Shown: positions 1-64,000, counted from the first letter of the stretch. The stretch: DNA of 64,000 nucleotides from a bacterium (GCA_043803945.1 JAZDJN010000012.1:58800-122799); one strand, 5' to 3'. Numbers and translations are program-made. The notes: a model not told the origin generated them from the letters alone.

Positions 1-1110
1 GCAACACTCCTCGGCCGGTGGTCGGTGAACCTCTGGACAGGAGTTCCGATTGTTATTCTTGTCCTGTACCTTATTTACCTCTTTGTCGGCAAGCTTGTGG
101 CTCAGGAATTGGTAGCATTCATGGAAACAAAGTTTGGCCATGAATTATGGGAACCATGGATTCGAGGTATTGTTACTCAGCACATTGCACCGGATTCATG
201 GTTGAACATACTGCTGGTTGGCGAATTCGGCGTAGTCACAATGACGATAACCTATTTGCTGTTCCTTCTTCTTCCTCTCGTTATCGCTTTCTATTTATCA
301 CTCGCTTTGCTGGAGGACAGCGGGTATCTTCCGCGGCTTGCAACACTTGTCGATCGGAGCCTGAACGCCATCGGTTTAAATGGCAGCGCGGTCATTCCTC
401 TCATCCTTGGTTTCGGGTGTGTAACAATGGCGACGGTAACAACACGCATCCTGGGAAGCGATCGGGAGCGCACCATTTCGAATGCCATTCTGCAGTTTGC
501 AGTGCCATGCTCAGCACAAATTGCTGTTGTTGCGGCAATGCTGACAGGAGCAGGCTTTAAAGCAATTCTCATCTATTCGTTTACTATCCTGCTCATGTTT
601 ATTCTAATCGGAACAATACTTCACCGATCATTGCCTGGAACTTCATCGCCGCTTCTTCTCGACCTGCCCCCCATGCGATTTCCACGATTGGATAACGTTG
701 TACGAAAGACCGCATTTCGTTCTTATTACTTTATGAAAGAGGCAACGCCATGGTTTTTCGCCGGCGCTCTCGCCATCGGCATACTGCAGATCACCGGACT
801 ACTCACAGTCTGGCAGCAACTGCTGGTGCCGCTCACAACGGGATGGCTGCAATTGCCGCGTGAAGCAGCGACAGCGTTCGTGATGGGACTAGTACGAAGA
901 GATTTCGGAGCCGCCGGTCTCTATGAACTGTCACTTTCTCCGGAGCAGGTGATCGTCTCGTTGGTCACCATTACACTCTTCACTCCCTGCGTCGCTTCAC
1001 TGATGGTCATGATAAAGGAGCGCGGGCCAAAGGAGGCGGCGCTGGTCTGGTTTGGTACGTGGGTCGGTGCGTTTCTTGTCGGTGGAATTCTTTCTCAGAT
1101 TTTGATATGA
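1..1110 (+). CDS. feoB: Ferrous iron transporter FeoB, membrane (gate) portion; 5' end lies outside the window
   Basis: Frame is open from base 1. Motifs LEDSGYLPRLA, PLILGFGC, VPCSAQ, LDLPPMRFP, GLVRRDFG and LFTPCVAS match the FeoB gate and C-terminal domains. Confidence 0.9.
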   Translation, partial: ATLLGRWSVNLWTGVPIVILVLYLIYLFVGKLVAQELVAFMETKFGHELWEPWIRGIVTQHIAPDSWLNILLVGEFGVVTMTITYLLFLLLPLVIAFYLSLALLEDSGYLPRLATLVDRSLNAIGLNGSAVIPLILGFGCVTMATVTTRILGSDRERTISNAILQFAVPCSAQIAVVAAMLTGAGFKAILIYSFTILLMFILIGTILHRSLPGTSSPLLLDLPPMRFPRLDNVVRKTAFRSYYFMKEATPWFFAGALAIGILQITGLLTVWQQLLVPLTTGWLQLPREAATAFVMGLVRRDFGAAGLYELSLSPEQVIVSLVTITLFTPCVASLMVMIKERGPKEAALVWFGTWVGAFLVGGILSQILI

Positions 1111-1310
1111 GCACAATCAGAGAGAAACTGCGCAGCGAACATCGCACCTGCCCCACGTGCGGCAATGGTATTGAGAATCCATTTTCCGAACGTTGCCCGC
1201 GATGCCTGACCCTCATTCCTGTTCTTGATCCGGGGTGTGGCACTTGCATCCACGGCACAAGCTGTCCGGTTTCAGCAGAAAAGACAAAGCATCAGCGGAA
1301 CCCTTCATAG
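1107..1310 (+). CDS. Small Cys-rich protein translationally coupled to feoB (FeoC-like / metal-binding)
   Basis: ATGA overlap with the feoB stop; 67 aa with CPTC, CPRC and CGTC-x5-C. Confidence 0.65.
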   Translation: MSTIREKLRSEHRTCPTCGNGIENPFSERCPRCLTLIPVLDPGCGTCIHGTSCPVSAEKTKHQRNPS

Positions 1311-1342
1311 GATTGCCCGGACTTGTCAGGCATCTTACACAA

Positions 1343-2113
1343 ATGCACAAACGCATCCAACGATTTGCAGTGGCACACATTTATCATCGAATTAAGCCCT
1401 TCATAAAGAGCGCTCGATTGTTGCTCCGGGGAATATTCTATCTCGGAACAACCTATCACTGTCCATGTTGTGGATGGAGTGTCAGAATATTCCTTCCGGG
1501 AGGAGACCAACGACGGCCCAATGCTCAGTGTCCACGCTGCGCTTCATTGGAGCGGCATCGTTTACTCTGGCTCTTTTTAAAGAACAGAACAAATCTGTTT
1601 TCTGCGAAACTCAAGGTTTTACACATTGCTCCTGAACCGGTATTCCAGCGAATATTTCAATCATCAGAATTGAACCTTGAGTATCTGAGCGCCGACCTTC
1701 ACAATCCTCTGGCGATGATGAATATCGATATCACCACCATCCCCTTCGCAAACGCGACCTTCGATGTCATTCTTGCCAACCACGTCCTGGAACATGTCGT
1801 GGACGACCGAAAAGCCATGAAGGAACTATACCGGGTGTTGCGGAATACTGGATGGGCAATTATTCAATCACCTATCGACGAAGGGCGGCAATCAACATTT
1901 GAAGACCCCGCAATTACCTCGCCCAACGAACGTGCGAGAATCTTTGGCCAATCGGACCATGTGCGGATCTACGGGCGGGATTATTCGAAGCGTCTTGAAG
2001 AAGCAGGATTTATCGTAACCGTTATCGACGTTGCGGCTGAGATCGGCGAGAACGAGGCGAGGCGGTTTGGGTTGTTGAAGGAAGAAAAGATTTTTCTCTG
2101 TTCCTGCAGGTAG
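1343..2113 (+). CDS. Class I SAM-dependent methyltransferase with N-terminal Zn-ribbon
   Basis: CPCCG...CPRCASLERHR, VLHIAPE, FDVILANHVLEHV and GQSDHVRIYG motifs. Start chosen at ATG 1343. Confidence 0.8.
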   Translation: MHKRIQRFAVAHIYHRIKPFIKSARLLLRGIFYLGTTYHCPCCGWSVRIFLPGGDQRRPNAQCPRCASLERHRLLWLFLKNRTNLFSAKLKVLHIAPEPVFQRIFQSSELNLEYLSADLHNPLAMMNIDITTIPFANATFDVILANHVLEHVVDDRKAMKELYRVLRNTGWAIIQSPIDEGRQSTFEDPAITSPNERARIFGQSDHVRIYGRDYSKRLEEAGFIVTVIDVAAEIGENEARRFGLLKEEKIFLCSCR

Positions 2114-2233
2114 AGACTCTTTCACGTTCTCTTTCCCAAAGATATCCTTCTCGTTCTGCATCAGATAACTCTCGCTGTGCGCCTATCGGACGCTCATCAA
2201 GCAGTTGTAGGCCAAGCACAAAGAAACGAGAGA

Positions 2234-2911
2234 TCACTTCAGAGCATTTCGTAAACCCGTGCCATGAAAGAGCTGCTCAATTGAGGCAAGCCCCGACTTA
2301 AGTTCTTCGCGGGGGAGGTTCCCTCGTTCAAGTTCCTCATCAGTTTTTACCGCCAATCGATTATAGAATTTCTTTGCCTCGTCATAATACGAGGCGTCCA
2401 TGCCGAGAAGCTGGAACAGGGTATCCTCTGCCCTGGCAAATTGCCCTTGCAGTTCATAGTAACGAACAAGGCGCCATTGCAGATCGGCAGGCAGTTCAAA
2501 CTCAGCAAGTGAGGTGATCAGTTGGGAAACACGAAGAGAGATCTCTTTTGGTAGAGTATCGCGAAATTCCGAATGTAATTCCAAATACAATGTCAGCGAC
2601 CGGATCAATCCGCGGACCCCTTCTGCCTCATGCTGTTGCAGCATGGCAACCTCTCCCCGCTCCCTCAGCAACTCTGCCATGAGAAGACATTTTTCAATAT
2701 CAAACCGATCACTTAACCTCAGCAACCGGATAAGCTCGTCTGTCGAGAGAGCATCGAGAAATGCCGGATCGGCACCCAGTAATAATTTCCCGGCGGCCGT
2801 CATATCCCGTTGGGCTTCATCGTAGCGTTTGTTCTCTTTATGAAGCAGCACCTTTGAGAGCACACGCGCAAGGTCGTTGATTATTCTGAGAATGTAATCT
2901 CGTTCTATCAT
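2234..2911 (-). CDS. DUF6483-like helical protein
   Basis: MIERDYILRII N-terminus; YYE..GQFARAEDTLF and L..GNLPREE C-terminal motifs. Confidence 0.65.
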   Translation of the reverse strand: MIERDYILRIINDLARVLSKVLLHKENKRYDEAQRDMTAAGKLLLGADPAFLDALSTDELIRLLRLSDRFDIEKCLLMAELLRERGEVAMLQQHEAEGVRGLIRSLTLYLELHSEFRDTLPKEISLRVSQLITSLAEFELPADLQWRLVRYYELQGQFARAEDTLFQLLGMDASYYDEAKKFYNRLAVKTDEELERGNLPREELKSGLASIEQLFHGTGLRNALK

Positions 2912-3096
2912 AGAATCGTTCTTTCCATCATCATACAGAAAGTAGCGACAGTTGAGACAAAATCCAAAGCTCCGAGCATCATACACCTATCTTTTTGTTT
3001 CAAATCTCGAAACTTCTACCGATCATGAGTAAGTTGCTAACAGCAGCATCATGACATACTGTTGGCTGAATCCAGCAAAGAACAATATTCCATAGA

Positions 3097-3753
3097 ATGA
3101 AAATTCTCGCTTTTTCCGATATTCACGGCGCACATCAGAGAGTGTTTGAACTTGCTTCGGCAGAATGCCCCTTCGATGCTATGATTATTGCGGGTGATAT
3201 CACGACCCATGGAACTCCCAGACAAGCTTTGGATGCCATCGAACAATTTCAGTCACTGGGGAAACCTCTCTTCGTCGTGACGGGTAATATGGATCCTGTG
3301 GATATTGGACGACGCATTCAGGATCACGGTAGTTCCATTGATGGAAATGGAATCGTCTGGAACGACGTTGGATTCTTTGGTGTAGGCGGCTCACCATTTA
3401 CTCCAATGCATACGCCCAATGAATTGCCGGAAGAAGAGATCACCCGTCGATGCGAAGAGGGATGGAATAAGGTGAATGATGCACGATGGAAAATATTTGT
3501 ACCCCATGCTCCGCCGTACAAGACTACAATCGACAGAATTATGACCGGAAACCATGTTGGAAGTACTGCCATCCGGATATGCATCGAACAGCACCAGCCT
3601 CACGCTGTCGTGTGCGGACATATTCACGAAGCGCGAGGAACCGACCGCCTGGGAACAAGCCAGATGGTCAACTGCGGCCCGGCAGGATCGGGATCATACG
3701 CCGTAATCCGGATTGAAGACACACTGACGATTGAACTTCGAGGAGGTTATTGA
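3097..3753 (+). CDS. Calcineurin-like metallophosphoesterase (Icc-related)
   Basis: SDIHG, AGDIT, TGNMD, HAPP and CGHIHE motifs. Confidence 0.9.
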   Translation: MKILAFSDIHGAHQRVFELASAECPFDAMIIAGDITTHGTPRQALDAIEQFQSLGKPLFVVTGNMDPVDIGRRIQDHGSSIDGNGIVWNDVGFFGVGGSPFTPMHTPNELPEEEITRRCEEGWNKVNDARWKIFVPHAPPYKTTIDRIMTGNHVGSTAIRICIEQHQPHAVVCGHIHEARGTDRLGTSQMVNCGPAGSGSYAVIRIEDTLTIELRGGY

Positions 3754-4358
3754 TGAGTGTCGGTTTTATCGGCCTTGGTATTATGGGAACTCCGATGGCC
3801 GCACGCTTTTTGAACAGTGGCAATACTCTCGTTGTCTCTAACCGGACCCGCGCAAAAGCAGAAGCATTGATTACTTGTGGATCTCAATGGTGTACAACTT
3901 CTTCGGATGTTGCAAGGCAATGTGAGGTTGTTTTCACCATGGTTTCAACTCCCGATGCCCTGCGGCATGTCGCTCTAGGGTCAGAGGGAATCCTTTCCGG
4001 TTTCACTTCCGGTGGAATTCACGTCGACACCAGCACAGTCTCGCCGATGCTGACCGAAGAGCTGGAGACAGTGTATCAGAAGAATGGTTGTTCATTTCTT
4101 CACGCGCCGGTCCTTGGCAGCATACCACAGGCCACAGAGGGCACTCTGCTTCTTTTTGTAGGCGGGAACAACAAGGCTTATCTACGCGTTCAGCCATTGC
4201 TTCAACTCCTCAGTCAGAAGATCTGGCGTTTTGAGCAAGCCTCCCAGGCTTCCCATATGAAGCTGTTGTGCAATTCCTTTATTGCCGGGATGATTACGAC
4301 ACTCGCTCAAGCTATCGTCTATTCACTTGAACAACGACAGAACCAGGGAGCAGTATGA
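3753..4358 (+). pseudogene. 3-hydroxyisobutyrate / 6-phosphogluconate dehydrogenase family oxidoreductase with most of the C-terminal domain missing
   Basis: GFIGLGIMG Rossmann motif, DTSTVSP, APVLGS and catalytic KLLCN are present, but the protein ends ~30 aa later (about 200 aa, versus about 290 typical). Confidence 0.6.
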
Positions 4359-4999
4359 ATAAACCCGTAGTTGTTATCTTCGACCTCGGCAATGTTTTAG
4401 TCCACATTCACCCTGAGTGCTTTCTTCAGTCGCTTGGTATCGATTCGCCTGAGAACCGCCGCTATTTCCAACCCTTTGTCATTGAGGCAGTTCAACGCTA
4501 CGAACGTGGTGAAGAAACAACGGGCCAATACCTGGAACGAATTTCTCAACTTGTCAATATTCAGGCAAGAGAACATCAGCCATCACTCTCATTGCCAAAA
4601 CATCTTTTCACGCGTGAGCAGCTTGTCCAGGCCATGAAGAGCATCATAGGGGATCCCATTCAAGAAATGGAACAACTTGTCCACAGCGTCGCGAAGAATT
4701 ATCAAACCGCTCTTCTGAGCAACACCAATCCTCTCCATTACGATCATTGTCTTGAACACCTCCCTGTGCTCCATCAAATTCCCCAGCACATTCTTTCATA
4801 CAAGTTCCATTGCCTCAAACCTGGTTCACTCATTTTCGAAAAAGCTGCTCAATATCTCCACGCCGACCCGTCCGAGATCCTTTTCATCGATGATGCAGCA
4901 GAGAATGTTCGCGGGGCCGCTGAAATAGGCTATCGATTCATCCAGTTTCAGGGAAAGGATGCGTTGGAGTCCAAATTGAGAATCCTTGAAATCCTGTAA
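4355..4999 (+). CDS. HAD-family phosphatase (YihX-like)
   Basis: FDLGNVL, LLSNTN, KP and FIDD..EN motifs. Confidence 0.85.
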   Translation: MNKPVVVIFDLGNVLVHIHPECFLQSLGIDSPENRRYFQPFVIEAVQRYERGEETTGQYLERISQLVNIQAREHQPSLSLPKHLFTREQLVQAMKSIIGDPIQEMEQLVHSVAKNYQTALLSNTNPLHYDHCLEHLPVLHQIPQHILSYKFHCLKPGSLIFEKAAQYLHADPSEILFIDDAAENVRGAAEIGYRFIQFQGKDALESKLRILEIL

Positions 5000-5129
5000 A
5001 AATCGATATCGACGAATCTTCGGAGTTCGTCATATCAAAGTGGGGAAATCTTCTGCCTAACGATTTTGGTGATATAAAGCACTGAAAACGACGAATTTAA
5101 AAAACCCTTATTTTCCAAGCATTTTTTAC

Positions 5130-5191
5130 TTGACTTTGTAACGCGATTCCATAACTTTCCATGCCGTGTGGGGAAAAGTGGGGAATCTGGG
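5130..5191 (+). promoter_or_regulatory. dcw promoter (TTGACT-N16-TAACTT) followed by MraZ-binding GTGGG repeats
   Basis: TTGACT at 5130-5135 and TAACTT at 5152-5157; GTGGGG at 5168 and 5178 (10-nt period), TGGG at 5188; another GTGGGGAAA at 5040. Confidence 0.75.
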
Positions 5192-5240
5192 AGAGCAATT
5201 TCCTCGATATTTCAAGGGTCATATTTAGAAGGCACTTCTT

Positions 5241-5690
5241 ATGTCGTCATTCAAGGGTCGTTATTCATATTCCGTCGATAATAAAGGGCGGATTGCGCTG
5301 CCGGCAAAATTACGGAAAAATGTGTCTCCGGAAGCGAATGAGACATTTATCATCACCCGCGGGTTTGAACAGTGCCTTTTTGTTTATCCTCAAGATGAAT
5401 GGAATAAAGTTGAGGAATCCATTCGCCGCCTCTCCTCGACAAACCCCCAACATCGTTTCTTTATTCGTACGCTGCTTCAATGGGCTACAGAATCTCAATT
5501 GGACAATCAGGCCCGCCTTTCCGTTCAGCAGGAGCTTCTGAAGTTCGCCGGTATCGAAAATGAGGTGATCATTCTCGGCGTCCTTGAACGGATTGAGATC
5601 TGGAATCCAAAAGTCTACGAAGCGTATATGAATAATCAGTTGGCAACCTATGAGACTGTTGCCGAAACGATTTTAAAACCGATTCAATAA
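5241..5690 (+). CDS. mraZ: Division/cell wall cluster transcriptional repressor MraZ
   Basis: FKGRYSYSVDNKGRIALP, LDNQARL, GVLERIEIW; first gene of the dcw cluster. Confidence 0.97.
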   Translation: MSSFKGRYSYSVDNKGRIALPAKLRKNVSPEANETFIITRGFEQCLFVYPQDEWNKVEESIRRLSSTNPQHRFFIRTLLQWATESQLDNQARLSVQQELLKFAGIENEVIILGVLERIEIWNPKVYEAYMNNQLATYETVAETILKPIQ

Positions 5691-5700
5691 CCTGAGTGGT

Positions 5701-6639
5701 ATGACTGGGCGTTCAACGCAGTACCATACGCCGGTCCTCAGTAACGAAGTTCTCTCGTACTTGCTCACTTCACCGGGTGGAGTCTATGTTGACGCCACGC
5801 TTGGTGGCGGAGGTCATACGGAAGCGATACTGGCTCATTGTTCCTCAACTGCAACAGTTATAGGAATCGATGCAGACCAGGATGCTCTCCGGTTTGCCTC
5901 CGAACGATTACAGCGCTATGGAAATCGATTCCAGGCCATTGCAGGAAATTACGGGAGATGCGGAGAACTTCTCAAGGCTGTGGGACTGAGTTCTGTATCA
6001 GGATTTCTTTTTGATCTTGGAGTATCCTCGTTCCAGCTTGATGAACCATCGAAGGGTTTTAGTTATCGTGAACATGCACCGCTCGACTTGCGAATGGACG
6101 CAACACAACCACTTGACGGACGATCGGTTGTCAATAATTACTCAGAACATGAACTTGCAACGCTGCTCTGGCAGTACGGCGAAGAACGGGCTTCACGGCG
6201 AATTGCACGGGCAATCGTCAGAAAGCGGGAGCAGGGGTCGATTCAGTCAACAACGCAGCTCGTTACTCTTGTCAAAGCAAGTGTTGGAGAGCAACACCTT
6301 GTGAAATCGCTCGCACGCGTATTTCAGGCGCTGCGAATTGAAGTGAATAACGAACTGGAGAATCTCAAGCTTGGATTGGCCGGAGCTCTGGCTCTGCTCA
6401 CAAGCGGCGGAAGGATCGTTGTGATTTCGTATCACTCCCTTGAGGATCGAATTGTTAAAGAGGCATTCAAACACGCGGCAGCGAAAATAAAACCGTCAGG
6501 ACATAAGCTTGTGCCCGACGAGATTCTTCAACCAACGGTAATGATCGTAACAAAAAAACCGATCGAACCGTCAGTAGAAGAAATCCGGATTAATCCTCGT
6601 GCGCGAAGTGCAAAATTACGGGCGGCAGAAAAGATCTAA
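5701..6639 (+). CDS. rsmH: 16S rRNA m4C1402 methyltransferase RsmH
   Basis: HTPVL, DATLGGGGHT, DLGVSSFQLD, FQALRIEVN, SYHSLEDRIVK, NPRARSAKLR. Confidence 0.97.
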   Translation: MTGRSTQYHTPVLSNEVLSYLLTSPGGVYVDATLGGGGHTEAILAHCSSTATVIGIDADQDALRFASERLQRYGNRFQAIAGNYGRCGELLKAVGLSSVSGFLFDLGVSSFQLDEPSKGFSYREHAPLDLRMDATQPLDGRSVVNNYSEHELATLLWQYGEERASRRIARAIVRKREQGSIQSTTQLVTLVKASVGEQHLVKSLARVFQALRIEVNNELENLKLGLAGALALLTSGGRIVVISYHSLEDRIVKEAFKHAAAKIKPSGHKLVPDEILQPTVMIVTKKPIEPSVEEIRINPRARSAKLRAAEKI

Positions 6640-6663
6640 GCGTGACATTCCAATATTCAAGTG

Positions 6664-6697
6664 CAGAGCAATGCAACATCCGTGCTGCATTGCTCTG
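6664..6697 (+). other. Perfect 12-bp stem hairpin between rsmH and ftsL
   Basis: CAGAGCAATGCA-N10-TGCATTGCTCTG. No U-tract follows, so it is more likely a processing or stability element than a terminator. Confidence 0.5.
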
Positions 6698-6738
6698 ACT
6701 GACTCATTATCCGGGTAACGGCAAATTCAAATAAAGGT

Positions 6739-7272
6739 ATGATGGCCAAGGGAAACAAAATGGGTGCAGAGATCCTTGCAGAGCGGGCAATGGAACCGGA
6801 GGTTCCTTCCCCCGGACAAGGAGCAAGCCGGCCTCGGCCTTCTTTTTCACAGGATGAGCCTGCTGAACGCCGAATTTATGGAGGCACGATGCCTAAGCCA
6901 CCTGAATCAGAAGGGATGCAGGACCGGCAACAGCCATCACAGAACCGAAGGGTGGCAAACCGGAAAGTTTCTACGTTCAACATCATTTTAATGTTAATGG
7001 GTACAGCAATACTGACAGTACTCTACGTTGGCAATATTATTGCGGTTGATCAATTGACGAAGGAAATCGGAGTACAACAGGCAGCGCTGACAAAAATCCT
7101 CAATGAGCAGGAACTGTTGAAGGCAAAAATAAGCCAGATGTCGAGTCTGGAGCGGGTGCGTACACGAGCCGCCGATGAAATCGGCCTGCGGGATCCGAAG
7201 GAACCGCCTCGGTGGATTTCTGTCGATTCAGAAAAAATCCGAACATTGAAAGAAAATTCAAAACGAGACTAG
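6739..7272 (+). CDS. ftsL: Cell division protein FtsL-like (long disordered N-terminus, one TM, coiled coil)
   Basis: Sits between rsmH and ftsI; single TM followed by heptad repeats and SSLERVRTRAADEIGL. Confidence 0.75.
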   Translation: MMAKGNKMGAEILAERAMEPEVPSPGQGASRPRPSFSQDEPAERRIYGGTMPKPPESEGMQDRQQPSQNRRVANRKVSTFNIILMLMGTAILTVLYVGNIIAVDQLTKEIGVQQAALTKILNEQELLKAKISQMSSLERVRTRAADEIGLRDPKEPPRWISVDSEKIRTLKENSKRD

Positions 7273-9470
7273 TGACCGAACCAAAGAACATACCGTTTCA
7301 GGAATCGGAATTACCAAACGAGAGTGCACGGAAACAATTCGGCCGGCGATTTATTGTGGTGAAGCTCTTCCTTGCCCTGGTCTTCTTGATCATCACGGCC
7401 CGGCTGGTTCAAATCCAGATTATCGATTCGGCAGACTATCAGGCAAAGGCCCGGCGGCAGTATGAACAAAAGGTCATTCTGAAAGCGGTCCGTGGAAATA
7501 TCTTCGACCGCTCTCATAATGTCCTTGTCTCGAATTCAATGTTTGTCTCATTTGCTGCCGATCCGAAAAATATCGAGGATGAAGAGAACTATATCGCCAA
7601 TAAATTCTCACAGATCTTCGGAAAACCCCGCTCGGCCTACCTTCCCCGTTTGAACGCAACAACAGCATCGGGCGCTCCAAAGCGGTTTGTGTGGCTTGAA
7701 CGGCAGGTGCCTTCCGAAAAAGCGAAAAAGATCCAATCCTACACACTTCCCGGTGTCGTTGCCTTGAACGAGCCAAAACGCCTCTACCATTTCAACGAAG
7801 TGGCGGGAACCATCATCGGGTTTACCGATATCGATGATAGAGGGATCTCAGGCATTGAGCTTCAAGTCGATGAATACCTGAAAGGGAAAGACGGTTTCAT
7901 CGTCATGCAGCGTGATGGTCTCGGCCGAGCACGGCCATCGGTCGATTACCCGCGGCTGGAACCGGTTGACGGCAACGATGTGGAACTGACGATCGATCTC
8001 GGATACCAGTCAATTGTAGAGAACGAGCTACTGAAGGGCGTTCAGAAGAATAACGCCGATGCCGGACTTGCCGTAATGCTCAATCCAAAAACAGGCGAAA
8101 TTTTGGCGATGGCCAATGTCCCCGGGATTGATCCGAATTCATTTGATAAATTAAACTTCAATGCCGCACGCAACCGCGTTGTCACAGATATGTTTGAACC
8201 CGGATCGGTGTTCAAAGTGGCAACAGCCTCTGCTGCTCTTGAACATAACCTGTTCCCGTTCGACAAGCGATTCTATGCGGAACGAGGTGAGTACATCGTT
8301 CCCATGAGCCAGAACCGAACACGATCGATTAAAGATACCCACGAGTACGAATGGCTCTCGTTCGAAGAGGCTATTGTTGTCTCAAGCAACATCGTGATGG
8401 CTAAGGCAAGCGGCGTGATCGGTTCGGAACGGTTATACAGGCAGGCAAGGAATTTCGGGTTCGGAATACTGACCGGTGTTGATCTTCCCGGAGAAGTACG
8501 GGGTATTTTGAAAAGGCCCAATGAGTGGTCCGGAACAACATTAATGACACTCTCCTACGGATACGAAGTAGGCGTTACACCGTTACAGATCGCATGTGCC
8601 TATGCAGCAGTAGCAAACAACGGTGTGCTGATGAGGCCGTACATTGTTTCAGCAATTCGGAATCGCCTCGGAGAAGAGGTTATGGTGCAACAACCTCAGA
8701 AGATCCGGACAGTGATTTCTCCTGCCACGGCAGAGTTGTTGACACGGGCGTTTGAGGGCGTGGTCGAGCGGGGCACGGCAAAGGATGCACGGATTGAAGG
8801 AATGCGGATTGCAGGTAAGACGGGAACCTCGCGCAAAGTAATCGATGGACATTATGGCAGCGGCGAGTACACTACTTCCTTCGTCGGATTTTTTCCTGCG
8901 GAGAATCCGCAAATCGTTTGCCTCGTGATGATGGATAATCCAAAAAGCGGGAGCTACTACGGCGGACTGACGAGCGCACCGGTGTTTCGTGCGATTGCGG
9001 AACGCATCATTAATACAACCGGACACTTCACAAAGACTCCCCAATCGCAAGGTCAACCCACTCCGCAAAATGGCATTCGTGTTCCCGATGTTCGAACACT
9101 CCATATTACGATCGCAAGTAAAATTTTAGAGGTTGAGGGGCTGAAAGCGGAATCGATTGGCAAGGGAGAAATTGTTGTTCGCCAGGTCCCGGAACCGGGC
9201 CAGCGCCTCGAACAGGGTGATGTCGTTCAACTCGTGGCCAAGGATGACACAGAAAGAAAACAGGATGGGTTGGTCTTGATTCCAGAGCTCAGAGGCATGA
9301 GCCTTCGGCGTGCGATCAACCGACTGGTGGTTGAAAATCTTGATATGAAAGTACGCGGTTCAGGTGTTGTGGTGGATCAATCTCCGGCAGCAGGCCAGAA
9401 GGTTGCCCCCGGTACCACAGTTCAAATTCTCTGTGAGCCCAAAACCAGCGTCTCTGCAGTATTGTATTAG
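7272..9470 (+). CDS. ftsI: Division-specific class B PBP (FtsI/PBP3) with two C-terminal PASTA domains
   Basis: RGNIFDR, EPGSVFK (SxxK), SSN, KTGT; PASTA repeats VPDVRTL and IPELRGMS. GTG start overlaps the ftsL stop. Confidence 0.93.
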   Translation: MTEPKNIPFQESELPNESARKQFGRRFIVVKLFLALVFLIITARLVQIQIIDSADYQAKARRQYEQKVILKAVRGNIFDRSHNVLVSNSMFVSFAADPKNIEDEENYIANKFSQIFGKPRSAYLPRLNATTASGAPKRFVWLERQVPSEKAKKIQSYTLPGVVALNEPKRLYHFNEVAGTIIGFTDIDDRGISGIELQVDEYLKGKDGFIVMQRDGLGRARPSVDYPRLEPVDGNDVELTIDLGYQSIVENELLKGVQKNNADAGLAVMLNPKTGEILAMANVPGIDPNSFDKLNFNAARNRVVTDMFEPGSVFKVATASAALEHNLFPFDKRFYAERGEYIVPMSQNRTRSIKDTHEYEWLSFEEAIVVSSNIVMAKASGVIGSERLYRQARNFGFGILTGVDLPGEVRGILKRPNEWSGTTLMTLSYGYEVGVTPLQIACAYAAVANNGVLMRPYIVSAIRNRLGEEVMVQQPQKIRTVISPATAELLTRAFEGVVERGTAKDARIEGMRIAGKTGTSRKVIDGHYGSGEYTTSFVGFFPAENPQIVCLVMMDNPKSGSYYGGLTSAPVFRAIAERIINTTGHFTKTPQSQGQPTPQNGIRVPDVRTLHITIASKILEVEGLKAESIGKGEIVVRQVPEPGQRLEQGDVVQLVAKDDTERKQDGLVLIPELRGMSLRRAINRLVVENLDMKVRGSGVVVDQSPAAGQKVAPGTTVQILCEPKTSVSAVLY

Positions 9471-9476
9471 GTGGAT

Positions 9477-10979
9477 ATGAAGCTCGCTCAACTGCTTGAA
9501 GGAATTCCGGTGACAAAGTTTTTCCATACACACTACGGAAGATTTGTGCCGACACAGGATGTTGAGATTCATCAACTTCAGTATGACTCACGCAAGGTGG
9601 AGAAGGAAGATTGTTTCATTGCGATCCGCGGCACAGGTGCTGACGGGCATCACTACATTGGAACAGCCATTGAACGTGGCGCCAAGGTGATCGTCCTCGA
9701 AAACGATCAGGTGCTGCCAGACTCGTACTTCATGCATGCCGGAGTCGCCAAAGTCGTGGTGCCTGATTCACGCAAAGCACTTGCCCTGATGGCGGCAACG
9801 TATTACGGTCATCCATCGCGCAAATTAACCATGGTAGGCGTTACCGGCACAAACGGAAAAACAACAACATCGCATATCATCAAATCGATTTGCGAGGCGG
9901 CGGGGAACAAAGTCGGATTGATCGGCACAATCGAATATATGATCGGGAATGAGCGCAGACCGGCAACTCATACAACACCGGAATCGCTCGAACTGCAATC
10001 ATTGCTCGCACAAATGGTGGAACGTGGGTGCACCACCGTGTCGATGGAAGTATCATCGCATGCACTGCATCAATCCCGCGTTCATGGTGTTGAATATACG
10101 ACCGCTGTTTTCACCAATCTGACGCAGGACCACCTTGATTACCATGGATCGATGGAAGAGTATTACAGAACAAAAAACATACTCTTTGAGAGTTTATCCC
10201 CTGCCGCAAGCGCAGTGATCAATATTGATGACCCCTGGAGTTCCCGATTCCTCACATCGACCAGGGCAAGGGCTGTACGATTCGGCAGCACTCCCAACGC
10301 ATCGGTCTATCCAACAGACATAGAACTCTCCATCAACGGGACAAACCTTATCATTCATTACGAGGGAGGATCCATCGCACTTGCCTCATCCCTTGTTGGC
10401 CGGTTTAATGTTTCGAATATTCTTGCTTCCTTTTCGGCGGGATATTCACTTGGCTTTTCGGCGGAGACGATAAAGCACGGAATTGAACAGGTGAAGAATG
10501 TCCGTGGTAGATTTGAGCGTGTGGCATCACCGGCGGGATGGTCGGCAATCATCGACTATGCGCATACACCCGATGCACTGGAAAAATGCCTCATGACGCT
10601 TCACGATGTCCTTCCCTCCGATCATCGGGGAACGATTATTACTGTCTTCGGCGCAGGCGGCGATCGCGACAAAACAAAACGTCCGTTGATGGGCACTGTG
10701 GCCAGCCGATTGAGTGATCTAACCATTGTCACTTCAGATAATCCGCGCACAGAGAACCCGGAGCAAATAATTGATGATGTTATCAGGGGCGTTGTTCCGT
10801 CTGCACAGGTTCTGCGGGTGACAGACCGGCGAAACGCTATTCAGCGCGCGATTCAACTGGCACACCCCAGTGACACAATTCTGATCGCAGGCAAAGGGCA
10901 CGAAGAGTATCAGGTGATCGGCAAAGAAAAACTTCACTTCAGTGACCGGGAAGTGGTTGAGGAGTTGATGCACAGATGA
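9477..10979 (+). CDS. murE: UDP-MurNAc-tripeptide synthetase MurE (meso-DAP type)
   Basis: GVTGTNGKTT, MEVSSH, DHLDYH, DYAHTPD, DNPR (DAP-specific), AGKGHE. Confidence 0.97.
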   Translation: MKLAQLLEGIPVTKFFHTHYGRFVPTQDVEIHQLQYDSRKVEKEDCFIAIRGTGADGHHYIGTAIERGAKVIVLENDQVLPDSYFMHAGVAKVVVPDSRKALALMAATYYGHPSRKLTMVGVTGTNGKTTTSHIIKSICEAAGNKVGLIGTIEYMIGNERRPATHTTPESLELQSLLAQMVERGCTTVSMEVSSHALHQSRVHGVEYTTAVFTNLTQDHLDYHGSMEEYYRTKNILFESLSPAASAVINIDDPWSSRFLTSTRARAVRFGSTPNASVYPTDIELSINGTNLIIHYEGGSIALASSLVGRFNVSNILASFSAGYSLGFSAETIKHGIEQVKNVRGRFERVASPAGWSAIIDYAHTPDALEKCLMTLHDVLPSDHRGTIITVFGAGGDRDKTKRPLMGTVASRLSDLTIVTSDNPRTENPEQIIDDVIRGVVPSAQVLRVTDRRNAIQRAIQLAHPSDTILIAGKGHEEYQVIGKEKLHFSDREVVEELMHR

Positions 10980-12400
10980 AACTTGCCGCGACCGACATAT
11001 TGAATCTGCCCCACGATCGGGCTGTGGGATTCGAAAAAGGGAAACGTATCGAACTCACAGGGGTTTCTACAGATACCCGTTCCGTGAACAAGGGTGATCT
11101 GTTTATTGCACTCCGCGGTTGCAAATTTGACGGCCACGATTTCCTCACTAAAACAGTAGGATCCGGAGCCCGAGCTGTTGTCGTCGAAAAGAAATGGGCT
11201 GAATTCAATTCCATTCTCCTGTCAAGCCTCTATATTCCCGCTCTCATCGTGGAAAGCACACTTCATACGCTCGGCGATCTCGGGCGGATGATTCGCCGCC
11301 GGTTTGATATCCCGATTTTGGTCGTAGCGGGCAGCAACGGCAAGACAACAACAAAGGATATGATCGCCAATGTGCTCGGGATGAAATATCGGGTGCTGAG
11401 TACACAAGGAAACCTGAACAATCAGATCGGCGTACCGCAGACACTCTTCCGTTTGGAGGAAGATCATCAGATTGCCGTTATCGAGATTGGCACCAATCAC
11501 TTCGGTGAACTTGCTTATCTCTGCACTATCGTCGAACCAACGCATGCGCTGATCACCACAATCGGTCGTGAACACCTCGAATTTTTTGGATCGATCGAAG
11601 GTGTCGCACAGGCGGAAGGCGAAGTTTTTGAATGGTGTAAATCGAATGGGACAACATCGGGATCGGTGTTTGTGAATGCCGACGACCCATTCCTTGCAGA
11701 GCAAGTAAAAAGCATGCGCAAAAAAGTGACTTACGGATTAACAGCCGAGCACCCCGATGTCATGGGAAGAATTCTTACGGTCAACAATCGAGGGTGTGTT
11801 ACCCTCAGGGTAAAACCCACAGGCAAGCGGCCGATCGAAATTGAACTTTCAGTACCCGGACAACACAATGCACTAAATGCTCTTGCGGCAGTCACCGTCG
11901 GACTAACATTTAAAGTTCCACGAATTAAAATACAGGAAGCCCTGCAGTCGTTCACGGCATCGAGCAAGAGAATGCAGATCGTTACGATGAGAGAAATTAC
12001 CGTCATTAACGATACATATAATTCCAATCCCGATTCTGTTCTCGCAGCATTTTCAACATTGAACAGTATCAGTTCGAGCGGGAGGAAAATCGCCGTGTTA
12101 GCCGACATGCTCGAATTAGGAGCGAGGGCTGTTGAAGAACACAGCAAGATCGGTTCGGCAGTCGAAGGGGCGGGAATAGAGTGTCTTCTCACCTTCGGCC
12201 CCCTTTCGAAGAGCACTCATGACGCTGCAACAATTGAACACAAAATTCACTTTAATTCGAAGGCCATGCTGTCCGAGCATCTCGCCGGCCTTGTCGCTCC
12301 CGGCGATGTCGTACTGGTCAAGGGGTCCAATAGCATGAAAATGGAAGAGGTCGTTCTCTTCCTTGCAGAGCATGCAAAAGCTCAGGCGCAGACAGTGTAG
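10976..12400 (+). CDS. murF: UDP-MurNAc-pentapeptide synthetase MurF
   Basis: GSNGKTTTK, NLNNQIGVP, NDTYNSNPDS, DMLELG, LVKGS. Confidence 0.96.
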   Translation: MKLAATDILNLPHDRAVGFEKGKRIELTGVSTDTRSVNKGDLFIALRGCKFDGHDFLTKTVGSGARAVVVEKKWAEFNSILLSSLYIPALIVESTLHTLGDLGRMIRRRFDIPILVVAGSNGKTTTKDMIANVLGMKYRVLSTQGNLNNQIGVPQTLFRLEEDHQIAVIEIGTNHFGELAYLCTIVEPTHALITTIGREHLEFFGSIEGVAQAEGEVFEWCKSNGTTSGSVFVNADDPFLAEQVKSMRKKVTYGLTAEHPDVMGRILTVNNRGCVTLRVKPTGKRPIEIELSVPGQHNALNALAAVTVGLTFKVPRIKIQEALQSFTASSKRMQIVTMREITVINDTYNSNPDSVLAAFSTLNSISSSGRKIAVLADMLELGARAVEEHSKIGSAVEGAGIECLLTFGPLSKSTHDAATIEHKIHFNSKAMLSEHLAGLVAPGDVVLVKGSNSMKMEEVVLFLAEHAKAQAQTV

Positions 12401-12414
12401 GAAGGGATCATTCG

Positions 12415-13539
12415 GTGCTCTATTACCTCTTAACATATCTTGACAAGCATTTTCATCCTCCCGGATTCGGTCTTTTCAAATATATTACCTTTCGGGCCGG
12501 AGCCGCTGCAGTAACCGCTCTTATTATTGCCTTTTGGATTGGACCAAAGATCATTCGGATGTTGAAGGCACATCAGATCGGCGAAGCGGCAAAACTTGAA
12601 GCTCCGAAAACGCATTTGAGCAAAGCCGGTACACCAACCATGGGCGGATTGATCGTTCTGGCCTCGCTCCTTATTCCAGTACTTCTCTGGGCAGACATCC
12701 TCAATGGCTATATCATCTTAATTGTGTTTGTGACAACCACACTCGGTGCAGTCGGATTCCTTGACGATTATCTCAAGGTGGTTAAGAAAAAACCAAAAGG
12801 ATTAATCGCCCGATATAAAGTTGTCGGACAGGTATTTGTCGGATTGGTCCTGGGATATATCGTCTACTTCCATCCCGAGTGGATTCACTCATCGCTCGTT
12901 CAGGTGAGTTCAAAAACCACGGTTCCGTTTTTCAAGAACCTCGAGATCAATTTTGGAATTCTGTATATCCCGCTGGTCATCTTCATTATTATAGCAACGT
13001 CGAACGGAGTGAATCTGACCGATGGATTGGATGGATTAGCGATTGGAACGGTAGGCATTGCCGGCTTCACCCTGGCAATCATCGCCTATGCTTCGGGTCA
13101 TGCAACTTGGAGCCGGTATCTTACAATTCCCCATCTGTTAGGTAATGGCGAACTGGCAATTTTCTGTGCCGCCCTGGTGGGAGCGGCATTGGGATTCCTC
13201 TGGTTTAACAGTTACCCGGCACAGGTCTTCATGGGAGATACCGGCTCCCTGGCACTCGGGGGTATCATCGGCGCTATGTGTGTCCTGATCAAACAGGAAT
13301 TTCTGCTGCCGGTGCTCGGCGGAATCTTCGTAATGGAAACGGCATCGGTCATCATTCAACGGACCTATTTCAAGTACACGAAAAAGAAATGCGGCGAAGG
13401 GCGCCGTGTCTTCCGTATGGCGCCAATTCATCATCACTTTGAATTGCTCGGTTGGCCTGAGCCTAAAATTGTGACACGATTCTACATCATTGCAATACTC
13501 CTGATGATTATCAGTTTGGCTACGTTAAAAATACGATAG
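12415..13539 (+). CDS. mraY: Phospho-MurNAc-pentapeptide transferase MraY
   Basis: KAGTPTMGG, GFLDDY, NLTDGLDGLA, FMGDTGSLALG, MAPIHHHFE. Confidence 0.98.
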   Translation: MLYYLLTYLDKHFHPPGFGLFKYITFRAGAAAVTALIIAFWIGPKIIRMLKAHQIGEAAKLEAPKTHLSKAGTPTMGGLIVLASLLIPVLLWADILNGYIILIVFVTTTLGAVGFLDDYLKVVKKKPKGLIARYKVVGQVFVGLVLGYIVYFHPEWIHSSLVQVSSKTTVPFFKNLEINFGILYIPLVIFIIIATSNGVNLTDGLDGLAIGTVGIAGFTLAIIAYASGHATWSRYLTIPHLLGNGELAIFCAALVGAALGFLWFNSYPAQVFMGDTGSLALGGIIGAMCVLIKQEFLLPVLGGIFVMETASVIIQRTYFKYTKKKCGEGRRVFRMAPIHHHFELLGWPEPKIVTRFYIIAILLMIISLATLKIR

Positions 13540-13555
13540 GAAAACGGATTCACGA

Positions 13556-14914
13556 ATGCATAGTGCAGAACTACACGATCAACCGGTAAGTATCATTGGC
13601 GGTGCTCGCAGCGGAGTCGCTGTTGCGAAGCTGCTCCGGTCGCATGGGGCAATCCCCTTTCTGAGCGATGCACAATCATCCGAGAAGCTTCGCGGGAACA
13701 TTCCGGAATTGGAACATGCCCGTATCGCCTATGAACTTGGCGGCCATACAGAACGGGTATATCAGTGTTCGCTGATGGTGATCAGCCCCGGCGTTCCCAG
13801 TACAGCGCCCGTCGTTGTCGAAGCACTGAAGCGTGGAATAACTGTTGCAAGCGAAGTTGAGACAGCAAGCTGGTATTGTTCTTCCCCCATCATTGCCATC
13901 ACCGGCAGCAATGGAAAGACAACAACAACGACCCTCATAGGCCGGATGATGGGCGATGCCCGCAAGGGTCATCGGGTAGCTGGAAATATTGGGACCGCGT
14001 TTTCTTCAATTGTCGGCGATCTCCAACCCGGCGATGCGGCCATACTGGAGATCAGCAGTTTTCAGCTTGATCATTGCTCGACATTCAAGGCGCTCATTTC
14101 GGTGCTATTAAATATCACTCAGAATCATATGGATCGGTACAACAATTCAATGCAACAATATGCCGAATCCAAAGCAAGAATTTTCATGAACCAATCGGGA
14201 TCCGATGTGGTGATTTATAACAGTGATGATGAATGGATCATGCAGATGATTCAGCGTGCAAGATGCAAAACTATCGGATTCAGCATCAGGCAGCCGCTTG
14301 AAGAAGGGGCTTTTGTAGAAAATGGTATGCTCGTTACTTCCTTTAATGGAAAACGAAATGAAATCATTAATACTCATGAAATCAGCATCAAAGGACCACA
14401 CAATCTTTATAACGCCATGGCATCAACATTGACAGCACAACTGATGGGCGTTCACCCGGCGTCGATTCGGGCCACGCTCAGGAATTTCAAAGGGGTTGAA
14501 CATCGCCAGGAATTTGTCCGTGAAGTAAATGGAGTCAAATACTATAACGACTCAAAAGCGACGAGTATCGACGCCGTATGGTACGCACTCCAGGCATTTA
14601 ACCAGCCAATCATTCTGATGTTAGGCGGGCGTGATAAAGGGAATGATTATCGCCGCATTGCCCAGCTTGTTCAGGAGCACGTCCGTGCCATCGTTGCCTT
14701 GGGTGAATCGGCCGGCAAGGTTGAAGAAGCATTTTCTTCGCTCAAACCGGTAAAGAAGGCATCTTCGATTGACGAAGCGGTACTGCTTGCTCAAAGTCTG
14801 GCACTGAAGGGCGATGTCGTGTTACTCTCACCGGCATGTGCATCCTTTGACTGGTTTGAGAATTATGAACAGCGTGGAAGAGTATTTAAAGAACTTGTGA
14901 AAAATCTGGAATGA
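13556..14914 (+). CDS. murD: UDP-MurNAc-L-Ala:D-Glu ligase MurD
   Basis: SPGVP, ITGSNGKTTTT, EISSFQL, NDSKAT, LLSPACASFD. Confidence 0.97.
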   Translation: MHSAELHDQPVSIIGGARSGVAVAKLLRSHGAIPFLSDAQSSEKLRGNIPELEHARIAYELGGHTERVYQCSLMVISPGVPSTAPVVVEALKRGITVASEVETASWYCSSPIIAITGSNGKTTTTTLIGRMMGDARKGHRVAGNIGTAFSSIVGDLQPGDAAILEISSFQLDHCSTFKALISVLLNITQNHMDRYNNSMQQYAESKARIFMNQSGSDVVIYNSDDEWIMQMIQRARCKTIGFSIRQPLEEGAFVENGMLVTSFNGKRNEIINTHEISIKGPHNLYNAMASTLTAQLMGVHPASIRATLRNFKGVEHRQEFVREVNGVKYYNDSKATSIDAVWYALQAFNQPIILMLGGRDKGNDYRRIAQLVQEHVRAIVALGESAGKVEEAFSSLKPVKKASSIDEAVLLAQSLALKGDVVLLSPACASFDWFENYEQRGRVFKELVKNLE

Positions 14915-16077
14915 CAAAATCCCAGCGCAACCATATTGACCTGGTAACTCTGGTCGCCGTACTGATCCTGATGGTGCTGAGCCTCGGTGTTGTCTATAGC
15001 GCCTCCGCAACATGGGCGCTGGAAAAACTCGGCGATAGCAGCCGGCTGCTCAATCGCCATATTCTCAAAGTCCTTCTTGGCTTGGTCGCGCTCTTTGCCG
15101 GCATGATGTTGAATTATAACAAGTATAAGAAATTTACTAAAATCGCGCTCATCGCCGCTATTGCCCTGCTTGTCATAACGCTTATCCTGGGCGGCGAAGT
15201 GAAGGGAGCAACACGATGGTTGAAGCTTGGCGGTTTGAGTATCCAGCCGTCGGAATTTGCCAAATTTGCGCTGCTGTTTCACTTATGCACACTCATCGCT
15301 TCCAAAGGTGAGATGATCAAGAATCTAAAGAAGGGTTACCTTCCTATGCTCATCTGGATTGGGATAGTAACCGGCCTGGTTCTCCTTCAGCCAAATTTCA
15401 GCACCGGCTCGATGATCATCCTGATCAGCGTCGTGATGTTGTACATCAGCCGTGCACGGATCAACCATCTCATCCTCACAGGACTCGTTGGAATCGTGCT
15501 CCTTGTTGCAGTGGCCTACACACATCCTCACGTGATGAAGAGAATTGACACCTATATACACGGAGGCACCGGCGAGAGCGGCAGCAACTATCAGCTTACC
15601 CAGGGAATTATTGGCTTTGGGAATGGCGGTATTTTCGGTGTGGGGCCCGGCGAGAGCAAGCAACGCGATTTTTTTCTGCCCGAATCGTATGGCGATTTTG
15701 TGTTCTCCATTGTTGGCGAGGAATATGGTGTTCTCGGGACCATGTTTTTTATGACATTGTTCCTCATCATTATGCTGCGAGGGTTTAAGATTGCAAAGTC
15801 TGCGCGGGATGAATTCGGCCGGCTGCTCGCTGTTGGGATCACAAGCGTGATTACGCTGTATGCCCTGGTCAACGCGGGCGTCACGCTCGGTGTGCTGCCC
15901 ACAACAGGACTGCCGATGCCATTTGTCAGTTACGGCGGATCGTCGCTGCTCTTTACTTCGTTCGCAGTAGGCGTGCTGCTCAATATTTCATCTCAGACCG
16001 ATATGCACCCGCGGCGAACGGTCGAAGAACCCGGTCCGGTCATTGCATCCGAAGACCAGACGGCAAAAGTATATTAG
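14911..16077 (+). CDS. ftsW: SEDS peptidoglycan polymerase FtsW
   Basis: GATRW, QPSEFAK, LPESYGDF, GEEYG, PTTGLPMPFVSYGGSS. Confidence 0.95.
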   Translation: MTKSQRNHIDLVTLVAVLILMVLSLGVVYSASATWALEKLGDSSRLLNRHILKVLLGLVALFAGMMLNYNKYKKFTKIALIAAIALLVITLILGGEVKGATRWLKLGGLSIQPSEFAKFALLFHLCTLIASKGEMIKNLKKGYLPMLIWIGIVTGLVLLQPNFSTGSMIILISVVMLYISRARINHLILTGLVGIVLLVAVAYTHPHVMKRIDTYIHGGTGESGSNYQLTQGIIGFGNGGIFGVGPGESKQRDFFLPESYGDFVFSIVGEEYGVLGTMFFMTLFLIIMLRGFKIAKSARDEFGRLLAVGITSVITLYALVNAGVTLGVLPTTGLPMPFVSYGGSSLLFTSFAVGVLLNISSQTDMHPRRTVEEPGPVIASEDQTAKVY

Positions 16078-16085
16078 GAATCCAT

Positions 16086-17186
16086 GTGTCGAGGACAGAA
16101 CCGAGGATACTGATTGCGGCGGGGGGAACAGGAGGGCATCTGTTCCCGGCTCTTGCAATCGCCGATGAACTAAAACGAATGAGACCATCGGCAGAGATTT
16201 TGTTCGTCGGCACTAAAGAAAAAATTGAAACCAGGATCGTTCCCCAGCGCGGGTATGCATTTCAAACGATCTGGATTAGTGGGCTTCACAGAAGGCTGAC
16301 GATCGAGAATCTTCTGTTTCCACTGAAGGTCTGTGTGTCGTTGCTGCAATCGTTCTTTCTCATACGCCGCTTTCAACCGCATGCCGTCATCGGTACTGGA
16401 GGGTATGTCTGCGGACCGGTTTTGTATGTTGCATCGCTTATAAATATCCCGGTCTTCATCCATGAATCCAATAGTTTTCCCGGTGTTACAACCCGGATGC
16501 TTGCCGGACGGGCTGAGCGAGTATACATCGCCTTTGAGGTATCGAAACGATGGCTGAAACGAACCGATCATGTTGAACTTGTGGGAACACCGACGCGGGA
16601 AAGCCTCGGTACAATTCCTGCTGCCGAGGGGCGAAAGTTTTTTCAACTCGATCCCGCCAGGAAAACAGTTCTTGTCATGGGCGGATCGCTTGGTGCCGCC
16701 TCAATTAATACTGCCGTTCTTGATATGCTTGATACAGTCATTGCGGCGGACATACAATTAATTTGGCAGACCGGCAAAGCAGATTTCGAGAGGATTAAGT
16801 CGGTCGTTGGAGAAAAGCGGTTCGCGTGGCTCGGGCCGTTTATTGATACAATGGAATATGCGCTCGGCGCAGCCGATGTTGTTGTGTGCAGAGCCGGTGC
16901 GACAACGATTGCTGAACTGACTCGGACGGGAAAGCCGGCGATTCTAATTCCCTACCCGCACGCAGCGGCTGATCATCAGACACATAATGCACAATCGTTG
17001 GTGGATGCCGGAGCAGCGCTGATGATAGCCGATACTGAGGTTCGAAGCAAACTCGGTACCGCAGTGCTGCAATTGGTGAACGATCAAAACAGGTTAAGCG
17101 ACATGAGTACGGCAGCTACCCGATTCGGGAGGCCAAAGGCGGCAACAACGATTGCAGAACAAATTCTTAAAGCTATTCAAGAGTAG
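16086..17186 (+). CDS. murG: Lipid II GlcNAc transferase MurG
   Basis: GGTGGHLFP, GTGGYV, GGSLGA, RAGATT, DHQTHNA. Confidence 0.97.
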   Translation: MSRTEPRILIAAGGTGGHLFPALAIADELKRMRPSAEILFVGTKEKIETRIVPQRGYAFQTIWISGLHRRLTIENLLFPLKVCVSLLQSFFLIRRFQPHAVIGTGGYVCGPVLYVASLINIPVFIHESNSFPGVTTRMLAGRAERVYIAFEVSKRWLKRTDHVELVGTPTRESLGTIPAAEGRKFFQLDPARKTVLVMGGSLGAASINTAVLDMLDTVIAADIQLIWQTGKADFERIKSVVGEKRFAWLGPFIDTMEYALGAADVVVCRAGATTIAELTRTGKPAILIPYPHAAADHQTHNAQSLVDAGAALMIADTEVRSKLGTAVLQLVNDQNRLSDMSTAATRFGRPKAATTIAEQILKAIQE

Positions 17187-17187
17187 A

Positions 17188-17685
17188 ATGGTGGAGAAAG
17201 TTTTTAAATATAAACTCGACTTTTACTACATGCAGTCATTATCGTACCTGCTTGTATTTTTTCTCTATGCGGGAGTGAAAGGAAGTTTCTTTGAGGATCA
17301 TTTCATGTTCGTCTTCAAAGACCCGATTGTGTACATCATGAGTTTCTTTGTCGTGATATCGCTGGCAACGCTCCTTCTGAATCTGTTCCGGAACAGGAAC
17401 TTGGTGATCACTGAGGACCGTATAACCTTTCGCTCGAGAAAGAAAGAGCGCCAGATCAAGATTGCAGACATTGAGTGGATGTATATTGGCCGCGAGGCTC
17501 TTGTGCAAACGGCGGGACGTTTTCAAATGATCATCCTGAAAAGAAAGAGCCGCCGCCGATTAATCAGGATACGCGTTGGCCGATATGAACACAGTCATGA
17601 ACTCATTGCTGAAATGGAGCGTATTGCCCAGCATGTGCCGAAGGGAACAATGAAATCTTTTGGGATGAGAAGAAGAAAGCCCTGA
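17188..17685 (+). CDS. Hypothetical membrane protein (2 TM plus basic, possibly PH-like, domain) within the dcw cluster
   Basis: ATG 1 nt after the murG stop; two hydrophobic segments followed by a beta-rich basic domain. Confidence 0.7.
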   Translation: MVEKVFKYKLDFYYMQSLSYLLVFFLYAGVKGSFFEDHFMFVFKDPIVYIMSFFVVISLATLLLNLFRNRNLVITEDRITFRSRKKERQIKIADIEWMYIGREALVQTAGRFQMIILKRKSRRRLIRIRVGRYEHSHELIAEMERIAQHVPKGTMKSFGMRRRKP

Positions 17686-17806
17686 CGAGCTTCGAGGGCA
17701 AGGGCTGAATACCCGTCAGTACACGATGCCTTGATGTGGAAACAGGCAGTATGAAGAATCAATGAATCATAATTCTTTGAAGACGATCTAAGAACACATA
17801 ACAGTT

Positions 17807-19186
17807 ATGTTCTCCTCTATTAAAAAAATACATTTTGTCGGGATTGGCGGAATCGGCATGAGCGGTATCGCCGAGATCCTCATCGATCAGGGATTCAACG
17901 TGAGCGGCTCCGACCGCAGCCTTTCCGAAGTCACCGAGCGCCTCCAACTGCTCGGGGCAACCATCGTTGAGGGCCACAAACCGGAAAACATTGCCGATGA
18001 TGTTGACGCTCTTGTGTATTCTTCAGCTGTCTCCTTTGATAATCCGGAGGTCATCGAGGCCCAGAGGCGAAAGATTCCCATCATTCGGCGTGCCGAGATG
18101 CTGGCCGAGGTAATGCGGTTGAAATATGGCATCGGGATCGCGGGCACACACGGCAAGACAACAACAACCTCGATGATCAGCCTTGTCCTGATGGAGGGGA
18201 ATCTCGATCCCACGGTCATCGTCGGAGGCAAGTTAAGCGGGCTTGGCGGTACGAACGCCCGCCTTGGCCGCGGTGAGTTCATTGTCGTCGAGGCAGACGA
18301 GTTTGATCGCTCGTTCCTTTCCATCACTCCAACGATTGCCGTCTTGACGACGTTAGAGACTGATCATCTCGATTGCTACCGCGATCTGGAGGATATTAAA
18401 GGAGCCTTTGTTCAATTTGCGTCAAAGGTTCCCTTCTATGGCTTTGTTGTCCTATGCCTTGATGAACCTGCGCTGCTCGATATCATGCCGCAGTTCAATA
18501 AGAAAAAGCTTCTCACCTATGGATTGAATCCGCAGGCCGATGTACAGGCGGTCGATATCCGGCACAAAGATAACACATCGACATTCACGGTAACGCGGAA
18601 CAGGAACGACCTTGGTGAGATACTCCTTCAGGTTCCGGGAAAACACAACGTCCAGAATGCTCTTGCGGCAATCGCAGTCGGGCTTGATCTCGGTATTCCG
18701 TTTGAGAAGGTCAAGGCAGGGATAGAAAAATTTTCGGGTGTTTATCGCCGCTGGGAGAAAAAAGGCGAAGTCAACGGTATCACACTGTACGACGATTATG
18801 CCCATCACCCAACGGAATGCAGAGCAACGCTCTCCGGCGTAAAGTCGGGCTGGCGGCGGCGCGTAGTATGCGTGTTTCAGCCGCATCTCTATTCGCGAAC
18901 ACGCGATTTTTATGAGGAGTTTGGCAAATCGTTTTTGCTTTCTGACGTGCTGGTGGTAACCAATGTGTATCCTGCGCGGGAAGAGCCGATCCAGGGAATC
19001 ACCGGTGAGTTGATAGCGAATGCGGCAAAGAAATTCGGGCACAAGGAAGTGCATTACATACCGGAGAAGCTCAAGATTCCCAATTTTCTCACAACAATTG
19101 TGAAACCCGGTGATATTGTCATCACCATGGGAGCTGGTGATATCTGGAAGTATGGAGAAAAATTTTTAACCCTCTTGGAAGCATAA
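17807..19186 (+). CDS. murC: UDP-MurNAc:L-Ala ligase MurC
   Basis: HFVGIGGIGMSG, AGTHGKTTTTS, EADEFDRSFL, DDYAHHPTE, FQPHLYSRT. Confidence 0.98.
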   Translation: MFSSIKKIHFVGIGGIGMSGIAEILIDQGFNVSGSDRSLSEVTERLQLLGATIVEGHKPENIADDVDALVYSSAVSFDNPEVIEAQRRKIPIIRRAEMLAEVMRLKYGIGIAGTHGKTTTTSMISLVLMEGNLDPTVIVGGKLSGLGGTNARLGRGEFIVVEADEFDRSFLSITPTIAVLTTLETDHLDCYRDLEDIKGAFVQFASKVPFYGFVVLCLDEPALLDIMPQFNKKKLLTYGLNPQADVQAVDIRHKDNTSTFTVTRNRNDLGEILLQVPGKHNVQNALAAIAVGLDLGIPFEKVKAGIEKFSGVYRRWEKKGEVNGITLYDDYAHHPTECRATLSGVKSGWRRRVVCVFQPHLYSRTRDFYEEFGKSFLLSDVLVVTNVYPAREEPIQGITGELIANAAKKFGHKEVHYIPEKLKIPNFLTTIVKPGDIVITMGAGDIWKYGEKFLTLLEA

Positions 19187-19196
19187 AGTATCGGGC

Positions 19197-20114
19197 ATGG
19201 TTTCGTTAATCGACATACAACAATTTTTCCGCGGGAACATTGCCCTCAATGAGCCGATGGAAAAATACACCACCATGCGGGTTGGGGGTCCGGCAGATTA
19301 CTATCTGGAGCCGGTCGACAAACATGATCTGGCCGAACTTGTCAAATATTTTCAGAATCACTCCTTCCCTTTCATGGCGCTGGGAAGAGGAAGCAACATT
19401 GTGTTTAGCGATGAAGGATATCGCGGAGCTGTTATGAATCTCGAATCCCCCCTCTCGTCCCTCCGCTTGGAGGGGGAGATTGTCATTGCGGAAGCCGGCG
19501 CGCCATTGACCCGCTTTGTTGATTTTTGTATCCAGAACGGATTTTCCGGCGTTGAAATGCTTGCCGGTATTCCGGGTACCGTTGGCGGTGCCGTGATTAT
19601 GAATGCCGGTGCGTATGGCGGAGAGATCTCCAATTATCTTGTCGATGTCGAAGTGATCCGCAACGGCCAGCTTCAGTGCGTCAAAAAAGAAGAGGGGCAG
19701 TTTGTCTACCGGAATTCGGGCTTTGTCCATGATATTGTCCTGTGTGCAACATTCAAGCTGCCGCAGGGGAAAAAGGAAGCTCTTCTGGAACGCCGTCGCG
19801 AATTGATCTTGAAGCGGAATGCAAATCATCCGCTGAATTACCCTAACTCCGGGAGTATGTTTAAGAATCCACCGGGTAATCCTGCTGCAAAACTGATTGA
19901 GAGCGTCGGGCTTAAAGGAAAACGGGTTGGCAATGCTCAGATTTCTGAAAAGCATGCGAACTTTATCGTTAATCTTGGCGGTGCCAAAGCGGCAGACATT
20001 ATCACGCTGCTGGAACTCGCACGGCGCTCGGTGTACCAGCACAGCGGTATTCTCCTGGAGATCGAAGTGAAGCTCATAGGATTCTCCGAAGAAGTGAGGA
20101 AGCGGATCGCATGA
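19197..20114 (+). CDS. murB: UDP-N-acetylenolpyruvoylglucosamine reductase MurB
   Basis: GGPA, GRGSN, GIPGTVGGAVIMNAGAYG, GSMFKNP, KHANF. Confidence 0.97.
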   Translation: MVSLIDIQQFFRGNIALNEPMEKYTTMRVGGPADYYLEPVDKHDLAELVKYFQNHSFPFMALGRGSNIVFSDEGYRGAVMNLESPLSSLRLEGEIVIAEAGAPLTRFVDFCIQNGFSGVEMLAGIPGTVGGAVIMNAGAYGGEISNYLVDVEVIRNGQLQCVKKEEGQFVYRNSGFVHDIVLCATFKLPQGKKEALLERRRELILKRNANHPLNYPNSGSMFKNPPGNPAAKLIESVGLKGKRVGNAQISEKHANFIVNLGGAKAADIITLLELARRSVYQHSGILLEIEVKLIGFSEEVRKRIA

Positions 20115-20857
20115 GCACATCGCGATCCATAAAGTTCGGTATGCTGGGATTGCTTATGGCGGCCATCGGTCTCATCGCATGGGCAAATACCTGGCGAACC
20201 AGCCTGAAGGTAAAGCGAATAACAATTGAAGGGGCGCGGATCGTCGGCAACCAGGAGATCATCAAGCTCGCTCACATCGACCGGAGCATGCAATTACAGG
20301 ATATCGATCTGACAGTCGTACGGAAAAATATTCTCACGCATCACTTCATCAAAGAGGCGGTTGTTCAGCGTGATCTACCCGCAACGTTGATAGTGAGTAT
20401 TACTGAGCGGGTCCCGCTGGCAATTATCAATGCCGGTGAATTGCTCTACCTCGATGAGGAGGGCGTAGTGTTACCGCATTCTATTTCAAAACACATTTTT
20501 GATTTGCCGGTGTTGAGCGGCATCCCGGACAATTTAGCCGTTGCACCGGGAAAGACAGTAAAGACTGATGATCTTCTGGAGGCGCTCCACATTCTTGCAA
20601 CATGCAAGCTGGTGAATAAAGAGCTATACCATATGATTTCAGAAGTACACCTGCGCGACGGCGGCGACATCGTTCTCTATACAGCCGATCGTGGAGTGCC
20701 GATTATCTTCGGTCGCGGAGAAGTTGTCGACAAGTTGGTTCGGCTTGAATCATTCTGGAACAGTGTGGTGCTGACGCAGGGTTCGGAGAATTTAGAATAT
20801 GTCGATCTGCGCTACGCCGACCAGGTTGTCGTTCGTTGGAGAGGAAAACAAGGATAA
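20111..20857 (+). CDS. ftsQ: Cell division protein FtsQ
   Basis: N-terminal TM, POTRA domain, ERVP, YVDLRYADQVV; lies directly upstream of ftsA. Confidence 0.9.
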   Translation: MSTSRSIKFGMLGLLMAAIGLIAWANTWRTSLKVKRITIEGARIVGNQEIIKLAHIDRSMQLQDIDLTVVRKNILTHHFIKEAVVQRDLPATLIVSITERVPLAIINAGELLYLDEEGVVLPHSISKHIFDLPVLSGIPDNLAVAPGKTVKTDDLLEALHILATCKLVNKELYHMISEVHLRDGGDIVLYTADRGVPIIFGRGEVVDKLVRLESFWNSVVLTQGSENLEYVDLRYADQVVVRWRGKQG

Positions 20858-20926
20858 GAGCAGGCCATTACCTGGGCAAATGGACTGCACTCAGATGAGA
20901 TAATTAACCCAGGAGAGAGATAAATC

Positions 20927-22177
20927 ATGGTAAATAATATTGCTGTTGGTCTCGATATAGGAACCACCAAAGTATGCGCCATCGTCGCATCACCCGATGA
21001 GACCCATCCGGGCAAATTGAGTATTCTCGGTATCGGGAAGAGCGTTTCGGACGGACTCACCCGTGGTGTGGTCACCAACATCGATAAGACTGTCCGCTCA
21101 ATACAGATTGCAGTTGATGAAGCGCAGAAACAATCGGGTGTGAAAATTACCTCCGTCTCGGTTGGTATTGCCGGGGATCATATTCAGAGCTTTCAGAGCC
21201 GCGGCGTCGTCGCTATCAGCAGGCCGGAGAACGAGATTACCCAGGAAGACGTCGATCGGTTGATCGAGGACACGAAACGGGTTGCTCTTCCCTCCGATAG
21301 AAAAATTATTCATGTCATTCCACAACAATTCATCGTGGATGGACAGGAAGGAATTTACGATCCGGTGGGAATTTCCGGAGTGAGAATGGAGGCAGTTGTT
21401 CACATCATTACGGGATTGGTGACAGCTGCACAGAATATTTACAAGTGTGTCCAACGGGCCGGCTTGCATGTGAACGACATGGTGCTCGAGCCGCTGGCTT
21501 CCAGTTATGCCGTATTGGATGATGAGGAGAAAGAAATCGGTGTCGCTCTGCTCGACATCGGCGGAGGAACAACGGATCTTGCGGTCTTCGAGGAACGCAC
21601 CATCCGGCACACAGCGGTCATCGGCATCGCCGGTAAAAAGGTGACGGATGATATCCGAAAAGGGCTCGGTATTCTGACGGATCAGGCAGAGCGGATTAAA
21701 CAGGAACATGGTTTTACTTACATGCCCGCCCTGATGCATAATGAACTGATTATTCTTCCCGGCATTGGCGGGCGTGCTCCTCTCGAAATCGACAAGCGGC
21801 TGCTCTGCCAGATTATTCAACCCCGCATGGAAGAAATTTTGGAAATCGCTTCCATGGAAATTAAGCGATCCGGGTACTCCAAACATCTTTCGGCAGGCGT
21901 TGTCCTGACCGGAGGCGGTTCGCTTATTAAAGGCACGGCCGATCTGGCAAAGGAGGTCCTGGGAATGCCGGTGAAAATTGGTATTCCATCGGGATTCGGT
22001 GCCGGGCTGATTCACGAAATCGAAAATCCCATCTATGCCACAGGGGTGGGTCTCGTGATGCACGAACTGCGGCACAAAGAGCGCTCTTCCATCACCTCTG
22101 CAATGCCGGAATCCAAAGGACGCGGTTCTGTGAAGAGCATCTTTAACAGAATGAGGACATGGTTTGACGAGTTGTAG
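20927..22177 (+). CDS. ftsA: Cell division protein FtsA
   Basis: GLDIGTTKV, LDIGGGTTD, GVVLTGGGS, YATGVGL. Confidence 0.97.
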   Translation: MVNNIAVGLDIGTTKVCAIVASPDETHPGKLSILGIGKSVSDGLTRGVVTNIDKTVRSIQIAVDEAQKQSGVKITSVSVGIAGDHIQSFQSRGVVAISRPENEITQEDVDRLIEDTKRVALPSDRKIIHVIPQQFIVDGQEGIYDPVGISGVRMEAVVHIITGLVTAAQNIYKCVQRAGLHVNDMVLEPLASSYAVLDDEEKEIGVALLDIGGGTTDLAVFEERTIRHTAVIGIAGKKVTDDIRKGLGILTDQAERIKQEHGFTYMPALMHNELIILPGIGGRAPLEIDKRLLCQIIQPRMEEILEIASMEIKRSGYSKHLSAGVVLTGGGSLIKGTADLAKEVLGMPVKIGIPSGFGAGLIHEIENPIYATGVGLVMHELRHKERSSITSAMPESKGRGSVKSIFNRMRTWFDEL

Positions 22178-22228
22178 AAGCAGGAAGTATAAAGTATGAC
22201 GTAAAAAGTAGTAAGCAGGGAATAGAAA
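22176..22228. repeat. Degenerate 7-nt tandem array (AxxAAGT) upstream of the four-helix-bundle remnant
   Basis: aggaagt ataaagt atgacgt aaaaagt agtaagc agggaat; a complementary-sense array (tatactt aatactt gatacct) lies at about 22402-22422. Confidence 0.6.
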
Positions 22229-22241
22229 GAGTTGGAAGAGC

Positions 22242-22386
22242 ATGCATGATTTTAGGAAACTGGAAGTGTATAAGCGAGCATTGAAATTTACTACGGTAAT
22301 ACGGAAGCTTACACTTCGTTTTCCAAAAGATGAACTTTGAAATTATCTCTATGCTCATTGGATTACAAAAGAGTTTATTTAAGTAG
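22242..22386 (+). pseudogene. Collapsed four-helix-bundle (23S rRNA IVS protein / bAvd-like) gene
   Basis: Frame 1 reads MHDFRKLEVYKRALKFTTVIRKLTLRFPKDEL* (family N-terminus). It is joined out of frame to EIISMLIGLQKSLFK* (family-like C-terminus), with the middle deleted. Confidence 0.75.
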
Positions 22387-22486
22387 ACCTCAAATCTATA
22401 TTATACTTAATACTTGATACCTAAAAATTATTTCATACAAAATTAATTCTCACAACAACAACTCACTAACTAAAGGAGCCTGCACC

Positions 22487-23659
22487 GTGATAGAACTTGA
22501 CACGATGGGGGATCGCGGAGCAAAAATTAAAGTCGTCGGCGTTGGCGGCGGTGGCGGTAATGCCGTGAACAGCATGATCGACAAAGGACTCGTTGGCGTT
22601 GATTTTATCGCCATTAACACAGATCTCCAGGCGCTGGAGAGAAATAAATCGCAGCATAAAATTCAAATCGGCAAGAGCCTCACGCGAGGTCTTGGCGCCG
22701 GAGCCGACCCATCGGTTGGCGTCCGTGCAGTCGAGGAAAACCGGGAGGACATTGCGCGCTCCATTGCGGGAAGCGATATGGTATTCATCACTGCCGGCAT
22801 GGGCGGAGGTACAGGAACGGGCGGCGGGCCGATTGTAGCCAGTATCGCTAAAAGCGTCGGTGCGCTGGTCGTCGGTATTATTACCCGACCTTTCAACAGC
22901 GAAGGGAAGAAGCGATTGGCGCAGGCAGACGGAGGCATTGAGGAGATGAAAAAGCAGGTTGATACCCTGATCGTCATCCCGAACCAGAAGCTGTTGGAAA
23001 TAATCGACCGCAGTACACCGCTGATGGATGCCTTTGATATCGCCAACCAGGTGCTCTATAATGCGACACGGGGCATCTCGGAGCTGATCACGGTGCCTGG
23101 CTTCATCAATGTTGATTTTGCCGATGTCCGAACCATCATGCGCGAAATGGGCGATGCCTTGATGGGTTCCGGTGTTGCCAAAGGCGAAAACCGAGCCGTA
23201 GAAGCCGCAAACATGGCGATCTCGAGTCCGTTGCTCGATGGAATCTCGATTACCGGAGCACAGGGTATTCTCGTCAACGTCACCGGTGGAAAGAACATGA
23301 CGTTGATGGAAGTCGATGAAGCCACAAGTATCATCCATGAGGCGGCTGGCGACGATGCCAATGTTATTCTCGGCACTGTCGTCGACGAGAGTTTCACCGA
23401 TGAATTGATGGTCACAGTGATTGCAACCGGCTTTAACAAGAAAGCAGCCGCGGTGAAACAGCCGCTAAAACCGGCAGCAAAACTGATCGATCGTATTCCA
23501 ACGGGACCGGCAGATCTGCAGAAGTTTGACGAGCCGACATTTTTGCGTCGCGGCATCAGCATCTCACCGACGATGCAGCGGGATATGGCACATGCGGATG
23601 ACAAGAGTGATAAAGTTGATCCGGATAAGCCAGCCTTCCTGCGGAAAATTATGGATTAA
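22487..23659 (+). CDS. ftsZ: Cell division protein FtsZ
   Basis: [19 protein letters not shown] tubulin signature, NVDFAD, C-terminal PAFLRK. Confidence 0.99.
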
Positions 23660-23914
23660 GACTGCTTCTGAGGGCAGGGCCACCAGTCTACCCCGATGAA
23701 CGCAAGGTCATCCGTGCGAGTTTTGCATTAAATAAATTATACTCCGGTAGAACTTCGTTTCTATCGGGCCATTATCATTATTGACTACCTTGGCCGGTAC
23801 ACACTGAGGAGGTGCAGTATATCCAGGTAGTATTTCGAAAGTAGAATTCCGGATTTCCCCACACACCCACACAAGAAAGCCGGAGTTCTCGCCTGCCTTA
23901 ACAGGCACACCGAC
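23659..23914 (+). ncRNA. Candidate structured 3' RNA downstream of ftsZ
   Basis: Successive stems at 23659-23689, 23695-23712 (GCAA loop), 23744-23767, 23784-23831 and 23843-23889 (C/A-rich loop); no credible ORF; ends at a strong terminator. Confidence 0.35.
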
Positions 23915-23948
23915 GAGGCGACGATGCAAATCGTCGCCTCCCTTTTTA
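23915..23948 (+). terminator. Intrinsic terminator of the dcw operon
   Basis: GAGGCGACGAT-GCAA-ATCGTCGCCTC followed by CCTTTTT. Confidence 0.85.
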
Positions 23949-24059
23949 TATACTCACCGAAAAACATGCCAAGAACGGAATAGTTATTCACTGACGTTAC
24001 GCAGGAAGAAGAATCTGTATGATTGGAGCGATTAATCTTGTTTTTGACCTCTCCTTTTT

Positions 24060-24080
24060 CCCCTCCTTGACAAGGAGGGG
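24060..24080. repeat. REP-like palindrome CCCCTCCTTG-A-CAAGGAGGGG
   Basis: Perfect 10-bp inverted repeat followed by a G-rich tail. Confidence 0.5.
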
Positions 24081-24300
24081 ATATGGGGTGGTTTGGGGTT
24101 TACTAATAAGAACACAGATTGATTGATGATTTTTCTTTTTTGCGTAACGTGAGTTATTCACTTATTAATATCGCAGAGCGAAGTGTTACCATGCTTTGCA
24201 CAAGAAAAGCCAATGGAACAGAGGTGAGGGAATAGTAGGACATACTATTGAAATACATCTGATAAAAACTTTTTTGACAGCCCCACATGTGAGATTTGAT

Positions 24301-26115
24301 TTATTTATCGCGGCCCGCTAATTTTTGTTTTTCTCGAATGTCAAATGCCAATCGAACGGCAGGGAGAATAGCCGTTGCAAGAACCATGGTAAGCACCAAC
24401 GATGCTGCATCGGTTACGATATCATTAACTTGAAATAACCACGCATTAAAATAGAGAGCGCTAATGGTGATTATCATCAACATCAACAATGAAAATCTTA
24501 CAGGAAAGGCTTTTGTGAGAAACATACTTGTCAGAAGAAAGATAATCGATAATGGTAGATGTAACCAAGGGGCTTCTACAAGAAATCTCTTTCCAAGAAT
24601 ATTAGCAAGAGCGTCTGCGTGAATACTCATGCTTGAACTACTCTCGCCATATGTCCAAGATTCAGGATTACTCCATACAATAAACACGACCTTTCCTTTA
24701 AAATCGTTTAGATATCTATCGCCAAGCTGGCTTAGTTTCCGGCTGAACATGTCGATTGTTATCGTACTGTAAATTGAATATCCAATCAATTGGTGTCGAT
24801 GGGGAAATCGAACATCTCCATCATCGGTGCTAAAAGCATGGATTTCGGAATCTTGCCAGTTTGCTCCTTGCTTAATGAGAAAACCAGCGTGTCGGCTTAG
24901 GGGTATTAAGTCATTACCGTATTGAATGCCATCCATCGTTTGCACGGTCTGTAAATCTGCAGGATATCCCCGGAATTTTTCAATGAGGTGCAATATTGCA
25001 TAATCAGAATGAGGGTTGTCTGTTTCAAAGAACATATGAGTGAATCCCGATCCTCTTATTGCCGGCGAAAATGTTCGGGAAAAAAGCGCGCTCTTGAAAA
25101 ACAGAGAATCAGGTTCTACGTATTGATTCCGACGAGAATATGGAAGCGATGATACTCCTAAAACGGCAATATCCTGGTCCTCAAATTTTCTTCCATAGTC
25201 AATCATTACCTTGCTATTTGCATATAAAGCATATCGATAATCCACAAACACGGCTTTTGTTCCAACCTCTTTTAGGTTTTTCACGATGGCAAGGCAGCAG
25301 GAGAGATAATTCTGTACATCGCCATCCTTTGTCTCAAGCCGCAGAACTGTAACCACGGGCGCATCGGCCGCTTTGTTTCTTTTCCCTCCAATATTCATTT
25401 GAACGATAACATTATCCAATTCTCGAAAGACTCCTAACGTGTTCAAGAACTCGACAAAAATGAGAATGCCGAGAGAGCAAAGAAATAATCGTACAGTGAG
25501 ACTTCCTACTCTTTTGACAAGTCGTTCTCCTATCCACTCTCTCCATTCCTTCAAGCCCCAAAGAAACAACACTTGAATAAACATCGGATATCGAATCCGG
25601 GAAAAGAAGCGGAGAAGAATCCCACGGATTAAGAATAACCATAATAGTACGGCAATAACACCATACATCGCTGGCTCAAACAATATTGGAATAGGGATAT
25701 TAATCCAATAGTGAATTGTAAAGACCCTTATGATATGATGTCGTAAAAATTTTATTGCGAAAATGAAACAACAAACGGCAATACAAACATGTCCCGCCAC
25801 CTCCCTCCATGAGAGTTGTGTATCATCCTTCCGGTGTAAAAACTGAATGATGCGTTTAGAAGAAGCGGTGAAACCAACAGTTTTCCTGATCAAATTGAGT
25901 AGAAATTGTACTAAGTGCAGGAAGCCCATGAACATGAGCACTCCAGCCACGACATTTTGAGCTGCGTTGGTCTTCAGGAAGCTTACCGATCTCATCTGAT
26001 AAATATATCGTGAGACATGGTCTGTTGTTAATTCAATCGCTACTTCTGTGAAAAATATTGCCAGCAACAGCAGCCAAAGCATTGGTAGGAGTTTTAATTC
26101 TTTTTGCTTCTTCAT
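24301..26115 (-). CDS. CHASE2-like membrane sensor without output domain (module 1)
   Basis: Several N-terminal TMs; IVKNLKEVGTKAVFVDY, FKGKVVFI and IHADALANIL; then 3 TMs and a ~15-aa tail. Start set at MKKQKEL. Confidence 0.7.
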   Translation of the reverse strand: MKKQKELKLLPMLWLLLLAIFFTEVAIELTTDHVSRYIYQMRSVSFLKTNAAQNVVAGVLMFMGFLHLVQFLLNLIRKTVGFTASSKRIIQFLHRKDDTQLSWREVAGHVCIAVCCFIFAIKFLRHHIIRVFTIHYWINIPIPILFEPAMYGVIAVLLWLFLIRGILLRFFSRIRYPMFIQVLFLWGLKEWREWIGERLVKRVGSLTVRLFLCSLGILIFVEFLNTLGVFRELDNVIVQMNIGGKRNKAADAPVVTVLRLETKDGDVQNYLSCCLAIVKNLKEVGTKAVFVDYRYALYANSKVMIDYGRKFEDQDIAVLGVSSLPYSRRNQYVEPDSLFFKSALFSRTFSPAIRGSGFTHMFFETDNPHSDYAILHLIEKFRGYPADLQTVQTMDGIQYGNDLIPLSRHAGFLIKQGANWQDSEIHAFSTDDGDVRFPHRHQLIGYSIYSTITIDMFSRKLSQLGDRYLNDFKGKVVFIVWSNPESWTYGESSSSMSIHADALANILGKRFLVEAPWLHLPLSIIFLLTSMFLTKAFPVRFSLLMLMIITISALYFNAWLFQVNDIVTDAASLVLTMVLATAILPAVRLAFDIREKQKLAGRDK

Positions 26116-26210
26116 CTGAATCTCTTTCCTGACAATCATAGTATTTCTGCAGTGCAAACGTCGGCGTTGAAGGAAGTATAATTCTCTTCGTACGTTTATA
26201 GCCTCTCCAT

Positions 26211-26570
26211 TTACCCACTTCCAAACGAAACCACCGCAGCGACGAAGATAAACCCGAAACACAACATCGACAGAAACAGGAGCAACGATGGTAAAGGAAT
26301 AGATACCTCACGTTGGACGAGACGAGCAGATAGAAACCGATCAGAGATTGTCATGTTGCGTACTTTGGGGTTCGGTGGAACAGCTTCGCGCCTCGGCATC
26401 GGAATTGGGAGTTTCTCAAACATGGGTTGAGTATGCCAAAGCATATAAAAAAACTCTCTGCATTCTTTGCATACCCCTAAATGTGAAAAGACCTCGGTCG
26501 ATGCCTGTCGATCCAATTCATGATCGATAAATTTACTGACGAGGAATTGTATATCATCGCATCCCATCAT
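26211..26570 (-). CDS. zf-HC2 (ZAS) anti-sigma factor, single TM (module 1)
   Basis: SKFIDHEL...HLGVCKEC (HxxxCxxC); TAATG overlap with the sigma stop. Confidence 0.85.
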   Translation of the reverse strand: MMGCDDIQFLVSKFIDHELDRQASTEVFSHLGVCKECREFFYMLWHTQPMFEKLPIPMPRREAVPPNPKVRNMTISDRFLSARLVQREVSIPLPSLLLFLSMLCFGFIFVAAVVSFGSG

Positions 26571-27127
26571 TATCTCCTTTCACGATAATACGGCATAAGC
26601 TTCTTAGCGAGAGACTTCCGCGCCTTGAACAATCTTGATTCTACTGCGCTGATTGTGTCGCCGGTAATTGCTGCAATCTGTGAATACGACAGTTTTTCTA
26701 TCTGTCGAAGAACAAGAACCTCCCGGTATTCCACCTTAAGCTCTTCCAGGCAGAGATGCAGGATCTCTGACATTTCTTTCTTTACCATCACTTCATACGG
26801 TGTCTCAGTGTCAACGAGATGCTCTTCTTCCTCCGTTAACGAAGCTTTTCCATTGTGACGATGAGATTTCAGATGGGTATAGATGCTGTTTCGGGCGATT
26901 GAGAAGAGCCAATAATAAAACAACTCGGGTTTATCAAGCGAGCCCAGGTTGTGATATACTTTGAGGAATGTCGATTGCACCATATCCTCTGCTTCGTCTT
27001 GATCCTGGAGCAGACGATAGCAATACCCATACAATTGCTGACGATATTTGGTATAGAGCTGCGTGAATGACTCTTTATTCCCTGCACAAAATCTAGACAC
27101 TAACTCTTCATCGTTATAGAGCTGCAT
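26570..27127 (-). CDS. ECF RNA polymerase sigma factor (module 1)
   Basis: AEDMVQSTF, WLFSIARN, YREVLVLR, LSYSQIA, VESRLFKAR. Confidence 0.93.
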   Translation of the reverse strand: MQLYNDEELVSRFCAGNKESFTQLYTKYRQQLYGYCYRLLQDQDEAEDMVQSTFLKVYHNLGSLDKPELFYYWLFSIARNSIYTHLKSHRHNGKASLTEEEEHLVDTETPYEVMVKKEMSEILHLCLEELKVEYREVLVLRQIEKLSYSQIAAITGDTISAVESRLFKARKSLAKKLMPYYRERR

Positions 27128-27179
27128 CTCATTCCACCATCAGGGTGAGAGAATGTTCTGAATTGGTGTTCAAATATAA

Positions 27180-27206
27180 GACTTAAGAAATGAGAAAAAC
27201 TTGCTG
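27180..27206 (-). promoter_or_regulatory. Putative ECF autoregulatory promoter CAGCAAG-N16-AGTC (module 1)
   Basis: Same spacing and T-rich spacer as the motifs upstream of the other three sigma genes. Confidence 0.55.
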
Positions 27207-27359
27207 GATGTTTTTAGGAAAAATAATTATTCGCCGAAATGCTTTCGGTTACTCTCTTTTTTAGCCCCAAATATCGTTCACCATACATTGAATTTAACTC
27301 TGATACACTGTATCTTCTCTCCCGCATGGAAATTCAGCCGAACAGAATAAAATTCACGG

Positions 27360-29051
27360 ATGAATAATAAAATCAGATGTCATCTGCCTTGGGTACACTG
27401 CTGCCTTCTGCTGCTCAGTATTGTTTTCCTTCTGAGTAGTTTCACCTCCACTCACCCACGGCGATCTGACATCGCCCAAATCATCCAGGAGCTCCTCAAC
27501 AATCCGGAACAGTTCCGAACGGGAACACATCCCATAACGGTATCGGATGTTACCTTTCAATTCTACCGTCAACGTAACTTTGAACCAGCCTGGTGTAATG
27601 AGGATACTGGATCTTCGCTTGTGGACTCGCTCCTGGTTTATCTCAATGGAGCAGCAAACGATGGTTTGAACCCTGCAGACTATCATCCCTCGTTTCTCGA
27701 TTCTTTAAAGAATACTATTCCCTGCAGAGATAGTATAGACACTCGAAATCTTCATCTTGCCGCACTTGATCTTTTTCTCACCGATGCATTTTTTCGGTAT
27801 GCAGTACATCTCGCTTATGGCAAACTTAAGCCCGTATCGTTAGGATTAGTTGTTGAGCTTCCAAAAATAGAATTCGATTTTCCAGGATTGCTCGAATCAG
27901 CATTAGGCTCCTCCTCTCTACACTCCACCCTGGGTGAACTTTCTCCAAAGCACCAGTGGTTTACTGATCTCAACTCTGCCCTACAGCGAGTGAGGAGAAT
28001 GGAGAAGCTGACCGCATCATTGAAGTTCCCACGGACAGAGAGATCAAAAGATTTCCAGGCGTATCTTCAAAAACGCCTCACCATTGAAGGCGATTTAGAG
28101 GAAACCGACACAAACCGGTCTCCCCGCCCTCAGGCAGTACTGACGGCTGCCCTTCGAAGCTTTCAGTTACGCCATGGCCTTGAGCCAACCGGAAAGACCG
28201 ACAGCACCACCATCGCAGCACTCCGTATTCCCTATTCAACGAGGATCAAGCAAATTCGTGCGACGATGGAGCGATGGCGTTGGTTTCCTGCTGAATTAGG
28301 CGATCGATGTCTTCTGGTGAATATTCCCGATTTTTCCGTCTCTCTGATTGAGGACCAACAGGTTGTGGCAACACGCAGAGTCGCACTCGGTACTCCCGAG
28401 TGGCCGACACCGTTGATCAGCACAACCCTGACACACGTGGCTATCAATGCCTACTGGTATTGCCCATCATCAATTTTTAATAGACAACTCTTTGACTATG
28501 TTCGCGGCGACTCAAATTATCTGCCTCGCAACAAGATGGTGCTTTTGAGGCAACGCAACGGAACGGTAGAAGTCGTCGATCGGAAATCCATTGACTGGAA
28601 ATCTATTCGGAAGGAAGAGCTTGATGTTGTTCTTCGGCAGGATCCGGGGCCTGAAAATATCATGGGCCAATTACAAATCCGGCTTAACTCAAAGCTTGAT
28701 ATCTATCTGCATGACACTCCGTACCAGGATGATTTTTCAAAGCGCTTGCGTCTATTCAGTCATGGCTGCATCAGGGTTGAACGGCCTGCCGAGCTGGCAG
28801 AATTTGTTTTACAGGATCCGGAACGATGGAACAGGGAAACCATTGAGCATCTCATGAAAAACTTGAAGAGCCGGACAATACAAATTGAGGGAGATTTTCC
28901 TGTTCATATCGTCTATGCAACTGTTTGGGTGGATGCGGCCGGAAAACTTCAATTTCGCGATGATGTCTACGGGTGGGATCGACGGATGGATCGTGCAGGA
29001 GCGCCCCGGACACAAGTCTCAAAGCACTTTTCACGGTTACAATCGCAATAG
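27360..29051 (+). CDS. L,D-transpeptidase (YcbB/LdtD-like) with scaffold and PG-binding domains
   Basis: GLNPADY, FQLRHGLEPTG, NIPDF, RQDPGPENIMG, YLHDTP, SHGCIRV. Confidence 0.9.
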   Translation: MNNKIRCHLPWVHCCLLLLSIVFLLSSFTSTHPRRSDIAQIIQELLNNPEQFRTGTHPITVSDVTFQFYRQRNFEPAWCNEDTGSSLVDSLLVYLNGAANDGLNPADYHPSFLDSLKNTIPCRDSIDTRNLHLAALDLFLTDAFFRYAVHLAYGKLKPVSLGLVVELPKIEFDFPGLLESALGSSSLHSTLGELSPKHQWFTDLNSALQRVRRMEKLTASLKFPRTERSKDFQAYLQKRLTIEGDLEETDTNRSPRPQAVLTAALRSFQLRHGLEPTGKTDSTTIAALRIPYSTRIKQIRATMERWRWFPAELGDRCLLVNIPDFSVSLIEDQQVVATRRVALGTPEWPTPLISTTLTHVAINAYWYCPSSIFNRQLFDYVRGDSNYLPRNKMVLLRQRNGTVEVVDRKSIDWKSIRKEELDVVLRQDPGPENIMGQLQIRLNSKLDIYLHDTPYQDDFSKRLRLFSHGCIRVERPAELAEFVLQDPERWNRETIEHLMKNLKSRTIQIEGDFPVHIVYATVWVDAAGKLQFRDDVYGWDRRMDRAGAPRTQVSKHFSRLQSQ

Positions 29052-29074
29052 CAGTTAACCGTTCGCTATTACAA

Positions 29075-29124
29075 AGAAGTCTGTCTTTTTACAGAGATTA
29101 ATCAGCGGCAAAAGACGGACTTCT
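29075..29124. repeat. Inverted repeat between convergent genes (REPIN-like or bidirectional terminator)
   Basis: AGAAGTCTGTCTTTT ... AAAAGACGGACTTCT. Confidence 0.55.
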
Positions 29125-29169
29125 ACACACCCTGGTAGCAAACGGTTAGGTACGACGGCAGTTCAAATA

Positions 29170-29907
29170 CTATTTTTTCTTCTTCTTATCTGCATCGAGT
29201 TTAAATTTGAACGGCACCGTGACCCACGACGCTAACGGTTTATTATCCTTCATGGCAGGCTTGAATTTCCACTTTGCGACAGCGGCTACCGCTGCTTCTC
29301 CGAAATCCCCACGATCTGTCTTGACCAATCTTACCTGAACGGCATCGCCCGATTCATCAACAAGCACCTGCACAACGGCCTCACCCTCAGCCCCCTCTTT
29401 CTTTGCCTGTTCAGGATACACTGCAGGGACACTGTACAGAATCTCAACTTGTTTGTCTACGTTAATTGTTTTTACAGGTTTTACGTTAGAGCTTATTCCT
29501 TTGGCAGACGGTGCTTGAAACTTTGCATCATCTTTAGCCAATCGAAATTTAAATGGGATGGTAACCCACACGGCAACAGGTTTGCCTGCGATTTTAGCCG
29601 GGGAAAATTGATATTTTTTTGCAGCTTCCATAGCTGGTTTATCAAATATTTCGTCCTCACTCTTCACAATTGACACATCGGCGACATTGCCTTTTTCATC
29701 CACCCACATTTTCAGATGCACGGTTCCCTCTTTCCCTGCCCTTACAGCAAGGTCAGGATAATACGGTCTTTCTTCATGAAGGATAGTGGGATTGGTGGTC
29801 ACTTCTACGTAAACAGGCGGGGGTGGGTTCTTCTTTCCCTGTGCCCACATCAGTACAGGAAACAAGAGAACTGCCACGATGACGAGAATGCAAGTATTCT
29901 TTCTCAT
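29170..29907 (-). CDS. Secreted protein with two tandem TonB C-terminal domains (module 2)
   Basis: Signal peptide ending WAQ; two YP..A...G.EG...V...VDE.G...AA..A....F.PA....KP...WVT.PFKF repeats; AGGAG RBS. Confidence 0.85.
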   Translation of the reverse strand: MRKNTCILVIVAVLLFPVLMWAQGKKNPPPPVYVEVTTNPTILHEERPYYPDLAVRAGKEGTVHLKMWVDEKGNVADVSIVKSEDEIFDKPAMEAAKKYQFSPAKIAGKPVAVWVTIPFKFRLAKDDAKFQAPSAKGISSNVKPVKTINVDKQVEILYSVPAVYPEQAKKEGAEGEAVVQVLVDESGDAVQVRLVKTDRGDFGEAAVAAVAKWKFKPAMKDNKPLASWVTVPFKFKLDADKKKKK

Positions 29908-29927
29908 TGTATTTCTCCTTATTGAAT

Positions 29928-30356
29928 TCATTGCATGAGCGTGTTTGATGATCGCTCAATGATTACTTCCGGCATGACAAAGATTGCCTGGCTTCCATTA
30001 CTCATTTGAGTGTCTGAGGAAAACCACCAAGAACTTAAACCAACAGTCCCTGTTAGAACCATAAAGACAACGATAGCGGCGACCGGCAACGGAACTCGTT
30101 TCTGCCACAGAAGGGAAAAAACGTTTGCTCGTATTTTATGAAATGCCGGTGTTGAGAGAGGCTTGCGACTGTGTGACTCTGGCATCAGCCGTTGCGGTGC
30201 AGCATGGAGGTGCATCCTGAGCTGTATCGCCTGCCTCAGGAAGTCGCGACACTCCTCACATCCGGCGAGATGGGAAAAGAGATGCATCTCCTCGTTTCGG
30301 TCCAACTCTCCATCAAGATGCTGGCTGACGTTGATTCTATATTCATCGTGGTTCAT
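29928..30356 (-). CDS. zf-HC2 anti-sigma factor, single TM (module 2)
   Basis: SQHLDGEL...HLAGCEEC; one TM; short C-terminal tail. Confidence 0.87.
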   Translation of the reverse strand: MNHDEYRINVSQHLDGELDRNEEMHLFSHLAGCEECRDFLRQAIQLRMHLHAAPQRLMPESHSRKPLSTPAFHKIRANVFSLLWQKRVPLPVAAIVVFMVLTGTVGLSSWWFSSDTQMSNGSQAIFVMPEVIIERSSNTLMQ

Positions 30357-30375
30357 GGGTAACTCCTCTTCACGG

Positions 30376-30470
30376 CCTTCCGAAGGTTTGCAAGATATCT
30401 ACCTGTCCTTCGGAAGGCTCTATTCTTTTTAAAGGTTTCAGAGAGTAAGCTCGTAGACCTTCGGAAGGTC
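30376..30470. repeat. Cluster of REP-like palindromes (CCTTCCGAAGG / CCTTCGGAAGG) between sigma 2 and anti-sigma 2
   Basis: Units at 30376-30386, 30407-30417 and 30456-30470, plus a degenerate unit near 30425-30439. Confidence 0.7.
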
Positions 30471-30472
30471 GC

Positions 30473-31003
30473 TTATTGATAGTACTGCTTCAACTTTTCC
30501 GTTAATGCACTCCTCGCTTTGAAGATGCGCATCTTCACCGCTCCTTCCGTTGCCGAAACAATCTCCGCAATTTCCGCATAGGAGAGGTTTTCATACTCAC
30601 GCAGAACCAATGCCTCCCGATAGTCGGGTTTCAAATTCATTAACAGTTGCTGAACAATAGCGACAGTTTCTTTTGCCTCCAACTGGTGGTGCGGCGTTGT
30701 GTCATCCCATACGCTGTCAGTATCGACCTGCCCGTTCATTCGGCGTTTTCGGATTTTCATCAATGCCTCATTCCGGGCGATGCGGAAAAGCCATCGCTTG
30801 AAGAGTGCCGGATCGCGGAGAGAGGCAAGCTCCTGCTGCACCTTCAGAAATGTATCGTGCACAACATCTTCCGCATCTGCAGAGTTACCCAAGATCCGCT
30901 CGCAATACGCAAAAAGCGGGTGCTTATAGTTCTCATAGAGAGCTTCAAATGCCGCTCCATCATTTGCAAGAAGGTCGTGAACGAGTGCTAGATCCGATTT
31001 CAC
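30473..31003 (-). CDS. ECF RNA polymerase sigma factor (module 2)
   Basis: AEDVVHDTF, WLFRIARNEA, YREALVLREYENLSYAEIA, VKMRIFKAR. Confidence 0.93.
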   Translation of the reverse strand: MKSDLALVHDLLANDGAAFEALYENYKHPLFAYCERILGNSADAEDVVHDTFLKVQQELASLRDPALFKRWLFRIARNEALMKIRKRRMNGQVDTDSVWDDTTPHHQLEAKETVAIVQQLLMNLKPDYREALVLREYENLSYAEIAEIVSATEGAVKMRIFKARSALTEKLKQYYQ

Positions 31004-31027
31004 TCTGGCTTTCGGGCTTTATTAACT

Positions 31028-31053
31028 GATGCGGAAAGATGCTGAAAGTTTCC
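31028..31053 (-). promoter_or_regulatory. Putative ECF autoregulatory promoter GGAAAC-N16-CATC (module 2)
   Basis: Minus strand reads GGAAACtttcagcatctttccgCATC, 24 nt upstream of the sigma start. Confidence 0.65.
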
Positions 31054-31085
31054 GGGAGAAGGAAGGAATAATTGCCCAGGGATTC

Positions 31086-31132
31086 CGAACCGTTCCCTGA
31101 TATTCGATTTACAAGAGCAAGGGAACGGTTCG
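31086..31132. repeat. REPIN-like inverted repeat CGAACCGTTCCCT ... AGGGAACGGTTCG
   Basis: 13-bp perfect arms; identical arms recur at 33781-33827. Confidence 0.75.
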
Positions 31133-31143
31133 CTCACACCCGC

Positions 31144-32607
31144 TTATTGAGTTTCGCCAATTCCGCCCAGGTTATCGAGCTTGATGACAGGTAGAATTAG
31201 CATGGCTGTAACAATTGTGAACAGAGGATAGAAAATATCGACGAGAATGCACATTTCGTCATAGAGCAATGAACAGAGGATTATTACAGCAATTCCAAAA
31301 ACGAAATTAGCAACAAAAGCATAGAATGGTTTCAGCTTGTATACAATAATCGCAGCAATGGCAATACACAGTATGGATATCCAAATATTCTCCAATTCCA
31401 TTCGTGTGATAATTTTCTTCTGAAGTACACTCTCAAGAATAAAAGCGTCATCCCGAACAGGATTCACAATTACGATCTTCCCTTGAATGTGTTCTCTATA
31501 TTCTTCGCTTGAAAGTCGCCTGGGTGGACCGAAATTGTTCCAAGCCATTCCATAACGGGTTCCGTATTTATAAAGACCATCACGCGAATCCTTCTCCGCG
31601 GCAATTTTCATTGGATTCCATCGATTATCATCCCGCACGTACGCTCTTCCATTGTGATCAACCGGGATTGTGTAATCCCCAAAAATCATATTGTGTCCTG
31701 ATTGTTGTAAGCGGAGATCATCAGGGTAGCTATGATATTTTCTTAACAACTCAATACTCATATTGGGAACGTATCGTTCACCAGCCGGGAGAATGTAATG
31801 CATTTTAGGACCATATGGTGAACCAGAAGTGTATGTCGTTTGTACAACCTGGTGAAGCGTTGTCTGGAGAACCGAGTCTAGCGGAAAAGCTTTATCAAAA
31901 AGAGGAAGAGTCATAACAAGATTAGGGACTCTGGACAGCTCCTCCACAAATTTCCGATTAATCATTTCTCCTACAGATGCAGAATAATTAAGAAATATTG
32001 CTTTGGGACCCAGCTTACTTAACTCCATGATAAATTCTAATGAAATATTCTTTCTTTCTATTTCCCTAGAAGCTTTGTTCTTCACAACCCCTGTCCATGG
32101 AAATAAGTCAATCCAAACCACCTTCGAAGATTCTGCTTTCAAAAATGTCTTGTTTTGTAAGCCTGAAAGCGTTTCATATACCCTGATATCAATTACTTCA
32201 TCGTCGACAACTTTCATACTGTAGAACATTGTCACAATAAGAATAATAGCACAACCTGCGAGAAAGAGTTTTCCCGCTTGCGAGCTTAGCATGTAATGAA
32301 GTTGGGTAGTCCATAGATTCATCCTGGTTTGAAATCTATCACTGTATGCAACAGCAAGAAATGCCGGCAGAGATTCTTGCTTCGCCAGTTTCTTCAGCAT
32401 CTCATGGATTGGCGGAAGCAAACAAAGAATACTGAGGACAATCAGAATCCAGAACATCCAGCCAAGATTGACATGATATACCATGTGCATTCGTTGGATC
32501 GTCAACCCTGTAAGCTTGCTCGCCGGAATGCTCAGGCATGCGAAGAGGACTGCCAGACTGAGGTATATATAGAGTGCAACATTACGCTGGCTTCCATTGG
32601 TCTTCAT
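31144..32607 (-). CDS. CHASE2-like membrane sensor without output domain (module 3)
   Basis: VVWIDL.PW, LSKLGPKAIFLNY, IQGKIVIV, ILESVL; then 3 TMs (ILVDIFYPL) and a short tail. Confidence 0.7.
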   Translation of the reverse strand: MKTNGSQRNVALYIYLSLAVLFACLSIPASKLTGLTIQRMHMVYHVNLGWMFWILIVLSILCLLPPIHEMLKKLAKQESLPAFLAVAYSDRFQTRMNLWTTQLHYMLSSQAGKLFLAGCAIILIVTMFYSMKVVDDEVIDIRVYETLSGLQNKTFLKAESSKVVWIDLFPWTGVVKNKASREIERKNISLEFIMELSKLGPKAIFLNYSASVGEMINRKFVEELSRVPNLVMTLPLFDKAFPLDSVLQTTLHQVVQTTYTSGSPYGPKMHYILPAGERYVPNMSIELLRKYHSYPDDLRLQQSGHNMIFGDYTIPVDHNGRAYVRDDNRWNPMKIAAEKDSRDGLYKYGTRYGMAWNNFGPPRRLSSEEYREHIQGKIVIVNPVRDDAFILESVLQKKIITRMELENIWISILCIAIAAIIVYKLKPFYAFVANFVFGIAVIILCSLLYDEMCILVDIFYPLFTIVTAMLILPVIKLDNLGGIGETQ

Positions 32608-32638
32608 GTGTTTACATTCTCCCTTCTCGCTAATTGCC

Positions 32639-33049
32639 TTACCTTGTTTGAGAATTTCCTATTGATGGAGAAATTTCATTTTGTGGTTGTACGACAATGA
32701 CAGAGGTTGAGGCTATAATCCCCACGAAAAGAATAATCATCAGCAACATCGACGCATGAATAAAACGCGAAACTGCCTTCCTGCGTCTTACCCGAGGGTC
32801 TTGTATGGAACGAGCAGCGTTATGTTTCATTTGGTGCAAATATCCATACTGCACTTTCTTAACTACTTCATCACTTACCTTTATTGTTGGAAGCGATTGT
32901 ACACCTGAATGCAGGTGTAACAGCGACTTGAAAAAGTGCCGGCACTCTGAACAGGTATGGAGATGATAAAACAACGCACAGGAGGAGTCTTCCCCCAATT
33001 CATTATCAACAAGCTGGCTAATTTGATATTGGTATTCTTCGCAATTCAT
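32639..33049 (-). CDS. zf-HC2 anti-sigma factor, single TM (module 3)
   Basis: MNCEEY..ISQLVDNEL...HLHTCSEC; GGAGG RBS. Confidence 0.87.
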   Translation of the reverse strand: MNCEEYQYQISQLVDNELGEDSSCALFYHLHTCSECRHFFKSLLHLHSGVQSLPTIKVSDEVVKKVQYGYLHQMKHNAARSIQDPRVRRRKAVSRFIHASMLLMIILFVGIIASTSVIVVQPQNEISPSIGNSQTR

Positions 33050-33093
33050 GGTTTCCTCCACACAACTTAAACGGTCATTGACGCTTCGTCATC

Positions 33094-33639
33094 CTATACT
33101 TTGTAGTAGGGTGTAAGTTTTTTCGTTAATGCTTTTCGGACTTTGAAGAGTCTGGATTTTACAGAGCTTTCTGTCGCACCTGTGATTTCCATAATTTCCC
33201 TGTAGGAAAGCTGCTCAAATTCCCGCAGGAGAATCACCTCACGGTATTCTGGTTTCAAGGACTGAATACACTTCTCAAGCAATACATGCTCTTCCTTTTC
33301 TTCCAAACGATCCAGCGGTGTTTCGCCTCCCCAGCATTCTTCCGATTCTTCGTGAAGTTCATCGAAAAGTTTTCTCTCCCTTAAGATGCCAAAAGCTTCA
33401 TTACGTGCGATAGCAAATATCCATGCGCGAAATGATGCTGATTGCTTAACGTTAACTGCTTGCTGAAAAATTTTGAGAAATGTTTCTTGAACAACATCTT
33501 CAGCCCAATGCTCATTCTGTAATAGTCGATAACTGAATGAATAGATTTTGTCCCGATAGCGTCTTGAAAGGTTTTCAAACGCGCTGGAACTGCCGTTCTG
33601 AATCAGCATCAATAATTGTTCGTCAGTTAACGATGGCAC
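33094..33639 (-). CDS. ECF RNA polymerase sigma factor (module 3)
   Basis: AEDVVQETF, WIFAIARNEA, YREVILLREFEQLSYREI, VKSRLFK. Confidence 0.93.
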   Translation of the reverse strand: MPSLTDEQLLMLIQNGSSSAFENLSRRYRDKIYSFSYRLLQNEHWAEDVVQETFLKIFQQAVNVKQSASFRAWIFAIARNEAFGILRERKLFDELHEESEECWGGETPLDRLEEKEEHVLLEKCIQSLKPEYREVILLREFEQLSYREIMEITGATESSVKSRLFKVRKALTKKLTPYYKV

Positions 33640-33733
33640 GGTGCATCCGATTGTGATTGGTTATTATTAACATTCCAAAGTTGAACTTTCTTACCATCAT
33701 AATCAATCTCACAATCCAACCCTTCATACTGTA

Positions 33734-33760
33734 GATGGAAAAGGGAGGGAAAAGTTGCTG
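33734..33760 (-). promoter_or_regulatory. Putative ECF autoregulatory promoter CAGCAAC-N16-CATC (module 3)
   Basis: Minus strand reads CAGCAACttttccctcccttttcCATC. Confidence 0.7.
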
Positions 33761-33780
33761 GAGAAGTGGGCTAATTCGAC

Positions 33781-33827
33781 CGAACCGTTCCCTACTCTGA
33801 GATACCTCAGCGCGAGGGAACGGTTCG
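33781..33827. repeat. REPIN-like inverted repeat CGAACCGTTCCCT ... AGGGAACGGTTCG (second copy)
   Basis: Same arms and same 47-bp length as 31086-31132, with a different spacer. Confidence 0.75.
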
Positions 33828-33938
33828 ATGCAGTTATATAAATTGACTTTCCTCACCGTATTCTCTACCTTTTTGCCACATTGGGGAAAGAGGGGGGCTT
33901 CACACCTCCATCATCAGGCAGGTATCAGGAAAAGAGTA

Positions 33939-35324
33939 ATGAGCGAATCCATCATTGACCGAATACAGAAAGCACTCAGGCAGGAGGAAATTCATGCTGA
34001 GCGGATCGCCAATACCGCCCGCATGACCTTTATCGGCATCATGGGCATTGCGGCACTCTTTAATGCACCTTCTGTGAGTATGAAGGTCAACCTTTTCAAC
34101 TTCACAGCTCTGAGCTTTGCTGTTCTCTTTGGATTGATTGTTTATATCTCTCTCAAACGGGGCCGGTATGTTCCTTCCATGAAGTATATCACAACCAGCA
34201 TCGACATCGGACTTGTCTTTCTCCTGCTGCTCTATTATGCCAATGTCGAAATCCCAAGCGTCGCTCTCAAAAACTATGTCTTCCTCATCATCTTTCCGCT
34301 CATTGCTTTGACAGTATTTCGGTACGATCCCAAGCTCACACTCTTTGCCGGCACACTTGCTACATTGTTTTATCTGCTTCTCTTCTTCCTTGTTCTTGGC
34401 TCCCTTGGCGTTGAGTCGGGAGGATACAGCACGGAGCTATTCACAATTCATGTTACTTTGATCGGTCAAGGGACAAAGTTTTTGATCTTGGTCTCTTTTT
34501 CAATTCTCTGCACCTACCTCGCTTATTACACGCGCAGAGTGATCCATCAAACGGTTGAACGGGAGGTGCATCTTCAGGTCAGCAGCGAGTTGGTCGAACG
34601 GGAGCTTCAACTGGCCGCTGAAGTTCAACGGCGTTTCCTTCCCTCGACCTTTCCAGTCATCAACAACCTTGAGCTCTTTGGGAAAGTCATACAGGGAACA
34701 TTCGTCGGCGGCGACTATTGCGATTTCATACAACTCTCTGATTCATCGGTCCTGCTCATCGTGGCCGATGTTTCAGGTAAGGGAATTCCCGCCGCACTCA
34801 TTATGTCTGAAGTCTATGCTGCAGTCCATGCCCTCAGCACCGAGTACGCCAGCCCGGAACTACTGGCACAAAAGCTCAACACTTTGGTCCACAGCAGCAC
34901 GGGAAAGAAAGATTTTGTGACCCTGGTCCTCGTTGAAATTGACAGCAAGGTGAACCAGCTTTGCTATTTCAATGCAGGCCACCCTCCTCCGATCCTTTTG
35001 GTAAACGACAAAGCGATCTTGTTGGGAAAAGGGACAATCCCGCTTGGAGTGCTTGAAGAACTGCCGGGAAAAGAAAGCATTACGGTAGATTTTCCGCCGG
35101 ACAGCACATTGCTTGTGTACACAGACGGTGTGTTTGAACGGATGAATGCTGCGGGTGAACAATTTGGCATCGAGCGGATTCAGCAGCTTCTGGTTGATCG
35201 TCAATCAACCGACGCAGTTGCATTCGTCGATTGGATAATCGAACAGGTTAAACTCTTCGGTGATGGACAAGCTCTCGACGACGATTTAACGCTAGCGGTT
35301 GTATTGCGGAAGAATAGGGTGTAA
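33939..35324 (+). CDS. Membrane-bound PP2C/SpoIIE (RsbU-type) phosphatase
   Basis: Multiple TMs; ELQLAAEVQRRFLP, VGGDY, ADVSGKG, NAGHPPP, YTDG, DDLT. Confidence 0.9.
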   Translation: MSESIIDRIQKALRQEEIHAERIANTARMTFIGIMGIAALFNAPSVSMKVNLFNFTALSFAVLFGLIVYISLKRGRYVPSMKYITTSIDIGLVFLLLLYYANVEIPSVALKNYVFLIIFPLIALTVFRYDPKLTLFAGTLATLFYLLLFFLVLGSLGVESGGYSTELFTIHVTLIGQGTKFLILVSFSILCTYLAYYTRRVIHQTVEREVHLQVSSELVERELQLAAEVQRRFLPSTFPVINNLELFGKVIQGTFVGGDYCDFIQLSDSSVLLIVADVSGKGIPAALIMSEVYAAVHALSTEYASPELLAQKLNTLVHSSTGKKDFVTLVLVEIDSKVNQLCYFNAGHPPPILLVNDKAILLGKGTIPLGVLEELPGKESITVDFPPDSTLLVYTDGVFERMNAAGEQFGIERIQQLLVDRQSTDAVAFVDWIIEQVKLFGDGQALDDDLTLAVVLRKNRV

Positions 35325-35449
35325 ATCGCGAACGCTGGTAAAACAAGATCGGTTTCTCAATCCATGTCCAATCGCTGTTCTCCTTTTCCAAGAAAAACGA
35401 TTCGGTGAGAATACCTTTTTAGAATTCACAATTGATCAGGTTCGATTCG

Positions 35450-37018
35450 TTAATAATTTCCGTGTGTATTAACATCTCCAATGGTTATGAGTGTCTGCCC
35501 TTGCATTCGATGGGCGACGTTTATTGCTGGAAAAACAATCAAAGCAACCCCTACGGAGAGAAGAGGGTAGATAATATCAATGAGGATGTTGAGATGTTGA
35601 TAGAAGAAATACCCGGTGAGGAGTACCCCCATGAGCAGTACTATCATGAGGAGAAAAGAAAGAAATGGCCTCGTATGGTAGGCAATGAGTCCGGCGAGTA
35701 CCAGGGATATGATCGAAAGCCATATGAAACCGGTATCGGTTTTGTGGATCATATGGTCACTTAATATACTTTCAGTAGCAATCATAAGAGCTCGACTCGG
35801 TGTGAATAGGCCACCTTCTCTTCCAAAATTTCCTCCCATAAAAACCACTTTCCCGTTGAATACCGAATGTAATGCAGCCTCGGAAACCTGACTCAGAGGA
35901 AATGTCTCTCCTTTTACACTATCCAAATAGGATGTATAGTGAAGCAAGGTATCTTCTGATGAGCCTTTATAAAACCATAGGTCTCGCGTGTGAATAGATC
36001 TTTTTTGTGAGTATCCCTCATACCCATGCCCAAATGCCCATGCATTTCCTCTATGGAGAACTATATCACCACCTTCGAAGACAGGACATTGATCCCGAAA
36101 ATACAGAGACGATGTTCGGCTTGAAAGGCTAATTGAAAGTTTTGTATCCCCAATCAATATATCGTTTCCCCACAATCCTACGAATTGGTAGTATGGATAG
36201 CCATAATACTTTCTTAACACTCCATGAAAAAGCGGCCACCATGCCTGCCCATAGGAAATACTGGCAAGTCGTTCACTCGCCCATAAGGACTTTTCATTTA
36301 CCAGCGGTATGAAAATACCCATGCCATTCTTATCACGCAATTCTCCACTCCCATAACGAATTGATTCTCCCGGTGTTGCCAGCACCACAATATCACTATT
36401 CATTAATTTAACGATTAAGCTATCAAGATCTTTATCTAACGGGAGTTCTTGTAGTGATAAATATACTGCTTTAGCTCCTGCGGCTTTCAGCTTTTCTACA
36501 ATGGTAACACAATCACGAAGGTGTTGTTTTGGATTTGTACTGAAATTCGCGTATGAGACATTTACAACATTCGTGAAGTGTTCAGATTTCTCTCTTGCGT
36601 TGCTGACCATTGATACGAATTCGTACATCTTTCCATTGAGTTCATCGTCAGGAAGTAACCTTGTCCACGATAAGAGCACTAGAACAGAAACGATCGACAG
36701 TCCGGCCAGGAGAAAAAGACCAATCCGACGAAGAGTTGAAAATCGATTGAATTGAATATTATTTAGAAGTGAGGGAAGTACCTTCCTCGTAATTGTGCCA
36801 AGAATTTCCTTAAGCAGGGGTACAACCGAGATAAGAGACAATGTGATAAACACCAAATGAAGCCATTCTATATTGACGCTTTGTGATGCACCTGAAGATC
36901 GTGGATAGCGAACGGTGACTGTCTGTTGGTTAAAAATAATACCCATCGCCGCAAAGAACATTGCCAGGATAAAATATGGCAGAAGCGATTTGAGTTTACT
37001 GTTTGGTTTGTTACTCAT
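35450..37018 (-). CDS. CHASE2-like membrane sensor without output domain (module 4)
   Basis: IVEKLKAAGAKAVYL, FNGKVVFMG, TESIL; then 3 TMs (ILIDIIYPL). ATGA-coupled to the anti-sigma. Confidence 0.72.
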   Translation of the reverse strand: MSNKPNSKLKSLLPYFILAMFFAAMGIIFNQQTVTVRYPRSSGASQSVNIEWLHLVFITLSLISVVPLLKEILGTITRKVLPSLLNNIQFNRFSTLRRIGLFLLAGLSIVSVLVLLSWTRLLPDDELNGKMYEFVSMVSNAREKSEHFTNVVNVSYANFSTNPKQHLRDCVTIVEKLKAAGAKAVYLSLQELPLDKDLDSLIVKLMNSDIVVLATPGESIRYGSGELRDKNGMGIFIPLVNEKSLWASERLASISYGQAWWPLFHGVLRKYYGYPYYQFVGLWGNDILIGDTKLSISLSSRTSSLYFRDQCPVFEGGDIVLHRGNAWAFGHGYEGYSQKRSIHTRDLWFYKGSSEDTLLHYTSYLDSVKGETFPLSQVSEAALHSVFNGKVVFMGGNFGREGGLFTPSRALMIATESILSDHMIHKTDTGFIWLSIISLVLAGLIAYHTRPFLSFLLMIVLLMGVLLTGYFFYQHLNILIDIIYPLLSVGVALIVFPAINVAHRMQGQTLITIGDVNTHGNY

Positions 37019-37440
37019 CTCAGCACCTTCCCTCCATAACTTTGAGGATATATCTCATATTGAATTTCTTTGAAGGATTGATCATCAACCGGCATTATTA
37101 ATGTTACTGCAGAGAAAAAAAGACCTGTACTCAAGGCAAGAACAAGAATGAACCCTGCAGTAAGAAATGATCTTATTCCACGCTTCTCGGACAACGCAGT
37201 CGGAACGACATTCCGTCCGGATATATGTGTCCCACGATGTTCTGGATTGTAACTAGCATGGTATTCCATATCTCTCGGTTTTTTTGAAGAAATTTCGATA
37301 TACAACCTGAGGGATTCCTTCAGAAAGTCCCGGCACTGGCTGCACGATGTGAGGTGAAGAAAGAGATCATTCTCGTATTTCTCCTCCAGTTCATCATCAA
37401 TTAATGCGCTTACCTGCTCTTGATGCTCTTCGTGATTCAT
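37015..37440 (-). CDS. zf-HC2 anti-sigma factor, single TM (module 4)
   Basis: MNHEEH..VSALIDDEL...HLTSCSQC; GAGGAG RBS. Confidence 0.87.
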   Translation of the reverse strand: MNHEEHQEQVSALIDDELEEKYENDLFLHLTSCSQCRDFLKESLRLYIEISSKKPRDMEYHASYNPEHRGTHISGRNVVPTALSEKRGIRSFLTAGFILVLALSTGLFFSAVTLIMPVDDQSFKEIQYEIYPQSYGGKVLR

Positions 37441-37487
37441 GGCAATTCTCCTCTCACTACCCAAACTTAAACGATGACTTTTTATCC

Positions 37488-38024
37488 CTACGGGTAATAT
37501 CTCCGCACTTTATCCGCTAATGCTTTTCGCGCTTTAAAGATTCTCGATTTTACTGAGCTCTCCGTCGACTCTGTTATTGCCGCAATCTCAGCATAGGAAA
37601 GATTTTCATAAGCACGCAGTACAAGAACCTCCCGGTATTCGTACTTCAATTGACCCAGCAAGGTGTTCACAAGTTCAGATCGCTCCTGTGCAATAGTCAG
37701 ATCATGTGGTGTCTCATCATTCCAGCGCGAATCCTCGTCCAGCCGACCGTTCCGGCGGTTCTTGCGAAGATGCATCAATGCTTCATTTCGAGCAATACGG
37801 AATAACCACGACCGGAACGATTCACTCAGTCTAAGCGTCGATGCACATTGGCCTGCTTTAAGAAACGTATCTTGCACAATATCTTTCGCAACATGTCGAT
37901 CCAGGAGAATTTTGACACAGTAGGCGTACACACCTTCATAGTGTTCACGGTAAAGAAGCTCGAGCGCTTGAGAGCTCCCTTGCTGAAGTGCACGTAAGAG
38001 ATATTGTTCGTCCTGAATGTTCAA
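37488..38024 (-). CDS. ECF RNA polymerase sigma factor (module 4)
   Basis: AKDIVQDTF, WLFRIARNEA, YREVLVLRAYENLSYAEIA, VKSRIFKAR. Confidence 0.93.
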   Translation of the reverse strand: MNIQDEQYLLRALQQGSSQALELLYREHYEGVYAYCVKILLDRHVAKDIVQDTFLKAGQCASTLRLSESFRSWLFRIARNEALMHLRKNRRNGRLDEDSRWNDETPHDLTIAQERSELVNTLLGQLKYEYREVLVLRAYENLSYAEIAAITESTESSVKSRIFKARKALADKVRRYYP

Positions 38025-38080
38025 TTCAGTATTCTCGGATTGCGGTCATAGGAACAAGGACGGTAGCCTTTCTGCGTAAA

Positions 38081-38107
38081 GATGCAGAAAGAAGAGAAAA
38101 GTTGCTG
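38081..38107 (-). promoter_or_regulatory. Putative ECF autoregulatory promoter CAGCAAC-N16-CATC (module 4)
   Basis: Minus strand reads CAGCAACttttctcttctttctgCATC. Confidence 0.7.
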
Positions 38108-38214
38108 TGGAAGGATGAAAAAGATGATAGAGAAATGAACTATATTCCGCGGAACAAGAACAGCTCTCTCCAGCGTTATAGCAGATGAAGTGGTTTGCGA
38201 AAGGAGTGAACAAC

Positions 38215-38793
38215 ATGCCGATTCCCCTGGCAATACTCTTAATGCTCGTTATTCCTCAGACTCAACATAAAGGTAAGTCCATGATTCAATTTGAAAAGAC
38301 AACATTGGGTGCAGGATGCTTTTGGTGTGTGGAAGCAGTGTTTGAGCGGCTTCCCGGTGTTCAATTGGTCGAAGCCGGCTATGCCGGCGGCACAAAACCG
38401 AATCCGACCTATGAAGAAGTCTGCACAGGAAGAACGGGCTATGCTGAAGTCGCCCGGATTACTTATGATCCCTCGAAGATTTCATTCGAAAAACTTCTTG
38501 ATGTCTTTTGGAAGGCTCACGATCCGACAACGCTCAACCGGCAGGGCGGAGATATTGGAACGCAGTACCGCTCGGCGATTTTCTATCACAACGAGCAGCA
38601 GAAACTGGCCGCTGAGAAATCAATGAAAAACGCTCAACAAGATTTTGACACACCGATCGTGACCGCGATCCAACCCTTAAAGCAGTTTACCATCGCCGAG
38701 AATTATCACCAGGATTATTTTAAAAACAACTCCAATGCCCCCTATTGTATGTTCGTGATTAAGCCGAAGCTCAAGAAACTCAAGCTGGAATAA
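38215..38793 (+). CDS. msrA: Peptide methionine (S)-sulfoxide reductase, possibly exported
   Basis: GAGCFWCVEA, GYAGG, NPTYEEVC, HDPT, QYRS, AENYHQDY; hydrophobic N-terminal extension; AAGGAG RBS. Confidence 0.95.
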   Translation: MPIPLAILLMLVIPQTQHKGKSMIQFEKTTLGAGCFWCVEAVFERLPGVQLVEAGYAGGTKPNPTYEEVCTGRTGYAEVARITYDPSKISFEKLLDVFWKAHDPTTLNRQGGDIGTQYRSAIFYHNEQQKLAAEKSMKNAQQDFDTPIVTAIQPLKQFTIAENYHQDYFKNNSNAPYCMFVIKPKLKKLKLE

Positions 38794-38975
38794 GGGTGAT
38801 GCTACGCGAGTCCTTCTTGAGATAGGTATTGAACATCTGTTTCCATATAATCACGCACCTCTTGACTTCCAGAAAATAATAGAAGAAGTTTGTTTCGCAT
38901 ATTCATGTGTCACGGTAGAACCGTGACACCCGTGCTTTTCGTTTTGGACGACCCACGTTACTAATCGGAGCATGT

Positions 38976-40946
38976 ATGACAAAGCGATGGAGCATTTTTC
39001 TCATGGTGGTTCTTTCCCTTTCAGTGTTACCAGCACAGGACGAGCGAATACATCACCTTGGTAAAGTTGCCGATTCAGGCGGGCCAATTGTTCCCGAACA
39101 GGCCGCCTACGATGTCACATTTTACCGGCTCAATATCACCATCGATACCACATCCAGGTCGATACGAGGATCTGTTCTTGTTCGGGCGACGACTCTCCAG
39201 GCGATTAGCATCTTTCTTCTCGATCTGCATCCAAACTTTACTGTCGATTCTGTCATCTGGCGAAAACTCTCCGCGCAGGATGAACGCTTGCCCTTTACGC
39301 GTCCGACAAATAGAATTTCGATCGCGTTTCCATTTCCTATTCTGTCATCGACCTCTTTGAATATCGAAGTATTCTATCGGGGTACACCGGTGATTGCTGT
39401 GAATCCTCCCTGGGGTGACGGCTTTGTCTGGAGCCGGGCTCCTACAGGATTACCGTGGGCCGGTGTCGCATGTGAAGATGAGGGGGGCGATATCTGGTGG
39501 CCATGCAAAGATCATCCGTCAGACGAACCCGACTCGATGGCATTGAATTTTACTGTTCCCTCTAATCTCATGTGTGTCTCGAATGGAAAACTGCTCAATA
39601 CTCTCAATCCCGGCAACGGGTGGAAAACGTATCAGTGGTATGTCTCCAACCCGATCAACAATTACTGCGTGACATTCTACCTTGGTCCGCTCCAAAAGAT
39701 CGATGTTTCCTACACGAGTGTCACCGGTCAGCCGATCCAATCCGAGTACTGGTTTCTCCCGCACAATGTCGATACGGTTAAAAAAATCACAGCAACCTGG
39801 TTGAAAGATCTACGCTTCTTTGAAGAGATCTGTGGTCCTTATCCCTTCAGAGCGGATAAGTATTGCATCGTCGATGCGCCGTATGCGGGGATGGAGCACC
39901 AAACGAGCATTGCGTATGGTGTGTACGGCAATTATCACTTCAATCCAAATTTCGCCGGTTATGGTTTCGATTACATTCACCTCCATGAATTAGCTCATGA
40001 GTGGTGGGGCAATTTAGTGACGGCAAAGGATTGGAGTGACCTCTGGATCCACGAGGGATTTGCTACTTACATGGAAGCTCTTTTTGTTGAACGGCAGAAC
40101 GGGTATGCACGGTATAAGTCATACATGGCCAGATTGAGGCCGGCGAATATCACTCGCCCTATCGCCCCAAATCAAAGCGTAACGGCAGCAGATGCCTATC
40201 TGGGAAATGTCTACAACGGCGGCGCATGGGTCATTCATACGTTCCGCCATTATATTGGCGATACTACGTTCTTTAAAATTCTCCGCCGCTGGGCGTACCC
40301 CGATCCTTCCATGGAAAGTGTAACAAACGGCAAACAATGCCGGCTGGCAACGGTGGAAGAATTCCGCCAGATTGCAGAACAGATCTCCGGGAAAAAACTC
40401 GATTGGTTCTTCACAGTTTATCTGCGACAAGCCGCGCTTCCCCAGCTAACAGTTGGCAGGAAAGACACGAATATCACGTTGCGATGGAGTGTCCCGAATA
40501 ATATTTCGTTCCCTATGCCGGTTGATGTACAGGTTGGTTCAAATAGATTTACCGTGGATATGAGTACGGGGACGAGAACATTCTCTGCGCCGAATGGTGT
40601 CTCACCTGTCATCGATCCCGATGCAAAAATATTTATGCTGACTCCAAAGGTTCTCTCCGTTGATGAATCAGAGGATCTTCTTCCCCGATCATTTGATGTG
40701 TCGGTGTATCCAAACCCATTCAATCCGACAACAACGCTTCGCCTTGACGTACCGGAACAAATGCATATCCAGGCTGATCTGTTCTCAGTGAATGGGAGAC
40801 TTGTTCAAACGCTCCTCAGCAGAAATTTTATGGAAGGACGACATACCGTTACAATGGATCTGACAGGGCAGAGCAGTGGAGTTTATTTTCTCCACGTTTG
40901 CGGCAGAGAGAAGATACTGACAAGAAAGGTGATGTATTTGAAGTAA
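38976..40946 (+). CDS. Secreted M1-family aminopeptidase with T9SS-type C-terminal sorting domain
   Basis: Signal peptide; AGMEH, HELAHEWWG, WIHEGFATY; C-terminal YPNPFNPTT...SSGVYF...K. Confidence 0.9.
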   Translation: MTKRWSIFLMVVLSLSVLPAQDERIHHLGKVADSGGPIVPEQAAYDVTFYRLNITIDTTSRSIRGSVLVRATTLQAISIFLLDLHPNFTVDSVIWRKLSAQDERLPFTRPTNRISIAFPFPILSSTSLNIEVFYRGTPVIAVNPPWGDGFVWSRAPTGLPWAGVACEDEGGDIWWPCKDHPSDEPDSMALNFTVPSNLMCVSNGKLLNTLNPGNGWKTYQWYVSNPINNYCVTFYLGPLQKIDVSYTSVTGQPIQSEYWFLPHNVDTVKKITATWLKDLRFFEEICGPYPFRADKYCIVDAPYAGMEHQTSIAYGVYGNYHFNPNFAGYGFDYIHLHELAHEWWGNLVTAKDWSDLWIHEGFATYMEALFVERQNGYARYKSYMARLRPANITRPIAPNQSVTAADAYLGNVYNGGAWVIHTFRHYIGDTTFFKILRRWAYPDPSMESVTNGKQCRLATVEEFRQIAEQISGKKLDWFFTVYLRQAALPQLTVGRKDTNITLRWSVPNNISFPMPVDVQVGSNRFTVDMSTGTRTFSAPNGVSPVIDPDAKIFMLTPKVLSVDESEDLLPRSFDVSVYPNPFNPTTTLRLDVPEQMHIQADLFSVNGRLVQTLLSRNFMEGRHTVTMDLTGQSSGVYFLHVCGREKILTRKVMYLK

Positions 40947-40953
40947 GTAGGAG

Positions 40954-41023
40954 TGATCTGTTTACGGTTCACAGTATACGGTAGACGGTGAACAGTTAAC
41001 AGTGTACCGTAAACAGTAAAAGA
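40954..41023. repeat. Degenerate 7-nt tandem array (TxxACRG) at the edge of the AT-rich island
   Basis: tttacgg ttcacag tatacgg tagacgg tgaacag ttaacag tgtaccg taaacag. Confidence 0.7.
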
Positions 41024-41061
41024 GTAATTAAAACGCAATTTCCGCAAACACCGGCAGATGT

Positions 41062-41168
41062 ATATTGAAATGGTAAATTTCTACAATATTATTAATCAAA
41101 CCATAAAGAATGATGTTTATAGACTGATACAGGTGTTCAATAAATCTTTGAAAAGAACTCCAATTGTC
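41062..41168 (-). pseudogene. Decayed duplicate of an internal segment of the MauE/DoxX gene
   Basis: 107-bp ungapped direct repeat of 43698-43804 with 14 mismatches by manual count; three in-frame stops. Confidence 0.85.
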
Positions 41169-41186
41169 ATCATAACTATCCCCGAT

Positions 41187-42191
41187 TCATCGATTATATT
41201 CTGTAAATATTCTGATTTTTGCATGTGCAATATCAGCAAAATAGAATTTACCATTATTATCTATATGCCTAAAAAATAATTGTTTTGATATTGCTGTTTC
41301 ATTTCCACAATTTAACAATAATGATTTGATTAGTTTTCCATCATTATTGAACACAAACATTTTATTACCAATGGTACGGGAGTAACAATATATATTGCTA
41401 TTTTTAATGTAAGCTCCAAATAACCAACTTTTTACAGGAATAAATCCGGTTTCTATCCTTTCTATCGCACCTTCAATGTTTTTTTCGCGAATCTTTTCTA
41501 GTTCGTTTTCAATAAGATTTATTGTTGTAATAAGCTCTCCATCGGAAGAATATACATTAATTAATGGTAGCTTTATAAAAAATGTATATAGATATTTGCC
41601 ATCCGAATATAATTCTGATTCATATAGAGTTCTCGCGTAATAATATTCCTTATGATTTTTATCTATCATGTTTCCGAAAGATCTAATTAGTTTTCCTGTT
41701 GAATTATATTTACAAAATAATGTACTGTTTATATCATTGAATGAAGATGTGAAAAGATTCTCCTTCAGAATCGCTATATCATAGTATGGCAAAAATACTC
41801 TTATTGCACGCATGAAATTACCGTTTGTTTGAAATACAGATATTCTTCCGTTTGTTTTATCATCACAGTATAATAGTTTGTTTTTATCATCGATTGCAAT
41901 CACAAATGGATCCAACAATTCACCAGGGCCTTTCCCTCTGCTACCGATCTTTCTGATAAATATTCCTTCTTTGTTAAATACTTTAATACAGCAATCCTTT
42001 GCATCGGCAATAAAAATAAGGTCTTCTGATATTGATAAATCGTATGGATGAATAAGATATGTGCCAGATTGATCAACCGTGTTTTCTGGAATGCTTTTAA
42101 ATAATCTCAATTCTGATTGTTGACTAGTTGCAACTGTTATGGTCGAAAAGAATATTAGGCAAATTATTGTACTATTTTTATTCGTTTTCAT
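41187..42191 (-). CDS. Secreted 6-bladed beta-propeller (NHL-like) protein
   Basis: Signal peptide; IKVFNKEG.FIRKIGSRGKGPGEL and repeated (V/I)F..DG.LI blade motifs. Confidence 0.8.
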   Translation of the reverse strand: MKTNKNSTIICLIFFSTITVATSQQSELRLFKSIPENTVDQSGTYLIHPYDLSISEDLIFIADAKDCCIKVFNKEGIFIRKIGSRGKGPGELLDPFVIAIDDKNKLLYCDDKTNGRISVFQTNGNFMRAIRVFLPYYDIAILKENLFTSSFNDINSTLFCKYNSTGKLIRSFGNMIDKNHKEYYYARTLYESELYSDGKYLYTFFIKLPLINVYSSDGELITTINLIENELEKIREKNIEGAIERIETGFIPVKSWLFGAYIKNSNIYCYSRTIGNKMFVFNNDGKLIKSLLLNCGNETAISKQLFFRHIDNNGKFYFADIAHAKIRIFTEYNR

Positions 42192-42194
42192 ATA

Positions 42195-43109
42195 TTACTC
42201 TAAATATTTTCGTAATCCGTTTTTTTTAAAATCATTCCATGATTTATAATCTTCATCCTTAATCAACGGAAATATTATAATATCAAATTTATTCTTGATG
42301 AGAATAAGATTAAAATCATTGCGAGCAGTATTTTGTTCCCACTCATCGTAAAGAATAGATATTTCTTTCTGTGCAAGATCCGCAAAGATATCGTGGTTTC
42401 TTTCCTCAGTTAAATTCTGTACATCTATATCACTCCAATTGCCAAGTAGCTTAACCCTAAGCTTTCTCTTGTTTTCTTTTAATATTCTTTCAATATCTTT
42501 GAATGTATTATAGCAAATACAATTCGGAGAAAAAAAAGATACATAGTAATAAAATCCGTCTTCTTGATAGAACGCATATCTCTTTATTTTATTTATCATA
42601 GAGTTTAATAACGAATCATTATTTGAATACATAGTATTCTTTTCAATATTCCGTATTATTTTTTCTTTGTTAATGGGTTCTATTGGTAAAATTGATTCAA
42701 GATCACCATTCTGATTGTATGACAAATACACATTTTCAACTTCCTTTACTGAATAAAAATATGACCTAAGATGCTTCCACTTATCGTTATCAAGCCGAAA
42801 AACAAAAATATTTTGTGAACTTTTGGTATTAATTGTATCGTTCGCATTAATAAAGAAAATTAGTTTTTGATTAGTCGTCAAATTAAACTTATTAATATCT
42901 TTAAAAAAAGTTTTTATAAAATAATTTGTCGTTTGGATTAAAAAGAAAGAGCAATACTTATGATCGAAAATAAACATTTTAATTGTCTGTCCATGTACAT
43001 CTGTCAATCTAATATTCGGCAAAGAGTTGCGATAGTAGTAACTATAAAGTCTTAATGATACTATCGACATAATGAGTAAGCTTGTAAGGATAATTATTTT
43101 CTTTTTCAT
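42195..43109 (-). CDS. Membrane-anchored hypothetical protein, possibly degenerate redoxin-like
   Basis: N-terminal TM, LPNIRLTDVHGQTI (redoxin-like start) and SPNCIC. Confidence 0.5.
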   Translation of the reverse strand: MKKKIIILTSLLIMSIVSLRLYSYYYRNSLPNIRLTDVHGQTIKMFIFDHKYCSFFLIQTTNYFIKTFFKDINKFNLTTNQKLIFFINANDTINTKSSQNIFVFRLDNDKWKHLRSYFYSVKEVENVYLSYNQNGDLESILPIEPINKEKIIRNIEKNTMYSNNDSLLNSMINKIKRYAFYQEDGFYYYVSFFSPNCICYNTFKDIERILKENKRKLRVKLLGNWSDIDVQNLTEERNHDIFADLAQKEISILYDEWEQNTARNDFNLILIKNKFDIIIFPLIKDEDYKSWNDFKKNGLRKYLE

Positions 43110-43174
43110 CAGAACAAATCTTCATTATTGAGAATATGCCGTACCAATGGTGATTAGTTAATTATCAAAAAAGG

Positions 43175-43396
43175 TTAAGGATCGGTTTTTTTCCCACACA
43201 CAAAATCTTCGCCTACTTTGCAATCTATAATACAGGTTGTAGCATCCCACCTATCTGCTTCGCAGCCACCAGCATTCTTGCACGTGAGATCCACATCTCT
43301 ACAATGCATATCACCTCCGGGGGGATCAGCAGCTAATAGAATTGAAGCTGATAATACAATCAAGATAACAACTATTATACAGGATATATATTTCAT
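43175..43396 (-). CDS. Small secreted Cys-rich peptide (six Cys in the predicted mature part)
   Basis: Strong AAGGAGG RBS; ~22-aa Sec signal; mature part C-x6-C-x5-C-x9-C-x3-C-x7-C. Confidence 0.75.
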   Translation of the reverse strand: MKYISCIIVVILIVLSASILLAADPPGGDMHCRDVDLTCKNAGGCEADRWDATTCIIDCKVGEDFVCGKKTDP

Positions 43397-43440
43397 ATAT
43401 ACCTCCTTATTATTTAATCATCACCATTAGTACGGTTTCT

Positions 43441-43905
43441 TTAGCAGGTCGTCGACTTATTATTAGAAAATACTATTGGCAAACCAATTCGATTTTCTAG
43501 AATTGCAATTACCAAGGTAATGTTACAGACATATAAAAAAATAAAATGAACTTCATAGAATGCTTCGCTCGCACCGCCCATGCAACCACATGAAGATAAT
43601 TGCTGCCTGTTATCTAAATAATAAGAGATGATTGTAAATGAAATGTTCGTTATGAGAAACAGTACAAGAATAAATAAATTCCTATTTAATAAAGTAGATA
43701 TTGAAATGATAAATTCCCACAATATTATTAATCCAACCATAAAGAGCGATATTTGTAGGCTGATATTTGTGTTCAATAAATCTTTGAAAAGAATTCTAAT
43801 TGTCTGAATAATATTGAAGGGTTCGATTACTTTCATCAACGCTGAAGAAAAATACACAGCACAGCAAATAAGTAAAAACGAAAATAGTGTCTTTTTATAA
43901 ATCAT
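43441..43905 (-). CDS. MauE/DoxX-family redox-associated membrane protein
   Basis: Four TMs, SALMK, conserved WE, and a CGCMG motif in the loop before the last TM. Confidence 0.75.
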   Translation of the reverse strand: MIYKKTLFSFLLICCAVYFSSALMKVIEPFNIIQTIRILFKDLLNTNISLQISLFMVGLIILWEFIISISTLLNRNLFILVLFLITNISFTIISYYLDNRQQLSSCGCMGGASEAFYEVHFIFLYVCNITLVIAILENRIGLPIVFSNNKSTTC

Positions 43906-44169
43906 TAAAATTATCTCGCTGTCCTATCTGTCAAATCATCTCAGTTTTACTCCAGAATGATCCTATGAGACATTGTCGTCACAACTCAAAATATAGCTAA
44001 ACGAGTTTACCAACTCATCCATTATCCCGCAAGGACTTTTTTCTGGTGCAGATATCTGGTGCAGTTTTCTGGATGCTTTTCTTATCACAGTGTTACAATA
44101 TGTTACACTCTATCGCTACTCCAATTATTTATCGTAATTGTATTGCATAAAATGCTTATTACTTGCCTC

Positions 44170-44592
44170 TCATCCTGTTTGTTTGTTTGTTTGTTTTCGA
44201 GTGCAACGGTGCTCAATCACAACTTCCTCGAAACACTTCCCAAACACTCTCTTCACCCATTGATAAAAACTACGATAACTTGCGAAGCCCATTTCAATAG
44301 CTATCCGATGCCCAATGAAGTCGGTCTCCTTTAAAAACCGAACAACACATTCTTTACCACGATCATCGAGATATTTCTTAAGGTTTTTCTGTTTCACAAA
44401 ATGAAATACGTTTTCAATATCTGAGGGATGTTTCTTCAACTCAGCGGCTATTTCCTTCACCCGCGGTAATCGGGGAAGCTGCCGCTCGATGCACTCCAGT
44501 ATAGCCCCTACCTGTTGTTCGCTATCCTGCACAGGATGTACTATGGGGATATGAGTGTTGGTTGAACTTGCTTGAATAGGAAGTTGATACAA
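44170..44592 (-). CDS. Stand-alone AraC-like HTH regulator
   Basis: VKEIAAEL and IAIEMGFASYRSFYQWVKRVFG (AraC second-HTH signature). Start uncertain. Confidence 0.65.
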   Translation of the reverse strand: MYQLPIQASSTNTHIPIVHPVQDSEQQVGAILECIERQLPRLPRVKEIAAELKKHPSDIENVFHFVKQKNLKKYLDDRGKECVVRFLKETDFIGHRIAIEMGFASYRSFYQWVKRVFGKCFEEVVIEHRCTRKQTNKQTG

Positions 44593-44772
44593 AGCTGGTT
44601 GGAATCACGGTTCACCTCACAACCATTATGCGAGGAACGTCATGAAAAAAACATATCACACTCGTCTGGTAGCCTTCGGAACGGCGCCGATGGGTACCTC
44701 TCCTGTCGTTACAGAGAATCTTCGGTTGTCAATATAAGCATTTCTAAAAGAGTGTCAAGCTTTTATTAACGA

Positions 44773-45375
44773 TCAACGGTTAATTCTCTTTGCCACCTCT
44801 GCAACACGTTTGCCAAGTGCTTCAGCTTTTCGAAGAAATGAAGGAGCAACTCCCCGCCGTTGTTCATCAGTGAATGGCTTTTCATCAGTAATTGCTGCCG
44901 CTCCGAACGCCTGCTCCCAGGTCGGCCCTCCAACGACAATCATATTGAAGAGAAGGAATGTATGAAGCAGGTTGAGCTGGGTAAGTTCCTGACCGGCGGA
45001 GATTCCCCCGCCGGAAACGAATGCCGCTCCGATTTTATCCTTAAGTTTACTGGGCCATGGCCAGCGGCTCATCGCCTCCACAACAGGTGCGGCAACATTG
45101 GCATTGTGTACCGGAGAGCCCACAATAATAGCATCGGCCCAGAGGAGGTCATCCGTTTTGGTGCTATCAATTGTCAACAGGCGAACATCGGCTCCCTTGA
45201 TGCTTCGTGCACCCTTTGCAACAGATTCTGCCATCGCTTTTGTGTTTCCAGTTTGTGAATAATAGGTCACAAGAATATTCTGACTGTGCAGCATTGAGGT
45301 GAAGAGCAGTATAAATATGAAAATTGCAGAGATGCGGGAGCAAAGAGTTCTACCCATTTGAAATATCCTTTTCAA
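44773..45375 (-). CDS. WrbA/flavodoxin-family NAD(P)H:quinone oxidoreductase with signal peptide
   Basis: YYSQTGNTKAMA, ADAIIVGSPVH, KIGAAFVSGG. Confidence 0.85.
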   Translation of the reverse strand: MKRIFQMGRTLCSRISAIFIFILLFTSMLHSQNILVTYYSQTGNTKAMAESVAKGARSIKGADVRLLTIDSTKTDDLLWADAIIVGSPVHNANVAAPVVEAMSRWPWPSKLKDKIGAAFVSGGGISAGQELTQLNLLHTFLLFNMIVVGGPTWEQAFGAAAITDEKPFTDEQRRGVAPSFLRKAEALGKRVAEVAKRINR

Positions 45376-45454
45376 ATAACGTTTGTCACTTCGTGCTTCT
45401 TCTCAGCCAAAGGCTGATGCGCCTCTGGCGCAGTGGATAGTTTACCAAGCAGTT

Positions 45455-45489
45455 AATAAAAGTCCCGATTGCACTACACCAATCGGGAC
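45455..45489 (-). terminator. Intrinsic terminator of the five-repeat gene
   Basis: Minus strand GTCCCGATTG-N8-CAATCGGGAC followed by TTTTATT. Confidence 0.75.
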
Positions 45490-45524
45490 ATCATCATAGC
45501 TGGAAGAATTCTCAGATACAAGCG

Positions 45525-47276
45525 CTACTGAAACCTTCCCCAATAAGTCCACAACCCCATACGTCCATTGCCATCGACATCAATCTGAACTGCTCCGTAT
45601 TCGAATGCCGAGGTTGCCTTAAATCGTAGGGTATCATTATTGACGATTTCGACAACGTATGCTGCATTCGAATTTTTCTGCAACATTACAGGAAGTGCAT
45701 ATCCGGTATATGTCCCCTCGCCGCCTCCCATGCTCTTTGGCTGTATGCGGTACTGATAGGCATTCGCTGTAAGGTTATTTAGGTCGTTGATAATGGCATC
45801 CCGGTTGGCAACAACGAGCGGCGCATCATTCGGGTACTGTTCCGTACTCTTTGCGAAACTGCTGAATTCTTCAGTTAACTCCCACTTGCCAAATTTCCCG
45901 CTTTCATCCTGTGTCACCATGACGGATCCCGCATCTCTTTTCGATATTGCTTTGAACACAATCTTGTCGGCAGACACTGCAGCCGAATAGCGGGCAAGAT
46001 CATCTTCACTCCTCTTCTCTGGTATCGAAAAACCGGTATAGACCCCTTCTCCACCACCTGATGAAGATCCCGCTGTACGGTAACGAATCGCAGAAGCTGC
46101 GAGATTTCTTACAGCTCGTACAATCAATTTCAGTTCCGCTTCGGGAGATTGTTTCTGGACGGCAGGTTTACTCGGTGTGGCTTGATCACCGAAAGCTCCA
46201 CCGTACTTCCACTGGCCAAAACGGCCATTACCATCTATTTGTACTTCAACGGTCCCGGATCCCTGTGCAGAGGTTGCCTTGAACTGGAGCAGGTCATCGT
46301 TGATCACGTTTGTTTCATACGTAGCATTCTCATTCGTTCGCATTTTTGTGGGAATGTTATACCCAGTGTACTTCCCCTGCCCGCCACCCATGCTCTGCGG
46401 GCGAATCCGGTACTGATAGGCATTGGCAGCAAGGTTGTTGAGATCGTTGATAATGGCATCACGATTTGATTGGCTATCCTTTACAGGTGCCGCTGCCTTC
46501 GCTGTTCTCTCACCAGCAAATGCACCGGCGAATATCCAGCTACCACTGACAAATCTTCCATCACCATCGAGCGACACCTTCACTGTTCCATAACCGGGTT
46601 TCGAACTGGCACCGAAGACCAGATGATCGGCATCCTGCACCAGGGCGCTGTAGGTTGCGTTATCATTTTCTCTTAACTTCGTCGGTATTGAAAAACCGGT
46701 GTATGCACCATTACCGCCACCCATAGAGGAAGGCCGGATACGGAACTGATAGGCAAACGCAGCAAGGTGATTCAGTTCGTTGATCACTGCATCCTTGTTG
46801 GATTGCACTGCGCTCGGATCGATAGCGGGTACAAGCCGCATTGCTGGAATCGTCTGCTTCGCCATAGCCGGTTTGTCGTCGAAGAGTCCGTAATACTCCC
46901 AGTCGGCCATTCTGCCGTCCTGGTACATCATGGTTTTCACAACACCAAAGCCTTTCTTCGATAATGCAACGGAGACAACATGATCGGAATCCTTCACTGC
47001 AATGAAGTAATACGCATCGTCTGTAGAAGTAAGCTTCGCGGGAAGGACGGCTCCTTCATAGGATCCTGTTCCTCCGCCCATGGATTTCGGACGAATCCGA
47101 TGCTGAAACAGCCAGGCAGACTGATTATTGAGCTGGTTGATCAGTGCATCCTTGTTCTCCTGCACTGCCTTCCTGTCGACGGTTTCCTGTGCACTCAGAA
47201 TTGCAGTGAAGAGAGAAAAAAGAGCAACGATGACGGAGATAAAACGCTGCGGTATGGGGACGGTACACATATTCAA
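45525..47276 (-). CDS. Secreted protein with five tandem ~100-aa pilin-head-like repeats
   Basis: Signal peptide (…LSA|QE); five repeats of N(K/R)DA.IN.LN.LAA.AYQ.RIRP.SMGGG.G.Y.G..IP...N.NA.Y...F.A.S..G.G.V....D.GR...W...G.F. Confidence 0.85.
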   Translation of the reverse strand: MNMCTVPIPQRFISVIVALFSLFTAILSAQETVDRKAVQENKDALINQLNNQSAWLFQHRIRPKSMGGGTGSYEGAVLPAKLTSTDDAYYFIAVKDSDHVVSVALSKKGFGVVKTMMYQDGRMADWEYYGLFDDKPAMAKQTIPAMRLVPAIDPSAVQSNKDAVINELNHLAAFAYQFRIRPSSMGGGNGAYTGFSIPTKLRENDNATYSALVQDADHLVFGASSKPGYGTVKVSLDGDGRFVSGSWIFAGAFAGERTAKAAAPVKDSQSNRDAIINDLNNLAANAYQYRIRPQSMGGGQGKYTGYNIPTKMRTNENATYETNVINDDLLQFKATSAQGSGTVEVQIDGNGRFGQWKYGGAFGDQATPSKPAVQKQSPEAELKLIVRAVRNLAASAIRYRTAGSSSGGGEGVYTGFSIPEKRSEDDLARYSAAVSADKIVFKAISKRDAGSVMVTQDESGKFGKWELTEEFSSFAKSTEQYPNDAPLVVANRDAIINDLNNLTANAYQYRIQPKSMGGGEGTYTGYALPVMLQKNSNAAYVVEIVNNDTLRFKATSAFEYGAVQIDVDGNGRMGLWTYWGRFQ

Positions 47277-47615
47277 CCCTCCTTCGTGTGGAATTTGTGA
47301 ACGCGTATTGTGCCGTTATTTACAAGTGTTAGATGGTCAAGCACGGCGGGGATTTGTTCTGTCAAGTTAATATTGTCAGGAATGAAAGTCAATGTTCAGA
47401 TGAGGCGGGAAATTACATCAACGAAAGATTACCCATCAGCAAAACGCTAAAGAAAGCTGAGGTTTTGATAGTTTTACCATGTCTATTCGAGTTTCTTTTT
47501 CTCCCACCGTTGAGTGGTCAGTGTGCAACAGAACAGTACCATGCTGCGAACCGTTCGGATCATGACTTCATATTCCTTTCGTTCAATACTCAAATTCTTT
47601 TTTCCTTATACCGGT

Positions 47616-48206
47616 TTACCGTTCTTTCATCTTGTCTCGTAATATTTCAATTGCCTTCTTAAGGCGGCGTTTGCGTGTCTCTTCCTTCTTGGCTTCCTCA
47701 ATCCACCGGACATATTCTTTCTTATGGGTATAGGCAAGCGATTCGAAATATTCCTTCATCTTCTTGTCCTTCTCGAGAAGCGACTGAAAATCTTTGGGGA
47801 CGACTATTTCTTCCTTCGTCACCTTCACTCCCTTCATGTTCAGTGATACAGCTTCCTTGATGTACAATGCAATAACATGTTCATCAACCTGATCCAGACT
47901 CGTAAAATTGATCTTGCGCATTGATTTCGCCTCTACCGTATCCTGGACAAAGAGTTTCTTGGGATCTTTCATCAAGGCTCCTTTAAAGAACCAGAGCCCG
48001 ACATGCTTCTTGAAAGCACCGATACCGCACACCATGCCATTCTTGCTATAGTTCGGCCCCCATTTCCAATCTTCAATAATTTCCGGATCGACCCTGAGCA
48101 CGAGTTCTCTCAATCGATAACAAATTGGCTTTGCAAACTCCGGCGCTCTGGCAAAGTACGCTTCAACTTGTTGTTTTGCAATCAGTCGATTTTTCGAGGC
48201 TGCCAT
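47616..48206 (-). CDS. YdeI/OmpD-associated family protein (DUF1801 plus OmdA)
   Basis: EDWKWGPNY, FFKGALMKDP, VPKDF, WIEEAKKEETRKRR. Confidence 0.85.
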   Translation of the reverse strand: MAASKNRLIAKQQVEAYFARAPEFAKPICYRLRELVLRVDPEIIEDWKWGPNYSKNGMVCGIGAFKKHVGLWFFKGALMKDPKKLFVQDTVEAKSMRKINFTSLDQVDEHVIALYIKEAVSLNMKGVKVTKEEIVVPKDFQSLLEKDKKMKEYFESLAYTHKKEYVRWIEEAKKEETRKRRLKKAIEILRDKMKER

Positions 48207-48329
48207 TGAGAGTATCTCCTCTTATTGAAAGGACAATTGTTTTTCACTGCAATGATTGAGAGATTATACCGCTCGTTTCAATTGGTGTTTGAGAAAATTA
48301 TTCCGGTTCTGAACTGAGCCAATGGGAGC

Positions 48330-49982
48330 TTAGATGTACACTGTCAATCCATCATAGGCAAAACCAACAGGGATCGGATAGCTCAACTCATGCAGTAACT
48401 GTCTTGTTAAGAGCAATTTCTCATCGAGGAAGTCATCCGCATGCATGGGGTCATGATGGGTGATAATCCACTGGCCGACACCGCACAATTTCGCCAGCAC
48501 ACATGCATTGGAGAGCGCTGTATGCCCCCACCCGACTTTATAGGCATATTCTTGATTGAGATATTGTGATTCCGCAATAAGAATATCTGCACCGCGGATA
48601 AAATTGATCAGGTTCTTATAGGGCAGAAGCATTTCGCTCGATGGTTGAATATCGAAGGGAGAGCCGAGATATCCGTGGAGGAACTCATTATCGGTTATAT
48701 AGACAATTTTTTTCTTGTTGACTTCCACCTTAAAACCAACGGCAGCGCCAGGATGATGAACATATTCCCAGAAAACCTGAATTGATCCCAGAGTAATTGG
48801 GTTCTCCTTCAGGTGCACGAACTCAATTTTTCCCATCATATCCGAAAGCTGCACCGGAAAGTAATCGGAGTCGAGCTGTCCGCCAAACACCGACTTCAAA
48901 TCTTTTCCGAAGCCAGATGCCCCGTAAATACAGAGGTTTCTACGCGCATCATAGGCTGGCGGGAAAAAGGGGAATCCCTGAATATGGTCCCAGTGGGTAT
49001 GCCCGATAAAGAGATGGAGATCATGGAGTTTTTCCGACATGAGGTGCAATCCGAGTTCGCGAATCCCCGTGCCGGCATCGATGATGGCAAGGTCGTTTCC
49101 GCTCCGCACTTCGAGGCATAACGTATTGCCGCCGTAACGCAGGAAGCGAGCACCAGAAACAGGTGTCGAACCGCGTGTACCCCAGAACCGAACATACGGC
49201 CGGGTTCGATCGATGGCCAGTTGAAAACGCTCACTCCCCGACGTTGCCTGCTCCACTGTGGGGCCGCTGAAGGATGGAAGCGACTGCTCATCGAAATATC
49301 GGCGGACAATCTGGAGCATATGCTGCTGCTCGAACGGTTTCGCGACAAAATCAAATGCTCCAAGCTGTTTGACCAGATCCTGATCGGGCTTATAGGCTTT
49401 GGCAGAAAATACAATGATTCCTATCGATCTTGTAGCCGGATCCGATTTTAACTGCTTGAGAATATCGATTCCGTGAATTCCGGGCATCATAATATCAAGA
49501 ATCACCAGGTCAGGGTTGAATTCAGCGATGCGTTCCAGGCATGATGGTCCGTCATGAGCAATAGCCACGTCATAACCATTCTGCCGAAAGAGGTGCGCTG
49601 TAAAATCTGCAACTGCTTCAATATCGTCTGCAACAAGAATCTTTTTCTTCGTCGGTGTTGTAACAGCAACAGTCACTGATCGAATGTAGTCGATCAGGAG
49701 CGGTGTAACCTTCTTCACTTCTTCTTCACGGGAAGCCTGCGCGGCAAGATCCAACAGCTCTCCATACTGCGTCAATTGTTCAAACCCGAACATCTTCCCG
49801 CTGCCGCGATATTTATGGGTAAGCTTCCGGATGGTGTTATAGTCGAGATTCTGTAATGCTTCTTCAAGGAGAGAGATTCCCTGTCGTGCCTGCTCGAGAA
49901 ACTCCGTTGCAAACGGCGCCATTTCCGGGTCGACATTGACGACAATGGCCGCTTCTGAGTTGTGAAGATTCGATTCATTCAT
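48330..49982 (-). CDS. Hpt - receiver - metallo-beta-lactamase-fold hydrolase fusion
   Basis: Hpt HKYRGSG; REC ADD...LDIMMP...KPF; MBL GTRGS, DAGTG, HTHWDH, HHDP. Confidence 0.85.
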   Translation of the reverse strand: MNESNLHNSEAAIVVNVDPEMAPFATEFLEQARQGISLLEEALQNLDYNTIRKLTHKYRGSGKMFGFEQLTQYGELLDLAAQASREEEVKKVTPLLIDYIRSVTVAVTTPTKKKILVADDIEAVADFTAHLFRQNGYDVAIAHDGPSCLERIAEFNPDLVILDIMMPGIHGIDILKQLKSDPATRSIGIIVFSAKAYKPDQDLVKQLGAFDFVAKPFEQQHMLQIVRRYFDEQSLPSFSGPTVEQATSGSERFQLAIDRTRPYVRFWGTRGSTPVSGARFLRYGGNTLCLEVRSGNDLAIIDAGTGIRELGLHLMSEKLHDLHLFIGHTHWDHIQGFPFFPPAYDARRNLCIYGASGFGKDLKSVFGGQLDSDYFPVQLSDMMGKIEFVHLKENPITLGSIQVFWEYVHHPGAAVGFKVEVNKKKIVYITDNEFLHGYLGSPFDIQPSSEMLLPYKNLINFIRGADILIAESQYLNQEYAYKVGWGHTALSNACVLAKLCGVGQWIITHHDPMHADDFLDEKLLLTRQLLHELSYPIPVGFAYDGLTVYI

Positions 49983-50361
49983 CGTTGTTTCCCCCTTGGT
50001 TGACCAATCGTGCTATGATCTCGATCAGCGTTTGATGTTCAAACGGTTTCACGAGAGATGCATCTGCCCCGATCTGCCGTGCCCGCTCTTTGAGATTTTC
50101 AGCACTTGCCGATAATAATACGATTGGGATATGCCGGATCTCGGGGTCCGCTTTCACTATTGTACACACTTCGCTCCCCAGCATCATTGGTAAATTCAAA
50201 TCGAGTAACACAAGATCGGGCTTTTCCTGTTGAATGATGGCCAATCCTTCTGATCCATTGTAGGCAGTAAGAATTTCGTACCCGGCCTTCTTCATGCGAA
50301 ATCTGATCAGTTTCACCAAATCAATTTCATCATCAACGATGAGAATCCGTTTCATGCTCAT
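49975..50361 (-). CDS. Single-domain response regulator
   Basis: ILIVDDE, LLDLNLP, LLSA, VKPF. Confidence 0.92.
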   Translation of the reverse strand: MSMKRILIVDDEIDLVKLIRFRMKKAGYEILTAYNGSEGLAIIQQEKPDLVLLDLNLPMMLGSEVCTIVKADPEIRHIPIVLLSASAENLKERARQIGADASLVKPFEHQTLIEIIARLVNQGGNNDE

Positions 50362-51476
50362 GCGGTACCTCCCGCTTCAGCCAGAGGAAGTGTAAAGAAG
50401 AATTCCGAACCTGTCTCTCCATCTGACTCCACCCAGATTGATCCGCCATGCCCCTCCACAATTTCCTTGGAGATAGCCAATCCCAGACCTGTGCCCCCAG
50501 GACGCCGGTATGCTGTTTCATTGATCTGTTCGAATTCGTGGAACAACTGGCCGAGATGTTCTTTGTCGATACCAATTCCTGTATCTTTTACGCCAACCTT
50601 TAGAACGCCGTCTTGACACGACGTCCTGATCATGATCTCTCCCCATTCTGTATATTTCAATGCATTGCTCAAAAGGTTATTCAAGACTTGTTGAATTTTA
50701 TCCACATCGCATCGAACCAGGTAATTATTATCTGCAAATTCCGCGCGCAGGACCAACCCTTGTTTTGCTGCGGCAGCCTGATGAAGAGCGAGCACATCGT
50801 TAATCACTGGTTGCAGTGAAATATTCTTGAGAGTGAAACTTACCTTTCCGGATTCAAGACGGCTAAACTCAAGAACATCATTGATCAACCGATGCAGACG
50901 ATCAACATTCCGTTTCGCAAGGTGGAGAAATTCGTGCTGCTCCTCATTAATCGATCCTGTCGATTCATCGAGCACAACGCCAATGCCCTCTTTAATGGCA
51001 GTGAGCGGGGTGCGAAGCTCATGGGAAACCATCGATGTGAATCGAGATTTTACTTTCATTGCCTCCTGCAGTCTGATGTTGGCATTATTGAGATTCGCAG
51101 CAAGCTCTTCTGCAGTCTCTTTGGCCTTGCGCAAACCAGCCTCTGAATGTTTCCTGGCATCCAACACAAACGCTACAATGAGAAACATGCCCAGGCGTAC
51201 ACCGGCATTCCAATAATGTATCGAGAGGGCCATCTGTTCCTTCGCCGTTACGAAGTTTAATACCATCCAAAGACCTGCAGAAATTATTGCAACAATAATA
51301 CCCCATCGCAAATCGATGTACCAGACAAGGAGTGAAACAGGGCCCAGGTAGAAAATTGAGGATGCTATCTCCGCTCCGGTCAAATAATCGAAAAAAGCAA
51401 TCAGGACAAGCAACACCAAGCTGAACATAAGTATTTCAGCACGCGAACGACCTGACAGCCAGCCGCTATAGTCCAC
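50358..51476 (-). CDS. Membrane-embedded sensor histidine kinase
   Basis: Four N-terminal TMs; SHELRTP, NLLSNALKY, DTGIGI, GTGLGL. Confidence 0.93.
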   Translation of the reverse strand: MDYSGWLSGRSRAEILMFSLVLLVLIAFFDYLTGAEIASSIFYLGPVSLLVWYIDLRWGIIVAIISAGLWMVLNFVTAKEQMALSIHYWNAGVRLGMFLIVAFVLDARKHSEAGLRKAKETAEELAANLNNANIRLQEAMKVKSRFTSMVSHELRTPLTAIKEGIGVVLDESTGSINEEQHEFLHLAKRNVDRLHRLINDVLEFSRLESGKVSFTLKNISLQPVINDVLALHQAAAAKQGLVLRAEFADNNYLVRCDVDKIQQVLNNLLSNALKYTEWGEIMIRTSCQDGVLKVGVKDTGIGIDKEHLGQLFHEFEQINETAYRRPGGTGLGLAISKEIVEGHGGSIWVESDGETGSEFFFTLPLAEAGGTA

Positions 51477-51666
51477 TGGTATGAATCCTTTCCCCCTCTC
51501 CCTCTTTTAGCTCATTGGAATTATAAACAAAAGTAGCGATTCTTTAAAATAGATTCCAGCAATGATGCTTCCAGCGTTCTCTTCCCATACCATAAAACCA
51601 GTAAATACCATCGACATTGCAACTCGCCGGTATTAATAGTAGATTTTTGTGAACGTAATAGCGTGA

Positions 51667-52017
51667 ATGAAAAATCCAGATTAACATTCTGAAATTGCCA
51701 TGCTGATAAATTTTGGCAAAACAAGCACACAATGGCTGAATTCCCTCGGTATCTTCACAAAAGCTGACCTTCAGAAATTCGGATCGTTTGACCGCTACAT
51801 CTGGCAATTGGTCGGCGGAAAGCCGAAACTTAACGCATGGAAGACCTTGAAAAAGATCCCTCCCAAAACTTCGGAGTCTAATGCAATGAGCAAGGATCTG
51901 AAAAAACGCGGGTTCTCATTCGTCGGTTCAACCATCTGCTATGCCTTTATGCAGGCAGTCGGCATGGTGAACGATCATCTCATCACCTGCTTTCGTTACA
52001 GGTACAGCAAAGTATGA
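51667..52017 (+). pseudogene. tag: Chimeric remnant: TfoX-C-like HhH N-terminus fused to the C-terminal third of DNA-3-methyladenine glycosylase I
   Basis: MKNPD*HSEIAMLINFGKTSTQWLNSLGIFTKADLQK then FGSFDRYIWQ...LKKRGFSFVGSTICYAFMQAVGMVNDHLITCF. The Tag N-terminal two thirds are absent and there is an in-frame TAA at 51682. Confidence 0.7.
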
Positions 52018-52670
52018 ATACACTTGTTAAAATCTGTTGTATCAGCACTTGTGAAGAGGCAAAGCTGGCTATTCAGTACGGCGCATCTGCCATTGGATTG
52101 GTCTCTGCTATGCCAAGCGGGCCAGGGCCAATCGACGAGGCATTGATCACAAAAATTGCGGCCACGATTCCTCCAGGCGTTTCAACATTTCTCCTCACTT
52201 CTCAACAGGATGCCGCAGCTATCATCCGCCAGCAGCATAGAACGAGAGTGAATACTGTTCAACTCGTCGATGCCGTCAGCATAGAAACGCTCAATATCCT
52301 GCGGGAGGAGCTTCCCGGTGTTTCCCTTGTACAGGTCATTCACGTTCTCGGTGAAGATTCCATACGCGAAGCTGAATGTATTGCACCTTATGTCAATGCC
52401 CTATTGCTCGATTCGGGAAATCCCAATCTAGCGGTGAAGGAATTAGGGGGAACAGGCCGTACGCACAACTGGGGCATCAGTCGAACTATTTGTGCAACGG
52501 TCCATGTTCCAATGTTTCTTGCCGGTGGATTGAAGCCATCGAATATTCGTGAGGCGATTGAGACAGTGCGCCCATTTGGAGTCGATGTCTGTTCCGGCGT
52601 TCGCACGGACAACAGGCTTGATGAACAAAAACTTGCAGAGTTCATGAATCAAGTAACAGGAACCAAGTAA
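52014..52670 (+). CDS. trpF: Phosphoribosylanthranilate isomerase family protein (stand-alone)
   Basis: VKICCI, LLLDSG, LGGTGRTHNW, FLAGGL, GVDVCSGV. Confidence 0.75.
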   Translation: MNTLVKICCISTCEEAKLAIQYGASAIGLVSAMPSGPGPIDEALITKIAATIPPGVSTFLLTSQQDAAAIIRQQHRTRVNTVQLVDAVSIETLNILREELPGVSLVQVIHVLGEDSIREAECIAPYVNALLLDSGNPNLAVKELGGTGRTHNWGISRTICATVHVPMFLAGGLKPSNIREAIETVRPFGVDVCSGVRTDNRLDEQKLAEFMNQVTGTK

Positions 52671-52685
52671 CCGGAAGGAGCTTCC

Positions 52686-52967
52686 ATGCAAACGCAATCC
52701 CGCAAACAATTGTCACTCAAAGAGCTCATGCAAATTCCGGGTGTTGGGAAAAGTATTGCGGAGGACCTCTACGATCTTGGCATTCGAACAATTTCAGATT
52801 TGCAGAAAAACGATCCGGAGAGACTTTATATCAAGCGATGCGCTCAGACCGGTGTTCAACAGGATCGCTGCTTACTCTATGTCTTCCGTTGTGCGGTCTA
52901 CTTCGCTTCGCGGAAGAAGCATGACCCGGAACTTTTGAAATGGTGGAATTGGAAGGAGAGGCAGTAA
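52686..52967 (+). CDS. Helix-hairpin-helix protein, Cdd1 / mitomycin-resistance family
   Basis: IPGVGKSIAEDL, DPERLY, DRCLLYVFRCAVY, KWWNWK. Confidence 0.8.
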   Translation: MQTQSRKQLSLKELMQIPGVGKSIAEDLYDLGIRTISDLQKNDPERLYIKRCAQTGVQQDRCLLYVFRCAVYFASRKKHDPELLKWWNWKERQ

Positions 52968-53025
52968 CCCTCGCATTCACTCTTTTTCTATCATTTCTCC
53001 TCAAGACTCAGTACCTTGCAGTTGC

Positions 53026-53997
53026 ATGACAACTTCACCATCACGCCTGAAACTCATTTTAGCATTCGGAGCGGTCTACATCTTTTGGGGATCGACCTAT
53101 CTCGCCATTCGTATCGCCATTGAAACTGTTCCGCCGTTTCTGATGGCGGGAATCCGGTTTCTTACCGCCGGAGCAATCCTTTTTGGCTGGACAATGGCCC
53201 GCGGTGAATCAAAACCGACAATTGCCCATTGGAAGTCCGCTGCCCTGCTCGGTTTTATTCTGCTTCTCATTGGCAACGGAGCATTAACATGGTCCGAGCA
53301 ATTTCTCCCATCGAGTATTGCCGCGTTGATCGTCACGGCAACACCGTTGTGGTTTGTCATCGTCGATTGTATACAACACGGCGTGAGACCCACAATTCAG
53401 ACAATAGTCGGATTATTACTTGGATCGATTGGCATGGTCATTCTTATCGATCCGACCCGAATAGGTGGCGGAGCACAGATTGACATACGAGCCGCTATCG
53501 TTTTGCTTATCGCCTCGCTTGCCTGGGCTGGAGGATCATTGTATACGAAGACAATTCCAACACCCTCTTCTCCCCTTGTCTCAACAGGCATGCAGATGAT
53601 TGCCGGCGGTGTTTTTCTACTTCTGCTCGGTCTCGTCAGCGGCGAGTTGCAGCAAGTTCAGCTCAGCAAAATCTCAGGGGAATCTCTTCTGGCGATGTTG
53701 TATTTAATGGTGTTTGGGTCGTTGATCGGATTTACTTCCTATAGCTGGCTCTTGAAGGTCGCCTCGCCGGCTATGGTCTCGACCTATGCCTATGTCAATC
53801 CTCTTGTTGCCGTATTCCTCGGCTGGCTTATCGCTGATGAATTAATAACCACCCGAATTCTTTTTGCGGCGGTTATCATTATTGTCGCTGTTGTAACCAT
53901 CACGGTGGAGAATATCAGGAAGACGAGCAAGGTAATCAAGAACATGAAGGTGGCACATGACCATCACAACCTGGAAGCTTCGCCAGAAAATCATTAG
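53026..53997 (+). CDS. EamA/DMT transporter (YedA-like)
   Basis: WGSTYLAI, PPF..AGIRF, STYAYVNP; about 10 TMs. Confidence 0.9.
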   Translation: MTTSPSRLKLILAFGAVYIFWGSTYLAIRIAIETVPPFLMAGIRFLTAGAILFGWTMARGESKPTIAHWKSAALLGFILLLIGNGALTWSEQFLPSSIAALIVTATPLWFVIVDCIQHGVRPTIQTIVGLLLGSIGMVILIDPTRIGGGAQIDIRAAIVLLIASLAWAGGSLYTKTIPTPSSPLVSTGMQMIAGGVFLLLLGLVSGELQQVQLSKISGESLLAMLYLMVFGSLIGFTSYSWLLKVASPAMVSTYAYVNPLVAVFLGWLIADELITTRILFAAVIIIVAVVTITVENIRKTSKVIKNMKVAHDHHNLEASPENH

Positions 53998-54067
53998 CTG
54001 TGTAACTCACCTCAGCGCTCTGACGTATGCAATGAGGTAATCATTTCTCATAAGGAGGGAAAAAACC

Positions 54068-54664
54068 ATGAAAAATATTTTAACACTGCTGATCGTTTGC
54101 CTTATCTCCATTCCGGCGTTTGCACAGGAAGAGACGTTACTTGAGGGTGAGATTGAAAGCGGCGGATTTGGCGGACCTGTGGTCAAGTTTGGACCCGTCA
54201 ATGGAGAATTTGGCCTCTTTGTTGGCGGCCGCGGCGGATGGATTATCAACCATTCCTTCATTCTGGGCGGCGGAGGGTACGGCCTTGTGAATAATGTGAA
54301 AGCAAAAGTTCCATCGATCTATGGCGAAGAGTATCTCGATTTCGGTTATGGCGGAGTGGAGATGGAATATATACCGCACTCGAACAAGCTTATCCACATT
54401 TCATTTATGACGCTCATTGGTGCGGGCGGCATTGGATGGAAGGACAAGGATAACGCGGTGATGCTCAATAATCGCCAGAGAGAAAGCGATGCGTTCTTCA
54501 TTGTTGAACCTGCCGTTAATGTAACGCTGAATATCACACAATATTTTCGCATCAGCGGCGGTGCCAGCTATCGCTACATCACCGGTTTGGAGTCGGCAGC
54601 AGCAAAGAATGCCGATGTCAGCGGGCCAACTGCAATGTTGACATTCCGCTTTGGCAAGTTTTAG
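54068..54664 (+). CDS. Small outer-membrane beta-barrel protein
   Basis: Signal peptide (AFA|QE); alternating Gly/aromatic strands; C-terminal FGKF; GGAGG RBS. Confidence 0.7.
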   Translation: MKNILTLLIVCLISIPAFAQEETLLEGEIESGGFGGPVVKFGPVNGEFGLFVGGRGGWIINHSFILGGGGYGLVNNVKAKVPSIYGEEYLDFGYGGVEMEYIPHSNKLIHISFMTLIGAGGIGWKDKDNAVMLNNRQRESDAFFIVEPAVNVTLNITQYFRISGGASYRYITGLESAAAKNADVSGPTAMLTFRFGKF

Positions 54665-54715
54665 CAAAAACCATTCAACAAAAGATAATGACCAGCTTAT
54701 CATCACAGCCGGTCA

Positions 54716-55849
54716 TTGTTTTCAATCACAACAGGAACCTCAGTGTCGATCGGCAGGAGAATAGCCGGATGGATTGTTGTTGCATGTTTCTTGATTGCAG
54801 CAGCAAGCGGTCAGAGCAGAGAAACAAGCTCAGACTCAAGCGATGCAGGTGCAACGGGTATACTGCCGCTGCCAATTTTTTTCTATACGCCTGAAACAGG
54901 ATTTGCCGGCGGCGGCGTAGTGATGTACTTCAGCAGGCCTTCCTCCCGGTATAAGAATGTTCGACCCTCGACTGCTAATCTTAACTTCATTTACACGGAG
55001 AAGAAGCAGATCATTTCTGAATTCTATACAGATCTTTATACACTGGATAATCTGTACCGCGTTAACGCAGGAATATCGTACAACCGTTTCCCGCAGAAAT
55101 TCTACGGCGTCGGCAGCAACGCTTCTTCAAGCAGCGAAGAATTCTATACTTCAAAAAGCTTAAGAACTTCCATTGAAGGATACCGGCATGTTTCCGATCA
55201 TCTCAGCGCGGGCATTTCCTATTTCTACGAGAACCGCTCGCTCACAGATCTTGAACCCGACGGTCTCCTCGCTGCTAAAGCTGTCGTTGGCAGCAACGGT
55301 GGCGTGACAACCGGGCCCGGTGTTTTATTGTATTGGGATTCGCGCGATAATATCTTCTCTCCCCTCGACGGCGAGTATCATCAGGCTTCATTCAAAGTAG
55401 CATCCCATGCCCTCGGCAGTGATTTTAACTTCACCCGCCTTGCGGTCGATGTACGGAAATTCATAAACCTCGGCAACGATCACATCCTTGTATTGCAGGG
55501 AATTGCCGTCTCAATTAATGGCACTGCACCATTTCATAAACTGGACGGTATTGGCGGACAATCCATACTGCGCGGCTACTACGAAGGTCGGTACCGCGAT
55601 AAGAAAATGCTTGTTGCCCAGGCCGAGTATCGCTCCCCGATGGTGTGGCGCTTCACCGGTGCTCTCTTTGCCGGCCTAGGAGATGTGGCATCAACAGTGT
55701 CAGCATTTCGGATGAGAGACCTCAAACCATCATACGGATTCGGCATACGCTTCTTCTTCGAACCAAAGGAACGTCTGTGCATCCGAATGGATTTCGGATT
55801 CGGGCAATACTCTTCAGGTTTGTACTTCACCGCCTCTGAAGCCTACTGA
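54716..55849 (+). CDS. Omp85/BamA-TamA-family barrel without POTRA domains
   Basis: PIFFYTPETG, WDSRDN, LRGYYEGRYRD, YGFGIRF, C-terminal EAY. Start uncertain. Confidence 0.8.
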   Translation: MFSITTGTSVSIGRRIAGWIVVACFLIAAASGQSRETSSDSSDAGATGILPLPIFFYTPETGFAGGGVVMYFSRPSSRYKNVRPSTANLNFIYTEKKQIISEFYTDLYTLDNLYRVNAGISYNRFPQKFYGVGSNASSSSEEFYTSKSLRTSIEGYRHVSDHLSAGISYFYENRSLTDLEPDGLLAAKAVVGSNGGVTTGPGVLLYWDSRDNIFSPLDGEYHQASFKVASHALGSDFNFTRLAVDVRKFINLGNDHILVLQGIAVSINGTAPFHKLDGIGGQSILRGYYEGRYRDKKMLVAQAEYRSPMVWRFTGALFAGLGDVASTVSAFRMRDLKPSYGFGIRFFFEPKERLCIRMDFGFGQYSSGLYFTASEAY

Positions 55850-55925
55850 ATACCGATCTCGGCCCCACCCCGCTCAACACTGATTCATTGATTTTCTGGT
55901 TTCTCTTCCCGTTATTCTACTCAGT

Positions 55926-57515
55926 ATGAAACCTGCGAAATCGATTTACTGCTTGTTTGCACTATGTTGGCTGGTTTCCAGCCTCCTGACAGCACAACAA
56001 TCCGACAATCCGTTGTATCGTGATTACCGTGCACCAAGTCCCTCTTCGTTCCTACTCCGCCGCGGTGATCTTTCCTACAATCTTTTACAACTCTTCCTGC
56101 TCGAACGCAAGGCAAATGCTGGTGATTTTCTCGCCCAGCATGAGCTTGGCCTTCGCTATTTGCTTGGAGAAGGCGTCGGTGCCGACACCGTCAAGGCAGC
56201 GTACTGGATCAGCCGCGCGTCGATGGGCAACTTCAATGAAGCAAAGTACAATTACGGCATTCTTCTTTTCAACGGCATTGGGCTTGAGTGGAATCCATTT
56301 GAGGCGTACCGACAATTTCGCGTCTGTGCCGAGGGGGGCATGCCGGAAGCACAGTTCTTCCAGGCGATGATTCTCACGGAGAATTTCGTCGTTCAACAGA
56401 ATTGGGAGTCAGCATACAGCCTGCTGAAACAATCCGCTGCAAAAGGAAATACCTCTGCCCAGGCAGCCGTGAAGGATTTTGAAGCACGGGGATTGGGTGT
56501 TCCGTCATCCCAAAGGGCGGTAGATACAAGCAAACAGCGCAAGATGCAGCAAGCGCCAAAGGCATTAGGATTTGTCTTCATCGATCAACAGGCAGACACT
56601 TCAAACCAGAATAATCCGGCACTCCTGGCTGAGGCCCTGCGTGATGCATCGCCCGGACTTCTACGTTCACTCGGTGTTGCACAACCGTCGCGGAGACCAT
56701 CGGCAAGAGAAGGCGCTGAGAAAAAGCAGGAAACTCCTGTCATTGATTTAACGCTCATTCAACAGGCGGCGGAAGAAGGAAGTCCGGAAGCGTTACTTAT
56801 TCTCGCCCGCTCGTACGAGCAGGGCATCGGAGTTAAGAAGAGCTTTCTCCAGGCAGCGGTGTACTACTTACGGGCAATACGCATGTCTTCTTTGCGTGCT
56901 CCCGGTGCCCTTGCGCACATGATGGAGCAGGAGGCTTTCTATAGCGAATTAAAATCTCATGTCGACGCACAGGATCCGGATGCACAGTTCGTCTGGGCAT
57001 CGCTAGTGGCATACCAGTTGGATTATCCGCTGGCAAAGGAGAAAGCGTATATTACCGAACCGCAGGCACTCGAGCTTCTGGAGAAAGCAGCTTCAAAGCT
57101 GCATGTCCAATCGCTGCTCGAGCTTGGCCTCTGCTACTATTCAGGCCGATGGACGCCGGAAGACCGGGAGAAAGCAATCAGATTATGGAAGCAGGCAGCC
57201 GGACTTGGCAACCGCGAGGCCGTACTACGGCTTGCCACGCTGGCAACGCGAAGTCTTATTGAAGCGGAACGGAACAGTGCTGTCGTACTCCTTTCTCATG
57301 CCGCACAGGGTGGATCGATTCTTGCCCAGGTAGCACTTGCCTATTGTTATGAAACCGGAGCCGGTATCCCGAAAAAAACTGCAGAAGCAGTTCACCTCTA
57401 TCGAACAGCCGCGCAGCGCGGAAATCAGAGCGCCTTTATCGCCCTCAAGCGCCTTCACGATTCCATCAGGCCCAAGGAGAAGGAGTTTGAGATCCGGGAA
57501 GAAGAATTGCAGTAA
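55926..57515 (+). CDS. Secreted Sel1-like repeat protein
   Basis: Signal peptide; repeated AQ..LG..Y..G.G and A...Y..AA..G motifs. Confidence 0.88.
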   Translation: MKPAKSIYCLFALCWLVSSLLTAQQSDNPLYRDYRAPSPSSFLLRRGDLSYNLLQLFLLERKANAGDFLAQHELGLRYLLGEGVGADTVKAAYWISRASMGNFNEAKYNYGILLFNGIGLEWNPFEAYRQFRVCAEGGMPEAQFFQAMILTENFVVQQNWESAYSLLKQSAAKGNTSAQAAVKDFEARGLGVPSSQRAVDTSKQRKMQQAPKALGFVFIDQQADTSNQNNPALLAEALRDASPGLLRSLGVAQPSRRPSAREGAEKKQETPVIDLTLIQQAAEEGSPEALLILARSYEQGIGVKKSFLQAAVYYLRAIRMSSLRAPGALAHMMEQEAFYSELKSHVDAQDPDAQFVWASLVAYQLDYPLAKEKAYITEPQALELLEKAASKLHVQSLLELGLCYYSGRWTPEDREKAIRLWKQAAGLGNREAVLRLATLATRSLIEAERNSAVVLLSHAAQGGSILAQVALAYCYETGAGIPKKTAEAVHLYRTAAQRGNQSAFIALKRLHDSIRPKEKEFEIREEELQ

Positions 57516-57568
57516 TTGCTTTCCCGATGGCCATAAATGGCATCCGATTGATTTGCTTGTTATTTGCA

Positions 57569-58357
57569 TTATTGAGTTTTCACCCAGAAAACAGTTCGTG
57601 GTGGAAAGTAAGTTTTACTTTCAAACGGCTCAAGCTCAGCATAGACCTTTCCGCTGTAAATACCATTATTACTCCAATCCTCAATTTTAATCAAACCAGT
57701 CTTTAAGGTATCATATGTTGTGACGTACGGACTAGCACCGTCAGACATGCTTGTGATTCGGGTATAGTTTATAAAATTTGGTAGAGAACCACTACTATTA
57801 TTCAGAAATCTAATACTAACCGTCTGATGACCTTCATCAGAAATAGTCCTTCTGCATGAAATAGTGATTGTGTCATAATTTGTCGTCATTACCCATTTGG
57901 GAATTTCATTCATCGGTCCTTTGGGTTTAATATCCGTCTCAACTATATTGCCTTCATCATTATCTATAAGAGTGAATACTTGGGAGCACTCATTATTTAT
58001 CGAAATTTTTTGCGCGTAAACGCCCCAAGTATTGTTTCGATAAACCTTAAGTTCAATTTCTGTAGATGATTTATTTTTAATAAAAGGAAGGAACGTAAAG
58101 ATGGTATCGGCTTTGGCACTATCGGCATAAGACCAATTATTGTCAAAGTACACAAAACCAAGATAATCGATACTACTCACATCTTGATTTAAAATAATCT
58201 TTAGTTTACAACCAATTTTGGGATTGAGAGGAAGAATATCCTTTATACTGATTTTGGTATCTTCGATCTCAGGAACAATGATATCTTCACTTTTGCAACC
58301 AAACATAATCAATAACAAAAAAGGTAAAAACAGGGTAACCGGTAATATTTTTTTCAT
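57569..58357 (-). CDS. AT-rich hypothetical lipoprotein
   Basis: Lipobox IMFGC after a hydrophobic signal; composition differs from neighbours. Confidence 0.7.
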   Translation of the reverse strand: MKKILPVTLFLPFLLLIMFGCKSEDIIVPEIEDTKISIKDILPLNPKIGCKLKIILNQDVSSIDYLGFVYFDNNWSYADSAKADTIFTFLPFIKNKSSTEIELKVYRNNTWGVYAQKISINNECSQVFTLIDNDEGNIVETDIKPKGPMNEIPKWVMTTNYDTITISCRRTISDEGHQTVSIRFLNNSSGSLPNFINYTRITSMSDGASPYVTTYDTLKTGLIKIEDWSNNGIYSGKVYAELEPFESKTYFPPRTVFWVKTQ

Positions 58358-58393
58358 TTTAAATACCTGCTACTTGAATACTGAACACTTAGC

Positions 58394-59272
58394 TTACTCT
58401 CTCGTCCCATCAAGTGTCATCATAGCTTCTTGCAATCCCTTCACCACTTCTGCAAGAAATTCATAGTTCAGTGTATCCGCCGTATCGCTCGGTCGGTGAT
58501 AATGAGGATTGCGAAGAAACGCTGTGTCGGTTATCATCAGAGCCGGAAAGTCATGTTTCCAAAATGAGGAGTGATCGGAAAGAAAGAGCGGTGGTATCCA
58601 GCCCGGCGCGGCGAGGCACTCCACACCGATTTCACAACTCCTCCGCATCGCGTTTCGCACAAGGCCTAAATACCTCATCGAGCGAAGATTACTCACGAGA
58701 GCGATATAGTTTCCGTACTTCGGATACCTGCCGATCTGCCGCATCAACGGAAAGGGATAATACTGTGTGGTCTGTTCGCCTCCATAGCCCAGCATCTCCA
58801 ACGAAAGCATCAGATGAACGGAAGCAGATTGATCCTTCAATGACTGTGCATACTGGCGGCTGCCCATCAACGATGTATAAAAGTACGGCGGCTCTTCATG
58901 TGTAAAAGCAACAAATCGAATCGTTCGCTTATTGGGAAAACTTTTCAACAGTCTCGCAAGTTCGAGCAGGCCTGCAACACCGCTTGCATTATCGTCTGCA
59001 CCCGGAGTATCAAGCACCGTATCGTAATGAGCGCCAAGCACAATGCATGGCAGGTGTGGCTGGCTGCCCGGCTGCTCAATAATAAGATTTCTGACAATCG
59101 ATTCGTAAGCACGATACTCCTGAGAGGAAACATTGAATCCAAGATTCTGAAATTCCTTTTCAATAAATTCCGACGCAGCATGAAGAACTTTTGGTTGGAT
59201 CCCACTTCTAGAAGGAAATTCCCTTGCAAGCGTTTGAACAATTCTTCCACCATTTGATTCGATCAGGTTCAT
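58394..59272 (-). CDS. M28-family peptidase
   Basis: GAHYD, PGADDNASG, HEEPP, LEMLG, SDH, PHYH. Confidence 0.88.
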   Translation of the reverse strand: MNLIESNGGRIVQTLAREFPSRSGIQPKVLHAASEFIEKEFQNLGFNVSSQEYRAYESIVRNLIIEQPGSQPHLPCIVLGAHYDTVLDTPGADDNASGVAGLLELARLLKSFPNKRTIRFVAFTHEEPPYFYTSLMGSRQYAQSLKDQSASVHLMLSLEMLGYGGEQTTQYYPFPLMRQIGRYPKYGNYIALVSNLRSMRYLGLVRNAMRRSCEIGVECLAAPGWIPPLFLSDHSSFWKHDFPALMITDTAFLRNPHYHRPSDTADTLNYEFLAEVVKGLQEAMMTLDGTRE

Positions 59273-60654
59273 CGAATACCCCTTCCTTCACTTCGCACCC
59301 TTCCCCTTGCCAATGAGGCAAAGATTCCGATTACACAGAGTGCTGCAAAGATCGAAAATGCCAGCCGCATGCTCGTCAGAAAACCAGGGTAATACTCGGG
59401 TGTGATTTTTACCTGTCCGATGGTCAAAGCAAAAATCAGCATGACAATTCCCATGCTGAACATCTGGCCGGTAAGCCGCATGGTGCCGAGCGTTGCAGAA
59501 GCAATGCCATACGAACGTTTTTCAACTGAGCTCATAACTGCGTTGGTATTCGGAGAAGAAAAGAGGGCAAAGCCAAATCCGAGAAAGACCAGATTCAAAA
59601 CAATCATTGCCAGCGGTGCGTCGCTGCCCATGGAGGCAAATAACACGAGTCCGATAATAATGAATCCCATCCCCGATGACGCGACGATACGGGGTTCAAT
59701 ACGATCTGAAAGTTGACCGGCGAGCGGGGAAAAAATGGCCATCATCACCGGTTGTGCAATGAGAACAATACCGGCCGTTTGAGGATTAAGTCCTTTAATA
59801 TATTGGAGATAGAGGCTGAGCAGGAATGTGACGGCAGAGGTTGCACTGTAGTTAATGAGCGCTGCAAGATTGGAAAAGGTGAACACCGCATTATGCCGGA
59901 ACAAATTCATATCCAGAAGCGGCTTGGTGGCTTTGAACTCCCACAGCACGAAAGCGATAAGTCCTAACAGTCCAAGCAACACAGTAGAAAAGCCAATGAC
60001 ACCGGGGAGTTTGGAAAAACCATACATCATGAGCGGAAGGGAGAGTCCGTACAACACTGAGCCGACAAGGTCGAACCGCTCGCCCTGGGCTTCCGCCCAT
60101 TCGCTCTTCAGCTTCCAGACCACAAGAAGAACGATGCAAAGTCCAAGAGCACCGTTCACGACGAAGACACTTCTCCACCCAAAGTGATCTGTTAACAAAC
60201 CGCCGACAAATGGCCCAATTGATAAACCAACATAGACAGCAGCGACATTGATACCGAGTACCCGTCCGCGTTCTGAGGCTGGATAGACAGAGGTAAGGAT
60301 TGCAGCACCTGTACCGAAAATCATCGCAGCAAAAATTCCGTGAAGCATCCGGAACACAATGAGCATAACGCCGGAGGGCGCCAATCCACAAAGAAATGAA
60401 ATGAAGGCATAGCCGATCAATCCATAAATAAAGATTCTTTTTCTTCCATAGATATCCGCCAATCTGCCGAACGGTACAAGAAACATGGCTGCAGCCAGGA
60501 TGTACGATGTAGCCACCCAGCTAAGTGAAATGGCATCCAGTGAAAATTCCAGGCCTATGAGGGGAAGCGCTATATTGACCGACGACGCCATGAATGGTGT
60601 GAGAAACGACGCAACGGTCGATACTACAAGAACCGTTTTTCGTTCATCAAGCAT
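59269..60654 (-). CDS. MFS transporter, DHA2 (14-TM) family
   Basis: GRLADIYGRKR motif A; GPFVGGLL; FSSPNTNAVM. Confidence 0.92.
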   Translation of the reverse strand: MLDERKTVLVVSTVASFLTPFMASSVNIALPLIGLEFSLDAISLSWVATSYILAAAMFLVPFGRLADIYGRKRIFIYGLIGYAFISFLCGLAPSGVMLIVFRMLHGIFAAMIFGTGAAILTSVYPASERGRVLGINVAAVYVGLSIGPFVGGLLTDHFGWRSVFVVNGALGLCIVLLVVWKLKSEWAEAQGERFDLVGSVLYGLSLPLMMYGFSKLPGVIGFSTVLLGLLGLIAFVLWEFKATKPLLDMNLFRHNAVFTFSNLAALINYSATSAVTFLLSLYLQYIKGLNPQTAGIVLIAQPVMMAIFSPLAGQLSDRIEPRIVASSGMGFIIIGLVLFASMGSDAPLAMIVLNLVFLGFGFALFSSPNTNAVMSSVEKRSYGIASATLGTMRLTGQMFSMGIVMLIFALTIGQVKITPEYYPGFLTSMRLAFSIFAALCVIGIFASLARGRVRSEGRGIR

Positions 60655-60678
60655 AAGGGTATTCTAGTCGGAGGATGG

Positions 60679-61005
60679 TTAATCGGGACAGGAGTGGTCT
60701 GTGTATTTGAGTTTTGCGATATTGTTCCCCTCGATCTGATCGACGTCACCCCGGGTGCTATCCTTGCGACATTGATTGATCACCTTGATGGTTCCGTCTT
60801 CACGCAGCGAATACTCTGCCGATGTACAGGAGCACCCTTTCTGCGCAAACACCGGCAGCGAGGCTATTTCGTACCACTTGCCGAGATATTTATTGAGATC
60901 CACAGTTGGAACGGCATCAAGCGGCGGGTGCGTCGTCGATCCGAAGAAACTGCAACCGCTCAGGATTAGCAGTGTGCAGGAACTCAGCGTTAAGAACGTG
61001 TTCAT
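60679..61005 (-). pseudogene. Truncated bacterial lipocalin (Blc-like lipoprotein)
   Basis: Lipobox LSGC, VDLNKYLGKWYEIA, AEYSLREDGTIKVINQC; ends just after AKLK and lacks the DYW..LD...SR half. Confidence 0.7.
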
Positions 61006-61463
61006 CGTTGTGCCTCACTCCGGTCTTTCACAATCATTGCAGTGGCCGATGCTGTCGCTATGAGCTTCCCTTTACTGTTCTGTGCTTCGGCGGAGAGAAC
61101 AATTGTTGCCGGACCGCGCGAGATGACCTTAGCCGAAATAATCAGCGTATCCCCCTCTTCGATAGTACGAATGAATTGCGTATGGAGATCGATCGTGACA
61201 CAGAGTGCCCGTGCCGCCAGATAGGTGAGTGGACCAAAGGTGTTATCAAAGGCGGCGGCAATAAATCCTCCCTGCATGGTTTGAATCGGATTGAGCGTTT
61301 CGTTCAGGACAGGAAATGCGGTGGTAAGTGCGGTTCGTGATTCGTACTGGAGAAATTTTCCCTGCATCGTGGTGAAGCAATTGGGCGGGATCTGAACTCC
61401 CTGGCATCTCGTGCAAAGGAGTGTTTCAACTTCCTCATGAAAACGTACCAATTGTTCAGCCAT
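61002..61463 (-). CDS. PaaI-family hotdog thioesterase
   Basis: LNP..TMQGGFIAAAFDNTFG. Confidence 0.85.
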   Translation of the reverse strand: MAEQLVRFHEEVETLLCTRCQGVQIPPNCFTTMQGKFLQYESRTALTTAFPVLNETLNPIQTMQGGFIAAAFDNTFGPLTYLAARALCVTIDLHTQFIRTIEEGDTLIISAKVISRGPATIVLSAEAQNSKGKLIATASATAMIVKDRSEAQR

Positions 61464-61478
61464 TCCTCGGCAACGGGA

Positions 61479-61868
61479 TTACACTTCAATCTGTGTTGCA
61501 GACAGCCACCACGACTCTGTCGTTTTGGTAAGCCGTTCGGCAAGACCGATCATAATTCTTTTTGTGAACTCCGGATGCTTCTCAACGATTTCATCGAGGG
61601 TCATTCGGACAAGAAGCAGAGAGGTTGATTCAAGTGCGATGAGTGTTGCTGTCCGGGGAATGTTCAGAATGCATCCCAGTTCTCCAAAGACCATGCCCCG
61701 ACCTTCAATCTCGGCAATGCTAAAATCGCTTTTAAAAACTCCTACCCTTCCTGTGATGAGAATATACCAGCCATCCGCAGGATCACCTGCCTGGACAATA
61801 CTATCACCGGCTGAGTAGTAGTGTTTCTCTCCCCGTATGCCGTAGATGGTATTCCGTCCTTCAACCAT
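61479..61868 (-). CDS. Stand-alone cyclic-nucleotide-binding domain protein
   Basis: GDSIVQAGD, G.VFGEL...PRTAT. Confidence 0.85.
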   Translation of the reverse strand: MVEGRNTIYGIRGEKHYYSAGDSIVQAGDPADGWYILITGRVGVFKSDFSIAEIEGRGMVFGELGCILNIPRTATLIALESTSLLLVRMTLDEIVEKHPEFTKRIMIGLAERLTKTTESWWLSATQIEV

Positions 61869-61992
61869 CGCACCGATCCTTTCCTCTTCTCTTATTCGCC
61901 AGATTTGTTATATAGTAAGACTTCGTCTCCGCAAGTGCAAGAGTCCCACAGAGATTTACGCTTCGCTGCAGAAAATACCACTTTTTAAGAGA

Positions 61993-62724
61993 TTACCCAA
62001 CCCTGTGTGTCTGACCAGGTGTCAACTCCAACACCGCTTTTTTCATTGCTGCGGGGAGAAATTTCTTTAGTTCTGCCGGCGTTCCGCTCAAGATCGGAAA
62101 AGTCCCATAATGCATACCGATTATGAGCTTGGGCTTGAGCAGCTTGCACGCCAGGGCGGCTTCGCGCGGGCCCATGGTGAAGTACCCACCAAGAGGAAGA
62201 AGGACCAGCGACGGCTTATAGAGTTCGGCAAGTAGTTTCATATCGCTGAAGACTGCCGTATCGCCTGCGTGGTACACAGTAAATCCATTCTCAAATTCAA
62301 TGATATAGCCGGCTGACTCTCCGCCCGCTATCACATCGCCATCGACATCGAGTCCCGAGCTATGCTTCGCATCGACCATGGTAATCTTGATACCGTCGAA
62401 CGATGCCATTCCTCCTTTATTGACTCCTTCTGCCTGTTTGACTCCCTTCTTTTGCATGTAAAGGGCAACTTCAAAGATGCCAACGACCTTCGCACCGGTA
62501 CGCTGTGCAATTTCAATCGTGTTGCCAACATGGTCTGAGTGGCCGTGGGTGATCAGAATCAGATCGACCGGAGTAATTTCTTTTGCTCCCGCAGGTGCTT
62601 TTGGATTTTCAAGCCAGGGATCGATCAGCACCGATTTTCCACCCGGAGCTTTCAACAGAAATGCAGAGTGGCCAAACCATGTGACATCGAGTGTCGCTTT
62701 CGATTTCTTTACTCGCTTTGCCAT
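61993..62724 (-). CDS. Metal-dependent hydrolase, beta-lactamase fold (UPF0173-like)
   Basis: WFGHSAF, IDPWL, THGHSDH, YHAGDT, TMGP, MHYGTFP. Confidence 0.9.
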   Translation of the reverse strand: MAKRVKKSKATLDVTWFGHSAFLLKAPGGKSVLIDPWLENPKAPAGAKEITPVDLILITHGHSDHVGNTIEIAQRTGAKVVGIFEVALYMQKKGVKQAEGVNKGGMASFDGIKITMVDAKHSSGLDVDGDVIAGGESAGYIIEFENGFTVYHAGDTAVFSDMKLLAELYKPSLVLLPLGGYFTMGPREAALACKLLKPKLIIGMHYGTFPILSGTPAELKKFLPAAMKKAVLELTPGQTHRVG

Positions 62725-63050
62725 ATTATTTTCCTTGCATAATGTATGTTCAATTTATTAAGATTCGCCGCAAAGAACGCCAAGTGTGATAATTGTGTTT
62801 TTACTGTACGCTATTCTATGAATTAATCCTTGTAGCTCATTGAGGTTTATTAAAGGATTATCTGAGCTCCGCAGGAGCGGGATATGAGAATGCTGTAGAT
62901 ACTCTGTTTCCACAGGCAGTCATACAGAGATGTGCCACTGAAGAACCAGCCCTGCATCCTCCAAAAGCATCACCACATCGGCAAATTCATTGCTGGATCA
63001 TGACTTTACCATAACATCATCGTTTTGCGGACACCCAGTTCTCAGCTTCT

Positions 63051-63554
63051 CTACAGAACCAGTTTTGCTCCAACGTCACCGTGCGATTTCCGGAGAAATG
63101 AAAATGCAAAGACGGTTGGTTGTACGAGCCGTTCAAAATCGGCAAAGTCCATTTTCACCAGTTCCCGGTGATTGCCGGCGTTGAAGAAGATCTCTTTATC
63201 CTCAGCGAGACCGCTGGCGACAAAGACTCGCATGTCAAAGATATTGCCGAACGGGGGCATGGCGCCAACCTCACATTGAGGGAAGCGGTCTTTGAAATCG
63301 TGCTCGCTCGCAAGCTCCACATCCTTTGCCCCGCTTACCTCCCGCAACAAATTGAAATCGATCATATGAGAAGCGGGGAGCACCGCCATTGCCATCTTGC
63401 CATCCATCCAGACAATGACCGCCTTCGCCATCTCCTTGCCCGAGATATGCGCCGAATGTGCAACATCCTGCGCGGTAAATGCGGGAGAGTGCGTGATATT
63501 CACATATTTCACATGATTGCCGTCGAGGTACTCGACTAACTGTTTGAGAATCAT
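63051..63554 (-). CDS. YbaK/EbsC/ProX-family aminoacyl-tRNA deacylase
   Basis: HSPAFTAQ, MAKAV, LASE, CEVGAMPPFG, FNAGNH; AGGAGG RBS. Confidence 0.88.
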   Translation of the reverse strand: MILKQLVEYLDGNHVKYVNITHSPAFTAQDVAHSAHISGKEMAKAVIVWMDGKMAMAVLPASHMIDFNLLREVSGAKDVELASEHDFKDRFPQCEVGAMPPFGNIFDMRVFVASGLAEDKEIFFNAGNHRELVKMDFADFERLVQPTVFAFSFLRKSHGDVGAKLVL

Positions 63555-63953
63555 AGAGCCTCCTTTTCAATTGTGTGAGAGAAAAGGCTTCGGTAGCTCC
63601 GGTTAGCATGACGGGTATGGGACCCGTCTGCATTCTGTCTGCTCTTCCCGCTGAAATGAAAGGAGAGCAGTGTTGATACCTATCTGTGGTGCGGGGTTCT
63701 CTTAAAATGAATGTTGTGAGATTTTAGTGGAAAGTCAAATAGGCATCTTTTTAAAAAATATCTTTGGATTGATTACTTTTACGGTCGGGAGCAGGACATG
63801 CCCGCCTCGGCGGTACCATATCGGCAGGCAGGGATCCCTCCCAGCGTTTAGTTATTTAAAAGTGATGTTACGCAAAATTGAAATAATCGTATATTTGAAC
63901 ACAGCCCAAAGAGTGAAACTATGTAACTGGTGAAATTAATCGAAGGATAGCCC

Positions 63954-64000
63954 ATGGACAAGAAACTCCTTCAATTATATGTTGATGGTCTTCTGAGTAC
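63954..64000 (+). CDS. Start of an unidentified ORF running off the window (MDKKLLQLYVDGLLS...)
   Basis: ATG preceded by GAAGGA; frame open to the window end. Confidence 0.3.
   Translation, partial: MDKKLLQLYVDGLLS

Follow-up and report, generated by a model that had tools for sequence, protein, structure and literature searches.

Within a 64,000-nt stretch of bacterial DNA (GCA_043803945.1 JAZDJN010000012.1:58800-122799; hereafter the window, with coordinates counted from its first letter), four minus-strand operons each encode an ECF sigma factor, a single-pass zf-HC2 anti-sigma factor and a third protein, as identified by ORF calling and Pfam searches. The locus raises the question of what this third protein does, and whether it could be the sensor that signals through the anti-sigma. 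The reading preferred here, in which we place about as much confidence as doubt, is that the four modules are copies of a lineage-specific ECF cassette whose envelope partner serves as a detached sensor of the anti-sigma.

Organization of the four modules

The original prediction of four minus-strand sigma/zf-HC2/third-gene triplets was borne out by ORF calls and Pfam domains (Table 1). The modules are co-oriented, as had been proposed, but they are not strictly in tandem, since a plus-strand gene intervenes between modules 1 and 2 and another between modules 3 and 4. The sigma stop and the anti-sigma start share 1 nt in module 1, and the last 4 nt of the anti-sigma gene are also the first 4 of the third gene in modules 2 and 4. 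The true start of the third ORF of module 1 is probably near Met50 (about 26115), where its paralogues align. An exported-looking MsrA gene (Pfam) adjoins module 4.

Table 1. Coordinates of module genes, intervening genes and predicted promoters in the window
Feature	Coordinates	Strand	Evidence
Module 1 ECF sigma, 185 aa	26570..27127	-	Pfam Sigma70_r2 1.5e-17, Sigma70_r4_2 1.4e-14; family profile 305 bits
Module 1 zf-HC2 anti-sigma, 119 aa, TM 96-114, 5-aa outside tail	26211..26570	-	Pfam zf-HC2 2.3e-6; hydropathy
Module 1 third gene, CHASE2-like membrane protein	24301..26262	-	Family profile A4 E 4e-55; tblastn to canonical CHASE2 gene of the same genome, E 1.9e-4
Module 1 promoter, -35 AGCAAGTTTT, 12-nt spacer, xxTCT -10	27173..27208	-	In-register motif; window scan score 24.1
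L,D-transpeptidase (Scaffold + PG_binding_1 + YkuD), divergent, between modules 1 and 2	27360..29051	+	Pfam
Module 2 ECF sigma, 176 aa	30473..31003	-	Pfam Sigma70_r2 + Sigma70_r4_2
Module 2 zf-HC2 anti-sigma, 142 aa, TM 90-108, 34-aa tail	29928..30356	-	Pfam zf-HC2 1.6e-6; hydropathy
Module 2 third gene, exported double TonB_C protein	29170..29931	-	Pfam TonB_C 6.3e-45, 2 stretches
Module 2 promoter, weakest of eleven, -10 ending TCA instead of TCT	31021..31056	-	Score 24.5 (full matrix), 14.7 (reduced matrix)
Module 3 ECF sigma, 181 aa	33094..33639	-	Pfam Sigma70_r2 + Sigma70_r4_2
Module 3 zf-HC2 anti-sigma, 140 aa, TM 106-124, 16-aa tail	32639..33061	-	Pfam zf-HC2 2e-5; hydropathy
Module 3 third gene, CHASE2-like, 487 aa	31144..32607	-	hhalign 98.6% to CHASE2; Atlas structure matches; AF2 model; topology
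Module 3 promoter	33727..33762	-	Score 25.7
Membrane SpoIIE/PP2C phosphatase, divergent, between modules 3 and 4	33828..35324	+	Pfam SpoIIE 4.6e-44
Module 4 ECF sigma, 178 aa	37488..38024	-	Pfam Sigma70_r2 + Sigma70_r4_2
Module 4 zf-HC2-type anti-sigma, 149 aa, TM 105-123, 26-aa tail	37015..37464	-	zf-HC2 20.0 bits (cut-off 22.2); HxxxCxxC aligned
Module 4 third gene, CHASE2-like, 522 aa	35450..37018	-	Member of family alignment A4; 3 TM / 312-aa loop / 3 TM
Module 4 promoter, best of eleven	38074..38109	-	Score 28.5

Sigma and anti-sigma factors

All four window sigmas (176-185 aa) match Sigma70_r2 and Sigma70_r4_2 above cut-off, in keeping with the two-region architecture and the length (about 170-200 aa) of group 4, or ECF, sigma factors, and all exceed the 42.9-bit cut-off of the NCBIfam model TIGR02937 (sigma70-ECF). 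Their matches to NCBIfam equivalogs are all below cut-off (e.g. 98-122 bits against 130 for sigma_PG0214). The predicted paralogy agrees with the 42-43% identity of the sigmas of modules 2-4 to that of module 1. When the genome was searched with the sigma family profile, 11 ORFs scored at least 191 bits and the other 18 ECF-like ORFs at most 125 bits; because of this gap, a set of 11 paralogous sigmas lies far beyond chance. The sigma of module 2 clusters with that of module 4 (SH-aLRT 85 in a 19-row tree; 81 for a four-row clade in a second tree).

The zf-HC2 domain was detected above the Pfam cut-off in three of the four window anti-sigmas, module 4 being the one below it, and HxxxCxxC is present in all four. 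The zinc-ligand positions (Cys/His-x25-His-x3-Cys-x2-Cys) are retained in 15 of 15 aligned anti-sigmas: the H, C and C do not vary, and Cys fills the first position in 13 sequences, His in the other two. By these features the window anti-sigmas conform to the class I anti-sigmas of the ZAS (zf-HC2) type, and are predicted to bind zinc and sigma. Each carries a single TM helix, predicted by hydropathy, followed by 5-34 residues outside, in line with the tail of about 3-30 residues first estimated. Conservation of helix and tail is weak, with pairwise identities averaging 17% and 14%, so that no conserved docking surface is visible. A fused anti-sigma-CHASE2 protein was searched for and none was found, which is a result of little weight.

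Module family and classes of third genes

Eleven such modules, including the four of the window, are present in this genome, and 25 others were collected from 17 genomes of the same order that represent several families. The anti-sigma gene adjoins the sigma gene in all 36 loci, and a co-oriented third gene could be assessed in 35. The triplet is conserved in relatives, and its third genes, rather than varying randomly, belong to four recurring classes: CHASE2-like (15), TonB_C (10, namely module 2 and nine modules of relatives), a three-gene membrane set (6) and DUF4097 (4, all in relatives: L092, L093, L094 and L096). In two modules of relatives (L080 and L085), the separate third gene encodes TonB_C together with CarboxypepD_reg, and an additional TPR + Redoxin gene lies downstream. 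The identifiable classes are input-side domains; none is an enzyme, a transporter or pump, or a structural envelope protein.

In the sigma tree, module 4, with its CHASE2-like protein, is sister to two TonB_C modules (SH-aLRT 96), and a module with the three-gene set is sister to two CHASE2-like modules (SH-aLRT 99); these groupings show that close sigma relatives have exchanged partner classes. Third-protein and sigma trees disagree in detail (the module 1 sigma groups with G018b, its third protein with C85a), long branches making these positions uncertain. Median end branches are 0.53 for sigmas, 1.59 for anti-sigmas and 1.79 for partners; slow sigmas combined with fast anti-sigmas and partners are the pattern that would be expected if the input side diversifies.

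CHASE2-like and TonB_C third proteins

The third proteins of modules 1, 3 and 4 gave no match to Pfam or NCBIfam models, CHASE2 (PF05226) included, even at E 0.1, and they were still unmatched when the genome was searched with the CHASE2 model at E 10. This model matches 3 of the 36 members of the CHASE2-like family, weakly (best E 0.0037). Alignment of the 36-member family with hhalign to the four canonical CHASE2 domains that this genome encodes gave a probability of 98.6% over 318 columns with an E-value of 8.3e-16, the homologous stretch being the periplasmic domain and the three TM helices after it. In a structure search of the ESM Atlas, nine of the ten rows gave CHASE2 as the family aligned, and 54% of the members of the tenth cluster contain it (TM by query 0.59-0.65); CHASE2 clusters lacking an output domain are also found there (rows 4 and 7). 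Weak phmmer matches carry SpoIIE or cyclase outputs. On these comparisons, the three proteins are very divergent, output-less CHASE2 homologues, which agrees with the initial assignment of CHASE2-like proteins to modules 1, 3 and 4 and of a double TonB_C protein to module 2. The latter has its own N-terminal hydrophobic segment (residues 14-32).

CHASE2 is a sensor module, typically placed N-terminal to a cytoplasmic output such as a cyclase, kinase, GGDEF/EAL or SpoIIE domain. The four canonical CHASE2 proteins of this genome (ORFs of 660-922 aa) are fused to cytoplasmic regions; the sigma-linked proteins do not follow this design, because in 12 of 12 the C-tail is only 10-26 aa and holds no Pfam domain. 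The module 3 protein is predicted to comprise three TM helices, a periplasmic domain of about 270 aa, three further TM helices and a 15-aa C-tail without an output domain (AF2 model: pLDDT 83, pTM 0.76). In module 1 the N-terminal TM region is enlarged, with five predicted TMs ahead of the periplasmic loop. At least three predicted TMs precede this loop in 11 of the 12 sigma-linked CHASE2-like proteins; all four canonical domains have a single one, as do 6 of the 7 stand-alone relatives encoded away from any sigma. The sigma-linked proteins carry a specific addition, an N-terminal two-helix membrane hairpin. The window proteins share the overall topology of canonical CHASE2 proteins, but they have these two extra helices, lack a cytoplasmic output and are too divergent for the Pfam model.

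Predicted promoters and regulon

A single in-register ECF-type promoter, predicted as AGCAACTTTT-N12-xxTCT, precedes all 11 family sigma genes and hardly occurs anywhere else in the genome; that of module 1 sits 45 nt upstream of the sigma ORF. The association of an adjacent anti-sigma gene with a predicted autoregulatory promoter of the AAC...(C)GTC type is characteristic of ECF systems. In the window scan, no family promoter was found between anti-sigma and third gene, or before the YkuD gene (best plus-strand intergenic score -3.7). In the genome scan, the 11-site matrix, which is built on paralogous DNA and possibly too narrow, recovered above noise only the modules' own operons, together with a degenerate module copy located on a different contig and a single site upstream of an acyl-CoA dehydrogenase/IMPDH operon. 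Lower-scoring matches are background (41, versus 24-32 in shuffled genomes). Since almost nothing else is found, the own operon is the only clear product of sigma activity.

Because the scan yields almost no targets beyond the operons, the third gene could, on this evidence, equally be an output: an envelope protein needed under stress, comparable to OatA in the SigV response of Bacillus subtilis, and produced by a sigma that mainly drives its own operon, the anti-sigma being controlled otherwise. That the third genes show no promoter of their own and are predicted to be transcribed from that of the sigma is compatible with this possibility, and the TPR + Redoxin gene past two TonB_C modules is a plausible effector. 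We nevertheless hold it to be the less probable explanation, for no enzyme, pump or structural envelope protein occurs among the identifiable classes; DUF4097, a sensor fold without output and a TonB_C module found elsewhere inside an anti-sigma would be odd effectors; and a positive loop yielding just a sensor-like protein offers no obvious benefit. The part of the ECF classification devoted to ECF255 also describes the same domains as fused to an anti-sigma (PMC7826278).

Proposed mechanism

If the third protein is a detached sensor, all that would remain of the anti-sigma is the cytoplasmic zinc-finger domain that binds sigma, a single membrane helix and a short tail of variable sequence. 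The extracytoplasmic part would be supplied by a separate, co-transcribed envelope protein of one of four interchangeable classes: an output-less CHASE2-fold protein with an N-terminal hairpin, an exported TonB_C protein, a trio of small membrane proteins, or a 'toastrack' protein with DUF4097. At rest, the partner would sit on the membrane helix or tail of the anti-sigma and stabilise it; a signal, possibly a ligand, at its periplasmic domain would loosen this contact, and the anti-sigma would become a substrate of a site-2 (M50) protease, for which it may be ready because its outside tail, even uncut, has the shortness of one left by site-1 cleavage. The freed sigma would then transcribe its own operon from the family promoter, and possibly a regulon beyond it. 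Two M50 site-2 protease homologues are encoded in the genome, the M50 family being also present in 14 of 14 control genomes.

Such a role of the third protein is supported by the 4-nt overlaps in modules 2 and 4, the conserved adjacency, the lack of an internal promoter, the input-side nature of the partners, the extra TMs specific to sigma-linked CHASE2-like proteins, the fast divergence of anti-sigmas and partners beside slow sigmas, and the precedent of CnrX/CnrY/CnrH. Counting against it are the weak conservation of the anti-sigma helix and tail, the disagreement between the trees, the lack of a fused anti-sigma-CHASE2 protein in the search and a promoter scan that points to little but the operons. 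This role was weighed against two further explanations. In one, the anti-sigma itself would sense cytoplasmic thiol or oxidative stress through its zinc finger, as RsrA does, the third protein being an accessory or a target. The retention of all zinc ligands, weak matches to RsrA-family NCBIfam models, the MsrA gene beside module 4 and the Redoxin gene after sister modules in relatives would fit, but this explanation appears improbable: the RsrA matches (16-20 bits) are far under the cut-off of 62.5, the anti-sigmas are membrane-anchored, the zinc site is structural in many membrane anti-sigmas, and one cytoplasmic redox signal would hardly account for 11 paralogues whose envelope partners are of four kinds. 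Equally doubtful is a constitutive co-anti-sigma or stabiliser without perception, modelled on RseB or YhdK, with the signal entering elsewhere: it shares the adjacency and co-transcription evidence, and so short a tail may have to be shielded from the site-2 protease, but it leaves unexplained why partners with four unrelated folds are kept and swapped, one of them a sensor fold with some 270-320 residues in the periplasm.

Comparison with known systems

A detached sensor recalls FecI/FecR/FecA cell-surface signalling, in which a separate envelope protein relays the signal to the anti-sigma and the periplasmic domain of FecR is large. Both are three-component ECF pathways, and the TonB_C class hints at a contact with TonB-box proteins. 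A FecIRA system was rejected, as no Pfam match to FecR, Plug or TonB_dep_Rec was obtained among the 16 window proteins from 24301 to 40946.

As the portion of the classification on ECF272 presents it, this mostly gammaproteobacterial group has RskA-like anti-sigmas and DUF4097 as the conserved +2 gene (PMC7826278), and part of another report links this domain to membrane-signal transduction (PMC11237479). The likeness lies in gene order, since four modules of relatives likewise have a DUF4097 gene behind those of the ECF sigma and its single-pass anti-sigma; here, in contrast, DUF4097 is one of four alternative partners within one sigma family.

The original prediction stated that no such system had been described, which does not hold. 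CnrY is not a zf-HC2 protein, in contrast to the window anti-sigmas. In CnrH/CnrY/CnrX of Cupriavidus metallidurans, as outlined in the relevant section of the source, an ECF sigma, a small single-pass anti-sigma and a separate inner-membrane periplasmic sensor are co-encoded and autoregulated (PMC6851896), which makes it a separate-sensor precedent. The window gene arrangement (sigma, small anti-sigma and separate membrane protein) fits this design, with the third protein as a putative counterpart of the sensor. In the same section CnrX is a small metal-binding dimer, versus CHASE2, TonB_C or DUF4097 here, and one Cnr system compares with 11 modules with four partner classes; the likeness is one of design, and no sequence relation is claimed.

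For ECF255 (ECF classification 2.0, Bacteroidetes), the corresponding part of the source describes a single-pass +1 anti-sigma whose extracytoplasmic domain contains TonB_C and CarboxypepD_reg, with a -10 of GCATCT, exactly matched by 4 of the 11 promoters here, and a -35 of TATGGAT, versus AGCAACTTTT (PMC7826278). An ECF255-type anti-sigma was rejected for the window, where the anti-sigmas stop 5-34 aa past the TM; TonB_C is encoded by an ORF of its own, which begins with a hydrophobic segment and follows the gene of a short zf-HC2 anti-sigma, whereas in ECF255 it is inside the anti-sigma. By analogy, the presence of these domains within an anti-sigma is the best support for the proposed detached sensor. 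A literature search found no published description tying CHASE2 to ECF sigma factors; apart from this link, the window modules are a lineage-specific variant of a known separate-sensor ECF design.

Module architecture

Each of the four minus-strand operons (modules 1 to 4) is led by an ECF sigma factor gene (176-185 aa, Sigma70_r2 and Sigma70_r4_2 by Pfam), the other three sigmas being 42-43% identical to that of module 1. The second gene encodes a protein of 119-149 aa with an N-terminal zf-HC2 anti-sigma domain, which exceeded the Pfam cut-off in three of the four proteins (module 4: 20.0 versus 22.2 bits) and contains the HxxxCxxC motif in all four. By hydropathy prediction every anti-sigma has one membrane helix, followed by 5, 34, 16 and 26 residues in modules 1 to 4, respectively. 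The third gene (hereafter the partner) encodes in module 2 an exported protein with a double TonB_C domain (Pfam). Those of modules 1, 3 and 4 gave no match in Pfam or NCBIfam, and their products share only about 20% mutual identity. The module 1 protein has approximately 100 extra residues at its N-terminus, where 5 transmembrane (TM) helices are predicted versus 3 in the others; its start is ambiguous, as the GTG at 26262 overlaps the anti-sigma gene and the Met aligned with the paralogues lies near 26115.

Plus-strand genes between the modules encode an L,D-transpeptidase and a SpoIIE phosphatase. Just upstream of the module 2 and module 3 promoters lies a palindrome of roughly 45 nt, the arms of which (13-14 nt) are identical at the two sites; the arm words occur 8-16 times in the genome, some of them at sites unrelated to modules, and the element is probably REP-like. 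The coordinates of the features discussed are collected in the table below.

Coordinates and characteristics of features in the window, elsewhere in the genome and in related genomes (L0xx, locus handles in the genome itself or in relatives)
Feature	Location	Strand	Remarks
Module 1 CHASE2-like gene	window 24301-26262	-	
Palindromic element, module 2	window ~31075-31140		
Palindromic element, module 3	window ~33780-33840		
MsrA gene	window 38185-38793	+	Hydrophobic N-terminus; divergent from module 4
M1-family peptidase gene	window 38976-40946	+	C-terminal Por_Secre_tail (type IX secretion sorting domain); fits a Bacteroidota-type organism
Low G+C segment	window 42001-44000		G+C 0.30 versus 0.45-0.50 in the rest of the window
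Three-gene set	L007:7056-9180	-	
Three-gene set	L008:6285-8367	+	
Three-gene set	L008:9787-11734	+	
Stand-alone CHASE2-like gene	L009:6637-7965	+	Two predicted TM helices
Stand-alone CHASE2-like gene	L009:8242-9468	+	
Stand-alone CHASE2-like gene	L011:3787-5082	+	
Sigma region-2/TM ORF	L010:3469-4062 (C13:56968-57561)	+	197 aa
Promoter match outside modules	L065:5279-5314 (C16:239313)	-	Score 20.7-26.3
TPR + Redoxin/AhpC-TSA gene	L080:1136-3007	-	620-670 aa; follows the TonB_C/CarboxypepD_reg third gene
TPR + Redoxin/AhpC-TSA gene	L085:3271-5289	+	620-670 aa; follows the TonB_C/CarboxypepD_reg third gene
Broken double TonB_C third gene	L090:4124-4808	-	ORFs of 159 aa and 77 aa; frameshift or assembly error

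CHASE2 homology and membrane topology of the third proteins

CHASE2 is a common sensor domain, and the third proteins of modules 1, 3 and 4 are homologues of it. A full HMMER scan of the module 3 protein against 1.84 billion representatives recovered a small family of 67 proteins at E<=0.001 (41 at <=1e-10), mostly of 480-520 aa, and the alignment of 36 of these proteins, those of modules 3 and 4 among them, was used as a profile, which matched the module 1 protein with an E value of 4e-55. When this alignment was compared by hhalign with that of the genome's four canonical CHASE2 domains, a probability of 98.6% was obtained (E 8e-16) over 318 columns, which take in the periplasmic domain as well as the three C-terminal helices. 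A structure search of the ESM Atlas gave CHASE2 as the aligned family for nine rows out of ten; in the remaining cluster, 54% of the members had CHASE2. Pfam's CHASE2 model matched only 3 of the 36 aligned proteins, and weakly; four weak phmmer matches carried SpoIIE or cyclase outputs, and a homologue search with the module 4 third protein returned only itself. An AlphaFold2 model of the module 3 third protein (pLDDT 83, pTM 0.76) had no Foldseek match in the PDB at E<=0.001, and the best Z of the wide VIA-align search (9.0, about 110 residues) concerned the helical membrane part only and lies within the range common for helical bundles. The PDB searches found no solved structure related to the periplasmic domain, and none of CHASE2.

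Of 12 sigma-linked CHASE2-like proteins, 11 have at least three predicted helices ahead of the periplasmic loop, and the C-terminal tails measure 10-26 aa. A single pre-loop helix was found in all four canonical CHASE2 domains and in six of seven shorter stand-alone CHASE2-like relatives of about 410-460 aa, which have no family sigma (a sigma paralogous to those of the window) as neighbour. The extra N-terminal helices are, at the level of topology prediction, specific to the sigma-linked proteins. Region-wise conservation does not single out this hairpin (23%, versus 26% in the periplasmic part and 34% in the C-terminal TM helices). In the three stand-alone genes of the table (408-442 aa) the hairpin is absent from two; two of the three follow one another in tandem, and some 2.2 kb away lies a divergent ECF/anti-sigma pair of another type, whose sigma reaches 64 bits with the sigma profile.

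Distribution of the family and third-gene classes

Profiles of the window proteins split the 29 ECF-like ORFs of the genome into 11 at >=191 bits and 18 at <=125 bits, and a paralogous anti-sigma adjoins all 11 of the former. Their third genes are CHASE2-like (7), TonB_C (1) or a set of three small membrane proteins (3). Family sigmas were retained in relatives at >=170 bits, which gave 21 more in 13 of 40 genomes, and a search of the class with the CHASE2-like profile yielded 4 modules more. The anti-sigma gene is adjacent at 36/36 loci and the third genes fall into recurring classes: 15 CHASE2-like, 10 TonB_C-containing (two also with CarboxypepD_reg and one split by a frameshift), 6 three-gene sets and 4 DUF4097, the third gene being unreadable at one locus (contig end). 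The gene triplet is conserved in relatives. Among 401 genomes sampled from the class and 401 from the phylum, the CHASE2-like family was confined to families of the window's own order. A locus search queried with the sigma, not with the third protein, led to 14 distantly related ECF loci in other phyla; none had a CHASE2-like neighbour, a result that is uninformative for the distribution.

The three-gene set, which matches no Pfam family, consists of a first protein of about 215-230 aa and a second of about 267 aa, both having 3 TM helices and a soluble C-terminal domain, and of one of 145-165 aa with 3-4 TM helices. The C-terminal domain of the second protein has a weak likeness in the Atlas to pilin-like folds (TM by query 0.34-0.41). 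The possibility that the set is a split CHASE2-like gene was rejected, since hhalign gave a probability of 1.8% for its first protein against the CHASE2-like family.

An additional ORF on contig C13 of the genome joins a sigma region 2 (Pfam 1.8e-12), near-identical in places to the module 4 sigma, to three TM helices that resemble the CHASE2-like C-terminus (37% identity to that of module 4 over 105 aa); it looks like a module collapsed by internal deletion.

Evolution of the modules

On a sigma tree of 35 modules, third-gene classes require 10 changes, versus a mean of 17.4 when shuffled (0/200 shuffles as low); third genes are not distributed at random. The classes are clustered, yet not monophyletic: two TonB_C modules form the sister group of module 4, which is CHASE2-like (SH-aLRT 96), a module with the three-gene set groups as sister with two CHASE2-like ones (SH-aLRT 99), and at least three changes are forced for the CHASE2-like class on the starred branches alone. 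Several paralogues have orthologues in other genomes (e.g. module 1 with module G018b, SH-aLRT 99), and the expansion of the modules is therefore old. Anti-sigma and partner evolve faster than the sigma, which fits diversifying inputs; long branches limit what a comparison of the sigma, anti-sigma and third-protein trees can tell about their congruence.

Promoters and candidate targets

All 11 family sigma genes of the genome are preceded, at 4-95 nt from the ORF start, by AGCAA(C/G)TTTT, 12 bases and xxTCT in exact register. In a whole-genome scan with a matrix limited to these two elements, ten module promoters scored 21-28.5 and that of module 2 scored 14.7, under the cut-off used; the decayed module copy on C13 is preceded, at 78 nt, by a family promoter scoring 23.4. 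The only strong match outside the modules, on contig C16 (20.7 with this matrix), lies downstream of a sigma-54 response regulator gene and 222 nt upstream of a gene row for acyl-CoA dehydrogenase, IMP dehydrogenase and M24 peptidase, and may be a chance match or a true target. Other matches at >=15 are background (41, versus 24-32 in shuffled genomes), and the window scan showed no family promoter in front of the divergent neighbours, nor one separating anti-sigma and third gene. As the matrix was built from paralogous DNA, it may overlook true targets whose sites are looser. With no clear target but the operon itself, the third gene could simply be an output of its sigma and not its input, a serious rival explanation considered as less likely than not.

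A proposed split anti-sigma with a detached partner

The best-supported reading is that of a split anti-sigma, in which a minimal ZAS anchor and an extracytoplasmic module are encoded separately. It is favoured because, in the ECF classification (PMC7826278), the single-pass anti-sigma of ECF255 has an outside region made of TonB_C together with a domain of the carboxypeptidase-regulatory-like type, whereas at loci L080 and L085 the same domains form a separate third gene; this domain-fusion argument is the strongest indirect support. In the same source, DUF4097 is a known +2 gene of ECF272, and another study describes it as a partner in membrane-stress signalling (PMC11237479). The partner would shield the short-tailed anti-sigma from a site-2 protease until it perceives a signal; two M50 site-2 protease homologues are encoded in the genome. 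We infer contact between partner and anti-sigma, sensing and proteolysis. Complex prediction for the module 3 third protein and anti-sigma residues 55-140, run with the respective family alignments and without controls, scored 0.01 versus a mark of 0.32, which speaks neither for nor against binding. The poor conservation of the anti-sigma helix and tail counts against a split anti-sigma. In a search for longer proteins with the anti-sigma alignment nothing scored, and no fused CHASE2 anti-sigma was seen, which is weak evidence.

That the anti-sigma itself is redox-sensing, as the conserved four-ligand zinc motif of the anti-sigmas and the nearby MsrA and Redoxin genes could suggest, is considered as improbable. 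The sigmas of L080 and L085, where the Redoxin gene follows the third gene, are sisters of that of module 4, which adjoins the MsrA gene, and this hints that the clade handles envelope oxidative damage.

Within the split anti-sigma reading, it is tentatively proposed, as a possibility somewhat short of even, that an output-less CHASE2 with an extra N-terminal hairpin signals sideways in the membrane to a single-pass anti-sigma (the first CHASE2-to-sigma-factor pathway), and that one sigma/anti-sigma chassis takes at least four unrelated, repeatedly swapped plug-in sensors, i.e. a modular ECF platform with 11 parallel channels per cell.

Among the signalling devices of bacteria, ECF sigma factors are very abundant, yet, to our knowledge, the input of most ECF groups is unknown. 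If the third proteins are detached sensors, these modules would constitute a natural experiment with one chassis and four input modules, and would reveal how anti-sigmas acquire, lose or detach their sensor domains. Specificity could then be dissected in a single organism on 11 channels that are related yet separate, and a simple transcriptional read-out would open a route to what CHASE2 perceives. If the third proteins are only outputs, what remains is a lineage-specific ECF group whose regulon is unusually small.

Comparison with known systems

Literature searches gave no publication that connects CHASE2 with ECF sigma factors or their anti-sigmas. The available part of the ECF classification supplement (PMC7826278) does not mention CHASE2, and would not give this name to the present proteins anyway; it mentions Ignavibacteriae for ECF25s9, ECF251 and ECF270, none with this gene context. 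The original prediction that no such system had been described is not right, because CnrH/CnrY/CnrX (PMC6851896) combines a sigma, a small anti-sigma and a separate membrane sensor according to the same three-part logic. What we rate as new beside it is an ECF family restricted to one lineage, whose third component is detached and exchangeable, together with a sigma-linked, output-less CHASE2 subfamily.
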